Source of the DNA: Asterias rubens
Taxonomy: Eukaryota
Direction: 5' to 3'
Assembly (NCBI RefSeq): GCF_902459465.1
Contig: NC_047072.1
Span: 16,554,001 to 16,618,000 of the forward strand
DNA: 64,000 bases
Below, piece after piece: positions 1 through 64,000 of the stretch (the first letter of the stretch is position 1; each line of letters begins with the position of its first letter). Both the position numbers and the translations under genes were made by a program. The notes below the pieces were generated by a model. It did not search any database. It was not told where the DNA came from and worked only from the letters and a program-made list of their open reading frames with translations.

Positions 1-2
1 TG

Positions 3-686
3 TTTTGTCTAAAATATACTTGGAACCAGCTTACTCCATACACAATGAAATTTATTGACTACGGGTTGTTCTTTATGAAACGGCTCCAAATACCCTTTTG
101 CAGATTTTCCACTGAAGGAGGGGAGCACAGCATTTATTTACATAACTGCTTTTATTACCAGCACACCACTAGGCATGGTGGAAAAGGTAAGTATGATCCA
201 ACAATTGCTGTGTTCTCATCCTTGTGGAAGCGCCTTGCTTATGAAATTAATAATAATACAGATAGCGACAATGTTTCAGTGTTTTTCAATTCATATGTTG
301 AAAGACACGTGGCAGCAAGAAAAATACAAATGGCATATCGCCATTATGCTGTCAAAGCAAAGTTAAAGAGAACGGGCTGGGTAGAAAATCCAATGACGAC
401 CCAACAAGTTGAGTCAAACATGACCAGCTTGTCATATTTACAGGCAGAAATGTCTAGCTCTGTTACAGTCCAGGATGGTGATAAATCATTGGCTAGGTAT
501 TCCTTCATTGTGACAGGCAGTGTGCCAAAATTTGGGACATATTGTGTGTACGTGTATAAGGGACTGATGTACAAAACAATGCAAGCATTTCGATACAGAA
601 TATCATGGGAAACGTCTCCCCAGAATTCCCCTAAAACTTATAGAATTCTTATTCCCTCACAGGTTACAAATAATCTTAAACATTAG
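3..686 (+). CDS. 3' part (probably terminal exon) of an unidentified protein with an IQ-like motif
   Basis: The frame is open from base 3 (FCLKYTWNQLTPYT precedes the listed Met at 45) to the TAG ending at 686, 228 codons in AT-rich DNA. It contains HVAARKIQMAYRHY. An AATAAA follows near 829. No family recognised. Confidence 0.6.
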   Translation, partial: FCLKYTWNQLTPYTMKFIDYGLFFMKRLQIPFCRFSTEGGEHSIYLHNCFYYQHTTRHGGKGKYDPTIAVFSSLWKRLAYEINNNTDSDNVSVFFNSYVERHVAARKIQMAYRHYAVKAKLKRTGWVENPMTTQQVESNMTSLSYLQAEMSSSVTVQDGDKSLARYSFIVTGSVPKFGTYCVYVYKGLMYKTMQAFRYRISWETSPQNSPKTYRILIPSQVTNNLKH

Positions 687-1615
687 GAATAATTGCTTCT
701 ACACCATGAAGCCCACTGGGTGCGCACTACTACTACAGCATTATACATGTACTAAAGTGTGCAGGAGGCAGTGAGCATACACAATTTGTTACATAATCAA
801 AGATAATGGAGTACCAAAGTCAGGCAGAATAAACAGCCATCCCTCTCTAGTGTCCTACTGGGTCCTACTGGAAAAGCCATGGACACCTGTTACATACAGG
901 CAGTTACCATGGACACTGTAGATTTACTGTGGTGATACTGAGTTTACTTATCTTAATCAGTGTATACCCAGGTCTGTCTAGCGGAATGAAAAGGGGTGTG
1001 AGTGTTTTAATGGAGTGTTCACCTCATATAAATATGTAGGCCCATGAATAAATATTTGATATGAGTCCAAATTATTTGTTTATGCAAGCAAAACTTCCCC
1101 AGAGTTGAGAGAATTCTTACTGGCATAATTTCGTAGCTTGGTTGACCTTTTAGTAAACACTTGATGATTGGACAAGTTCATATCGTCTGTATTTACACGT
1201 TCGTATGGTATTCATATTTACCATAAGTTATGATCATAAAAAGATCTGCTGATAACATTATTCGTTGCCATGGTGTCAAGCTAGCTAGTACTTGAATTAT
1301 TTTATCTGTTTTCATCGCACACACCCATACCAGTCAAAGTCAATAAATACAAAATTTCAGAGGTGAAATTCGAGAACCATTTGACCAGTGCTTTATGAAC
1401 GAAATCGACACCAGGCCTTTTATTGCATGGAGACACACGTATTGCTGCAGGCTGCGTTCACATTGCATACTAAACTACACACTGCCATATCAAACATACA
1501 GTACGGTCATGTCAACCCAACACACCAAGTAAATAAACTGTCCAGTCAACTCAACAGCTAAACTAAAGGACTAATATTCGATGAATTAATTTTTTGAGAA
1601 ATCGAAGGATTCAAG

Positions 1616-4600
1616 ATGACGAATTTGACGCAGGTGGAGCTTACCGAGAAGGAAAAGTTGGACGAGAAACAAGGCGGTGTTTTCGTGAGTTTCTCGGCCG
1701 TGATATTCACTGGTTTGACGGTAGTGATTGTCATTGTAGCGACAGGGCTTCTCGTTGGATTTTTACCGGAAAAACATTGTGACGAGATAAGGTATATAAT
1801 TATTTCGATTTGTTCTGAGTTGCTGCTGTTTTTGTTTTGTTTTAACAATAATTGTTTAAAAACTTTAACAATATGTTGTGGTCACGTCATTATTCTGGAA
1901 ATCGTTGTATAAATCTTACGTTCACAAACATGTACATACAAAAAATGATAAATATGTCATCAAATCACAGCACAAGAATAAGTATATAGATAAACATTGT
2001 TTAAATATAAGAACATTTTTAAAGGGTGGGAATTGAACCACCGTGAAGTTATGTCATGTGAATGTTCACTATCGGTCTTAGTAATTCACTGACTCCAAAA
2101 TAAATGTAAGTTAAAAACAAAGTTGTTTTAAAAGGCCTAAGGCACAAAGTTGAACATAAAACAAATAATAATGAGACACAGATCCTGGCCAAGGGAGATA
2201 TTCCATAGCACGGGCTGTAGCTTAACTCATCAAAAGGCGGTACCTGAAGAGATCTAAGTAAACAATATAATTATATAGTCTTTTTGACATGGTATGATAA
2301 ATGCAAACAGCAAACTGCACCAAACATGGGACTCAACTGCATGTATTAAGTATCCTTATAATTAATCGTAATGGATGATACAGCTTTCCAATACCAGCAG
2401 AAATAACCCAATTACCAATCCATAATTAAAAACTATGTTTGGTTTAATAAGTATTTTAATATTGGACTCATAACGTAGCAAACGATGTCTATAAGCTGAA
2501 AGTGAACTATGCCATTTTAAGGCGCAAGATTTTGTGACAATTGTTTTTAAAACATGATGTTTATATCTTGTGTGCATTTATGTGCATTTATGTTTTTGTT
2601 GTTGTATTTAATCTTTTTAGTGCCTTTCTCATGTAGCTTTCGAGCTTTTTGTAATTGCTTTTATGGTTTTATTGTTGTATGTAAAATGTTGTTCTTTATG
2701 TACCAGTTTTACTTGTAATACGTTCTTTTTGGACTGCCTGATCACCAGTGTTGAATCAAGGTTTTTAATGTGCTTTTGGGTTGTTCTTGCAATTAATTTT
2801 AAAATAATTACATATTTATATATATATATATATATTTTTTTAAACGAACTATTTTTACTTGTAAATGTACTTTTTCGGCCTGCTTGGCCGCCAGTGCAGT
2901 TAATAAATAAACCATAATATATATATTTTAAACCATCTTGTCATGTTTTGAATAAAACAATCGCTCCTTAAATTAGCACTTCTTTCTTTTGTCGATCAAG
3001 CACAATCAATTATTATTTTTTATCAAAACGTGTTTAGAACTAAATGGAGAAAGACCCATTTTGACAAACAGTTATGACAATTTACGTAATCAGTATCGAT
3101 GACAAAATAACTGTTAATTAGAAAACAAAATGTAGCACTTTAATGACCAACTGATCATTTTTTAAATATTTGCACGAACTTTTGTTGAAAAACTACTTTC
3201 TCGGATGCAATGAAGAAAAAATACTTAAACCAAGGTTTATAAACATGAGTCAGTGCTGTAGTGTGACAAAACCCACGACCAATCAGTCCAAAATAAGGAT
3301 GTAACCATCAAATAACAATTCAATTTTCATTCCCACAACCAATTCATCAGCTCAACAGTCTTCCCAACGGAACCAACCACCACCAAAGATCCAAACACCA
3401 TTTGGGACTCCCCAAGACTTCCTGAGACACTTCGACCTCTCCACTATAACTTAAAGATGACACCCGACCTGGAAAACTTCACATTCGACGGTCAGATATC
3501 TGTGACATTCCTCTGCGAAAAAGCAACTGATTTACTTGTCCTTAACAGCAACAACTTAGAGATTCAGAAAGAGACTGCGAGTATTAATGGATTTGTTGGT
3601 GGCCGAAGTGGGATAGCAAACATCCTACGTCTTACCGTGGACCCAACGAACCAATACCTGAACGTCCTGTTTGATGAGAACCTTGTGGAGAACACACAGT
3701 ATGAATTCTCCATCGGTTTTCGAGGGGTTTTAAATGACAACATCAAGGGATTTTATAGAAGTTCCTACAAACATCCTGATGGTGGCACAAGGTAAAAACA
3801 TTTAATCACAATATCTAATCATTTATAATAGAACCACCACTAATCGTGGGTAACTTAACTATTCATACATTCAGCTCCCCTGAGTTATTTTCACTAACAA
3901 TAATTGTTCTTATTGTAGCCCTATACCAAGAGTGGCTTTTAGCCTTGTTTGGAGTGACTTTTAGCCTTGTTTGGAGTGCCTTTGCATACAAAAACAAAAT
4001 TGTCAAAGACAAAGCCAACCTGTTTCCAGTCATCAAAATTGGATGTGATTTCATGAGAGGTAAACATAATCTAACCTGTCGTTTAAATACATGCTGTAAC
4101 AGCCCCTCAAATAACACTATGCTGCAATGAAGTGTAATACTCACTGGTTAATATAACCTTAACACTGAGTTAGTCTTTGCTCCAGCCAATTAACCTGCGT
4201 GCCCTTGGAGTTAACTTTAGTGTCAAAGGTCAACAAGTTCACATGAAGCTCAGCGGTGATCTTAGATTGCGTTTAGACTGCTTAGGGAATCACTAACATG
4301 TTTTTTCTTAACACCGCAGGTGGTTGGCTGTGACGTTTTTCTCTCCTACTAATGCACGAATGGCATTCCCGTGTTTTGATGATCCTGGCCTTAAAGGTAA
4401 GGTTCGTCATGCCGTGATAAGCTCTGTTTTCCCCCGTAGCTGGTTGTGGCTGCTGCCCCCAACCCCAACTCAGAGTCGCCCATGATAAAACAAACAAAAA
4501 CAACATTTAGTTTTGCGCTATTCCAGAGGTTGCAAAGAGCTACAAGTACAAAGCTGTATATGTACTGGTCCTATACCCATGTTTAGATTCAAGCAGTTGG

Positions 4601-7600
4601 CTGGAAATACTGCTTAACAACTCATGCTTAGTGCATTGAGCGGGTCACTAGTCCCATGTGAAATTGATTTGAGGTGGTATCCTATATTCTGGTAATCAGG
4701 ATTTGAGGTGGTATATATATTCTGGTAATCAGGATTTGAGGTCAGCTAGTTATTCTGTGGGCTTGGACTTTAGAAAGATTGCTCCTTGTACATGCTTCCT
4801 GTATGGCCCTTGCTTAGATGTGCCTCTTATGGGTTCCTCCTACATAACATTACTTTAATGTTTCTATATTTTGTGAACATCGTGGAAAATGAATTGAATT
4901 GAACCTAACTAAACATAACACTTTATGCAGTTTCGAATTGAAAACTGTTTAGCAAACATATTGTGTGCTCTTACAGAAACAATGTTGGTTTAGTGTTACG
5001 ATAAAGGGACAAATCATATTAATTTATGAATATAATAATTATGTTTTAAAAGTAACATAAATTATTTTCAACTTTTCCTTTAAGCAAACTTTACACTGAC
5101 CATCGTTCACGCCGAAGAATACACGGCCCTGGGAAATATGCCGGCAGAGAGCGCCATCAACGGCCCATATGGACTAGTTACTACTCACTTCGCTACATCA
5201 CCAAAGATCTCCACATACTTAGTATGTTTTGCTGTGTTGGATTTCCCTTTCATAGAGATGACGTCAAAAAATAACATTACAGTAAGAGAGAGATATTTGT
5301 TTCTGCATTACAGTAAGAATGGAAGATTTTATATTTCATTTGAAACAATTTTCGTCTTTCATAGCCATTTAAAAAAAAACATTTTTTTTGGGGGGCCTCT
5401 TGTCAACAAAATACTTTCACGGAAGATAATATTATTTTGTTAAATATCGAAACTCTGTTCCAACAAGATACAAAGTTGTATTACTATAATACATAAGGTC
5501 GACTTTGTACAACACCCTTAAGAAAGGCTGAAATGATAAAGTTCGCGTTTTCGAGATTTTATTATGTTTTTCCTTGTATATATTACTTACCTTTTCTTGT
5601 AAGTTTAATTTCAAAAGTTCAACTATGTACGAACAAAAATATGATTTAGCATGTCAATCAAGTCATGTGATGAACAGAGTTGCAATTGTTGCTATAGTGG
5701 GGTTTAGCTTTAAAAATTGTATTTGCCATTTTTGATAAAAAGTGTGCGCAGACAGACAAGACAAAAATCCGAAAATCTCTGTGACAGAAATTAAAAAATT
5801 CCTTGTTTTCTGATAATTTATTCTTCTTCTGATAGCTCCGAGGTTGGGCAAGGCCAGATGCGATGGATGCCCTAGAGTTTGGATTAAACATGACAGCAGA
5901 GACTTTAGATTTCTACATTCAGCACATTGGAGTTGGGTTTCCACTGCCGAAGATAGGTCAATATTTACTTGTAAATATCTTGTGATTTGTATCCATACTT
6001 AGCTATCCTTCTAATAACCTTATGTGGTTCAGATTTATAGGCGTTTTTTATGTGGTGTTTTCTAGCGAAAAAGTCCATGATAAAAACACGAAATTTACCG
6101 ATAATGATTTCTTTCATAGTATTTGCATAATTATAAGCCTAGTATAAATCGTCTGTTACTATTCTCTGGTAATGAAACAAGGATGCGTATTATCACTGTA
6201 AAATTTGAGGACAGCAGCCGGGTGTGACGTCATCACAAGAGGTCCACGCCCGGAAAAACTACCCACCCCCAGGAATATCTGACTCGCGAAAGCTCTATTT
6301 TGTGTTTGTTGGTTTTTCAGTAAAAACTGCTGCCGAACGTTTGCTATACGTTTCAACATGTCTGGTTCAACTAATTAAGTCAAATTGTGTTTTATGGAGA
6401 CTTAAAGACAGTGGACACTATTGGTAATTGTCAAAGACTAGTCTTCACAAATGGTTTATCTCAACATATGCATAAAATAACAAACCTGTGAAAATTTTAG
6501 CTCAATCGGTCGTCGAATTTGCGAGATAATAATGAAAGAAAAAACACCCTTGTCACATGAAGTTGTGTGCTTTCTGATGCTTGATTTCAAGACCTCAAAT
6601 TCTAAACCTGAGGTCTCGAAATCAAATTCGTGGAAAATTACTTCTTTCTCGAAAACTACGTCACTTAAGAGGGAGCTGTTTCTCACAATGTTTTATACCA
6701 TCAACCTCTCCCCATTACTTGTAATCAAGAAAGGTTTTATGATGATAATCATTTTGAGTAATTACCAAAAGTGTCCACTGCCTTTAAAACATTGAGATTT
6801 CAGGCATTTAGGATACCATAACTTCTCTTGTTTCAGATGTTGTAGCGGTTCCAAACTTTGAGGCAAATGCAATGGAGAACTGGGGTTTAATCACGTACAG
6901 AGAAACCGCTTTACTTAATAAGGAAGACACTACATCAGAAAGTAGACGCGAGGGTCAAGGCTTCACAATTGCGCATGAGATGGGACACCAGGTTAGTCAG
7001 TTATGAATATTCATCTATTATGTAAATTGATTGACTATCAGTATCAGTTACCATTATCAAGGATTCACCATTCCGCATGAGATGGGACACCAGGTTAGTC
7101 AGTTATGAATATTCATCTATTATGCAAATCGATTGACTAGCAGTATCAGTTCACCATATGGGACACTAGTTTAGTCAGTTATGAATATTCATTTATTATG
7201 CAAATCAATATCACTGTCAAGGTTTCAACTTTGCGCATAAGATAGGACACCAGGTTAATCAGCTATGAATATTCAGGTTTAATATGCAAATAAATTTACT
7301 GCCAGTCTTTATTATTAGTTATTAATAGCATTTGAGAAAGCCTTTTCTGAGGTCGTCAAACCGTGGTGCCATTTAACGAGTTTGGTATAATTCAACTCAT
7401 GCAATCTTTAAAAGTAAAGCATAAAGGGTAGCTTGTAGCGTTGAGAATAAAAACACAAAGACATTGAAGTCGATTATTCAACATAAATTGGAAACAATTA
7501 GAATATAATTGGTTTGCAAATCAATGGTAGAAGCTGTTGAGATGCAAATGGAACCTACAATTGAATAATGAAATTCTTTTTGCTTGAATATCAACCCCTA

Positions 7601-10600
7601 TTCAAAATCTTCTGAATGTATTTTTAATTCATGAGGAATTTGTAGTTATAATAAACTTCCCTCTTACTAAAATGAAACGGACGTTGTAATTGTTAAAGGG
7701 GAGCAATCTTTGAGCTATTACTTCCAATAAACTTTTGCCTTTCTTGTTTTCTCTCGTTTTCTTCGATCTTTCTTCTTCTTTGCGTTTCGTACTCTCTTTC
7801 GATGTATACTCCGAGCAGCAAACTTTTCACTCCAATCCATCTCTTTAGTTGCCCGCATGGTGGCGCTCTTTGAGAATTCCGTGATCAGTTTAGCGCTAGT
7901 TCTTCGTCTTTTCAGATCGTCAGCGTACTGCATTTCTTCGTAGACCTGGAATCTTTTTTTCTTCTTTTGCCCGATTATTTCCAATCGTCGAACTTCTGCA
8001 AGCTGTGCATCAAAATAAAACATGGTTATTTTGTTTTCATTGTAATGTCAATCATGAGCATTGTTCCCTTTGCCCTCGGTTTGATTCCTTCAAATACAAA
8101 GAGTTAGGATAGTCCTTACTCAGTAGTGCTAAGAGATGTTGATAACTTAAGGCTAGTCCTTAGTTAGGACGAGGCGCTTGGAAATAAGACTAGTCTTAAC
8201 TCCTTGTGAAATCCACCCACGTATATGTAACTCATTCCACCTCCCCACTTCGCTCTGTCGTTCATGTAATTCGATCTAGTACCAACGATTTGATATTATG
8301 ATTGTTGCGCGTACGATAAACAAGCTTTTTATGCAGACTGGGTTGTTTAAAGGCAGTGGACACTATTGGTAATTACTCAAAAAAATTCTTAGCATAAAAC
8401 CTTACTTGGTAACGAGTAATGGGGAGAGGTTGATAGTATAAAGCATTTTGAGAAACAGCTCCCTCTGAAGTGGAGTAGTTTTCGAGAAAGAAGTAATTTT
8501 CCACAAATTTGATTTCGAGACCTCTGATTTAGAATTTGAAGTCTCGAAATCAAGCATCTGAAAGCACACAACTTTGTGTGACGAAGGTGTTTTTTCTTTC
8601 ATTATTATCTCGCAACTTCGATGACCGATTGAGCTCAAATTTTCACAGGTTTGTTATTTTATGCATATGTTGAGATACACCAAGTGAGAAGACTGATCTT
8701 TGACAATTACCAATAGTGTCCACTGCCTTTAAAGGAAAGTAAATGATACAATTTTCATCAAATTAAACTTAGTTCATCAAGTTGGACTTTTTGATGACTT
8801 GTGATATGCTCCTCAATCAATACTTACATCTTTCCGTTCCTTTGCTCTCAACATCTTATCATCAGTCTCAGCTCTACCCATAGTACACATGCTACTCAGT
8901 GTGGGAATCGGGGGACAAATCTCACGATTCTGGCTTGGGAAAATATATGAAACTCCCCCAATAGTAATCCTAGGTTCAAAAAGGATCCCTGAAAATTGAC
9001 ATCAAAGAAGAAATGTTTAAAGGATACATTTTGATAATTGGTCATCATATCATGATACAACGACTCAAGGCACTAGAATAAAACTTACACAAGTTGGTAG
9101 TAAATTTTGAATTAAAAAAGGCTGGTGCCTTGTTTGATTTAAAGAGTATTATGTATGTAAAGAAGGTGTGATCAGGACCCAAATTCTTAGAGCTGCTTAG
9201 CAACTGATTTTGTGCCTAATTTCCATTTCACAATGCTGCTGACCATAAGCACGCGAAAAGGCATGCTAACCTTCCGGTGCTTACCGCACGAAAAAAATGA
9301 CGTCACAATGCGAAGCCATGGTAAACGCGCAATATGGCTACCTAATAGTTTGTTTGCTTACCATTCCTGTGATAATACGCTTACACCTTAGCAAATCATA
9401 CACAAATAAAGACATAAATGGATTACCTGCTTCGTGTAGCTCGCCAAGTATTTCTGCTGTATCTCGCTTATTCTTTCTGAACACGTCACGTGATGATTTT
9501 AAAGGTGGCAACTCACGTGACTTTATCTTCTCCAACGTCACAGATTCAGCTGATCGTGTTTGTGACGGTGGACTATCCAAGCATTTGATTACAATTCTAT
9601 CTGTGAAACACATACAAATATGAAATATTTCTTAGTCTACAATTCCAAACCAATCAGGGTAGAAATGTAATTATTAGAAGTAAAATGTTTAGGCACTGGA
9701 CACCTTTGGTAATTGTCAAAGACAAGTATTATCCACTCGGTATATTCCAACATTTGTATTTAATTAATAACATGTGGAAGTTTCGGCTGAATTGGTCGTC
9801 CAAGTTGCAATAGAATAATTTAAATAATAAAGGGCTTCAGGTCTGTTATTATTTTTGAGTGAGAAATGACCTCTTTATCAAAAACTACGTTACTTCAGAG
9901 GGAGTCGTTGCTCACAATGTTTTATACTATCAACAGCTACCCATTGCTCGTTACCAAGTAAGTTTTTATGCTAACAATATTTTTGAGTATTACCAAAATA
10001 GTGTCCAATTTGTCTTTAAATTTTTGTAAAATTCCTTTGATTGTGTTGAGAAATTTTGACAATTTTACCACCAAAACCTTAACACTACAATGTTTTTGTT
10101 CCTGTGGAAATAATTGATTATAAATTTAGAGTTGGGGCAATTTTATACCTGTAGATGATGTTGATGTCTTGCCACCAGTGACACTCATGCTTCTGGTACT
10201 CTCATCTACACGTTCATTATCACTGGTATTACAAGTCTCCTCTCCAGTCTGATCTTTGTCTTGATAATTGTTGTTGTTATTGACTAACGTCTTTGCAATG
10301 GAATGCTGTTCTTTAGCTCTATGTTTCTTGGGTTGAGTCGTTGCGTCATTTAGAGCAGACTGGTCGATTGTTACAGATACATCATTCTTCGAGATTTCAA
10401 TTTTCTCTGACGACACGTGATTGGTTGGAATAGCTGAAAGAGGTTCGAGCACGTGAGTGATTGCGTCATTGAACTGCGATGTTGTGACGTCATCAAATAT
10501 CTTGCTGCCGCAAGCTGGTGCCGCCTTCAAAACAAAACACACAAGTTCTATGTCATTCATTTGTAATATGTGAACTAAATTTATCTATATAAAAAACCAG

Positions 10601-13600
10601 TCTAGCTTCTTATCCAAACTATTTTATTACCAGACACAAATACAATGGGTTGTTTTTAAATACAAAAAGTGTTCCGTAAGTTAGTTTCCCATTACCGTCA
10701 AATCAAATGTGTCATGGTGTTATTTCGTGTCATTCTTGCAAAGCGAAACAATAAAAAAAAAATTAAAACAAGGAACAGTAAACTGAGAGAAAACAACCAT
10801 TTTGATGTAAAAAAGTTAAAGTTTAAATCCAAGGAAATATTAACAGTTGAAATCGCTATTAGATTATGATATAACGCAGGAGTGTGGAACTGTGGACTAT
10901 TGGTAATCTATACCGTTTAATGATCTTGATGTTGCAACTATTTTTAATATTTGGCTACTACATACCTGAATCTTCTGGTTCTGTTTGCTGGTTATTCTTC
11001 CCAAACGTCCTGCACGAGTTGTGTTCGGATTTACCTTCATGTTGTTTTTGTTTTTATTCAATGAAACCGGCCATTGAGGTGACCACGTCCATTGGCTTCG
11101 TGAATGTTAGTGTGATGAAACGTTGTCTGTTTGCTGCTCAACCCACAACATGATCCACATCGCCATGGTGTAAAGCGCATACGCACAATTTTCGCGCGTT
11201 AACATTTCTCTTTATGACGCGACGAAGGAGTTGTGGTAGCGCTGCGCGCAACAGTATTCTACGCGTGCGTACACTGACTAACACGTCACAATCAAAATCC
11301 GTGATGAAACGCACTGTTCAAGGGTTCACCATAGATATAGAATTGGATTCACGTCGTCGCCGCGCGAACCATACGCACGCCCTTTATTTGTCCACCATGC
11401 GTGCAGTTAGAATTTGATGAGAAGGAATTTGCTTTTGTTTTAAGTAGGCCCACTTGTAACTAGTTTATTTAAACCGCAAACACAAAGGTAATAAATAAAA
11501 TTGAATCTTCAGCAGTCAGATAACACAACTGTTTTGCCTGCACCAATGTAGAACATCTCACTACATTTTTTGTTACTTGTCATCCCAAAATTTCATTCTT
11601 AGTCTGAAATTGAATTTTATACGTTGAATATGTTTTTGTGGCGGCCATTTTTCAAAACGGCCGTCATTGCGGTCATGTGACCTTTTCTAGGTGGCTTCCA
11701 ATTTTAAAACAACTGCTAAGTCATGGTTTTAAAACTCTGTCCACTTTTCATACTTGTCCGTCACAATTATTGTGTTCTGCAAATGAACATAATAATCATT
11801 ACTAACATTACAACATGATCGCATTATCATCTTTGATTAACCATTGATACATGTTTCTCTCGTTGTAGTATTTTGGTAACTTGGTCACTCAGGAATGGTG
11901 GGAGTATATGATCTTAAAGGAAGGAGGAGCATCTTATCTTGGGCTGACGAGTCTTCAAGTTGTTCAACCTACTTGGGAATACGTAAGACATTCATTGACT
12001 AACATATCATAGTCTCAGTTTATGGTAATGTTTCATCTACAGGCAAGCGATATCACACAGAATGCTTTAAATTAATTCCGAATTTATGTGCTAATAAAGT
12101 TTAGCTTTACTCTCATATCACCAAAGAAAACAGTTTTATAATATGACAGTTTGGCAGGTGTTTAGTTCTTTAATAAAAGTGTGCTCGAGGTGTTTAACTT
12201 TTTTTTAATGAAAGTTACTGCACTATAAAGAACACAAAGTGACGTGATTCATCAGATGGCAGAGTTAACTCTGATTATATGATTATATCTTTGTCAGGAC
12301 GATTTATTTGTGATAAATGAAGTGACTCCGGCTATGGCAAGTGATGCACAAATTAATGCTAGACCAATACAGAAAGAAGTCTCGACTCCGGCTGAGATAG
12401 CCGGTGGGTTTGGATCCAGCTCTTACGATAAGGTATGTACATTTATGATTTAAAAAAGGGCCTAGTCACACGAGACAATTTGCAGGCAACCAGGGCCATG
12501 GCAGCCGCTATGAGACAGGGCATCCACACCTGAATATTCAAGCTATTGGGGTGTTATCTAATACTGCAGAGGTTCCATATAACTTGTAAGATCCTTAGTC
12601 GGTTTTCTCTATTAGTAACCAACATACATTATTTTCTTGTAATTTGTTGCCAGTCACCAGCAGTACTGCGCATGTGTGAACACGTCATAGGAAAGCCGAC
12701 ATTCAAAAAAGGACTCACGGTAAGCCGTTCTCTTCACGTCACAGTCATTTTAACATCACGTGTTTAATTTTACAACTATTTCATCTCAAGTTTCTTATTG
12801 ACATCGTGGGCTTCTTAGGGCAGGGTCTCATATTGGTCAAAAAATAAAGAAGTTTTAATAAGAACAATTAAAATACAAAGGAAGGACAGAGAAACAGCAG
12901 GAACCCGAAATATTGCATAAAAGAAACAAAGTTCCCGTCTAAAGGCTCTCCTTTCCAGTTGCTCTTCAAAGATAAATGACTTTATTAGGTTGTACTATAA
13001 CTTTATGTTGTATTGCCTTAAAACACAGAAATACATGACAAGATACGCCTTTGGAACTGCAACAAACGATGATTTCTGGGAGTGCCTGCAAGAGGTAGGT
13101 CTACAAATAATGCTTCATATTATACATCATCCAAACATGAATATTCATGATCTGATTTGTTCACTCTTATAGGCAGGAAACAAAGATTGGTTGCTAGACA
13201 TCAATGTGAATGACTTCATGCATTCAAGGGTACTACGTCATCATTCCAATATGAATATTCAATATCTCGTTGTTTTATTCTCACTTATAGGCAGTTAACG
13301 AAGATGGGTTGTTAGATATCAATGTTAATAACCTTATGCATTCATGGGTACTTCAATCAGGATTCCCAGTTGTAAATCTAACGAGAAACTACGAGACTAC
13401 AGATGAGATCTCATTCACTGCCGAACAAAGCCGATTTTTACTGAACCAGGATGAGACAGACGATGCAAAGTAAGTTTATAAACAGCGCCACCCAGAGGCC
13501 AATACATGGCAGTGTTGTATAGCTCTTGGTTATGTTCAGTATTGCCCAATGACCATACACATCTCGTCAACCGTGTCATTGCAGAACACGATCACTCAGC

Positions 13601-16600
13601 AATCAAAAAAATGAATAAACATACAATAATACTAATAATTATTTGTTGTTGTGTTTTTCTCTGTCATAGTTCTCTTTGGATGATTCCATTAACATTTCGG
13701 ACAAATCTTTCACCGACAAACAGTGAACCTGTTTGGCTGAATGGTCATTCTGGTAAGTGGGGAATTTGTTACTTAGCAAATATACAGGATGAACATCTAG
13801 CGGTTCGCTTCAAAACTTACATGAAAAGACAACACAGACAGTTTTTCCTTTTGGCAATAACGATCCAACCAATACCTCGTTTGCATATTCCAAGATTTAA
13901 AGAATATGCAAGCGATACGTAAACAAGAAAATGTGACACAGAAAAGAATAATGATGTAGATTCTACCGTGGCATGAAAACTGGCATGAAAAATGACACGA
14001 AAGTGGACAGTTTTTATTTTGGGCATTTATGATTCAACTTTGACCTCATTTACATATGCCTAAATTGCAAGATGTTTATAAGAATGCAGAAACAGTTGCA
14101 CTTGAACAAGAAAATGCGAAACAAATGCACCGCGCAAAAACGATTTTGAAATCCTGATGATAAAAACCAAAATTCCATTGCATTCCAAGAAATAAATAAA
14201 AAACGTAATCAAATGTAACTTCGCTTACCCCATATCCAAACAGTTGTGAGTCCTCACGTGATTACTGGGTCGAATGCTGATTGGCTGTTGATGAATCCAG
14301 ACCGTTTTGGTTTCTATCGAGTGAACTATGACGTCACCAACTGGGAGATTCTGAGTGGTCAGCTCATAGCCAATCATTCTGTAAGTATAAAAGGTTATGG
14401 TCATTAAATTAAAAAAAAATAGTTATGATACACATATTTAAGAGTGTCATTATAATATAAATAGTGGCTTCTTTAAAAGCGCTCATATTCGCCACTCAGT
14501 GACACTCAAGGCGCTACAAGCGCTCATATTCGCCACTCAGTGACACTCAAGGCGCTACAAGCGCTCATATTCGCCACTCAGTGACACTCAAGGCGCTACA
14601 AGCGCTCATATTCGCCACTCAGTGACACTCAAGGCGCTACAAGCGCTCATATTCGCCACTCAGTGACACTCAAGGCGCTACAAGCGCTCATATTCGCCAC
14701 TCAGTGACACTCAAGGCGCTACAAGCGCTCATATTCGCCACTCAGTGACACTCAAGGCGCTACAAGCGCTCATATTCGCCACTCAGTGACACTCAAGGCG
14801 CTACAAGCGCTCATATTCGCCACTCAGTGACACTCAAGGCGCTACAAGCGCTCATATTCGCCACTCAGTGACACTCAAGGCGCTACAAGCGCTCATATTC
14901 GCCACTCAGTGACACTCAAGGCGCTACAAGCGCTCATATTCGCCACTCAGTGACACTCAAGGCGCTACAACATTCAACATTTTCTCGCAAGGTCTTCAGA
15001 AGGAGCTAAGTATGAGACCTAATCTTTTTTAGGCTAAGCACCATATGATGGTTTACAAGGTGCTTCGGTGCAATATGCTGCCCATCAAACCAGGAACACC
15101 GTGGAGAACCCCTTCTCTTTACGATAAGTGCACTGGGTTCTTTTACGTGCGTTACACAGCACACGGGACCAACGACTTCACGTCCCATCCGAAGCATGCA
15201 GCCTTATGTTCTTAAAAGTGACTTGCAACCAGGACCCGAACCCACCATATGCTGACCAGATAAGCATCTTGAAAACAAGTGCTTTTCAGAAAGATATTAT
15301 TTGTATTTTTTCCCGATCACTTGCAGGTGTTTTCAGTAAGCAGTCGAGCCTCCCTAATCGACGACTCTTTCTCGTTGGCCAGAGCCGGTAATATCGGTTA
15401 TTCGATACCATTGGGAATCACACGATACTTAGCCAAAGAGATGGACTATGTCCCATGGTCAGCAACGAGTAACGTCATGGAGTATCTTGATAAATTGATG
15501 ATTACTTCGGGAGCTTATGGTTCATTTGTGGTTAGTCCAAACTGTTTTGTTTCTTTGTTTTGTGACGAGTAAATTTTAATCAATTTCTGTAAATTAATGT
15601 TAAGTTGTATAATGTTGTTTATGTTTAGACAATATTAAATGGAGTAGGACTTAAACAGGGCTATCAGGTTATATAATGATGGTTACCAATTAACAGAGGG
15701 CGCTATTTTCTTTTATTGCAGAAGTACATGAGGAATCAGATTACACCTTTGTACAACTCACTCGGTTGGGAGGATACCGGATTGCATCTACGCATGTAAG
15801 AGTTATAGGTTGTCTTTAAGTTGGTTAACCAAATCCAACATAGCAAAAGTACAATGTTGACTGCTGTGAACGCACTTTACGTCAGCAGCTGTGGCATCAT
15901 TACAATTGCACTGTTTCATAGAGCTGCTCAGCGGCCGAATTGTGCTTACTGTGCGATTTCCGTAACATGGCGCTGCTTACCGTAGCACGAGGGAGGGCAT
16001 GCTAACCTTCCGGCGCTTACTTCACGAAGATGAATGACGTCAAAATTATGCAAATCCCTTATGAACTTGCAAGATGGCCGCCTAATTTTCTTGCTAACAT
16101 GTGAAATAGGCTTACACCTTCGCAAATTTGTTAATGGGTTTAATCTCTTACCAATTTCTTTAAAATCTTAGTTGTGTATGTGGGGCCCTAATCCAGAAGT
16201 TGTCATTTTATCGCACGACTCATTTTCTTTAAATTATGTTTTGAAAAATGCTCACAATTTAAATTTTCAGAATGACACGTGGTATTGCCATTAGCAACGC
16301 CTGCAAGTACAATCTAGTAGATTGCCAGGAGAAAGCCTTGGCCCTCTATCGGACATGGATGGCCAATGAATCAGTCAATGCGTAAGTCTATGCACTTTGT
16401 TTTCAAATAATGTTTTCGTAAAAGTTAAAGCAACTCTTTTCTAACTGTTGCACTTCTAGTCAATGGCACTTAGTCATTGTCATAGACCAGTATTCTCATT
16501 TGGTGTATCCCAAGACATGAATTAAATATAAAGCTTGTGAAAATGTGACTCAATTTGTTATTGGAGTTGCAAGAGTTTAACGAAAAAAACATCCTTGTTC

Positions 16601-19600
16601 CACAAGTTTGTGTGCTTTCAGATGCCTAATAAAAGGCTTTAGGCCTGACGTCTTTTAAGTATTAAATTGAGAAATTACCTCTTAAAAAAAAATACTGCGT
16701 TAACTCAGTGGGAGCAGTTTCTCACCATGTTTTATACTATCAACAGCTCTCCATTGCTTGTATTATTTGAGTAATTACCAATAATGTCCGTCTATTGCTT
16801 TTAATACTGACTGATGAAGATATTAATAACCTTTGTTCGATACCTTGACTGTTTTTTCTTGTTTTTAGAATTCCTGTGAACCATAAGAAGACGGTATACT
16901 GTACTGCCATATCAATGGGACGTGGTGAAGAGTTTAGCTTCGCTCTGCAACATTATCTAAAGACACCAGACCCAAATGAGCGATCAATTCTTCTGGATTC
17001 TATGCCATGTACTCGACAGACTTGGGCGCTTAGCAGGTAAATTATACTAAGCATTGGGTGTTTGTAGGTAAATCTAGGCAGGTGTTTTGGCGCTTAGTAG
17101 GTAAATTCATTTTTTTTTTCATGCATCATCCACAGCAAAAGCGCAAAAAAAAAGATGGACAAAAAATTGTTAACTAACAATAAAATACTCTAAAAGAACA
17201 ATAATTACATGAACACACAACAAGCTCACGTGCTGGACGAAAATACCTTGGCTCACTCTGGGCAAGACGTTCCCCGGCTGGGCATGGGCTCCCAGCAGAG
17301 AACGTCTGGTAGATAAATTTAAAACTTGAACAAGTCAGAATAAAAAATTAGGTCAGATTTGGATGCTAGTAATACTAGGTAAAGGTTATGTTCTTGGCAG
17401 GTTTGGAGGGTTAGTAGGTAAATATCTTATACTTGGCAGCCTTGGGCGCTTACGCAATTTGTAAAACAACAACATTAAAACGACAAGTTTACTTGATGAT
17501 GCATACGTTATACGAAAATTGTTATTCTCAAACAAACCAACGAATAATTATCAATAACAACAATGACAAGAATGAGTTACGCAGAATATTAAATATTTAT
17601 AACTCAACCTTATGGCAGCAAAGCAGAAATGCATACAATTATTTTATGATGGTTATTAATATTGATTTAATCTTACTGTATTACACAGTATCTTCCTGAG
17701 TTCCCTTTTCACAGACCTCGGGGAAGTACTGGTTGTAAAATTCTAACATACATCCGTGTGTTTCTTATCCCCGATGCAAACTTAGTCTATAATTTTGGCA
17801 AAATCTAATAAATTTGAAAAAAATTCCCCTAAAAATTCACATTATTTAGCGAGAATAAAATCTCACCATTATTTTCGTTCAGATTTTGGATCTGAAATTG
17901 GGTCAATCTTTAACGTATCTTTGTAAGGTTTCTGCGCTATTTTTATTTCGTAGATTAAAGTCTGCAATAAGATTTCCCCTGGGGTAGTAATTTGCAGTCA
18001 ATAGTTGTGATGAAATGGTTTATTAAATTAAGATAAAACTGAATTGTATAATGGGATAATAAATAATGAGTTTAACGTAAGTTTCTGCCAAACTCTCGCA
18101 AGAGCATTTTTCCATATTATTATTTATTTATAATAATATTCGTTTTTATTTTTGACGCCATTCATTCTATATCCCCAAGCACGCTTGAAATTAATAGGAA
18201 GGCACGAAAGATTGTCAGCTTTTACAGATTGAGAGATAATGAATTCGTAGTCAGGTCTTGCAAGATATTTTGACAAGACTGGAGTAAGAAATCAACATTT
18301 AATGCAGTTTTGGCTGGTAACATGTTTCTACTAAGCGAATCTATCTGTGCGCGGCAACATGTTTTGCTTCCAGGCTTTATAAAACTGTGTCCTGTCGTCG
18401 ATTTCACCAAACTCTTCCTAACTTAGACGTAATCCTAGGACTTAGGACGAGTTAGGTTCCGTATTCGAAGACGTTAGGACGTAGGACTTAGGACGAGTTA
18501 GGTTCCGTATTCGAAGACGTTAGGACGCATTGAACCCATCCTAGTTAGGACGAGTTACTCGTCCTAACTCGTCCTAAGTTAGGACGAGTTACTTCGAGAT
18601 AGGATTAATCATAGCGTTTCGCGAAATCGGCTGCAGGTCACTAAAGAGATAGAGGTCACACGGAGTACAGATTTAAAATTGAGAAATAATTTCCTCATTT
18701 CTTTTATTCCAGTTTATTGTCTTATACATTGGATGCTGACGTGATTAAAGCTCAAGATGTTCCTCTCATCCTTGGTGACGTCGCTCATAATCCCATCGGT
18801 ACTTTACTTGCTTGGGACTTCTTCAGAGCAAATTATGACATCTTCCGAGAAAAGTAAGTAATGTTTCGAATTTTATGCATAAAAAAAACAAATCTGTGAA
18901 CATTTTGACTTAATAATTGGTCATCGATTTGCGGCAAGAGAATAATGAAAGAAAAAACACCCCTTTGCACAAAAAGTGTGCTTCAGACAATGTGTTATTC
19001 AACAGCTTTCCATTGCTCATAACCAATTTAATTTCTATGCTAACAATTTTGTTGAGTAATTGACAAAAGTGTCCAGTGCCTTTAAACCTTTACAACAAAT
19101 GTAATAGTTCTACAACGCCATTCTCATTTCGATGTTCTTGTATTTTGACTCTTGTATATTATACTTTAACTGCCTTTTTCTTCTTAACAGATTCGGGGGG
19201 AGCTTGTTTCAATTTTCAAAAATTATAAAAGCTGTGACGAAACCTCTTCATTCTGAATTTCATCTCCGACAGGTATAAAGACAGGTTTAGTTTTTTTGTT
19301 CATGTTTGGGACACTCAAATAAGGAAGTAACATATCTTCCACTCTATCAACTAAGATTTATTTGCTACACTTATTTTATGGAAACAAGTATAAGCAACAG
19401 AAGATGTTGCGCTGAAGACTTAATATGGTTTTACATATCAATCAATACGGCATCATTGGAAGCTAGCTGGACATTCTGTGAGGATCTAAAAAATATCACT
19501 GCCAGGGCCTAATTTCTTAAAATTTCACCTGTTCAGACAAGCCTCGCACAAGCCACAATCTGATTTTTCTCCCAGGGCTAGAGGCAGATACCGGCGCTCT

Positions 19601-19982
19601 AAAAAAATTGTCTTAATTATTACTAATATCTGGGAGCTAAGGTAGTATTACATCCAGAGTATAATTATTGGATTTAAAATCATCAACCTTCATAGGCTTG
19701 TTTGCATAAATTATATTATTTTTCGTTCTTTCTTCCTCTTTACCTAAGCTTCAGCCAATACCATTTTGCAGTGCATGCAATTAATTGCGCAATTAAAATT
19801 GAATGTTTGGTGTTATTATTTGTCTTCCCTTCAAGTTGGAGAAGTTTATGTCTGAACATCCCGATCAGGGAACCGGAGCCTCGGCATTCAAACAATCAGT
19901 GGAGGAAATAAAAACCAACATACGCTGGATGAAATCGTACTATGAGGGAGTGCGAGAGTGGTTGGAGGATGAGGTAGCTTGA
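1616..19982 (+). CDS. Aminopeptidase N-like M1 zinc metallopeptidase, type II membrane protein, 20 exons, 957 aa
   Basis: Phase-consistent GT-AG exons: 1616-1791, 3351-3791, 4320-4396, 5085-5281, 5836-5956, 6837-6991, 11869-11982, 12298-12432, 12654-12719, 13029-13094, 13291-13469, 13670-13752, 14244-14380, 15327-15530, 15722-15795, 16271-16381, 16869-17036, 18713-18853, 19191-19272, 19836-19982 (2874 nt). Motifs: N-terminal TM anchor, [52 protein letters not shown] (HEXXH-X18-E), [12 protein letters not shown]. Confidence 0.93.
6406..6783 (+). mobile_element. Kolobok-type MITE, family A
   Basis: TTAA on both sides; TIR AG(A/G)CAGTGGACAC..TTGGTAATT; internal hairpin. Confidence 0.85.
7718..11040 (-). 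CDS. Nested antisense gene in aminopeptidase intron 6, 5 exons, 376 aa; low-complexity basic protein with weak STMND1/stathmin-like segment
   Basis: Minus-strand exons 11040-10966, 10584-10149, 9600-9427, 8988-8828, 8002-7718 (1131 nt). All introns are GT-AG and the phases match (0,1,1,0). Start context is AACAAC-ATG; donors are GTATGT, GTATAA, GTAATC, GTAAGT; stop TAA at 7720-7718. Confidence 0.8.
8351..8728 (-). mobile_element. Kolobok-type MITE, family A
   Basis: 378 bp reverse copy of 6406-6783 with TTAA flanks and perfect TIRs AGGCAGTGGACACTATTGGTAATT. Confidence 0.88.
9175..9385 (+). repeat. Dispersed repeat family I
   Basis: Shares tagagctgct.agc and ggcatgctaaccttccgg.gcttac with 15915-16190; a more distant copy lies at 36938-37310. 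Confidence 0.6.
9691..10015 (+). mobile_element. Kolobok-type MITE, family B (diverged)
   Basis: Left TIR AGGCACTGGACACCTTTGGTAATTG, body homologous to the other copies, right end GTGTCC..TCT-TTAA. Confidence 0.75.
11041..11420 (-). promoter_or_regulatory. CpG-rich putative promoter/5' UTR of the nested gene
   Basis: Dense CG dinucleotides (gcgctgcgcgc, tacgcgtgcgtac, cgtcgtcgccgcgcg) immediately upstream of the nested ATG, in an otherwise CpG-poor intron. Confidence 0.5.
14445..15290 (-). mobile_element. tRNA-derived SINE-like element with tandemly amplified 3' tail
   Basis: On the minus strand: B-box-like gggttcgggtcc near 15240, a central domain shared with 57395-57560 and 23915-24150, then a LINE-like tail. 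Confidence 0.7.
14477..14968. repeat. Perfect tandem array, 12 x 41 bp (aagcgctcatattcgccactcagtgacactcaaggcgctac)
   Basis: Direct reading: period 41, no mismatch seen between units, no spacers. Confidence 0.97.
15915..16190 (+). repeat. Dispersed repeat family I
   Basis: Homologous to 9175-9385. Confidence 0.6.
16461..16804 (+). mobile_element. Kolobok-type MITE, family B (degenerate)
   Basis: Body motifs gaccagtattctca, gtgctttcagatgcc and caacagctctccattgct; TIRs eroded. Confidence 0.65.
18391..18637. mobile_element. MITE-like family H (ttaggac/gtcctaa-rich) with an internal ~45-bp tandem duplication
   Basis: Imperfect TIR cctg..g.cgatttc; related copies at about 8085-8220 and 46210-46490. 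Confidence 0.6.
18875..19081 (+). mobile_element. Kolobok-type MITE, family B (partial)
   Basis: Internal motifs plus right TIR gtgtccagtgcct-TTAA; left end missing. Confidence 0.65.
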
Positions 19983-21509
19983 GATGGTCCAATATAGTCT
20001 TGATTTGAGACGTTCACTTTGTTATCTTACTACCAATGGGGGACAATTGGGACGCTGGGTGGCAGCAGACATAATGGAATCCTGTCATGTCCCCATCCCT
20101 CTTATGGTAATGTTTGGACCCCCTTCGGACCCGTGTAAGGGATTCCAGCCCACTTCCGGGCAGAGCCCCTGCCTGCCAGGTCCCCCTTTCAGGGCCACTC
20201 TTCTATCAGGACACCCGCCCCCCCCCCCCCCCCCCCCCCCCAGTGAACAATGAATTACCATAGTTTTTTTCAAATAATACTTTCTACAAACGTCAAACAT
20301 TTATTCACTTTGAATACCCGCATTACCTCAAAAAAACAAATCCGTTCACCTTTTTTAATGCACCATTTTAAATCAAAACTTATTCGACGTGGTATTACTT
20401 TATGTAGTGCTCTGAATTACTCCTTCAAAAATTTACCGTTTTCTTCCGAATTTTTTTGTTAAAGCTGTAAAAAACACAACATTTCAATAAAAGAATTATA
20501 TTCTCTTCAAAAATTTATCAAAACTCGGCAAAAAAAAAAAACCCCAATCACATTTTCAATTTCTACCCTTGCTAAGGTTCATACTGAAGTTTTTAAGACT
20601 TATGTTTATAGTAGTTCATGTTTTTTGTCAAGTATATTGTTTGTTTATCGTCATGTGTTCTGTCTCAGTTTGTTTGTCAATAATATGAAGGGTACACAAG
20701 AATAGCTCTGCCCAAAATGTTGTCTTGCTGAATCATAAAATAAGATTTTATTTCGGTAATTTGATACAATTTAATGTTCAACTTTTGACCACATCACTGG
20801 GTATATTGTCGTACTCTTCATAATTTCTGTTAAATGAAATCATTAGAATCATGATTAGATGATCATAATGTTGTGTTAAGATCATGTGAATCATAGAGTC
20901 ATAAAACATAAAATTCTGTTCCTCATAGAATCACCGGGCCATCACGTAGATATTCCAAAAGCAAACAATCCTAAACACAGACGCCACATACCACGTTAGG
21001 TGTTGAATGAGGCAGCTTACATAAAAGCCTGTACAAACTTTCCCTGGACCGGAACGGGGCGGAACAAACTCCCACGTGTTCGCACGGCCATGGTTCATCC
21101 GGGTCACATTGATGACGAATACCGGATTTCAGTTAAACCTAATGGAAATTCCATTGTGATCAAGAGGTTAACAATAAATTGTACTTAAATTTTTTATTCA
21201 AAACATTTTCCTTATTAATGTAATGTGACTTGCTTTGTAAGGGTAATTGGTGGAATGAGGATGTTTTTGTGTGTACAGTATTTTGATGACGTAAATGAAA
21301 TAAATGGATACTCGGCCAGTCAAAAACATGTAGTTACTGTATGTACGATATCAATTAAGAGGGAGCACTATTTTTGTAAAAAAGAAGTTGTCCTCGAAAG
21401 ATCCAATAATAGTCAAACTTAGTCATATAAAATACACGACAATAAAATTAAAATGTATACCTTGCACAAAAATGTTAGTTATTATGATATATATGTTCAG
21501 CTGTAATTG

Positions 21510-21712
21510 TAGTCTCGGTGCAAGACGTTTCTCGTTTCCCTTTCACGCACACCGCGGCCAATTCACCGACAGCGCGCGCACACACCGACTCCCCACTCAC
21601 CGCCCCGGCGTTGAGTGGACTATATAAGTCAGGTGAGTCGGTGCGCGCGCTGTCGGTGAATTGGCCGCGGTGTGCGTGAAAGGGAAACGAGAAACGTCTT
21701 GCACCAAGACTA
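21510..21712. mobile_element. Fold-back non-autonomous DNA element, TAG...CTA termini, perfect 9-bp TSD (Academ- or Mutator-like)
   Basis: Arms of about 72 bp with one mismatch; ctgtaattg at 21501-21509 and 21713-21721. Confidence 0.85.
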
Positions 21713-22440
21713 CTGTAATTGTTGGCAACATTCGATTGATGTTGAAAATAAAGTCCAGAATTATTTTATGTGTTCGGCATAGTTTGCGTAAGGTCATGTG
21801 TATTTATTTTTATGTTATAAAACGCCCAGATATTGCTTTATCTTTGTTTCTCTAATCCATGAATGTTTTTGAAATTAAACTAAGCCATGCCAAATTACCA
21901 AAATTACAATTAAATGATAAAAAAACACATTAGTCATAAGTTTAAATAGCATTCACAATAAACAATTTCGCCAAGGTAGCTGTGTAAGGCACATTTCCAT
22001 CAAAAACCTGTTGTGCATAAATTATTACATCTTTTTAAAATTAGTAGCAAATTATTAAAATGAATTTGTATTTTAATGGGAGTAAAGCCTTTTGAATTTG
22101 ATACAAAACAAAACAGCTTAGCTTTTAAGTATCATTAGTTTGAAATCATAACGATAAAAATTTCATTCAAGGATGACAATAATTGAGTCGCTCTTTCACA
22201 CAACTTATTTAGAACAGGTAAGATTTATTGTGAGGATTGCATTCTAGAAAATGATTAGGTGTACAACGTGACGAGGTGTCTGAAGGTTCTTTGTCAATTA
22301 CAATTTATGTTGTTGATGTGGTTTTCTAATGGTATGAACAGTTAAGCTATAATAGTGTATACTTTGTACAAGGTGACTGGAGCGATCAAGAATATTTAGG
22401 TTATGTCATGTAATGTTCATCTGTGGAGGCCGTAACTTAA

Positions 22441-22820
22441 AGACAGTGGACACTATTGGTAACTGTCAAAGACTAGTCTTCACAGTTGGTGTATCTCAAC
22501 ATATGCATAAAATAACAAACCTGTGAAAATTTGAGCTCAATCGGTCGTCGAATTTGCGAGATAATAATGAAAGAATAAAAAAAACCTTGTGTCACGAAGT
22601 TGGGTGCTTTCTGATGCTTGATTTCGAGACCTCAAATTCTAAACTTGAGGTCTCGAAATCAAATTCGTGGAAAAATACTTCTTTCTCGAAAACTACGTCA
22701 CTTCAGAGGGAGCTGTTTCTCACAATGTTTTATACCATCAACCTCTCCCCATTACTCGTAATCAAGTACGGTTTTATGATGATGATTATTTTGAGTAATT
22801 ACTAATAGTGTACACTGCCT
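22441..22820 (+). mobile_element. Kolobok-type MITE, family A
   Basis: TTAA flanks, TIRs, perfect 16-bp internal stem gatttcgagacctcaa/ttgaggtctcgaaatc. Confidence 0.88.
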
Positions 22821-22824
22821 TTAA

Positions 22825-23137
22825 AGGCACTGGCCACATGATATTCTCACATGCTGTAACAATTCTGTGTAAATCTGGACTCATGTGTTCATTGAAATTG
22901 AGAGTAGTGAATGAAAAACACACTTGTTGCACAATTGTTCGTGCTTTCAGATGACCAAAAAGGCGTTCATAAGTCTTTTGACTGAGAAATGGACTCTCTT
23001 TCTAAAAACTATGTTACTTCAGAGGATGCCGTTTATCACAATATTAATTTTTATACTACAAAAGCGCCCACTGCTCGTTACCGAGTAAGTTTTTATGCAA
23101 ACATTTATTTTGAGTAACTAACAATAAAGTCCCCGCT
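22825..23137 (+). mobile_element. Kolobok-type MITE, family B (degenerate), abutting the previous copy
   Basis: Begins AGGCACTGG directly after the shared TTAA at 22821-22824. Confidence 0.7.
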
Positions 23138-23914
23138 TTATAGGCAGTAAACAAATGGGCAACATGTCCCTTTACCAAGGGGCAATAAATAGAACCTCCC
23201 TCTTAAAGACAAAGGGGAAGTACCGCAGCAATATTCTTCATAGTTTGCAATACGAACATACAATAGCGACCTCATGCGTCACCGTAGCTTTGCAAGCTGT
23301 CCTTACAGATATAAACCACTGTCAGTTAACAGTTGGTAACACAACAAAAAGTTCAATACAAATGGTCTGCCATAAAACTACAAGGAAACAATGTGTCGAG
23401 TTTGGTTGGTCCTTGAAAAAAGGTTGATATTTGAAAGCGTGTATGACCTTCATTAGGAATTACCGCAAGTTCAACTCCGGTGATTACGGCAAACAGTACC
23501 TGACAAGGCATGGGTCTACAGGCCGCTCTAGACGGCACGAGGGCGACGGCACTGGACCATTACTACGGGTAATTGTCAGCGTAGTATATCTACAACGACA
23601 GATAGTAACAGCTTCAAAAGTGATGTATTTCCTCCAGCGTGAATTAAACTGGAATTATGCTGCTCTCCATGAAGTAATACCGATTATTATCTCAGTGTTA
23701 AATGGAGCAAGCGGTAGCTTTACTGCACGTAGAGAACTTTACGCAGGATGTATACAGAGGTCAGGGACTCCGGTGTAACACGCATAGCGTAGTTCGTCCA
23801 ACCATCCATGTTCAAACTGTCAGGTAAGTTTAAAACTTCTCTACTTTACTGACGGAGTTTAGTTTTTAGCTGTGACTTGTTATCGTTAGGTAGGTTATAC
23901 AAACGGATTATTAC

Positions 23915-24150
23915 TATAGCGCGCATATCAGTCACTCAATGACGCTCAAAGGCGCTTTTAATGCATTTCAATTCGAATTCTGAGATCTACATACTCCTTT
24001 TAGGCCTACATAGCACCCTGTAATGGTTTACGAGGTGCTGTGGCGCAATATGCAGCCAATCAAACCAGAAACACCAGTGCGAACTACTTACATAGCACCA
24101 TGTAATGGTTTACAAGGTGCTGTGGCGCAATATGCAGCCAATCACACCAA
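23915..24150 (-). mobile_element. SINE-like 3' fragment with an internal ~80-bp duplication
   Basis: Homologous to 14970-15100; tagcacc.tgtaatggtttac.aggtgctgtggcgcaatatgcagccaatca occurs twice. Confidence 0.65.
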
Positions 24151-25269
24151 TAATAATATACTCTAGAATGAGTGGGTCGTCGGTTCGATTCTCTCTCGAG
24201 TAATGATTTAAAGCTACATACGAAGTGTGGGACTGATAACCAAAAAGTCCACATAATGTAGAGACTTGGAACACTATGTGGACTTACACACGTCCACACA
24301 GTGTAAATGCAGTGTTGAAGAATACGATTTTTCTCGAGTTTACAGAGAAAGCAAAAGTGTTCACAGAGTGACTGCACAGAGCGGTGTGTGTTTGTGGGTG
24401 TTGTTTTCCTGCTCAACTCATGACAACATTTCTCCCCACTAAATCGGTGTATTGTTAAAAAAAATTAAAAAAAATACTAGTGAGTAATAATTGTGTAAGG
24501 TTTGTGAAGCTTTCGAAACAATTTGCGTATTTTTTGAACTTTCAAATTTATTGCTGTTAATTTACGACTCAGATTTAATGTTGTAATCTCAACGAGCACA
24601 TAGGAAAGATAACCTTCACACGCACGACGCTTCCTGGTTTCACTTTGTGATACAGTGTTTGTTCTGTTCTGAAAACAAATGCTGTAAAGGGCTCAAATTA
24701 TTGGTTTCATATTTTGAGATTTTGCCACTAGTTTATCAGCCTAAAGCAGATCCAGTTCTGTATACATGTATGCTCGCCTCTTAGTTTGTCGCGTTCCCCG
24801 TACAGTATAAGCCATTAATAGCGAACATTATCTGTGACAAAGGAACCCAATAGTAGAAGTGAAATCAATTTAAAGTATCTCCACGAAAGTAAATCATTGG
24901 TAAAAGGAAACAAATGTAGGAAACAAAAAGAAGGAAAACGGAGAGCAGGAAATGAAATTGAGGGGGGGGGGGGCACATCAAAAGTGAAAGTGGATCAACA
25001 AATAACAAGTGTGATAATAAAATAGGTTAGGCCGAGCGGCAGTTTCTAAGTCTAAAGGAGGACGAGCCTTTTCTCAACATTCGCGCGTTGAACCAAACAT
25101 GATTTGACTTTTTAATAATTTACTGAAGGACGAAGTACCAAACCAATCAATATAATACTACCAATATCAATTGTATGATACATTGTATAGCGAATAATGC
25201 AGGGGCCTGTAGACATACCATTAAACAATGACATGAATTATATGAAGCAATCTGTTACAACAATTCAGA

Positions 25270-25800
25270 TTAATTAAGCAAATGAGTCTTTAAAAGTCCC
25301 TTGAAAATCTGAGAGTTAGCTTGGCGAATATGAAGAGGTAAGTCGCTCCATACGAAGTTGCAATGAAGTTGAAGGCTCTTTGACCATATAATTTTATTGG
25401 AAAAGGTAGTTTGAGTCAGTAGGGATTGGCCAGCAGAGCAAAGCGGACGAAAGGGAATTTGTGGAGAACATCAAATCCTAGACAGGGGAAAGGCCATGAA
25501 GAGCTTTGACATTGAGGAAATCTTATTTACACGATACGTCATTTGATCGGGAGCCAGTTGAGTTCTTGTTAGATTGGAGTAATGTGCTGAGAACGAGAAT
25601 ACGTGAGACAAAGCGAGCAGCAGTGTTCTGAAGACGTTGAATTTTTGAAGTTCTTTATCAGAAAGTCCGGTAAGAACAGAATTTCACGAGTCGAGTCTAG
25701 GAGTGACAAAAGATAATATCAGAACCATTTTATAGTTCAGAAAGAAAATCAGAAAGAAAATCATCAATACTGCTACGTGCGAAAAACTAAAAATTCCTAT
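25270..25800 (-). mobile_element. Degenerate L2-clade LINE reverse-transcriptase C-terminal fragment
   Basis: Minus translation gives LILSFVTPRLDS*NSVLTGL, then after a frameshift QRLQNTAARFVSR, matching the L2 pattern SRLDYCNS.L.GL...LQR.QN.AAR. Confidence 0.7.
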
Positions 25801-26326
25801 TAAAAAAAGAAAGCTTAGTTCGACTTCAGGAATTTGATATGTCCAAGTTATTTTGCTGTATATATAAGCTCTTCAGAAAAAAAATTGAAATAAATGTTTA
25901 CTCCAACGCCGAATGAAGCAGTATACTTCTGGAATACTGTCGTATAAATTGAACAGCTTGTTTAAAATATAACTAGCTCGATCACATGTCAAAAAAAAAA
26001 AATAATAGTGATAGATTAATCTTATTTGGCGCAAAGCATAACTGGAAGAAATCTCGATGCGCTTTTCACAAACTCAAAAATTATAAAGAAAGAGAGAATG
26101 CAAGTTAAAATAGGTTGGTTTGACTTTTGTCTAGGATAGTAGCTGGTATTGAAGAAGGTAGGGCATTCCACACTGGATCCATATATTCCTTGTATTACAG
26201 AGATAATAACGATTCAAAATTGCCCTTTTATGGGATATTTATTCCAGTGCGTTTGTTTATAATAGAGCAATAACTCGGCACTCAACAGAACGTCCGCTTT
26301 TGTGTTGTAGTAAGCCTACATCTTAA

Positions 26327-26672
26327 AGGCACTGGACATGGTAATTACTAGGAATAATTGTAAACATGAAAACTGACTTGCTAACGAGCAATGGAGAGCT
26401 GGTTATAGTATAAAACATTGTAAGAAAACGTTACTCCGAAGTAACATAGTTTTGAGAAAGAAGCAATTTCTCACTCATTGATGAAATACTTCAGCCGAAG
26501 TTTGTTTTATTATGCATCTGAAAGCACACACATTGTGCAATATTTGTTCACCGTTCTATGATGACCAATTGAGCCATAATGTTTACAGGTTTGTTATTTA
26601 TGATTTTTATTTTATTTTAAATACACCAAGTGAGAGTACTGGTCTTTGCAAATACCAAATGTACTCATGCCT
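26327..26672 (-). mobile_element. Kolobok-type MITE, family B
   Basis: TTAA-AGGCACTGGACA...GCCT-TTAA with reverse-oriented body. Confidence 0.75.
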
Positions 26673-26676
26673 TTAA

Positions 26677-27020
26677 AGGGAAGGTAGACTATTGGTAATT
26701 GTCAAAGACCAGTCTTCTCACTTGGTGTATCTCAAATACGCATGAAATAACAAACCTGTGAAAATTTGAGCGCAATTGGTCATCGGAGTTGGGAGGAAAT
26801 GATGCAAAAAAAAAACCCACCCATGTTGGACGAATGGGTGTGCTTTCAGATAGGAATAAAAGACTATTTTAGTGAGAAATTACCTCTTTCTCAAAATTTA
26901 TGCTACTTTAGAGGGAGCTGTTTCTCACAAGGTTTTATACTATCAACAGCTCTCCAATGCTCGTTACCAAGTCAGTTTTAAGCTAATGTTTTGAGTAATT
27001 ACCAAACATGTACCTTCCCT
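26677..27020 (+). mobile_element. Kolobok-type MITE, family B body with variant TIR (AGGGAAGGTA)
   Basis: TIR pair agggaaggta/taccttccct; shares TTAA 26673-26676 with the previous copy. Confidence 0.8.
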
Positions 27021-27172
27021 ATAAGACAACCGGAAGCGCCTATGGTACATTCAGCATCCATAAGCTTTTAACGACCAATAATAACATTGATGTATTTGCG
27101 CTTGAATAGTTCAAGGGCATACAACCACGGAGTGCTGGGAACTATTTAGCAGCAACAACACTACAGATTTAA

Positions 27173-27549
27173 AGACAGTGGACACTGTTGGTAATTGTCA
27201 AAGACTAGTCTTCACAGTTGGTGTTTCTCAACATATGCATAAAATAACAAACTTGTGAAAATTTGAGCTCAATCGGTCGTTGAATTTGCGAGATAATAAT
27301 GAAAGAAAAAAACACCATTGTCACACGAAGTTTGATAATAATAACACGAAGTTTCGAGACCTCAAATTCTAAACTTGAGGTCTCGAAATCAAATACGTGG
27401 AAAATTACTTCTTTCTCGAAAACTACGTCACTTCAGAGGGAGCTGTTTCTTACAATGTTTTATACCATCTATCTCGCCCCATTACATGTAATCAAGACAG
27501 ATTTATGATGATAAATATTTTGAGTAATTACCACTAGTGTCCACTGCCT
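27173..27549 (+). mobile_element. Kolobok-type MITE, family A
   Basis: TTAA flanks, TIRs, near-identical to 22441-22820. Confidence 0.88.
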
Positions 27550-27577
27550 TTAAGAACGCAATCTATTTTTCTTTTAA

Positions 27578-27949
27578 AGGAACATTACATAATTCACGTT
27601 TGCTAACAAAACATTTGCTGGCAGGGGAAGCACTTGATGTAATCAACCATATGCACACACTGACAAACCTGTAGAAGTTTGAGATCGATCGGCCATCTGG
27701 GTCACGAGAAAAGAGTGAAAAACCGATGACACATTTTGCATGACATCGATTACAACAAAATGAATGAAACGCTCACTGAGCGATAAACTCCAAACAGGAA
27801 ATTAGTTTGATTTATTTCTCATCAAATAATGACAGAGATACTACAAGGGATGTTTTCTACTATTATCATCATTAGATCGACGTGTAAGTTTATGACAAAT
27901 CTGTGATCTTATAGACGAGTTTTTTTCTTATTTATTCTGTAATGTTCCT
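27578..27949 (+). mobile_element. Kolobok-type MITE, family F
   Basis: TTAA-AGGAACATTACA...TGTAATGTTCCT; homologous to the reverse copy at 56367-56690. Confidence 0.75.
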
Positions 27950-28029
27950 AGCCTTAGGGTTAAAGAACTTAATCTATTTTTTCTTAAATTCTTATTATGC
28001 AAGTTCGCCTAACACAATGCTAAGAGCCA

Positions 28030-28480
28030 CTCGTGGTACGAGGCTATATATAAGAAAACATTAAGGATGGAAATAACTTAGTGGAGCACCGTAGAAATTG
28101 ACAATAGTCTTGATTGTAGGATGGAGGGAAACATGCAACTGGCAAGGAGTCCAAAGTAGATACAGTATGTGGAATAAAACTGTTGCAATGGCAATTTTTA
28201 TCTCAGCAACGGAAGAGTGTATTGGTGAGAAGAAGCAGAAAGCCCAGTGTCATATCGGTACTGATAAGAGAAACGAGGTCGGAATGAAAAAAAAAATGTA
28301 GAGAAGACAGAAGCTGCGTGACTACAGATAAAAGGTGGGAAGGAGGTTGGATATAACGTTGACCCTAACACTTCACCAACAATATTTATTAAACTTATTA
28401 ACAATACGTCTCTGCACTCTATCTTATAAAACTGTTTACTCAAGTGATGTGTGAATGAATACAACATCAAATCATAATAT
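28030..28480 (-). mobile_element. Degenerate CR1/L2-group LINE 3' fragment
   Basis: Minus translation NSFIPHTVSTLDSLPVACFPPS resembles the conserved SFFPRT..LWNSLP...FP end of the RT ORF. Confidence 0.55.
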
Positions 28481-29080
28481 ACTACTACAACTCAATGTGC
28501 AGTCTACTCTAGCACCCTGTGTGCCCACTATTTTTTTCCAAAATGGTTTCTTCTATCATAAGCTATTGCATATCTCCCAACAAACACTTCTAAAACCGAC
28601 ATGCAACCACATCTGTTAAAGAGGGGTCTGGTCTAAAACACTAACTAAAGTTTAAAGCTGACGTCATCGTGTCGATCATCGAGCCGCGAGTGACATTTTT
28701 CTTTTCTAGTTTATTAAGATGAAAATCTCAATCAAACATTCCTAGAAGGTTGAAAAGGACGAGAAATCACGTTCAATCGCTCAATCTAAGTAATCTGGGA
28801 CCTCTACTTCATTATTCGATTAAAGGGACTTTACTTCAATGAATTAGAACGATCCATTACAGTAATGGGAGATGCAGTGGTCAGATATTGGGAATGAGGG
28901 GTCAACTTAATTAGTAAGACAACTCTAGAACAGCATTCACGTAACTGTAATTACGCTCCGTCTTTAGGAGCATATCAATGTTCTTATATTTGTTGCTTCA
29001 TTCGAATTGCACCGATTTAAAGGTTAGGAAGGGTAAAGTTTTGTATGGTGAGTCATAGGTTCAAAAACGATGTAAGCATT

Positions 29081-29459
29081 AGGCACTGGACACCTTCGGT
29101 ATTGTCAAAGACCAGCATTCTCACTTGGTGTATCCCAACATCTGCATAACTTAACAAACCTGTTATAATGTTGAGTCAATTGGTCATCAAAAGAGCAAGA
29201 AAATGAAAGAAAAAGGAAAGACAAAATCCCTTGCACTATTTTGTGTGCTTTCAAATGCCTAAAAAAAACAACATCCGGCCTGAGGTATTGATATTTGGAG
29301 TGATAAATTACTCCACCCACTCTCTCAAAAACTACGTTACTTCAGAGAAAGACGTATCTCACAATGTTTTATACTATCAACAGCTCTCCATTGCTCATTA
29401 CCAAGTAAGATTTTTCATGCTAAAAATTATTTTATGTTATTCCAAAAGTGTGCAGTTTT
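29081..29459 (+). mobile_element. Kolobok-type MITE, family B
   Basis: Left TIR aggcactggacaccttcggt, full body, eroded right TIR. Confidence 0.75.
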
Positions 29460-29489
29460 TATCTAGTCCAACGAATGAGTAACAGTTCA

Positions 29490-30000
29490 AATGCTCTGTA
29501 AACAGTAAACAGCTTGAGTTGCTAGGGCAACGATGAATTCAAGATGGTACAGGGCTCTCCAGGAAGTCTTTCCCAACATAAAATTAGTTTCTCGAAACAC
29601 CTCTAAGGACCAATACAGAATACTGATTATTTTCTGACCTTTATCGAGTTGGACAAGCCTTCGTTTCTAAGAGAGAGTTGGTTCAATATTTGATCACAAA
29701 TTATCAATGATTCATAAAATTGACAGCGAGTTTAGACCAAAGGTCTGGTCACCCAAGAAACAATTCCGACGTAACTAGGATTGGTTTAACACTGCGACAC
29801 CAACGAGTGTCGTGTCCCACAAGTATGGGAATTACGTTCACGCCTTGTCAACCTGTCATGAAGAACTAACCCAGACATGTTTGCGATTCTAGAGCTAGGC
29901 TGAGTCCAGAAGATTGAATTACAAAACAATCCAATTAGTCTAAGTGATTTGACACTGTCAATGAGCAATACGATACATCAGTTTTGCTATTTTAAAAGTA
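29490..30000 (-). mobile_element. Highly degenerate LINE RT-like fragment
   Basis: Broken frames DSVKSLRLIGL..IFWTQ and VKPILVT resemble CR1-type RT C-terminal motifs. Confidence 0.35.
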
Positions 30001-30480
30001 CAGTATATTCGTTCATACCGTTTCATAATGCTTTATTTATGCTGTTCTGCCCCAATCAGGACGACATAAAAGCCACTCTCGTAAAAGGGTTCAAGAATAA
30101 AACATCCGAACGACGTTATTAAAAAGCTACTTGAGCGACAAATTTCCAGGAATGCTTTAAACTTGTTTCTAATGTCCATCAATTAATTGTCATTTTGATG
30201 TTTGTTACACTCATTAACTTTTCATCAACATCGATCAAAAGCATAGCTACACTTCTGCCGTTGGTGGCGTGCGTCAAAAAGACAATTGTTGACGTCATTT
30301 GTGGGAGGTTGCATGCAACTAAATGGAGCTTTTTTAAGTGAGTGCTTGGGTAAATGTTTTGCCAAGATTCGGCGCTCCATACCAATCAGCCAGTGCGGTT
30401 TATTTTATCAACAACGGAAATCTCTGTATGATTTCAGAGAATTATTACCCAGGGAAAATGTCTCGTAGCTTGTCAGTTAA

Positions 30481-30805
30481 ATGCACTGGACACCTTTGTC
30501 AAAGCCCAACATAATGCATATATGCAACAAATCTGTGAAAATTTTGACTCCATTGGTCATTGAAGTTGCAAGAGAATAATGAAGAAAAAACACCCTATTG
30601 AACAAAATGTTTGTGCTTTCAGATGCCAATAAAAGGCCTGAAGCCTTTTATTATTTGAGTGAGAAAATACCCCTTTCTCAAAAACTACGTTACTTCAGAG
30701 GGAGCCGTTTCTCACAATGTTTATGTATCAACAGCTCTCCATTTGCTCGTTACCAAGCAATGTCTTATGCTTGCAATAGTTTTCAGTAATTACCAAACGT
30801 GTCCT
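30481..30805 (+). mobile_element. Kolobok-type MITE, family B
   Basis: Preceded by TTAA; body motifs conserved; right TIR gtaattaccaaacgtgtcc. Confidence 0.75.
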
Positions 30806-31005
30806 AAACAAAAGCAGTCACCAACAGTGAGGTGATTGTTTTTAGAGAGACCTTTGCAATTAAAACGCCCGACCCATTAACAAGAGTGTTTACTAATTGT
30901 TTGAGCGGAAATTCATCTTCACTGATATTGTAACTGACCTCGTGTTAATTATTCCTAATAGAGTATCAATGCACAATCATATTGTAACAATTTGGGTTGT
31001 TTTAA

Positions 31006-31395
31006 AGGGTTTGGGTACCCTTTGTACAATACAAAACACAATGTCGACAGATCTAAGTTAAACTCACTCAGTTTGAATTAATGATGTTAGAAAGCTTCCC
31101 TGAAAATATTACTTACTGGGATGATGAAGTTTTTGAGGAATGAGTGAAACAATGGCACGGAAATAATTTTCCTCTCAGGAGACGAAAATTATTTTAGTAT
31201 GTAACTTACTTACAAGTATTTGTATTTACTTGAATCTCCTGAAAATATCGCTCTGTGATTTTCACTTTTTTTTCTCACAAACTTGACGACTAATGAAGCT
31301 GAAACTTCTACAGGTAAATTAAATTACAACATCTTCATTAACAATGAGTAGGGATTCATGTCATGACAATTGATCTACAAAAGGTATCAAACCCT
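31006..31395. mobile_element. Kolobok-type MITE, family C (plus a solo right end at 31565-31606)
   Basis: TTAA-AGGGTTTGGGTACC...GGTATCAAACCCT-TTAA. Confidence 0.75.
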
Positions 31396-31884
31396 TTAAT
31401 GTTCTCGTTGTTTTTATTTCTGACAGCATCTTACTGATAGAAGAAGATTAATACGTTTCATGGGGTATTTTAAAATGTTGACCTCTACCAAAATTTGCTG
31501 GACCTTTCGCGATGGACATCCAATGAATTTAGTGAAGTATCTTTGAGGCAACCCCAAATCAACTGTCATGGCCAAAAACTTGATCTACAAAAGGTAACAC
31601 AACCCTTTAAACCAAGCGTTTATCACCATCATTTTCGTATTCAACCTCCCTTTCACGAGTGACTGATTTACCAGCGGCTACCTATTAATTATAAAGGTGT
31701 TTTGTTTCATGCACTCAAATATTAAACCTAAACTAAGTGTCATTTTATCATTATAAAACTGTCAAAAAATAAGACATTGTATAACAAATCATTGCTAGGA
31801 TTTCGTTTATGGCGAGGTCTTCAAAACCTGTTGCGTTCATTGAGTGTTTATTTATTACTCTTAATCAATCATAGAGGTTGCTTT

Positions 31885-31955
31885 TTACATAGCGCACATA
31901 TCCGTCACTCAGTGATGCTCATGACGCTTCAACATTCAGTATTTCCTGCAAGGTT
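31885..31955 (-). mobile_element. SINE-like tail fragment (single copy of the 41-bp unit)
   Basis: atagcgcacatatccgtcactcagtgatgctcatgacgcttcaacattc matches the array unit and its flank. Confidence 0.6.
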
Positions 31956-32849
31956 TGTGCATGGAGGAAGAAATAGATAACGGACTACGTTTTTTTGAAG
32001 TATGTGACTTATTCCCTTATTCATGAAAGCGAACCAGTTATCTCGCAACTCTTCGCGAGACTTCTCCTCATGCGAGACTGAGACTACAGACCTATTTGTA
32101 GCCGTGAGCTAGTAGTATCGCGAGAGTATAGTGTAGTCCCGAGAGAGCCGTTACTGTAATCAACGTGATTTAACGACTTGTTCACAAGCCTAAAGTGGAT
32201 GTTGGACTTTCTGTTGTTATATTGTAGGTTGCCATCTTTAGGGAGTAGAAACGCATTACTGAAAATAGTTTTTCCTTGTCGTTAAGACTTGGAAGATATC
32301 GCCACACAAGTATTAAACAATATTAATGATTGAACTTTATCCACAACATTTCAGTTATAGACCAATATCAATGGATGCATTTGTCCTAACTGTTTTATAC
32401 CAATCTGATAGTAAATTTACTCTGTCAAAGGTTTACAAAAGTGTATAGCCAATAACACCATAGAGACACAGATAAATGTTTAAGCCTATCTGTTCCCTTA
32501 TAATTATTATCAAACACTTTGAGAAAACAACAAATGAAACAGACTCACGAAAAGATGAAAAGAACGTGAGAGACCATTCATAATGGTGAGCAGTTCACCC
32601 TTAAATGATCAAACTAAATATTTCTACCAAACTCGCGTCTGCATCTACCTCACATATAAAAGCAACCCATAAAGACCAGATGACAATTGGGTTTAGAATT
32701 CACAATCCTTGGAGTCATTCCTGTTTGGATTATGGTCGCTATGGTTAATATAGCGTGTTGAGCAAATATGTATTGATCATAATATTGCTCGAACTGTATT
32801 GTGACGTAGTTAATATAAGTCTACCGGTATTGAAGCATCTGTTTGCTTT

Positions 32850-33250
32850 CCCTTAGGGTCTTTGATAGTTGCTGCTTAGTTATATAGGTCCATCTGCAAT
32901 GTGACATCTGCCAGCTACCTTATGGGAATGGTGGATCATTTCTTTTCAGTTTCATCTATGGGTCTTTTCTCTAAGTTCTTTTCTTTATAGACATTTTTGT
33001 TAAATAGTATGATTTGAGTAGGGTAGAAAGCTTACGCTTCCGATCCAAATCGGATGTTATAAATAGTTGTATAGGTCTATCTGTATTGTGACATATGCCA
33101 GCTAAACCTTAAGGAATGGTGGCTAATTTCTTCTCGGTTATATCTAAGGGTCATTTCTTTAAGTCTATATGAAAATATGCTATATATATATGTGTCTATA
33201 ACTGCATTGTGACATATGTCAGTTCACTAAGGGCTAAGTGGTAAATTTCT
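32850..33250. repeat. Degenerate tandem repeat (about 3 units)
   Basis: ctg.a.tgtgacat.tg.cag recurs near 32895, 33080 and 33200. Confidence 0.6.
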
Positions 33251-34151
33251 AAGGAGCGAGTGAGTTTGCATTCAATTGGTATTCAAACAGTGTTTTTGCA
33301 TGATATTGTTTGGTGTAAAACAACCATCAAAATTCAGTTTGAAATTTGTAAATACAATATGATGAATTTAAGTTTAACATTCTTACTCGTTAGACTTTTG
33401 TTTATTGCAAATCAGAAAGGATCAAACTGACCGAGAAAGAGTCAAAATGTACGCAGAACCCGAGTTAAAAATTACCTTTTAAACACTTTCTGGGTCACCC
33501 TGACTAACCCCATCCCCCAGCCATGTGACCTGGAATCAGTATCAATTATGACAGAATAATTCTTTACAAACATTAACAGCAATATTGAACCTTGGATAAC
33601 ACGATCCGCTTTACAATCCAACCAGATCAAAACTTCCACAAAATGTATCATGGGTTTATCTGAGGTTTATCTCCAGATTGCAAAATGCTAAAGAGCTCCA
33701 ACATATACCAAATTAAAGCTTCGAATATGGCCTTGCCATCCATGTATGTAACTCCCGAAGTAAAATGTTTGCAGAGCGTGTTACTATTGGTATGAGACGT
33801 TGTCATTTACAACCCGTGACCTTACACTGAAAGAAGAATAAATCGTAGTAGGCTACAAACTTGATCGAGTATGGACTGCTCTTCACTAAACATTAATTAC
33901 ATTTACGTCATGCAGAGCCTCTCTATGATACAAATTAACCATCCCCATGATATCGTGAATAGTTTAGCGCCCTTCAATTATCTACATATTTATTTATTTT
34001 GTTTTAAAGGGCATGCTATACGTATAATGCTATCACTGCTAAAATCAATGCCACTAAAAACATTTGGTCAGAAGCCTACAGTAGCTTTGGATATAAATAG
34101 AATAAAAGAAACATTATGAGAAACATTTTACTTTGAAGTAACGTGGTTTAG

Positions 34152-34515
34152 AGCCATTATACACTTTCGGCACAGAACAAAAAGTTCACAGATTTACAAA
34201 TAACTTACAGGGTTTACAGAAGGTAATGGTGAAAGACTTCTCTTGAAATATTATTCCATGAAATGCCTTACTTTTCGAGAAACCATTTAAACAATTATCA
34301 ATTCTCGTTGTCGAGATTTACGGATTTATTTTAAACACATGTCATGACACGGTGAAACGTGCGGAAACAAGGGTGGGTTTTCCCGTTATTTTCTCCCGAC
34401 TCCGATGACTGATTGAGCCTAAATTTTCACAGGTTTGTTATTTTTTATATCTGAGTTGTGATGCACGAAGTGTGGGCCTTTGGACAATATTGTTTACCGA
34501 AAGTGTCCAATGGCT
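34152..34515. mobile_element. Kolobok-type MITE, family D
   Basis: TIRs agccattatacactttcgg / ccgaaagtgtccaatggct followed by TTAA. Confidence 0.75.
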
Positions 34516-36349
34516 TTAAACAGGTGAGATTTATGCCCCCAAATTTAAATCTGAGAAGCGTTACCGCGGTAACGTTTATCAGATTGTGTATTTCTATTAG
34601 GGAACATTCTGCGTTGACAAAATTCACTTCGGATTGTCGACGGTATCTGAAAAACGCGACAATCTTTTAAAATAATTGTGTTCACATGTTAGTTTAAATT
34701 TAGACATCTACAAGTATAGGTTAAACCAATGGAACCTTTATACTATGCTTTTAAGGCTTTGGAATGCATGTCGTTACCCTTTAACAAATGCAAACGTGTA
34801 TATTATGGCAATACCACCCATTGTCCCTAAAATTGCTTAACTGTTTCCAAGTTACTCGAGGTATGTGCACGTATATCTAATTAAAGGGAGTAAGCCGTTC
34901 AAATACTTTTCCCCTTTTAGTATAACTTTATTAACAACAGTCAAAGTTCAATAATGCTGAACTTAAACATTACTGTAGTTACCTAAATCTATATTGCCCT
35001 TCCTTTGTGCAGTTTTTTCTAATGTTTTTGCTAACTACATTAAATCGTTTAGCCGCATTAAGCATTCCCTCGTTGATAGACATGGGTCCAACTTTATAGA
35101 GCACAACAATTTGCTTAGCATTGATAAAGACAGGATAAAGACAAAATTTGTATTTGTTGTATATTTCTTGTTACATGGTATTCAGCTGTTGTTTGCTTAT
35201 CCTGATAATCACGAGGAAATTTGGTTGGTAATCCTGTTTTCATCAAGGAAGACATTTCCTGCTAAGCAAGTATTTGTGCTTAGCAGCTCTATGAAATTTT
35301 GCCAGCTACAGCCATTACATGATGCAATTCTATTATCTGAAACTTCGGAGGAATACCACTTCCTTCCTCTTTCATTGAGCGCTTTCTAACCTTAGAAAAA
35401 GGTGCTATATAAATGGTATTATTATTATTTATTATTGCTGATTTGAAAGAAAAAAAATCTTTCAATTTCGCTGGAGTACTCTAAAAGGATGTGTGTTGGG
35501 TGTGTTTGAAATATAAATGACTTCACTTTGTGTTACGATTACCTCATTTATTCTCAAGAGACGATACTAGTGGTAGCTATCTCTAAAGATGGCGAACATT
35601 GACATGAATCAGACTGTATAATGGAGAACAATGATGATAAAGTGACTGATGGTGCTACTAATTTCCATGGAAGTCTGTCTCCAGTTTGTCGCTGAGGGCT
35701 TTAAGAGCTGCCTCAGAGTGGATGGGTTATAGAGTCAAGTCTACATCTTGAACTACTCAGCACTCCTTATTAACTCGGTCGTCCATGCTGTTTAACCATC
35801 CAACAAATGTACAAGTACAGAAGGAGTTGACATGTCCGTTCAGTTTAATTAGATTGGTGTTGACTAGGATGCAAGTCTAATCGGCAACCATCGGTTGAGA
35901 CTCACAGTGTAAAGGGGATAACCTACTCTAGAAACAACAACGACTTCGTGTTGAGTCAGATGCTGAATCACTTTAACCGTTTACCTTTAACCTTTGACCT
36001 CGCACTGACCCGAAGTTATTTGGGATTCAGATCCGGGCATTTTCTGACTGAAAACAATGGATACCAAGTTCATGGGAAAACTGTGAAAAGAACGTCACAC
36101 TATGTTGTCCAATATAATTACATTGTTTTAAATAACAATGTGTAATTCGATTCAATGTGACGTGCTTTAAATCCCCGTGTATTTGAATTTTGTATTTCAT
36201 TCGATTCAGCCAAAGAAAACAAATCTCTAGTGTGCATATTGAGCTCATGGCGATGGAACATGGTGTGCATGCATGAATACAATGCTTTTCTGGGCAACAT
36301 AAAACAAAACTAAACAAACATTATTAATAAATGTATGAAGATATTTGGC

Positions 36350-36900
36350 AATGCGAAATAATCAATCAATAAATTGTTGTTTTAACACTTACAAAACGTA
36401 CCACCCATTGAGGAGGTATTGGCACATCAATTATTGTAATTGGGTCCAATACTCAACTTCACTAACATGACTTCAACAATCAATTATGAAGTTATTAATT
36501 ATACTTCATTAAGTGAATTTCTTGTAATCAACCTCAGGTTGTTATGATTGCTTTGGGTCTAAAACTAAATTTCACGAACTAAAATGATTTACTCAATCGT
36601 TAAACTTATTTATGTACTTGATTAACTTCATTCCTTTCTATCGACATGGGTTCTAAACATAAAAAGGATACTATACATTTGGGAAATGAATATATATTTC
36701 TAATCGATTCAACGCGACGGTCTGCGAATAAATGTTGACATTTTGATTTCCCCACTGGCCTGAGAGGAGTGTATTGAGATACTTTCTCTTCAAACACTTG
36801 GCCATAAATTGACCGAACGTCAAGCAACAACAGTTAATGTGTTTCCATTGATTGTTTCTTGTATGGAGCTGCAGGGCTGAGGCAATTAACTGCATGACGA
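36350..36900 (-). mobile_element. Possible degenerate LINE endonuclease fragment
   Basis: Minus LLLDVRSIYGQ resembles the APE motif LN.RS; later HLFADRR and IID.PIPP segments are weak matches. Confidence 0.3.
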
Positions 36901-38885
36901 GTATGCAACTACACAGCTGGAAGGACCCGATTAGCTGGGCCTGATTGCATAGAGCTGCTTAAGAACAAAAATATGCTAAGCACAACCAGATTGTAGTCAC
37001 CACCGATTTTCTACCTTCCGCTGTGTAGTAGTTAAAAGCAGGACAGTTCTTTTCAGAACTGGGAAGTCTCCCGGAAAATCTACTCCGCGGTTGTAGAATA
37101 TTTAGCAAGACAGTTTTCTAAAGAACAAACTCTACCTGGCAAGTAGATACACACATGGTGTTACCGAAAACCAAATTATATAACTAAATACAATATTTTG
37201 CTTACCAGAATAAGGTTACCAGCCAATCTACCATGTCACATGTACCATTTGTGATTGGTATCCTGCTAATTTCTGCTTAGTGGAGAGTTGTTAAGCAATA
37301 TTTTTGCCAGATCCGAATGAAAGAGAATTGAATGTTACTCCGTAGACCCCCTATGATTTATTGTCCCGGTTTAGCATTGTATACTTATTCTTAGTTCATT
37401 TCTGCCATGCCTTTGTTTTGGGGTTTCCATCAAATTTGCAAAATGCATTTTCGATTGTAATTTGTTTCTATTGTATATTATGTTTTGGACTGTGAATTAT
37501 GTCGCAATTCAGAGATGACATAAAATAAATAAACTACAAAGAAGATAATAATTGGCGAAAACAATTACCTCTTGCAACAGTAAATCATTTGATCTACAGT
37601 GTAATGCCCATTAACAAATTATATTAATTTAATATTTATTGTGTCTATAAACTAAAACTGACTAGGTAAATTTTAATTAGTTGTGGGTTGAACGAAGGCA
37701 AAATTACTATTTACTATCAGTCTGACCGTTAATCTAAATCAATGTTAGTTTTAGGCTGTGTTTGTCGTCGCACCCTTTGTCCGTATAAGTGGTTAGTTCT
37801 AATTAATAAAAATGAGTAATAAGTAGTAATACAAGTGGAAAACGTGGTATTTGAAGATGAACATTTGGTGACAGAAATATGTTTTTATTAAATCTAGTTC
37901 TCGCCTTCGCGCACCATGCTGAGTCAAGCACTTTAACAGTATCTAGCAACAGAGTACAGCATTCTCCTAAAGATGACCAAAGCATACTGATTGAAAGGTT
38001 CCTCAAACACAGGTTCTTTTTAGAACCAACACTACTCAAAAGGTGTTACCGCAAACCTTTATTAGTTATTCTTCCACCATGCAAACGTTTCAAATACTAC
38101 CTGGAAGTATCTATAATTGTAATGCATTATTCAAATATTACACTTTTAATGTACTATTTGAATGCTGTACATTAGAAAACACAATTCACGAGACGAACAA
38201 ATAAATGGACCAAATAAAATTGAATTAAATATGTAAGTATCAATTGAATTGCGACAATTGTTAATAATAATAGGCTTGCACCAGTATGTCCGCGTCTTGT
38301 GAAGAATCTCATACTAAAGTCAGTATGGTATTAATGGATTCCCTATGACGTCATTGACCACCATCTTTGATAAAAACCAATGAGAAAGTGCGCGCGTGTA
38401 TGCGCTGCACACGACTCTCAGCCAGCGAAAGGCTTCATGGGTGCACGTTTCATCGAATATGGCTGCTAATACCATTGGCTTCGGCAATGGCTGAGGCTGA
38501 ACCGCTGAACACACACATTCTTCCACATACTTCAACATTGTTCTTGCAGCTTGAAGCCAAAGCCGTAGAGACGTTTAATTAAAGATGGCGGCCAATTCAT
38601 GTGGTCTATTACATGCCTTCATTACGAATTCATGATGCATTCGTAATGTACTTGTTCTTCGTGACATTGGTTTATGACGCCGGAGATAACACCGGAGATA
38701 ATAGATGTTCAATAATTTACATCCGGGATAAAGAATGTTTTTTTTTTCTTTCTTTTGAGTGGAGCTCTAGGAATCCGTTTAAACACCGATGTATGTTAGC
38801 ATTGTCTACGCCTACTAGTACTTTCCCAAGTCCCGTTATTTTTCTTCACAAATCAGTAAACCATACTGACAAACATCGGTGTAGG

Positions 38886-39183
38886 CTAAAGAGTTGAATC
38901 CAACACTTGCATGAGTTCGGTGAGTGACTACACTTTGAAAGTGTTGAATCCAGCATTTTATATGTTAAATCCAGCATTTCAAAGTATCCAACATTTCAGC
39001 AGAATTTTTTTGAGAAATGTTGAAATAACACTTAAATTGTTGAATTAACAACCCTTTTTGCGTTACATCAAAAACTTAAAATGTTAGATTTAACAAACAA
39101 AATGCTGGATTCAACACTTTCAAAGAGTAGTCACTCACCGAAATCATGCAAGTGTTGGATTCAACTCTTTAGTTTTTAGAGTG
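38886..39183. mobile_element. Palindromic MITE ending in ...TTTTTAGAGTG (CMC/EnSpm-like terminus), left tip eroded
   Basis: Inverted arms of about 70 bp: ctaaagagttgaatccaacacttgcatga..aagtgttgaatccagcattt and its reverse complement. Confidence 0.7.
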
Positions 39184-39854
39184 TATGGGTCAAAACCAAA
39201 ATTAATAATTCCTTGGACGGTGAAATAACCCAGATTTATACCAGCAGGCATTTCAATAAGCCCACTGAAAGCTCCAGAAAGTCCAACGACCTTGCAATAC
39301 ACTACACCTTTCAACGAAAACACAAGTAATATTGATTTAGTGTAAACCCAATCCACTTAAGTGTCACCATACACCATAATGCCATAAAGTGCACAACTTC
39401 TCTAATGGGAACTCTAGACGCAATACGACATTTTAACGACACTTTAACCCAATCAAATTAAAAACCTTTCTGTTCTCCGATGTTATTAATAAAATTGAAA
39501 TCCCACAAGATCAGATGTATCTCTTCTTGCAGATTACATCGTGGATAAGTTAGGATTTACCATCAGTAAAAAGATATTAGTCACAATCTGTCGTTTGATC
39601 TTTCAACGTCTATAAGCTCTTTTATCATGACTTCTGTGTCTTTGGCGGTTGTATGTTAATATCACATAGTCTACATCACAGGAGCGTCCTGGCTTAAAGA
39701 GTTTAAAACGGCTTGATACAAGACCACCGCCCGGTCTTATTGAGTGCCAACAAACGGCTTGATACAAGACCACGAATCAATACGATGTTGATATGAAGCA
39801 AAAAACTAACTTCCTGGGGTCTACTTGATACTGCAGGGGTGATCAATGTTTAAA

Positions 39855-40215
39855 AGGGACTTGACACTATTGGCAATTACTCAAAATACATCTGCATATC
39901 AAACTAAACTTGGTAACGAGCAATGGAGAGCTGCTGATAGTATAACTCATTTTGAGAAACGGCTCCCTCTGAAGTATATTTTTTGAAAAAGAGGTTATAT
40001 CTCATTAAAACATTTTAAATTGAGAACTTCAGGCCTGAAGTCTTTCTCCGGACTCTGAAAGCGCACAACAAGGGTGTATTCTTTCATTACTTCCTTGCAA
40101 CTTCGTTAACCAATTGAGCCTAAATTTTCACAGATTTGTTATGTTATGCATTTGATGGAATACAGCAAGTTAGTGAGAATATTGGTCCTTGAAGATATCC
40201 AAACGTCCCATGCCT
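39855..40215 (-). mobile_element. Kolobok-type MITE, family B
   Basis: Reverse-oriented body, gacactattggcaattactc at the left end, tgcct-TTAA at the right. Confidence 0.75.
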
Positions 40216-41746
40216 TTAAGTACTTGCCAAGATTCTCAAAAATCACTGTTACTGAGCAACAACTCAAAGGAAGGTTAAGCATGCTCGTCAATCTGAATTG
40301 ATTTTCTGCGCAAGTCTGCGATCGATTGTAAACAGATTAATTTTTTTTGCTGAAAAGTTAATAGGCCTTATATCTTTTGCTAAAAACATGATATTAAATG
40401 TACCAAACCAAACAATTGGCATTTGCAATTTACTGGCGCCTCACTGAGTGCATGTATCTAAAGACTTCACTAAAAAGGTCGCTTAACAGCCAGTCAGTTT
40501 AGTGATGCGCATGAAGTTAAAAGGTATTTCGAGAAGCGGAAAAAAGGTCGCTAAAAAAGCCCGTTAGTTTACTGATGTGATGCGTATAAAGTAAAAGGGT
40601 ATTTGAAAAATTAAAATTTTTGCCAGAAATTCAATTCAACATAATTGTTATTCTCATTTTTAGCAAAACATTATATTTACCTGTGAGTGTTTGCAAAATA
40701 AAATATTATATTTATTTATGGGGAGAGGGATTCACTTTTCGGTCAATACTCTCTAACGAATGCAAAGAAATTGACTACCATTCTCTTGAAGACAAGCACG
40801 TTATACTGTTCGAAACGTCGAGACTAAACCGCCTCTTTTCGGAGCCAAAACTCCCTGCCACACAACAGGTTGTTTATACATTACCCACAAGTTTATACAT
40901 TTCTAGTTACCTCTGACAACCCTACGTTTGAATTTGCGCGCTTCCCTGATCGTTTATAAAACAGTGTCTAGTTTTGTACCAGTTCCCTGTTGGTGCAGAG
41001 AAGCACTTTAAAATGTCTAGCACCATTACACGGACTTCCTATTCAATATCCTGTTTGTTCCACGATTCTTGTATAATTGTGTTCTTTTCTTTGTACAACT
41101 ACAGATGAGACAACATTTGTCACCAACAGTGCCAGTAGCAACACCATACAAACGTGATCTCACGCTAGTAATTTAGTTCGTTTATTTGCCACTATTCAAT
41201 CGGTGGGTTGTGGCACCGACAGTTGAGTAAATAAAAACGAAGTACCACGTCATGGAGAGAGCACTTTGCAACGAGCTATCAGTCAAACCATTGGTTGAAC
41301 TCCCCTCCCCGGCTGTAGTGCAACTTGGCAGTAGCGCAACTTAGCACAGTACTGGGACAACCAAGTTGACTTCGAGCAAGTTTGCCAGTAATACACCAAT
41401 CGTAGTGCGCACATTTTCCTTTGGTGATAGCCTTGCAAAATGAATGTGGATTTTTGATTTTCTCTCGAAATAATCTAAGCCTCGTGTTTTACGAAACAAT
41501 CTTTGGTACTTCAAGAAGAAAACATCGAAGTATTTCCAGCGACATTCATTAAGGACTGATGACAAGAGCAAGTTCCGGTTCGTGAGATGTAGCGTCGAGG
41601 AAAGTTAGACTTTGACCCTGAAGATGTTATATTAGATTCCTGACACACAGAAAGGGGTAAGTCATTTGCTGCAAGACGTCGTACAGTACAAATTGCTACC
41701 ACAATATGCTTAAAATATTTCACAATGTTTAATACAATCAAAGAAG

Positions 41747-44700
41747 ATGAAGTCAAGTTTCTTTAATCGTTTGAGACAATCTCCTAAAACCTTATATATC
41801 TCAACTTCACTGAGACGTCTTCAAGTGTTTCTGCTTATTTGTGTCTTAACTTGCCTGCTCGGTCCAGTCAAAGGTACTGAACTTACAACTCAAACATCAG
41901 ATATTCATCAAATTCTCCAAGGCGTAACGAATACACCACCGGGTCTGGAAGATGCTTCGGAGTCTAGCTTCTCAAGAAAAGGAGAATTTTATCTTGGAGG
42001 ACTTTTTGATATTCACTTGGAGCAGGATGGAGTTTGCAAAGCGATAAATCCAAGGGGTTTGCAGTGGATGTATGCAATGGTGTATGCGATCGAACTTATT
42101 AATGCACGGCAGGATTTGCTTCCCAATATAACACTAGGTAAGTATACAAACAGTAAGAACTACTTCTGTATTATTGTGGACTTTTTGTGTGTGATTTCAG
42201 GCCTGTGTATGCTTCGTTTTTTGAAAGGACAAGGGCACCAAGGCAATTTATCCTTGGTAAAGTAAAGGGAACACTGTAAGGAAATTGCAATATATGTGTA
42301 CCCTTTCTGAAAATTGTAAATATCGGAGAGTACCTTTAAATCATAGGTACAGTAACGGAGACAATCTGGTATTGTTCTGCCCGTTGTTTTTAATGAAGCA
42401 CTATTGTGCGCCCTTTCTGAAAGTTATACATATCTGTGAGTACCTGTATTCATCGTACACTACCAGAGACAATGGGGCATTGTGTTGCTATTGACTCTCA
42501 TACAGGTAGAGTATAGATTATGAACCATTGATTTCCCCCACCCCCTCCTACGCGATTCGCTCCGTTGCTTCTGAGATTGTTCAAGTGTCAATAACATAGA
42601 AGGGATCTTTTTATTTGTTCGATTGGGTTTTACGAAAGGACATGTTGAATAAGGCATGAGGTTGCTGTTTGGTTATTATATTAAATAAGAGAATCTACAC
42701 ACGTAGGCCGCGGAGGAAGGGGCCTATACCTCTGCCAAAGTATAGCCCTATACAACGTGTATGACATGGGTTTGGAACAGTGCATGTACAAAATGCATGT
42801 ACAATTTTGTAAACTACTATGTGATTTTGCTTTTGTTACCTTTCTATGCACTATGCTTCTCTATGAAATTGGGCCCAGGTCATAGAGCCAATCGCCTTCG
42901 TTGCCTACGTGAAGTATCAGGCCGGTATTGTTTGACTCCGAACATGAAGTCAACTGAAAACCCCGCAATTTAAATGGAAATTTGAGTGAATCGAATATTC
43001 TACTTTTAAAACATCTTCCCAGCCATTGTTTGTCTCCTAACAAAGTGCCGGATCCGAACAATTCTTTTACGAAATGTATACAAAAACCCTAGGCCTACAC
43101 AAACCCTAACCCCAACCCTAACCCCAACCCCCACACCAGCTCAAGCGTGTAGATCATAAAAAAGGTCATCTTTAAGCTTAGGCATGCAGGTACATACTAG
43201 TCACCAATATTACAACAGATGTTTGAGCTCAAACACAAACAAGTATTTGCTGTTTAGTCTCGGAAAGTCACCAGTCTCCACCAAAACTTGAATAGAAACG
43301 AACCAAACGATATGCAGCCAGTCACGTATGCTTGTTTTTTAAAGGGCAAGGGCACCAATTTTTTTTCCATGGTAAAGGGTACGAGGAAGTTGTTAATTTC
43401 TACCGGAATGTTTCAAGGGCACCAAGGCAATGACCAGGGGGCATGGAGGCAATCACCTTCGTTGCCTCCTTGAAGTATCCAGGCATGTATATGTTCAAAA
43501 TACAAATCAATATTTCAGTAAAAGTTCTCTCAACTCGCTTTCTGAAAAAGTCACCGTGTCAAATAAAACAAGCTAAAATTCAGCATAAAGAGCAACATAG
43601 CGGATACACATGTATATTAATCATCATTCGCTGTAAAACATAATTTATGATATAGTGAAACCTATAATAAAAGCTATGCATGGTGTTGACTTGCAATTAG
43701 GGAACTAGTTTGTGGTTACACCTTGTCATCAATCTCTCTTGAGCTTAGCTATGTCGGTTTATTTGTAAACACAATTAGATCAAGAACAATCCATAGTCAT
43801 TTTCTTTAAAAGATAATATTCTTAAAACAAACATTGCATTCTGTGTGTTTTGAGTTCTCTAGTTCCTCTGAAAAATTAGGGCGGGAGGCCGAAGAAAAGT
43901 AAGATGGGAAAGAAAATTTAATAACATGGAAGTGGGTTAAATGTTTCAAGTCATACCTCACATGGAAACTGTGTAAAAATATCACTTTATTTGATAATGT
44001 TTAAGAGCGAAATGTTAAATATAACGTCACCGAAGAGCAAAAAACAAACTGGTTTGTAAATCACCCAAGAAGGAAATTCTGCGGCAGGCATCAAGCTCAA
44101 ATTAAATTTTGTTTTGATTTAATATCACCAGAATTCAGGATTGAAGTATTACATTTTCGATTCGTTTTTAGGATATCACAAAAGAGTAAACCCAAATGGT
44201 TTCAAATACAGTGGCATACTGCGCCATTTACACTTGAGATACACATTTCTAGTTTCCCTCCCCTTTTTACAAACACTAATCGGAAAATGAATGAATCTCT
44301 AAAATGAGTTTGACCTTTACTTTATCGGGTATTTTTGCCAAGATTATAGCTATTACCCCAAAGTCAACTCTTACTATAATGCAAGCAGCTCATTATTACA
44401 AAAGCCAGTGTAATTATTACAGTCAATAATTCATGAAAGTACCTATCAAACAATGGACTGGCAGAGTCAAGGTCATTATGAAATACTTATGCCTTCTTAA
44501 TTATTAATCCAGTAACGGTTGTGGGGGATGTTTATGTTTCTTTTGAATAGTCTTCCTGTGCATATTCGCCAAGCTAATACTTTACAATGTTTTAAGTTCC
44601 TGTTGAAAACTCATTTGTTTAAAGCTTCTTTTTTGTAATTTGCCTATTTATATCTTGTATCTTTCTCTAATTGTTTATTTTATTGTTTCTTTTATGCGCT

Positions 44701-44749
44701 TAGAGGCTTTTGCATTAGGCGCTTTACAAATGTCTTATTATTATTATTA

Positions 44750-44787
<38 letters not shown>

Positions 44788-47700
44788 TGCACATATCTTG
44801 AATAGGGAATGAGCATCATTGTTTGTTGTTTGCTTGGTTGTTTGTTTGTGGGGGGTTGCATGGATGTATGATTCGTTTTTGCTTGACAATGCAAGTGCAC
44901 CAAGGCATTTTCTCCTAGGTTAAGGGCACCCTATGAGGAAAGTGTACAATTTATGCGAGACGTGTGAACTGGAAGTAAAATGAACACATGTGACCTTAGT
45001 GTTATAGTTGTCGAGACGCACACGTGTAGCAACTCTGTTAACACTTTTTGATCGCAAGATCCAATTTCTTCTCACTTCAGTCCAGTTCTTGACCAAATGC
45101 CCTCTTTGTTTCTATGAAAGGGTGAGAGATTCACCACCAACCCTCAGAAGTAATTTCACAAAATTGTAGGTGTTGCTTTTTTTTATAGACGCGCTTTGGA
45201 TTGAATACTACTAGAGCCGATTACACATTACATCCATCTCAAGATGACCCTTCAGTGTTACTGTAGTGGTTTTAATTCTGAAATCACCATGGATCAATCT
45301 TAGTTGTTGTGAAATCGAGCTCATAGCTCATCCTTAAAGGCACTGGGCACCTTTGATAATTGTCAAAGACCAGTATTCTCACTTCGTGTATCCCAACATA
45401 TGCAACATACATTAATAACAAATCTGTGCAAATTTGGACTCAATTGGTCATTGCGATTGGTCATCGCAGTTGCACAAAATACGTGTTTGCTTTCAGAAGC
45501 CATTAAAAGGCTTCAGGCCTAAAGTATTTTTATTTGTGTGAGAAATTACTCCAGAGGGAGCCGTTTCTCACAATGTTTTTTACTATCAAAAACTCTCCGT
45601 TGCTTGTTACCAAGAAAGTGTATATGCTATTACACAATATTGTATTGATTCAGACCTAATACTTCACGAAGGCAACGGATGTGATTGCCCCCATGCCCCC
45701 TGGTCATTGCCCTGGTGATCGGCCCCAGTAGAAATTCCAAATTCCTCTTAGGGTGCCCTTTACCAAGGAGGAAATGTCTTGGTGCCCTTGCCCTTTCAAA
45801 CAACGAAGCATACATGCCTGTTGATTGATTAACCAATGGTGTCCAGTGCCTTTAAAAAAAAAGATAAATTTCCAAATCGGTCTGCAATAAATATTCACCG
45901 GCTCAGCCGACTTTTAAATATATGAGACTGTGCACCTCTGACAAATGGATTTACGAAAAAGCGATTCGTTCACACTACATGTAGTCAATATCAATAGTTT
46001 GTCATTATGATTGATTTGTCGCCAAAGGCTGACTAACAATTGAAAGCACTCGTGATAACTCAACGATCCCACAAATAAACAAGGTGTTCAATTCAGTAAC
46101 ACGTGCATTCACACCCGGCCCAGATCCATACAATATAACCCGATGAAAAATCAATCATAGTGTCCGATATCATGTAGCTTGCAAGACTGAATACTAAATG
46201 TCGTGGGGTAAAGAGTTAAGACTTGTCTTATCAAGGGTTGGAACGAGTTACCCGTCCTAACTTAGGACAACTTCTAAAGAGTCTCATGTCCTAACTTGGG
46301 ACTACCCTGCAGCCATTTTCACCAAACGCTATAGGATTAATCCTATCTCGAGTTAGGATGAGTAAATTATCCTAACTTAGAGGGTGTTTTCAATGCATTC
46401 AACGTGTTCGGTAACAGAACGTAAGTCGTCTTAAGTCCTAAGATTAATCTTAAGTTAGGAAGTTATATGACTAGTCCTAACAAAGGACTACCCTTAGCTC
46501 ATTAAGAGTTAAACAATTCTCCTGAAGACGAGCAGAGTATTCTAATTGAAACGTCGAGACCAAACTGGCTCTTTTCAGAGCCAACACTCCCGCAAGTTTA
46601 CTATTATTATTAGTTTATTCGTATTCTTCCTAATACCTTGCAAAGCTTCAAACATCACTTCACAAAGTTTGCTTATTGCAAATCTTGGGCTTTACACTTT
46701 ATGGTAACTTTCCAACTTGAGTACCGGAACAAATAAAATCAAATTTCAGAAAGACTCTTTCGATTTGGAATGCACGTAATAATTAAATTAAATTTCCAAC
46801 TTAAAAATTACCGACAGTTCCGTGAGAATACTAATTACTTTGTAATTTCTTTTGGCAGGATCTTGGCGAACAACTATCTTTTAAGTTGATGTTTTGCTTA
46901 GCAATTACACGACAACGAATGAATAATATTGTGTCCACGGTAAACATTCAAACAATTCTGAGCTGATTTAATCAAAGTTATTGGCCGTCGACGCCCGGAA
47001 AAATTATATTGAATTCTAAAAACCCGGATGTTTGTGTTGAAGACATCAGATTTGTAGTTTAATAAAAGCCATATTAATTTTGTCAAGCATCCTTTTTTTT
47101 TTTTTATATATATTTGTAAAGACTACGAGCTTCGATGTTAATTTGTAAAATTCTATCCATATCAATTGTATACAGGCCTCGATGAAGCTATGATTTGCTT
47201 TGTTTAAAGGCAGTGGACACTATTGGGTTACTCAAAATAATTATTGGCATAAAACCTTACTTGGTAACGAGTAATGGGGACAGGTTGATAGTATAAAACA
47301 TAGTGGGAAACGGCTCCCTCTGAAGTGACATTGTTTTGGAGGAAGAAGTAATTTTCCACGAATTTGATTTCGAGACCTCAAGTTTAGAACTTGAGGAAAT
47401 CGAAATCAAGCATCTGAAAGCACACAACTTCGTGTGACAAGGGTGTTTTTTTCTTTCATTATTATCTCGCAACTCCGACGACCGATCGCTGAAATTTTCA
47501 CAGGTTTGTTATTTTATGCATATGTTGAAATACACCAAGTGAGAAGTATGGTCTTTGACAATTACCAATAGTGTCCACTGTCTTTAAGTGTCTATAGTCG
47601 GGAACCTGTTTGACATCATGTAGCCTAAAGTGTTGAGCTTCAGTATTATTTTAATATTTTCGCTTACAATATACGGTGTCAGGACACTTCGTACCTTGGA

Positions 47701-50700
47701 CACTTCGTTTCTTCTTACAAGACACTTCATACCTTCTTACATTTTAAAACCTTTACTGGACAACACAAACGAAAACAAGTATCTGACCGCGGAGGAAGGA
47801 CCTTGTGGATGGGGGAATGGTTGACATTTTATGTGAGAAAGTCTTAAAAACTAAGACAAAATATTCAGCTTGTTTATGATGCTTAAAAAAAAAAAAAAAA
47901 AAAATCAACATGTTGTGTTTGTGGTCACATGGTTATTCGTTTGACTTGCTTCCACACACGACTACCAATGATGTCACTCTTCTCTTTATATACAAGTTTA
48001 TGCAAATCATACAGATTTACAAACAAAAGGAAAACAAGACGTAAAAAGAACTTTCCAAAGAAACTTGAGCAGGTATTTTGCCACTTTTTTCCCTATGTAT
48101 TCCACCAATAGCAACAGTTTTACAAACTACTTTGTTGAACAATTTGTGTATACAAATTGTGTCGTCACAGGGCCAGCTTAGATTAAAAACAAGGGGAAAA
48201 GATAACACTGATTTTACAAACTACTTTCTCAAACAAGTTGTGTATTAACAATCTGTGATGTCACGAGACCAGCTGACGTAGTTCATTGAACCAAGCTGCA
48301 CTGGACTTTCGGCATTATGTTGAAGCGCTTGCACTTTTAATTTAATAAAAACCCTTCTACCCACATTCGAATTTACGTTCTTTACAAATATTTACCAAGT
48401 CCGAAGATTAAGCAAACACAAAACGAGTACAAAAAGAGAGAGTTGTAAACCACCGCAAAACTTCAACTAGCGTTTATATTAAAAAAATTACAAAGTAAAA
48501 AAACAAGGGAAAGGAAAAAGAGCTGTCGCCAGAATCTAATAAACAATAATCACATCACGTAATCAACACTGGCCTGAGATTGAAAACAATGAACATAGGA
48601 CCTAATCAACACTCTGCCGATGATCTAAGATTGAACAGCAACCATCGTCTGCGCGTCCAGCATTATTATCTTTCCTTATTTTATTAAGCTATAATTACAG
48701 CAAGTGATGACGGTCTATGACGTTGAAGACATTCAAGATAATATTTAATAATTATGTTTTAATATTATTTGGAGTCAGGATGTGTAAGTTCAATGACTGT
48801 GCTTTCCATATTCTTTAGAAATTTGTTTTGTTCATTTAATAATCGTCATCGGAACAGGAGCCACGACAAAATCACACACACAATGGAACCTTTATAAGAG
48901 CGGTATTGACTCAAATATATTCAGCTCTTGAAATTTTCAAGAGAGGACAGTTCAATTAATTTGTGATATAAGTGAGCTTCCTCTACCCGTCATATGGCAG
49001 CGTCCCATTACACAATACAACAATGAATACAATTTGAATAGAAGTTTCGATCGGCGATTTCTTTGGTATCAGTTCTGTGTTTTGTAAGAGTGCATTACTA
49101 AGTTACAGAAAACATCTAAAGGCGACGTATTAAGTTTCTTTGTTTGTGAGAGCAATGTTGGACAGTGAAGCAAACCAAAGTAAAGTTTACTGTACTGCAT
49201 TGACTTTACAAAAAGATAAGAAAACCACACAATATTATAAACCAACAAAAGTTTAAAAGAAACAACAATTTAGTTGAAGTATAAGTGTGAAGCGACAGCG
49301 ACGGTAACAGCGNNNNNNNNNNNNNNNNNNNNNNNNNNNNNNNNNNNNNNNNNNNNNNNNNNNNNNNNNNNNNNNNNNNNNNNNNNNNNNNNNNNNNNNN
49401 NNNNNNNNNNNNNNNNNNNNNNNNNNNNNNNNNNNNNNNNNNNNNNNNNNNNNNNNNNNNNNNNNNNNNNNNNNNNNNNNNNNNNNNNNNNNNNNNNNNN
49501 NNNNNNNNNNNNNNNNNNNNNNNNNNNNNNNNNNNNNNNNNNNNNNNNNNNNNNNNNNNNNNNNNNATGTAAATCTAAAGAACGTTCTTTAAGCAGTTTA
49601 GAAAATTTCCCAAAATGACAACAGAAAACAATTGTGATTATTCACATAATTATGTACAAATGACATTGTAAGATGATTCATAAATACCCCAGGCAGTTCC
49701 GCCATTCGGCCTTCAGCTCGGGCCTTTATCGCACGACCACGGCCATTTAACAAACTAGTCGCTACCCTTTTATTATCTTATTAATTAGCGAAGCCAAACG
49801 TAAACCAACAAGTAACTTTATGCAAACACGATTTACAAAATCAATATAGTCCCTCATGTTGAACAAATATTAATTAGAAAAATAATGTTCATGTTCAAAC
49901 ATACATAACGTGATCGTTGAGCATACTTAAATGTACTGGACGCTATCGGTATAAACTCAAAATAATTGTTAGCATAAACACTTACTTGGTACTGTGGGAA
50001 ACAGCTCCCTCTGAAGTAACGTAGTTTTTGAGAAAGAGATGATTTCTCAGTCAAATAATAAAATAATCCAGGCCTGAAGCATTTTCATACTATTATAATT
50101 AAAGCACACACATTAATGTGCATAAAGGATGTTTTTCTTTTGTTATCGTCATGCAACTTCGATGACCAATATTGAGCCCAAATGTTCACATGTTTGTTTT
50201 TATGTGCATGTGTTAAGATACACCAAGTGAGACGACTGGTCTTTAACAATTACCATTAGGTGTCGGAAGTGTCTTTAACACGTTGCATCTATATCAACAT
50301 CTTCAATAGCAATTAAGATATTTACAACGAGTTAATGAGATATCGATTTGGATATAGGTGCTTTTAATATTTGTTTTAATCATCAAGACATACATTTATG
50401 CAAAAGAACAGCTTCACTGATGTTTGCACTGTACTTCACTGATGTTTGCACTGTACTTCACTGATAGCAGATAAATTATGCACAGCACAATTAAAGGCAG
50501 TGGACACTATTGGTAATTGTCAAAGACCAGTCTTCTCACTTGGTGTATCCCAACAAACTAACAAATCTGTGAAAATTTGGACTCAATTGGTTATTGAAGT
50601 TGCAAGAGAATAATGAAGAAGAAAAAAACATCACCCAGCTGCATTACTTTGTGTGCTTTCAGATGCATAATAAAAGGCTTTTTTTATTTGAGCATTTGAG

Positions 50701-53700
50701 TGAGAAATTACTTCTTTCTCAAAAACTACGTTACATCAGAGGGAGCCGTTTCTGACAATGTTTTAAACAATCAACACCTCTCCACTACTCGTTACCAAGT
50801 AAGTTTTATGCTTACCGACCTGCAATAAAGTAAAAATATCCTTTTTTCCTTCAAGTTTAACATTATTTTGGAAACCCTCTTATGCGTGTACATAAACAAT
50901 CAATAAACAAAAAGAGCAAAGTTAAAATAAGCAAAGGAGGGAGATACTTAAAGATTGCAATCCGAAGGGATTGTTATTGGAAACTGTTTTGGATCTTAAA
51001 ATGTTTTGCTTTTAAAAATCCGGGACATTTACTTCCAAGGTTTTTTGGTTAGATGTACGGGCTAGATTATGATCAAAGCATGCAACCCTTCAATGTTTGA
51101 TCAGCTTATAGGTCATGCAGCCAACTCTGCAATTACTATCTATAAATAAACAGTAAGCGGGCTATTTTACGTTTTTGTTTAAATCAGAGACGGATAAGTT
51201 TCATTTCTGTTCTTGACACACTTAAGTGACGAACCATTTCTTGAATTAGTTGTAAATACTTCTTATCTTTTATCAATGTAACAATTCAAGTTGGGTTGTC
51301 ATAGCTTTTAAACAATTAGGACAACGAAGCTCCAGAAAATGTAAAACCCATAAGAGGTAAGCTGCAGTTTCCATTTAGAGACGTATAAGTTTCATTCCTG
51401 TTCGTAACAAACCTAAGTGACACACGACTGCTGGAAGTAATTTTAAATACCTTTGAACTTTTGTCATAGTAAAAGTTTAAGTAGAATTATCACAGCTTTA
51501 TAAGTTGATTTAGCACCTTAAAATGTAAAATAACGAACAGATATAGAGAAAAGCTGCAAATTTAATTGATTTCAACTGTCTTCCATTTATGATTTACACG
51601 CACCCACACGTGATAACATTATTACACTATTTCTTATCAGACTGGTGAGAAATATAAGAACGTATGGGTTACAACAAAACAACAATTATATGTGTGACTG
51701 TTTTAGTATGCATCATTTGTGAATTGTTTTGGGAATATTTTACCCATGGATATACTACATAAAAAACCTATAGATAAAACCTTAAACGGCACTAAAATCG
51801 TTTCTCAAAGCCAATGTCGGCATGTTATAAGGTTAATGCCATTGACACGACTGTAATAAACACTTAGGCCTATATTGCATTTGCAAGTAAAATCCTTTTT
51901 CTAGACTTCGTGGTCGACATACTAAACTTAAAGCACATTATTCATTTTGGATGTCAATATATAACTAAACATCTCACACTACTGTCAGGAAGTGTTGTAT
52001 AATAACACAGTTAAACCGAACCAGGAATGCTGTTAATGGATTGGAGTATATTAGACCGAATGTTCAATGATTTATTCGTGACTAACTCAAACGAGTCGTG
52101 CACAGTTGCTCTTCTCACTATTCATTATCCAAGTTATTCAAACTCCTGGTACGACCGATGTTTAATGGCACGCTATATGAATTATGATATAATAATCAAT
52201 TTTTGCCACTGTTTATGTTGAGCGGTCAGGGCCCCACAAAGTGCAGTTAAAGCGATTTGAGCGAGATAAACTTTGTCCACTGTACGGACAAAACTATTCA
52301 GACAATTTTGGCTTGTTGTCAACAAACTTGAAATTGTTTAAACTAATGTACATATATTTTTCTGTCAACTCGAATAGGGTCTGTTTATATACGTTTGGTA
52401 AGGACTTTGTAATGTAATGGTTATAAAACACTTACTTGGTAATCAGTACAACAGCATTTTTAGAATCAAACGTTTTACCTTGAAGTAATGCGGTTATGGA
52501 CAAATATACAACTTGTATCTAAATTTTTGAATTTGAATTCGAGAAGAGTTACCGACGTTTAAAGGTTAGTTTTATGGTATCTACTAATATATAGGATTGA
52601 CAAAAATAGTGTTTTACAATTACCACACAAATCCAATCCCTTTAAATAATGTTTTCAAGAAAGCATTTTTTTTTTACATTCCGGTTTTGACTCACAGCTT
52701 TCTGTTGAGAATTACTGCGTCTTGTGCCAAATATTAAAATAATGTTTTAGAGCATTACTTTAAGGCTAAGTGGCGGTTGGATATTGACCAAGAATGTAAA
52801 GTGTTTGTTTTGGTCATCACAAAAGGAAACTTGTCACAGAAAAGAAAATTGAGCTTGTCGAAGAAATAACTGCTTCTTGTGCCAAAATGAAAATGTTTCG
52901 GTCATTACAAAAGAAATCTAGAACAGAAAATGAAATTGAGCAGGGAAATAACTGCTTCATGTGCCAAAATCAAATAGTGTTTTTAGAGCATAACTTATCA
53001 GGCTAAGGGACAGTTGTATAATGACAAAATTGGTCAAGTGTTTGTTTCGTTCTTTAAAAGAAAACTATAGGAACAGAAAAGAAGACTAAGCAGGAGAAGG
53101 ACTGCTTCTTGCGCCAAGATGAGAACGTATTGTTAGTGCGTTGTAAGGGCCAGTTGGTTAATGACAAAAAGGGTCAAGTGTTTGTTACGGTCATTACAAG
53201 AAGACTAACTTGTAACAGAAAAGGAAATTTCCTTGACGTCGGGCACTTCAACGTCAAGATCACTTAGTAATTACTATCGCTTTATTTCCCCAGGGGTCAA
53301 GGGGTGTACGTCCTAACGGATTTACGCTAACTGCACCAGACTTATTAGCCGTCATCACAATTGCATTAGGAACGGTAAAAGCAGAAATGGTTACCAGACG
53401 GTGGTGGGGACAATATTTAAAAAAAATGTACTTATAAGTCTCCAAAATGATACAAGATGCTGAAAGGAAAACAAGACAGTCTTAAGACACTGTCGACCAG
53501 CTACAGACTAAAGAACACAAATAGGCCTACAATACAATTCAAGATTATTGTATCACATATTACATAGCTACACTCTGGTTCTAAACCACACACGATGTTA
53601 GACTGGTTATACAAGTCCTTTAGTCCGCAACTCATGTCATGTAAAGCATTAGATGCCAATATTACGCTATCGTACAATCACTCGTACGATCACTAGACAG

Positions 53701-56700
53701 AAAAGACTCGCCACTTCAACGCATCAACATTCCACCAGTATTTAGTTTAGCTGATATTTCAAGTTCAAATTAATATCACATAAACACAACCCCGCTGTCA
53801 TGATGTTTATATGAAGTCCAAACACTTCATAGTTAAAGAACCAGACGACTCTTGGTCAAAATACTTTTTGTTCCCTTCCATCAAAACACGTGTTTACGTT
53901 CATTTATTTGAAGTGCGAGCGCGGAGAGTAAAAACCCGACGGCTCTTGAATGGTGCATATTTCGGCTGCTCGGCAAAGAAAAATGTTAATAAAGTACGAT
54001 CACATTGAAGTGATTTATAAGTCTCAAAGACTGACAGGGGATTGAATTAAAGTGACCTATCAGTTGATAGTACAGATGCAAGGTTTGGGTTACTCACATT
54101 TTGTTTTCTTTCATGGAGGTTGCCAAATAGAGAACTGCGACGCAAGGGTAGTACACCACCTTAATAAGAAAGATAAATACGAAAAATAATTAAATTCTGG
54201 CTTGAAGATGATGGATTGAATATTAACATTTCCGTTGAAAATCATGAAGAGTGCAGACAAAATGACTTGTCTTCTATAAGAGACAAAACCTAGCTGAAAA
54301 GGAACATTCGAAAAGCAAAAACCTGGTCTTCCAATTATTTTAAAGGCACTGAAAAAACGTTTGATAATTGTCAAAGACCAGTATTCTCACAGTAGACTCA
54401 CTTGGTGAATCCCAACATAGGCTATGTATAAAATAACAAACCTTTGAAAATGTTTGCTCAATTGGCCATCGAATTTGCAAAAACACCCTTGTTACCCAAA
54501 ATTATGGTGCTTTTAAATGCCTATAATAAGAGGCTTCAGGCCTGAAGTCTTTTAATATTTGAGTGAGAAATAACTTCTTTCTAAAAAACTACGTTACTTC
54601 AGAGGGAGCTGTTTCGCGCTATGTTTTTTTACTTTCAACAGCTCTCCATTGCTCGTTATAATTTTGAGTAATTGACAATAGTGTCCAGTGCCCTTCAATC
54701 TGTACTTTATTTCGAGAAACTACAACCTGTTGGATTCATCCTGAAATTTGTGATGAAGTAATGGAACTGCAACAATTAATTAGTTAAACATGACCGACTG
54801 GTTGTCAACACGGATAACACGGGTAAGGGGACACCATTTCAACCGATTGGTTTTGCAATACGGAATTACAATGGTAAGAAAACCCCGGTCGAAACCTGGA
54901 AAGCTGAGCCTTTCTACAACTTTCAAACTCTCGAATAATGAGAGTTTTATTCATGAGTCTTGCTAACGATCATTAACCTTGACTAACCTATTAAACACAC
55001 TTGAGTTATCGTCAGTTCGTGACTATCAAATGGCCATAGGTAATGACAGAGTTAGCATTATGGAAATTATACAAGCATCATTTACGATCAGTAAAAACTG
55101 AAATATTATGGAAATATTATGGAGACGAAGATATGGGACCATTATTCGTCTCCCTTAATTTGCATATCAGTTTGGATAACTAGGGCTTGTTTTGGTGCAA
55201 TGCAATATAACATTATCAACATTTCTTGGGGGAAAATAAACCTCAACAATGCCCCCCCCCGAATATACCATAGCCTACTTGGGGAAGTTGCTGAGCACTG
55301 ACACATAATTTTGATTCCCGGCCAAAACGTAATAAAGTTTCCTTTTTTTTGCAACTGGTGCCTATTATGTCACGTACAACGTATTAACCGATATTGGTAT
55401 TATACCAGTACTGGTGTAGTAATACGTTTGTACATGACAAAGTAATGTTCGTCTAGACAAAAATTATTTTGGTGACACTATTTTACTCATTTCTCAAAAA
55501 GTACAGCACCTCTCAGCAGGTGCTTTAAGGGAAGCTTAAACTGCCAGTTAATTTACATAAAGATACTATAATTTAATCACATTTTTCTTCGTTCTCTGAT
55601 GCAGGATTCCACATTAAAGACACGTGTGGTAACCCCAACGTAGCTGTGACGTCATCACTTGATTTTATCACTAGTTCAGCCAACCTTGGAACTTGTAAAA
55701 ACGAGTGAGTAAAATTAACAGAAACTTGTTGATCTTTTTTTTCCCCAATTTGTTTTCAAGAATGTTTTTAACAAGTTTTTCAAAGTGGACTTTTACTGAA
55801 TTTATTTTGGTCACAAGTCCCAACTTGGACTTTTTTAAAGGTCACTTGAATGTCAAAATGGGATAGAAGAATTCCCTGCATTAATTTCCAATTGTAATCC
55901 AGATATATAAGAGCTCATTGAGTCAGTACGAGCCTTCAAACTGTAGTCATAAGTATTACTTATTCGGCAAACATTAGACAGTAAAACAAAACAGTGTATG
56001 ACATAAGTCAAAATGACCAAGGATATACATTAAAGCCAGCAACACATGCCTGAAAAAAAAGTTAAACTTATAACAGCGGCCATCATGGGCCTTCGTAGTC
56101 TCCGTTCACATCATACATGAAGTGTAGTCGGGATCCCAAACGCTAAAAGGCAGTGCGTTTTTATTTGTAGCCTAATATGAACTATCCATGCACCACAATC
56201 TAGATTATGTCCACATAATAAACCTGCACATGGTGTGTCTGAAAGCTTTTGTTTGAATGACTAATAAAGACCACACAGTAGGCCAAGGTTTCTTTAATTG
56301 TTGCTTACAATGCTTTGCAATCTGAATATACCATTGGCAATCCCAGCTGAAATGCACAATGGTTAAAGGAACAGTACAGAATTGATAAGAAAAAATACCG
56401 TCTGAGATCACAGATTAACATGAAACTTTCACTCTGTGATTTTAATGATAGTAGAAAACATCCATGGAAATTATTATGGTTTCTGAAAAACAAAACTAAT
56501 TTCCCGTTTGGAGTTTATCGCTCAGTGAGCGTGTTATTCCATTTTTTCAATCGAATTCATGCAAAAATTTCATCTGTTTTTCACTATTCTCTCGTGACCC
56601 AGATGGCCAATCGATCTCAAACTTCTACAGGTTTGTCAGTTTATGTATATGGTCGATTACATAAAGTGCTTACACTGCCAGCAACTGTTTTAAAGGATTT

Positions 56701-59700
56701 GTATACATTTGGTAATTGGAAACCTTTGTTTGATTCAATCATATAGCTCACGCATACCATGAAACTAGCCAGTGAAAATATCATTATTTTAAAAAGTGAT
56801 GAGTTTCCAATAATCGCAGTACTTCGAAGTGACCGGTTTTTCAAAATGCATTATACAATCCAAAGCGGCTGTGCTAGTTCTTACCAAGTAAATTTGTATT
56901 GCATTTGATTTCCAGAGTCATTACCAATCGTTTACAGATTCTCCAAACGAGGTTATCTCAGGCCTGTATGCTTCGTTTTTGAAAGGGCAAGTTAGTGCAC
57001 CAAGGCATTTTTTCTTTGTAAAGAGCACCCTACATTGTAAAGTTCAACTGGGACATTTCAAGGGCACAGAGGTAACGGCCAGGGGCACGAAAGCAATCGC
57101 CTGTCGCAATATTTTAATAAACTTGTCTCATCCCTCTCATTTCTAACAGTTCAACGACAACAACCAGCAGTGGCAGATTGGGAACTATTGTGGCGGTAGT
57201 AGGTCCAGCTACAAGTAACGCAGCTGTATCGGTGGCGAGTCTATTTGAGTTGTTTGAGTTACCGGAGATTAGTTACTCAGCAACCAGCGAGTTACTCAGT
57301 CACTCCAGTTTTAGGTATAAATAAAAGTAACAAATAATTATAATAACAATAGTAATTTTTGTCTGCAATGCATGTTTGAATTGTGAGACCTACTCATTTT
57401 ACATAGCACCATTTAGTGGTTTAGGGCCTACAAGGTGTTGTGACGCACCAGTAACACCGGGGAGAAACCCCTTCGCTTTGTGATAAGTACACTTGGTTCC
57501 TGTATGTGCATTACAAAACACACGGGACCAACGGATTTAGGTCCCATCCGGAGGACGAAAGAAATCCAGTTTCCCCATTGTGCGTTCGGCGTTCCATAAT
57601 CTGTGGATCTCGCGACCCATAGTTCCATAGGTGTTATTTTAGAGCACCTCTCAAAAGATTCAACCCATAATAATGATTTTTGTTTGTGGACGTTTGTTTC
57701 CAGTTATTTCACGAGAGTGGTACCAAGTGACATCCACCAAGCCACCGCACTAGTCGACATTGTGACGCATTTTAACTGGTCTGTCGTGGCCACCGTAGCT
57801 ACAGATGACTTGGCTTACGGAGTTCCTGGTTTAGATCGATTTCTGTTGAAGTCGAAATCAAATGGTGTTTGTGTTGCGTTGGAGAGTCGCATTGGAAGCA
57901 GTACTACTAAGGAACAACTGATTGATATCGTCAACCAAATCAGGTTAGTTGAACTGAACAACAGAGGGCGTCCTATTATTTTCTCGAACAGATCCGTAGA
58001 TAATTGTTTGCAACATCACAGCCCGAGTTTTGTCAACCAAGGTTAAAAAGCTATGGACAGCCATAAGTGCAGGCTGACAATAGCCAATCCTCCCTTATAG
58101 TGTACAAACATTGGACTAATATTGTCTAAGGTTATACAAATAATTTACATAATATGATACAGTGCATAAAGCAGGAGCTCTTTGAAAAACACACAGCATA
58201 AAACATTATTTAAAAAAAGTCTTTACATATCCCTTGAAAATCTGAGGAGAGCCAGCATGACCCATACGAAGAACATGGTTATTATGTGAAATTGTTTGTC
58301 TCTTGTCCTTCCAGGTTGGACTGACACACCTCTTGATGACAGTGCAGGCACTTTTGTCAGTCCTGGCAAACCTGGATTGTTGATGTCTTTCTGTTGTCCT
58401 CAGTCGTGTAGTACTTTGTCTTCTCTTTTACTGCATGTCCTCCTTTTCTTATATCTTGATGTATCTCCCTTTTTAATGTTTTCCAATCCAGATGTATACA
58501 TTTATATATTTAATGTTTTAAGAGTTTTACCCTTTACGTATACAATTTTTTTATTTTTTTATTTTTATGTGAATTGCCAAATAAATAATAATAATAATAA
58601 GAAGAAGAAGTAAGTCGTCACATATTAAGGAGCAATGATGTGGCTCTTTGACCATAGAATTTAATTTAAAATAAATTAGAGTGTAGGAATTGGCCAGCAC
58701 GAAGAGGACGAAAAACAATGACTTGCACAAATCAATAAATTGCGATCCAGTAACCAGGCCAATTTCTTCTCGTAACAAAATATGAAACAAGATGTGACAT
58801 CACTAACGATACCCCGTTTGATCTCTTTTATTTCAGAACCTTTCCGAAGATCAAAGTGATTGTGGCGTTTGCAAATGAAGCTCCAATGTTACGTCTTCTC
58901 GATGCTTTTGCGGAACTCAATGCAACTGGGTATACATTCATAGGTACAGACGGTTGGACAGCCTCACCTGTTCTGACGTCAGATTCAAGGATTTCCAGAG
59001 TAACTCGTGGGATGCTGGGGTTACGTTACAGAGCACAAGAAGTGCCAGGCTTCTTGGAATATCTTCATGGAATATCACCAAGTAAAATTGAATACCAAGA
59101 TCCATTTCTTACAGAATATTGGCAGGAGACTTTTAACTGTTATATTGATGACGGATCGAATGGGTCTGGTGTCTTCACCAAGCAATGCACTGGCGATGAG
59201 ATGTTACCAAAAGAAGACACTTTCTTCAAAGGAAATTTAGTCTCTTCAATTCTTGATTCTGTGTATGTTGTTGCGTTTGCTCTTCACAATGCTTTGAAGT
59301 GTAACTCAACAATGTGTGATGCAAACTCAGGTGATGTGAATGGTAGAAACATCTTATCCCTTATGAAAAATGTCAGTTTTCTTGGTTACTCTGGCTTCAA
59401 TATAGAACTCACGACTAACGGAGATTTGGGATCCAGTGCTTCTTATGATGTATTTAATCTCCAACCTGTTTCATTGTGCTCAAATGAAACAGTTACTGAA
59501 CGAGTTGGTAGATGGAACTTAAACCAAGCATTTACAATCAATGGTACTATAACATGGCCAAGTGATGACTTATGTTCACAAACAGCGCCCTCTATTTCCA
59601 TCTGTAGCGATCCATGCCAGCCTGGTTACCGTCTTATAAGCAGCAGCCAATCCAAGTCCGAGTGTTGTTGGAACTGCGTCCAATGCCCAGATAACCACTA

Positions 59701-60676
59701 CACTATGCGTATAAACGCCCTCACGTGTTCAAGTTGCCTGAGTGAGGAGGTTGTTAATGCAGAGCGAACTGGGTGTGTCCCTCTGCCCACCGTCTACCTG
59801 ACTGCAAACAGCCCGCTGGGTATCGTCATTTTAGCTTTATCAACTCCAGGAATCCTCATAGCTTGTGTGTTTGGTACAATCTTACTCTGTAAACGTAACA
59901 CACGGGTTGTGGTTTGCGCTCATGCCGGTCACAATGTCGCCATTTTAACCTCTGCCGTCCTATGTTTTATAATGTCATGGATGCCTTTGTTTTCGTCCAC
60001 TGACATCTACTGTATCATCAAAGCTGGCTTGCAACTTTTACCACTGGCTCTGCTGCAAGGAACTTTAGTAATGACTGCGTACGTGTCATACAAAGGAAGA
60101 CAATACGTAACTGTCAAAAAAAGAGTATTTATAATGCTACTGATAACATGTGTGTATTGTACGTTTATAGCCGTTTGGTTTGTGACCGGGCTTCCTCGAT
60201 CCTCAAGAACACCAGATAGAATGGCAAGATTGGTTTACATAGATTGCAATGAGGGAGAACTCTTCGCTATTGCGCTTTCCTTCAGTTACAGTATTCTGCT
60301 TGATATCTTCGGTCTCTTTATCGCATTCAAGACAAGAAAGAAAGAGGATAACTGCAGAGAAGGAAAATTCATCTTCTTCTCTTTTATAGTCCATATTATG
60401 GTATGGGTTGCAACTATTGGAATCCAGTTTGCCATCAAAGAAGGGAAACACACACGTCCATTTATTTTGGTGGTGGGGATTATTTTCTCAGGGTATGTGC
60501 CGCTCATGTTGTTGTTTGTTCCCAAACTGTATGCTTTGAAGACCAAACCAGAAGCCAATAGCAAAGTGGATGCAAAGATGAAGAGGAAAATCACTGGAAA
60601 GCATCGGGGTAAAGGAGCAAAAAGAAAGTTTATACCTGAGGTAATTAAACATTCTGATTTAGTACCTGCACAATGA
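41747..60676 (+). CDS. Class C GPCR (Venus flytrap + cysteine-rich + 7TM), CaSR/amino-acid-receptor-like; short isoform 911 aa
   Basis: Exons 41747-42137, 55605-55704, 57150-57314, 57704-57943, 58837-60676, phases consistent (2736 nt). Motifs: signal peptide, GEFYLGGLFDIH, AMVYAIELIN..LLPNITLG-FHIKDTC, VVGPATS, ISYSATS, RVVPSD, GTDGW, CSDPC..CCWNCVQCPDNHY, then seven hydrophobic helices with NCREGKFI and FVPKLY. Confidence 0.9.
44696..44787 (+). repeat. L2/SINE-type 3' tail with (ATT)n microsatellite
   Basis: gcgcttagag...aggcgctttacaaat followed by about 17 ATT units; a similar tail lies at 35375-35432. Confidence 0.65.
45338..45851 (+). mobile_element. Kolobok-type MITE, family B, carrying a nested family E insertion (45651-45820)
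   Basis: TTAA flanks and both TIRs present; about 170 bp longer than sister copies. Confidence 0.8.
46210..46490. mobile_element. MITE-like family H composite
   Basis: 46305-46460 is the reverse complement of 18391-18637. Confidence 0.55.
47208..47583 (-). mobile_element. Kolobok-type MITE, family A
   Basis: TTAA flanks, TIRs, near-identical to 8351-8728. Confidence 0.88.
49313..49566. other. Assembly gap (254 N) in GPCR intron 1
   Basis: Run of N. Confidence 0.99.
49931..50274 (-). mobile_element. Kolobok-type MITE, family B
   Basis: TTAA flanks, reverse-oriented body. Confidence 0.72.
50495..50812 (+). mobile_element. Kolobok-type MITE, family B (right TIR lost)
   Basis: TTAA-AGGCAGTGGACACTATTGGTAATTG, body ends after aagttttatgct. 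Confidence 0.78.
51187..51565. repeat. Degenerate ~190-bp tandem duplication
   Basis: gagacg.ataagtttcatt.ctgttc at 51187 and 51377; aagctgca closes both units. Confidence 0.65.
52710..53220. repeat. Degenerate ~150-bp tandem repeat (about 3.5 units)
   Basis: actgc.tcttgtgccaa recurs near 52713, 52869, 52951 and 53101. Confidence 0.7.
54344..54694 (+). mobile_element. Kolobok-type MITE, family B
   Basis: TTAA-AGGCACTG...GTGTCCAGTGCCCT. Confidence 0.78.
56367..56690 (-). mobile_element. Kolobok-type MITE, family F
   Basis: Reverse complement matches 27578-27949 (ctgacaaacctgtagaagtttgagatcgat.ggccatctgggtcacgaga). Confidence 0.75.
56694..56945. mobile_element. TTAA-flanked MITE-like element (family G)
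   Basis: TTAA-AGGATTTGTATACATTTGGTAATTG ... CATTACCAATCGTTTACAGATTCT; imperfect TIR related to families A and B. Confidence 0.5.
57395..57560 (-). mobile_element. SINE-like central fragment
   Basis: Homologous to 15035-15195 (acacgggaccaacg..t..gtcccatccg). Confidence 0.7.
58200..58800. mobile_element. L2-like remnant (minus) interrupted by a plus-strand LINE 3' end with (AAT)n(AAG)n tail
   Basis: 58225-58270 and 58625-58710 match 25295-25450 (cccttgaaaatctgag; ggctctttgaccata; gattggccagca); the insert spans about 58300-58610. Confidence 0.5.
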
Positions 60677-60854
60677 TTGATTAATATTTGTTTAAATGGG
60701 AGATCACCTAAATTTACAGGGCGGGTGAGGGCCACCAGGGGCGCTTGCCACCTTCTCCTTGGGTGGAAATGGTTACCCCTTCATAGTCCGTAAGTGAGGT
60801 AGGCATGGGTTTCATCCACAGGAGCCTGACTGGTAGAGCATAATGCACTACATC

Positions 60855-60955
60855 CCGTATGTTAACGAAGATTAGTTTGGTGCCTTGCATTCAAGGGCAC
60901 AAAATAAAGTCATGACCAGAAATCGAACCCACATTCTGCTGCTGATAATACCAAG
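60855..60955 (-). mobile_element. tRNA-derived SINE 5' fragment
   Basis: Minus strand gtgggttcgatttc (B box) followed by gtgcccttgaatgcaaggcac. Confidence 0.55.
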
Positions 60956-60994
60956 TTAATCAAACCAAACAACCGACCAACTCCACTGAACACA

Positions 60995-61230
60995 TAGTCT
61001 TGGCCCAAGACTATGATGCTTGATTCTGGATAGTGTACTACGCACGGTTGAATCGCCAAAGCGCGCCCGCCACGATATGATTTAGTTAATTGGACGGCTT
61101 GAAATCTAGACTACACTGGCTATTTCAAGCCGTCCAATTAACTAAATAATATCGTGGCGGGCGCGCTTTGGCGATTCCCGCGCGTAGTACACTATCCAGA
61201 ATCAAGCACCATAGTCTTTGGCCAAGACTA
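60995..61230. mobile_element. Fold-back non-autonomous DNA element, TAG...CTA termini, 9-bp TSD with one mismatch
   Basis: Arms of about 110 bp; ctgaacaca at 60986-60994 and ctgagcaca at 61231-61239. Confidence 0.85.
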
Positions 61231-61796
61231 CTGAGCACACAGCTCTGTGTTGCAGTCTCCCTGTAGAAAATACTTTGTTCTGTGCACTTACAGAAAATCC
61301 TGTCCACAACGGGGACCTCTTTAGTCCTCGGTTCAACACTTTGAAAGTTCAGTGAAAACACAATCAGCAAACATCCGACACAAATCAGCGACTACTTAAT
61401 TACAACGGTTATAGAAAACAAGATCTTTGAGAAATTATATCTACTACTTTATACAGTCTCTAAAATCTCCTGATGACGACCATAACAAACCGAAACGTCG
61501 AGAATCTTAAACAGATCACTCTCCTCAGAGCCCACAAAAGAACCTGTTTACATGGTGGACCCATAATAGTACTCCACGGAAAGTTTGCTGTTTAGAAACA
61601 ATCTAACTGAAGATGAACAGAGTATAGTGTTCGAAACGTCGAGACCAAACCGGCTCTTTTCAGAGCCAACACTCCCGAAAGAGATTTACTCCTGGTTGTA
61701 CCCGCAAGTTCACCATTGATTTTTAGTTTCTTCCAAAGCTAACAAGGGACCCCAATATTACGTGTACTTTAAATTGTTCTAAATAATTTCAAACAG

Positions 61797-62427
61797 GTTG
61801 CCAGTGCTCGACAGACCCTATTGAGTAACTACCACAAAGCTCTTAACGCCATCCGAGGTGAGAAATCACAAAGCATACAAACCGCCAAACTATGCTTCGA
61901 AAGGATACACGAAATCCAGAACGGGTAAGACTTGATAAATTGAATGTAAAGATGAAAATAACGATGACCCGCTGGCCTTACCGAATGTTACTTTTGGCTC
62001 TCTGATTTAGCTGCACCAAACAAACCGAATATATTGGACAACAGAGACGTGTAGTTGCCAAACAGCACTCAATGCTGTACCAGTCAACAGTATGTCATTT
62101 TCAGTTTACATGTATATTTAATTTATTTTATTTGCAGGCATTGTCAAAGACTGAACGCAAGAAATCCGAAACGGACAAAGCCTTACATTTCTACCGATTG
62201 TAAAAAACGTATTTTACTTATGCTATCTATGTTTGAATTAATTGTTTGTCAACAACTGTTTTCATTACATTTTATTATTATCAATGATATGTAATTTCAG
62301 TTTTATTAATTTTTTTTACAGGCATTGTCAAAGACTTAGCGACAAGAAATCCGAGCTTTACCGAATACAACAGAAGAAGAAGATGATGATTGTTTCGAGC
62401 TCGTCTATGTTATCGACCAGGGTCTGA
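61797..62427 (+). CDS. Probable extra C-terminal exons of the class C GPCR (61797-61924, 62322-62427); long isoform 977 aa
   Basis: An in-frame phase-0 donor GAG|GTAATT at 60640/60641 matches the acceptor AAACAG|61797. This exon is open (VASARQTLLSNYHKALNAIRG...) and ends CGG|GTAAGA in phase 2. The acceptor TTTTACAG|62322 continues in frame to ...MLSTRV-stop, with AATAAA at 62491. Confidence 0.6.
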
Positions 62428-62490
62428 ACACATCTTCACTAAGCACTGAGGGCGCCCTTCCTCAATCACACATAAGCAACACTTTCACTG

Positions 62491-62496
62491 AATAAA
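62491..62496 (+). promoter_or_regulatory. Putative polyadenylation signal of the long GPCR isoform
   Basis: AATAAA 64 nt after the TGA ending at 62427. Confidence 0.4.
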
Positions 62497-62654
62497 GCCC
62501 GGTGTGGCATGAGATTCTGTTCCACGGAAATTTGGTTTTGGATAAAGAGTATTCCCACCTTGTCAAGTATTCAGTTTTCATTTCTTGTTTTAATTCTATG
62601 TCTTCGAACACTTAAGGTTGTTTTCTATACGGACACACTCAATATTATACTTAA

Positions 62655-63013
62655 AGGCATTGGGCACCTTCGGTAAATGTCAAAGACCAGTAATCTCACT
62701 TGGTGTATCCAAACATCAAATAACAAGCCTGTGAAAAATTTGGCTCATTGGGTCATCGAAGTTGCAAGAAAATAATGCCAGAAAAACACCCTTGTTGCAC
62801 AAATTGTGTGCTTTCAGATGCATAATAAAAAGCCTGCAGCTGAAGTTTTTTAATATTTGAGTGAGAAGTTACTGTTTTCTCTCAAAAACTATGCTCTTCA
62901 TGAAGGAGTCCTTTGTCACAATGTTTTGTACTACCGACAGCTCTCTTTTGCACTTTACCGAGTAAGGTTTTATGATAACAATTATTTTGAGTAACTAATA
63001 GTGTCCAGTGCCT
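62655..63013 (+). mobile_element. Kolobok-type MITE, family B
   Basis: TTAA flanks, both TIRs present. Confidence 0.82.
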
Positions 63014-63337
63014 TTAAAGCGTTATTGCTTTTATTACCACGCCCTCACTCGGCACAAAGTAGAATAGACTTGATATCAGTCTTCTAAACACGGAGAACGA
63101 GCCCACCAGGTATTTACAGTGTACAATTTGTTTTTCTACACATAAACATACATTGGACTCTTAATAGATGGTGCACCAAAATAGATCAGGTATAAAACAA
63201 AATTAAAGATAGTTTGAGAAATTTGAGAAACAGTCTACCAACAAATGATTGATGAAAACCTTCTCTTTTGCCGAAAGTTGTTTTGTAACTGTGTGACTGT
63301 GCGAGTCTTTGTTTTCTACATGTTGATGATGGTATTG

Positions 63338-63569
63338 AGATTCGCTCGTCCCCAGCGCCTTGCTTTAACCAAAGGCGCTGGGATGGGCAAACGTATCATG
63401 CACTGTCATTGGTTTAATAATGCGCAGTCCCATCATGCATCACACTCACACTGCACCATTATTTCTATGAGCTGTACGCATGACGTACTTTCTGAACAAG
63501 AATCTGTGCAAGCGATTAGCCCATCCCAGCGGTCCTGGATAGACTGGCCGCTGGGGCCGAGCGAATTAT
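63338..63569. mobile_element. Fold-back MITE-like element
   Basis: attcgctcgtccccagcg pairs with cgctggggccgagcgaat; internal hairpins; direct repeat tattgag on both sides. Confidence 0.6.
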
Positions 63570-64000
63570 TGAGAGTGAAATAAAGCAAAGGGGATGTTTT
63601 TTAATGGATGAGTTTAGGTGGAATGGGTGTGAGTAGAATGTGTGTTCCCCTTTTGTATGGTACCTTATGAAGACCAATGACAAAGCAAAAAAGGGAAAAA
63701 GGGACCCATAAGGGATTTCTAAAGACTGGGTTGCTCCAAAAGAAAATTCGTGCACAAAGTCTATGCGAGTGTTAAATACAGAGACAAAGGAAAGAACAAA
63801 GAATGATCAATAAGATTGAATTTTTGAGAACGAATGAAGTGGAATGTGTGTGGATGAGGATATCCTTACAAATAAAATAGATTTGTGTTCATCTAAAAAA
63901 TGTACTTAACAATGTGAAATTTTACATTGTTATCTCCATGTGACGAAAGTGATGAATAACAATAATTATTGAGTTTGATATGAATGAAAAAGGTGAAGCA

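What the first reader, a model, noticed from the sequence alone, without database searches (positions are those of the whole stretch)
7718..11040. Hidden five-exon antisense gene nested in the intron that splits the aminopeptidase zinc-binding motif
Seen: three unlinked minus-strand ORF fragments from the track, plus two exons not in the track, join through canonical sites with matching phases into one 376-aa frame ([11 protein letters not shown]...[11 protein letters not shown]). It fills almost all of intron 6, the largest aminopeptidase intron, which lies between HEMGHQ and the third zinc ligand. An AATAAA lies on the minus strand at 7313-7308. Inference: a real nested gene whose transcription runs head-on into the host gene, so the two may be mutually exclusive by tissue.
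Basis: partly seen in the sequence, partly recalled or inferred. Interest (0 to 1): 0.75.

Follow-up and report, generated by a model that had tools for sequence, protein, structure and literature searches.

The report
Real antisense gene nested in aminopeptidase intron
A genuine, spliced, protein-coding gene of unknown function lies backwards inside an intron of a sea-star aminopeptidase gene; this layout is common, and NCBI already annotates the same gene, nested the same way, in the sister species Asterias amurensis.

Summary
Its five minus-strand exons do join into a 376-aa frame. One spliced RNA contig from a sister-species library (word depth about 1037, against about 12 on host exon 6 and 0 on host exon 7) uses all four predicted donors and three of the four acceptors. 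Exon 2 starts at 10524, not 10584, so the protein is 356 aa. That 356-aa model is 92.7% identical, with no indel, to XP_071801034.1, "uncharacterized protein [Asterias amurensis]". NCBI places that gene inside a 957-aa Peptidase_M1 gene on the opposite strand, so the nesting is conserved and already annotated there.

The coding frame is clearly kept: 0 indels in 1071 nt, against 29 in about 2.7 kb of introns and 3'UTR. The amino-acid sequence is only weakly constrained: dN/dS is 0.71, against about 0.19 for host exon pieces.

No homologue, Pfam family or fold match was found. The protein is basic and mostly disordered, with a confident C-terminal helix of about 110 residues.

"Mutually exclusive with the host" rests on a single library. 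This is an ordinary nested gene that codes for a fast-evolving orphan protein. This scan has already noted several antisense nested genes elsewhere in this genome.

The parts
11074..11400 (-). Promoter-like CpG-rich stretch just upstream of the nested gene's 5' end
   Evidence: GC is 0.46-0.49 and CpG observed/expected 1.2-1.7, against 0.76 for the whole window. 11040-11300 is better conserved with A. amurensis than the introns are. Promoter function is inferred; the transcription start was not mapped.
10966..11073 (-). Exon 1: 5'UTR of at least 33 nt, then ATG at 11040 and 25 codons
   Evidence: The RNA contig has 106-108 letters beyond the joint 10523/4 -> 10965/6. Donor is GT at 10965-10964. 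It starts MKVNPN, as XP_071801034.1 does.
10525..10584 (-).
   Evidence: The RNA contig skips it. It has a 5-nt deletion in A. amurensis, which would shift the frame.
10149..10524 (-). Exon 2 (376 nt), coding for the disordered Ser/Thr/Asn-rich part
   Evidence: RNA contig piece 10149-10523 and joints on both sides. Orthologous exon is L002 10531-10906, 95.2% identical, no gap.
9427..9600 (-). Exon 3 (174 nt)
   Evidence: RNA contig piece 9426-9600, joints 9600|10149 and 8987|9426 (cut +1). L002 11453-11626, 97.1% identical.
8828..8988 (-). Exon 4 (161 nt)
   Evidence: RNA contig piece 8828-8987, joint 8002|8828. It is the only 161-nt open AG..GT segment that fits the phase. L002 12063-12223.
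7247..8002 (-). Exon 5: 94 codons plus TAA (7720-7718), then a 3'UTR of about 470 nt
   Evidence: RNA contig piece 7247-8002. The coding part is L002 12920-13204.
7278..7313 (-). Poly(A) signals: AATAAA 7313-7308 and ATTAAA 7283-7278
   Evidence: Both are conserved in A. amurensis. The RNA contig ends at 7247, 61 nt past the AATAAA and 31 nt past the ATTAAA. The true cleavage site was not mapped.
6837..6991 (+). Host M1 aminopeptidase exon ending in HEMGHQ
   Evidence: Acceptor is AG at 6835-6836 and donor GT at 6992-6993. Pfam PF01433, E = 9.9e-14, profile positions 28-78.
11869..11982 (+). Next host exon, with the third zinc ligand ([18 protein letters not shown]...)
   Evidence: Acceptor is AG at 11867-11868 and donor GT at 11983-11984. 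Pfam PF01433, E = 1.7e-7, profile positions 80-115. The HEXXH-X18-E spacing is intact.
6955..7311 (+). Tandem copies of the host exon-6 end plus donor; the degenerate third copy underlies the nested gene's 3' end
   Evidence: 6955-7049, 7057-7151 (94%), 7217-7311 (65%).

Best explanation
This is an independent, RNA polymerase II-type, five-exon protein-coding gene on the minus strand. It lies wholly inside the 4877-nt intron that separates HEMGHQ from the third zinc ligand of an M1 (aminopeptidase N-like) gene on the plus strand. Shown: the exons are 11073(or further)-10966, 10524-10149, 9600-9427, 8988-8828 and 8002-7247, and the coding sequence runs 11040-7718 for 356 aa. The mRNA is spliced at GT..AG sites. 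It is abundant in one sister-species RNA library in which the host gene is barely or not detected. Gene and nesting are conserved between the window's species (a close relative of A. amurensis; other notes of this scan call it Asterias rubens) and A. amurensis. Inferred: the gene has its own CpG-rich promoter at about 11074-11400 and ends after ATTAAA/AATAAA inside a degenerate duplicate of the host's exon-6 junction. The product is a basic protein (pI 9.9) rich in Lys, Arg, Ser and Thr. Residues 1-245 are predicted disordered, and residues 244-355 form one long, confident, highly charged helix ending in a [14 protein letters not shown] cluster. It has no detectable relatives, so it is a taxon-restricted, fast-evolving orphan. 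My best guess at its biochemical role, at roughly 30%, is a scaffold that binds a polyanion (nucleic acid or chromatin, or microtubules) through the basic helix. Nothing here tests that guess. Convergent transcription may damp the host gene where the nested gene is on; this is possible but not shown.
For: Sequence model. One 1572-nt RNA contig at word depth 1037 carries joints 8002|8828, 8987|9426, 9600|10149 and 10523|10965, all CT..AC on the plus strand. Unique intron stretches sit at depth 0-41 in the same run. Two DNA-like runs are unspliced across the same junctions, so this is not a processed copy. XP_071801034.1 (356 aa) lies inside a 957-aa Peptidase_M1 gene on the opposite strand in GCA_032118995.1. 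The orthologous exons translate exactly to that protein, all with AG/GT borders. There are 0 gap events in the 1071-nt coding sequence against 29 in about 2723 nt of introns and 3'UTR; about 11 would be expected, P about 1e-5. P(open frame by chance) is about 1e-10, and there is a CpG peak at 11000-11400. The 5' region is conserved. AlphaFold2 gives pLDDT 80-97 for helix 244-355 and below 50 for most of 1-245. The ESM Atlas model has pTM 0.25.
Against: dN/dS is 0.71 (N-terminal half 0.91, C-terminal half 0.57) and does not differ significantly from 1 (Fisher p = 0.34), so selection on the amino-acid sequence is weak. There is no homologue, Pfam family or fold match and no evidence that a protein is made. 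The RNA evidence is one contig from one library labelled "RNA?", from the sister species and not the window's own. Other RNA runs of that species were not listed as holding exon 2. Transcription start and poly(A) site are not mapped. The functional guess has no direct support.
Confidence: 0.9

Rival explanations
1. It is a very young gene, possibly born de novo in the intron, and evolves almost neutrally. It is transcribed, spliced and perhaps translated, but it has little or no selected protein function.
For: dN/dS is 0.71 and not significantly below 1, against about 0.19 for host exon pieces. No homologue turned up in 1.84 billion representative proteins or in the 5.8-billion-cluster collection. 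The protein is mostly disordered.
Against: There are zero indels in 1071 nt where about 11 are expected. The ORF is intact, all splice sites are kept in two species, and the 5' region is conserved. mRNA is very abundant in one library. The C-terminal half is more constrained (0.57).
Confidence: 0.25
2. It is a spliced long non-coding antisense RNA whose long ORF is accidental. Any role would be regulation of the host aminopeptidase by transcriptional interference.
For: The orientation is antisense and intronic. The host is not detected where the RNA is abundant. Amino-acid constraint is weak.
Against: A 356-codon open frame covers 68% of a 1.57-kb RNA in AT-rich sequence, P about 1e-10. The frame is kept without any indel across about 5% neutral divergence.
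Confidence: 0.04
3. The reader's 376-aa form, with exon 2 starting at 10584, is a real alternative isoform.
For: The acceptor TATATAG at 10586-10585 is canonical, in phase, and conserved in A. amurensis.
Against: The only RNA contig uses 10524. NCBI's model is 356 aa. The 60-nt extension is 55 nt in A. amurensis, which would shift the frame.
Confidence: 0.05
4. It is a domesticated or decaying transposon gene, or a retrocopy, that landed in the intron.
For: The intron holds several SINE-like repeats.
Against: The exons are single-copy in depth in the DNA runs, while the repeats reach 1e5-1e7. There are four introns, so it is not a retrocopy. No Pfam or transposase domain was found. The repeats lie in the nested gene's introns, not its exons.
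Confidence: 0.02

Closest known systems
XP_071801034.1, uncharacterized protein [Asterias amurensis] (GCA_032118995.1, CP134965.1)
   Same: It has the same length (356 aa) and 92.7% identity with no indel. It has the same five exons and splice sites, and the same position and orientation inside the M1 aminopeptidase gene.
   Different: It comes from another species. There are 26 amino-acid differences, 13 of them in exon 2. No function is assigned to it either.
Opposite-strand nested (intronic) protein-coding genes of animals, for example 2mit in an intron of Drosophila timeless2 (PMC3786989); nested-gene transcriptional interference (PMC3192792)
   Same: A complete transcription unit with its own exons lies inside one intron of a larger gene on the other strand, so interference with the host is possible. 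The abstract of PMC3786989 states that intronic genes make up about 6% of D. melanogaster genes.
   Different: Here the nested gene is a lineage-restricted orphan with weak amino-acid constraint. No interference or phenotype has been measured.
Stathmin-like domain (Pfam PF00836)
   Same: The resemblance is loose and architectural only: a short predicted hairpin (216-223) is followed by a charged helix of about 110 residues. One weak feature-based Atlas neighbour cluster has 12% stathmin members.
   Different: Pfam gives no match even at E <= 10. There is no PDB sequence match, and no stathmin or RB3 chain among the Foldseek hits. It is not a member on present evidence.

Membership tests
Nested opposite-strand protein-coding gene | The whole transcription unit lies inside one intron of the host gene | tested here: met
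   The transcript spans 11073-7247, inside intron 6992-11868.
Nested opposite-strand protein-coding gene | It has its own spliced mRNA on the strand opposite to the host | tested here: met
   One RNA contig carries four joints, each CT..AC on the plus strand. These joints are absent from two DNA-like runs.
Nested opposite-strand protein-coding gene | It has a conserved open reading frame, so it is coding and not a lncRNA | tested here: met
   The 356-codon ORF is intact in two species, with 0 indels against about 11 expected. P(chance ORF) is about 1e-10. dN/dS of 0.71 is not significant on its own.
Nested opposite-strand protein-coding gene | It has its own promoter | tested here: inconclusive
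   A CpG-rich, conserved stretch lies at 11074-11400. No transcription-start data are available.
   In one library the nested gene has depth about 1037, host exon 7 has 0, and host exon 6 has about 12 as an unspliced contig. No second tissue was examined.
M1 zinc aminopeptidase (the host gene) | HEXXH-X18-E zinc motif and the Peptidase_M1_N, Peptidase_M1 and ERAP1_C domains | tested here: met
   HEMGHQ + [18 protein letters not shown] gives 18 residues between the second His and the Glu. Pfam hits PF17900, PF01433 and PF11838. The GXMEN motif reads NAMEN.
Stathmin family (PF00836) | Match to the family profile or to the stathmin-like domain fold | tested here: not met
   No Pfam hit at E <= 10 and no stathmin among the Foldseek PDB hits.
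De novo or taxon-restricted orphan gene | No homologue outside a narrow clade | tested here: met
   Only its own fragments and the A. amurensis orthologue were found. Sensitivity is limited by word seeding and length windows.
De novo or taxon-restricted orphan gene | The orthologous intron in outgroup species is non-coding | not testable with these tools
   No searchable sea-star outgroup genome was available here.

The most novel reading that the evidence does not exclude
The gene arose de novo, or diverged beyond recognition, inside this intron within the Asterias or forcipulatid lineage. It would then be a gene caught early in its life: frame kept, sequence almost free to drift. Its strong, stage-restricted transcription would run head-on against the host aminopeptidase and switch it off there.
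Probability: 0.15. Interest if true: 0.45.

Novelty: already known. Interest (0 to 1): 0.2.

Why it matters
The main value is for annotation. The gene may be missing from this genome's protein set, because no full-length copy of the window's own protein appeared in the clusters I could read. Biologically it adds one more antisense nested gene to a genome where this scan has already noted several. It also gives a clean example of a fast-evolving orphan protein whose frame, but hardly its sequence, is under selection. It becomes interesting only if outgroup genomes show de novo birth, or if expression data show real antagonism with the host peptidase.

Tried and rejected
- An exhaustive five-exon path search in Python timed out; a targeted search for exon 4 replaced it.
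- Pfam on each exon and on the full orthologue gave nothing. The only entry was DUF7385 at E = 0.2, below its cutoff.
- phmmer of exon 2 against 1.84 billion representatives found only a 58-aa unspliced ORF fragment of the same locus, from an ENA metagenome contig.
- The word-seeded homologue searches found only the query's own ORF. This covered exon 5, full-length P0003, and P0003 residues 175-356.
- Atlas feature and structure neighbours all scored below 0.8 (TM below 0.33), so they are leads only.
- Foldseek against PDB and Swiss-Prot models returned only generic long-helix or coiled-coil hits with E >= 0.05.
- phmmer against PDB sequences gave no hit at E <= 10.
- The stathmin-like idea was considered and rejected on these results.
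- A transposon or retrocopy origin was rejected because the exons are single-copy in depth and the gene has four introns.
- I could not search with the window's own spliced 356-aa protein because it has no reference, so the orthologue P0003 stood in for it.
- I could not check whether this genome's own annotation holds the gene.
Full report
**1. The observation**

On the minus strand, five segments are bordered by AG and GT and join in matching phases: 11040-10966, 10584-10149, 9600-9427, 8988-8828 and 8002-7718. Exon 4 is the only 161-nt open AG..GT segment that fits the phase. AATAAA is at 7313-7308 on the minus strand.

The host is an M1 aminopeptidase on the plus strand.
- Exon 6 (6837-6991) ends in HEMGHQ, followed by donor GT.
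- The next exon (11869-11982) reads [25 protein letters not shown]. This keeps the HEXXH-X18-E spacing.
- Pfam Peptidase_M1 profile positions 28-78 and 80-115 fall on the two flanking exons. Peptidase_M1_N and ERAP1_C hit other exons.

The intron is 4877 nt. Every other gap between the host exons I mapped is shorter; the largest, 15572 to about 20000, must still hold several exons. So "largest intron" holds by arithmetic. An open frame of 356 codons in this AT-rich intron has a chance probability of about 1e-10.

**2. RNA evidence**

Four runs were laid on 6800-12100. Run X1 (labelled "RNA?", organism A) holds one 1572-nt contig at word depth 1037. Its pieces are 7247-8002, 8828-8987, 9426-9600 and 10149-10523, plus about 106-108 letters beyond a joint to 10965/6.
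- All four joints read CT..AC on the plus strand, which is GT..AG on the minus strand.
- The first junction uses the acceptor AG at 10526-10525, so exon 2 starts at 10524.
- Unique intron stretches in X1 are at depth 0-41.
- Host exon 7 is at depth 0. Host exon 6 is at about 12, on a contig that reaches into the upstream intron, so it is unspliced.
- Runs X8 and X9 have even depth over exons and introns, with contigs that cross the splice sites unspliced. They are DNA-like and lack the joined form, so the X1 contig is not a processed DNA copy.

Only X1 among the listed RNA runs held exon 2. This hints at restricted expression, with the tool's caveat that "not listed is not absent". X1 dates from 2015. 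A poly(A) library of A. amurensis bipinnaria larvae was published that year (PMC4631335). I cannot tell whether X1 is that run, because run ids are coded.

**3. The orthologue and the nesting**

The exon-5 ORF sits in a 90% cluster that also holds XP_071801034.1, "uncharacterized protein [Asterias amurensis]", 356 aa. That protein differs from the window's RNA-supported model at 26 of 356 residues, with no indel. It carries the same substitutions as the X1 contig. So organism A is A. amurensis, and the window comes from a close relative with about 5% neutral divergence. Earlier notes of this scan call the genome Asterias rubens; I did not check that independently.

In GCA_032118995.1 the gene lies inside a 957-aa gene on the opposite strand that carries Peptidase_M1_N, Peptidase_M1 and ERAP1_C. 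The locus is colinear with the window. The orthologous exons, all with AG/GT borders, translate exactly to XP_071801034.1. Both the nesting and the gene model are therefore conserved and already public.

**4. Selection**

| Measure (Nei-Gojobori, window against A. amurensis) | Value |
|---|---|
| dN | 0.036 |
| dS | 0.051 |
| dN/dS, whole coding sequence | 0.71 |
| dN/dS, codons 1-150 | 0.91 |
| dN/dS, codons 151-356 | 0.57 |
| Fisher test against dN/dS = 1 | p = 0.34 |
| pN/pS, in-frame pieces of five host exons | about 0.19 |

The host figure is approximate because those exon boundaries were not refined.

The frame itself is plainly protected. The four introns and the 3'UTR show 3-7% mismatches and 29 gap events in about 2723 nt. 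The 1071-nt coding sequence shows none, where about 11 would be expected (P about 1e-5). That both corrects the model and serves as an internal control. The gene is coding, but the amino-acid sequence is only weakly constrained.

**5. Gene anatomy beyond the coding sequence**

Upstream of exon 1, 11000-11400 has GC 0.46-0.49 and CpG observed/expected 1.2-1.7, against 0.76 for the whole window. It is better conserved than the introns. I read this as the gene's own promoter; that is an inference.

The RNA contig runs 61 nt past the AATAAA, to 7247. A conserved ATTAAA at 7283-7278 lies 31 nt before the contig end and fits better, although a contig end is not a mapped poly(A) site.

The 3' end lies in the degenerate third copy (7217-7311) of a tandem array. 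The first copy of that array is the real host exon-6 end plus donor (6955-7049), and the second copy (7057-7151) keeps HEMGHQ|gt.

**6. The protein**

It is 356 aa and about 40.5 kDa, with pI 9.9. Lys, Ser, Arg and Thr together make up 38% of residues.

AlphaFold2 on the single sequence of the orthologue gives:
- pLDDT below 50 for most of residues 1-245;
- a helix at 184-207;
- a tiny hairpin at 216-223;
- one long helix at 244-355, with pLDDT 80-97, ending in [14 protein letters not shown].

The Atlas model of the orthologue has pTM 0.25.

No Pfam family matched. No relative turned up in 1.84 billion representative proteins (exon 2) or in the word-seeded searches. There was no PDB sequence match. 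Fold matches were only generic long helices with E >= 0.05.

A stathmin-like reading (hairpin plus long helix) was considered and fails the profile and fold tests.

My best guess is a scaffold that binds a polyanion (nucleic acid or chromatin, or microtubules) through the basic helix. I put that at about 30% and have not tested it.

**7. Comparison and verdict**

Opposite-strand nested genes are a well-known and common layout. Intronic genes make up about 6% of Drosophila genes according to the abstract of PMC3786989, and interference between nested and host genes is discussed in PMC3192792. This scan has already followed up several antisense nested genes in this same genome.

But the orthologue is already annotated, the layout is ordinary, and the product is an uncharacterised orphan. 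The idea of tissue exclusivity with the host rests on one library.

The most novel reading not excluded is de novo birth in the intron with functional antagonism to the host. Testing it needs outgroup genomes and multi-tissue stranded RNA-seq.

Noticed in passing
window 6955-7311: The host exon-6 3' end plus its donor (…[11 protein letters not shown]|gt) is tandemly repeated. The copies are 6955-7049 (the real one), 7057-7151 (94%, with an intact HEMGHQ|gt decoy donor), and a degenerate copy at 7217-7311 that carries the nested gene's poly(A) signals. The array is also present in A. amurensis.
   Followed up: partly
window 6402-6788 vs 8346-8732; 8374-8504 vs 9859-9989: SINE-like repeat copies (depth 1e5-1e7 in the DNA runs) lie in inverted orientation. 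One pair (387 nt, 91% complementary) brackets host exon 6. Another pair brackets nested exons 3-4. Such pairs could form double-stranded RNA in the pre-mRNAs, with possible editing, back-splicing or exon skipping; none of this was tested.
   Followed up: no
window 6860-6874: The host aminopeptidase's exopeptidase motif reads NAMEN instead of the usual GAMEN (…[11 protein letters not shown]…).
   Followed up: no
window 41747-60676 (+): A class-C GPCR-like gene (ligand-binding domain, cysteine-rich region, seven transmembrane helices). Its last exon is a 606-aa ORF at 58856-60676. Identification is by eye from the translations only.
   Followed up: no
window 45-686 (+): A 213-aa ATG ORF with an IQ-like stretch (AARKIQMAYRHYAVKAKLKR), upstream of the aminopeptidase gene. 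It has no Pfam match.
   Followed up: partly
L001 (ENA ERZ1764478, k141_911762): A 1590-nt metagenome contig is 99.3% identical to window 10280-8803 and unspliced, so DNA of this sea star is present in that metagenome assembly. Its first 112 nt do not match the window.
   Followed up: partly
window 49313-49566: A run of 254 N (assembly gap or mask).
   Followed up: no
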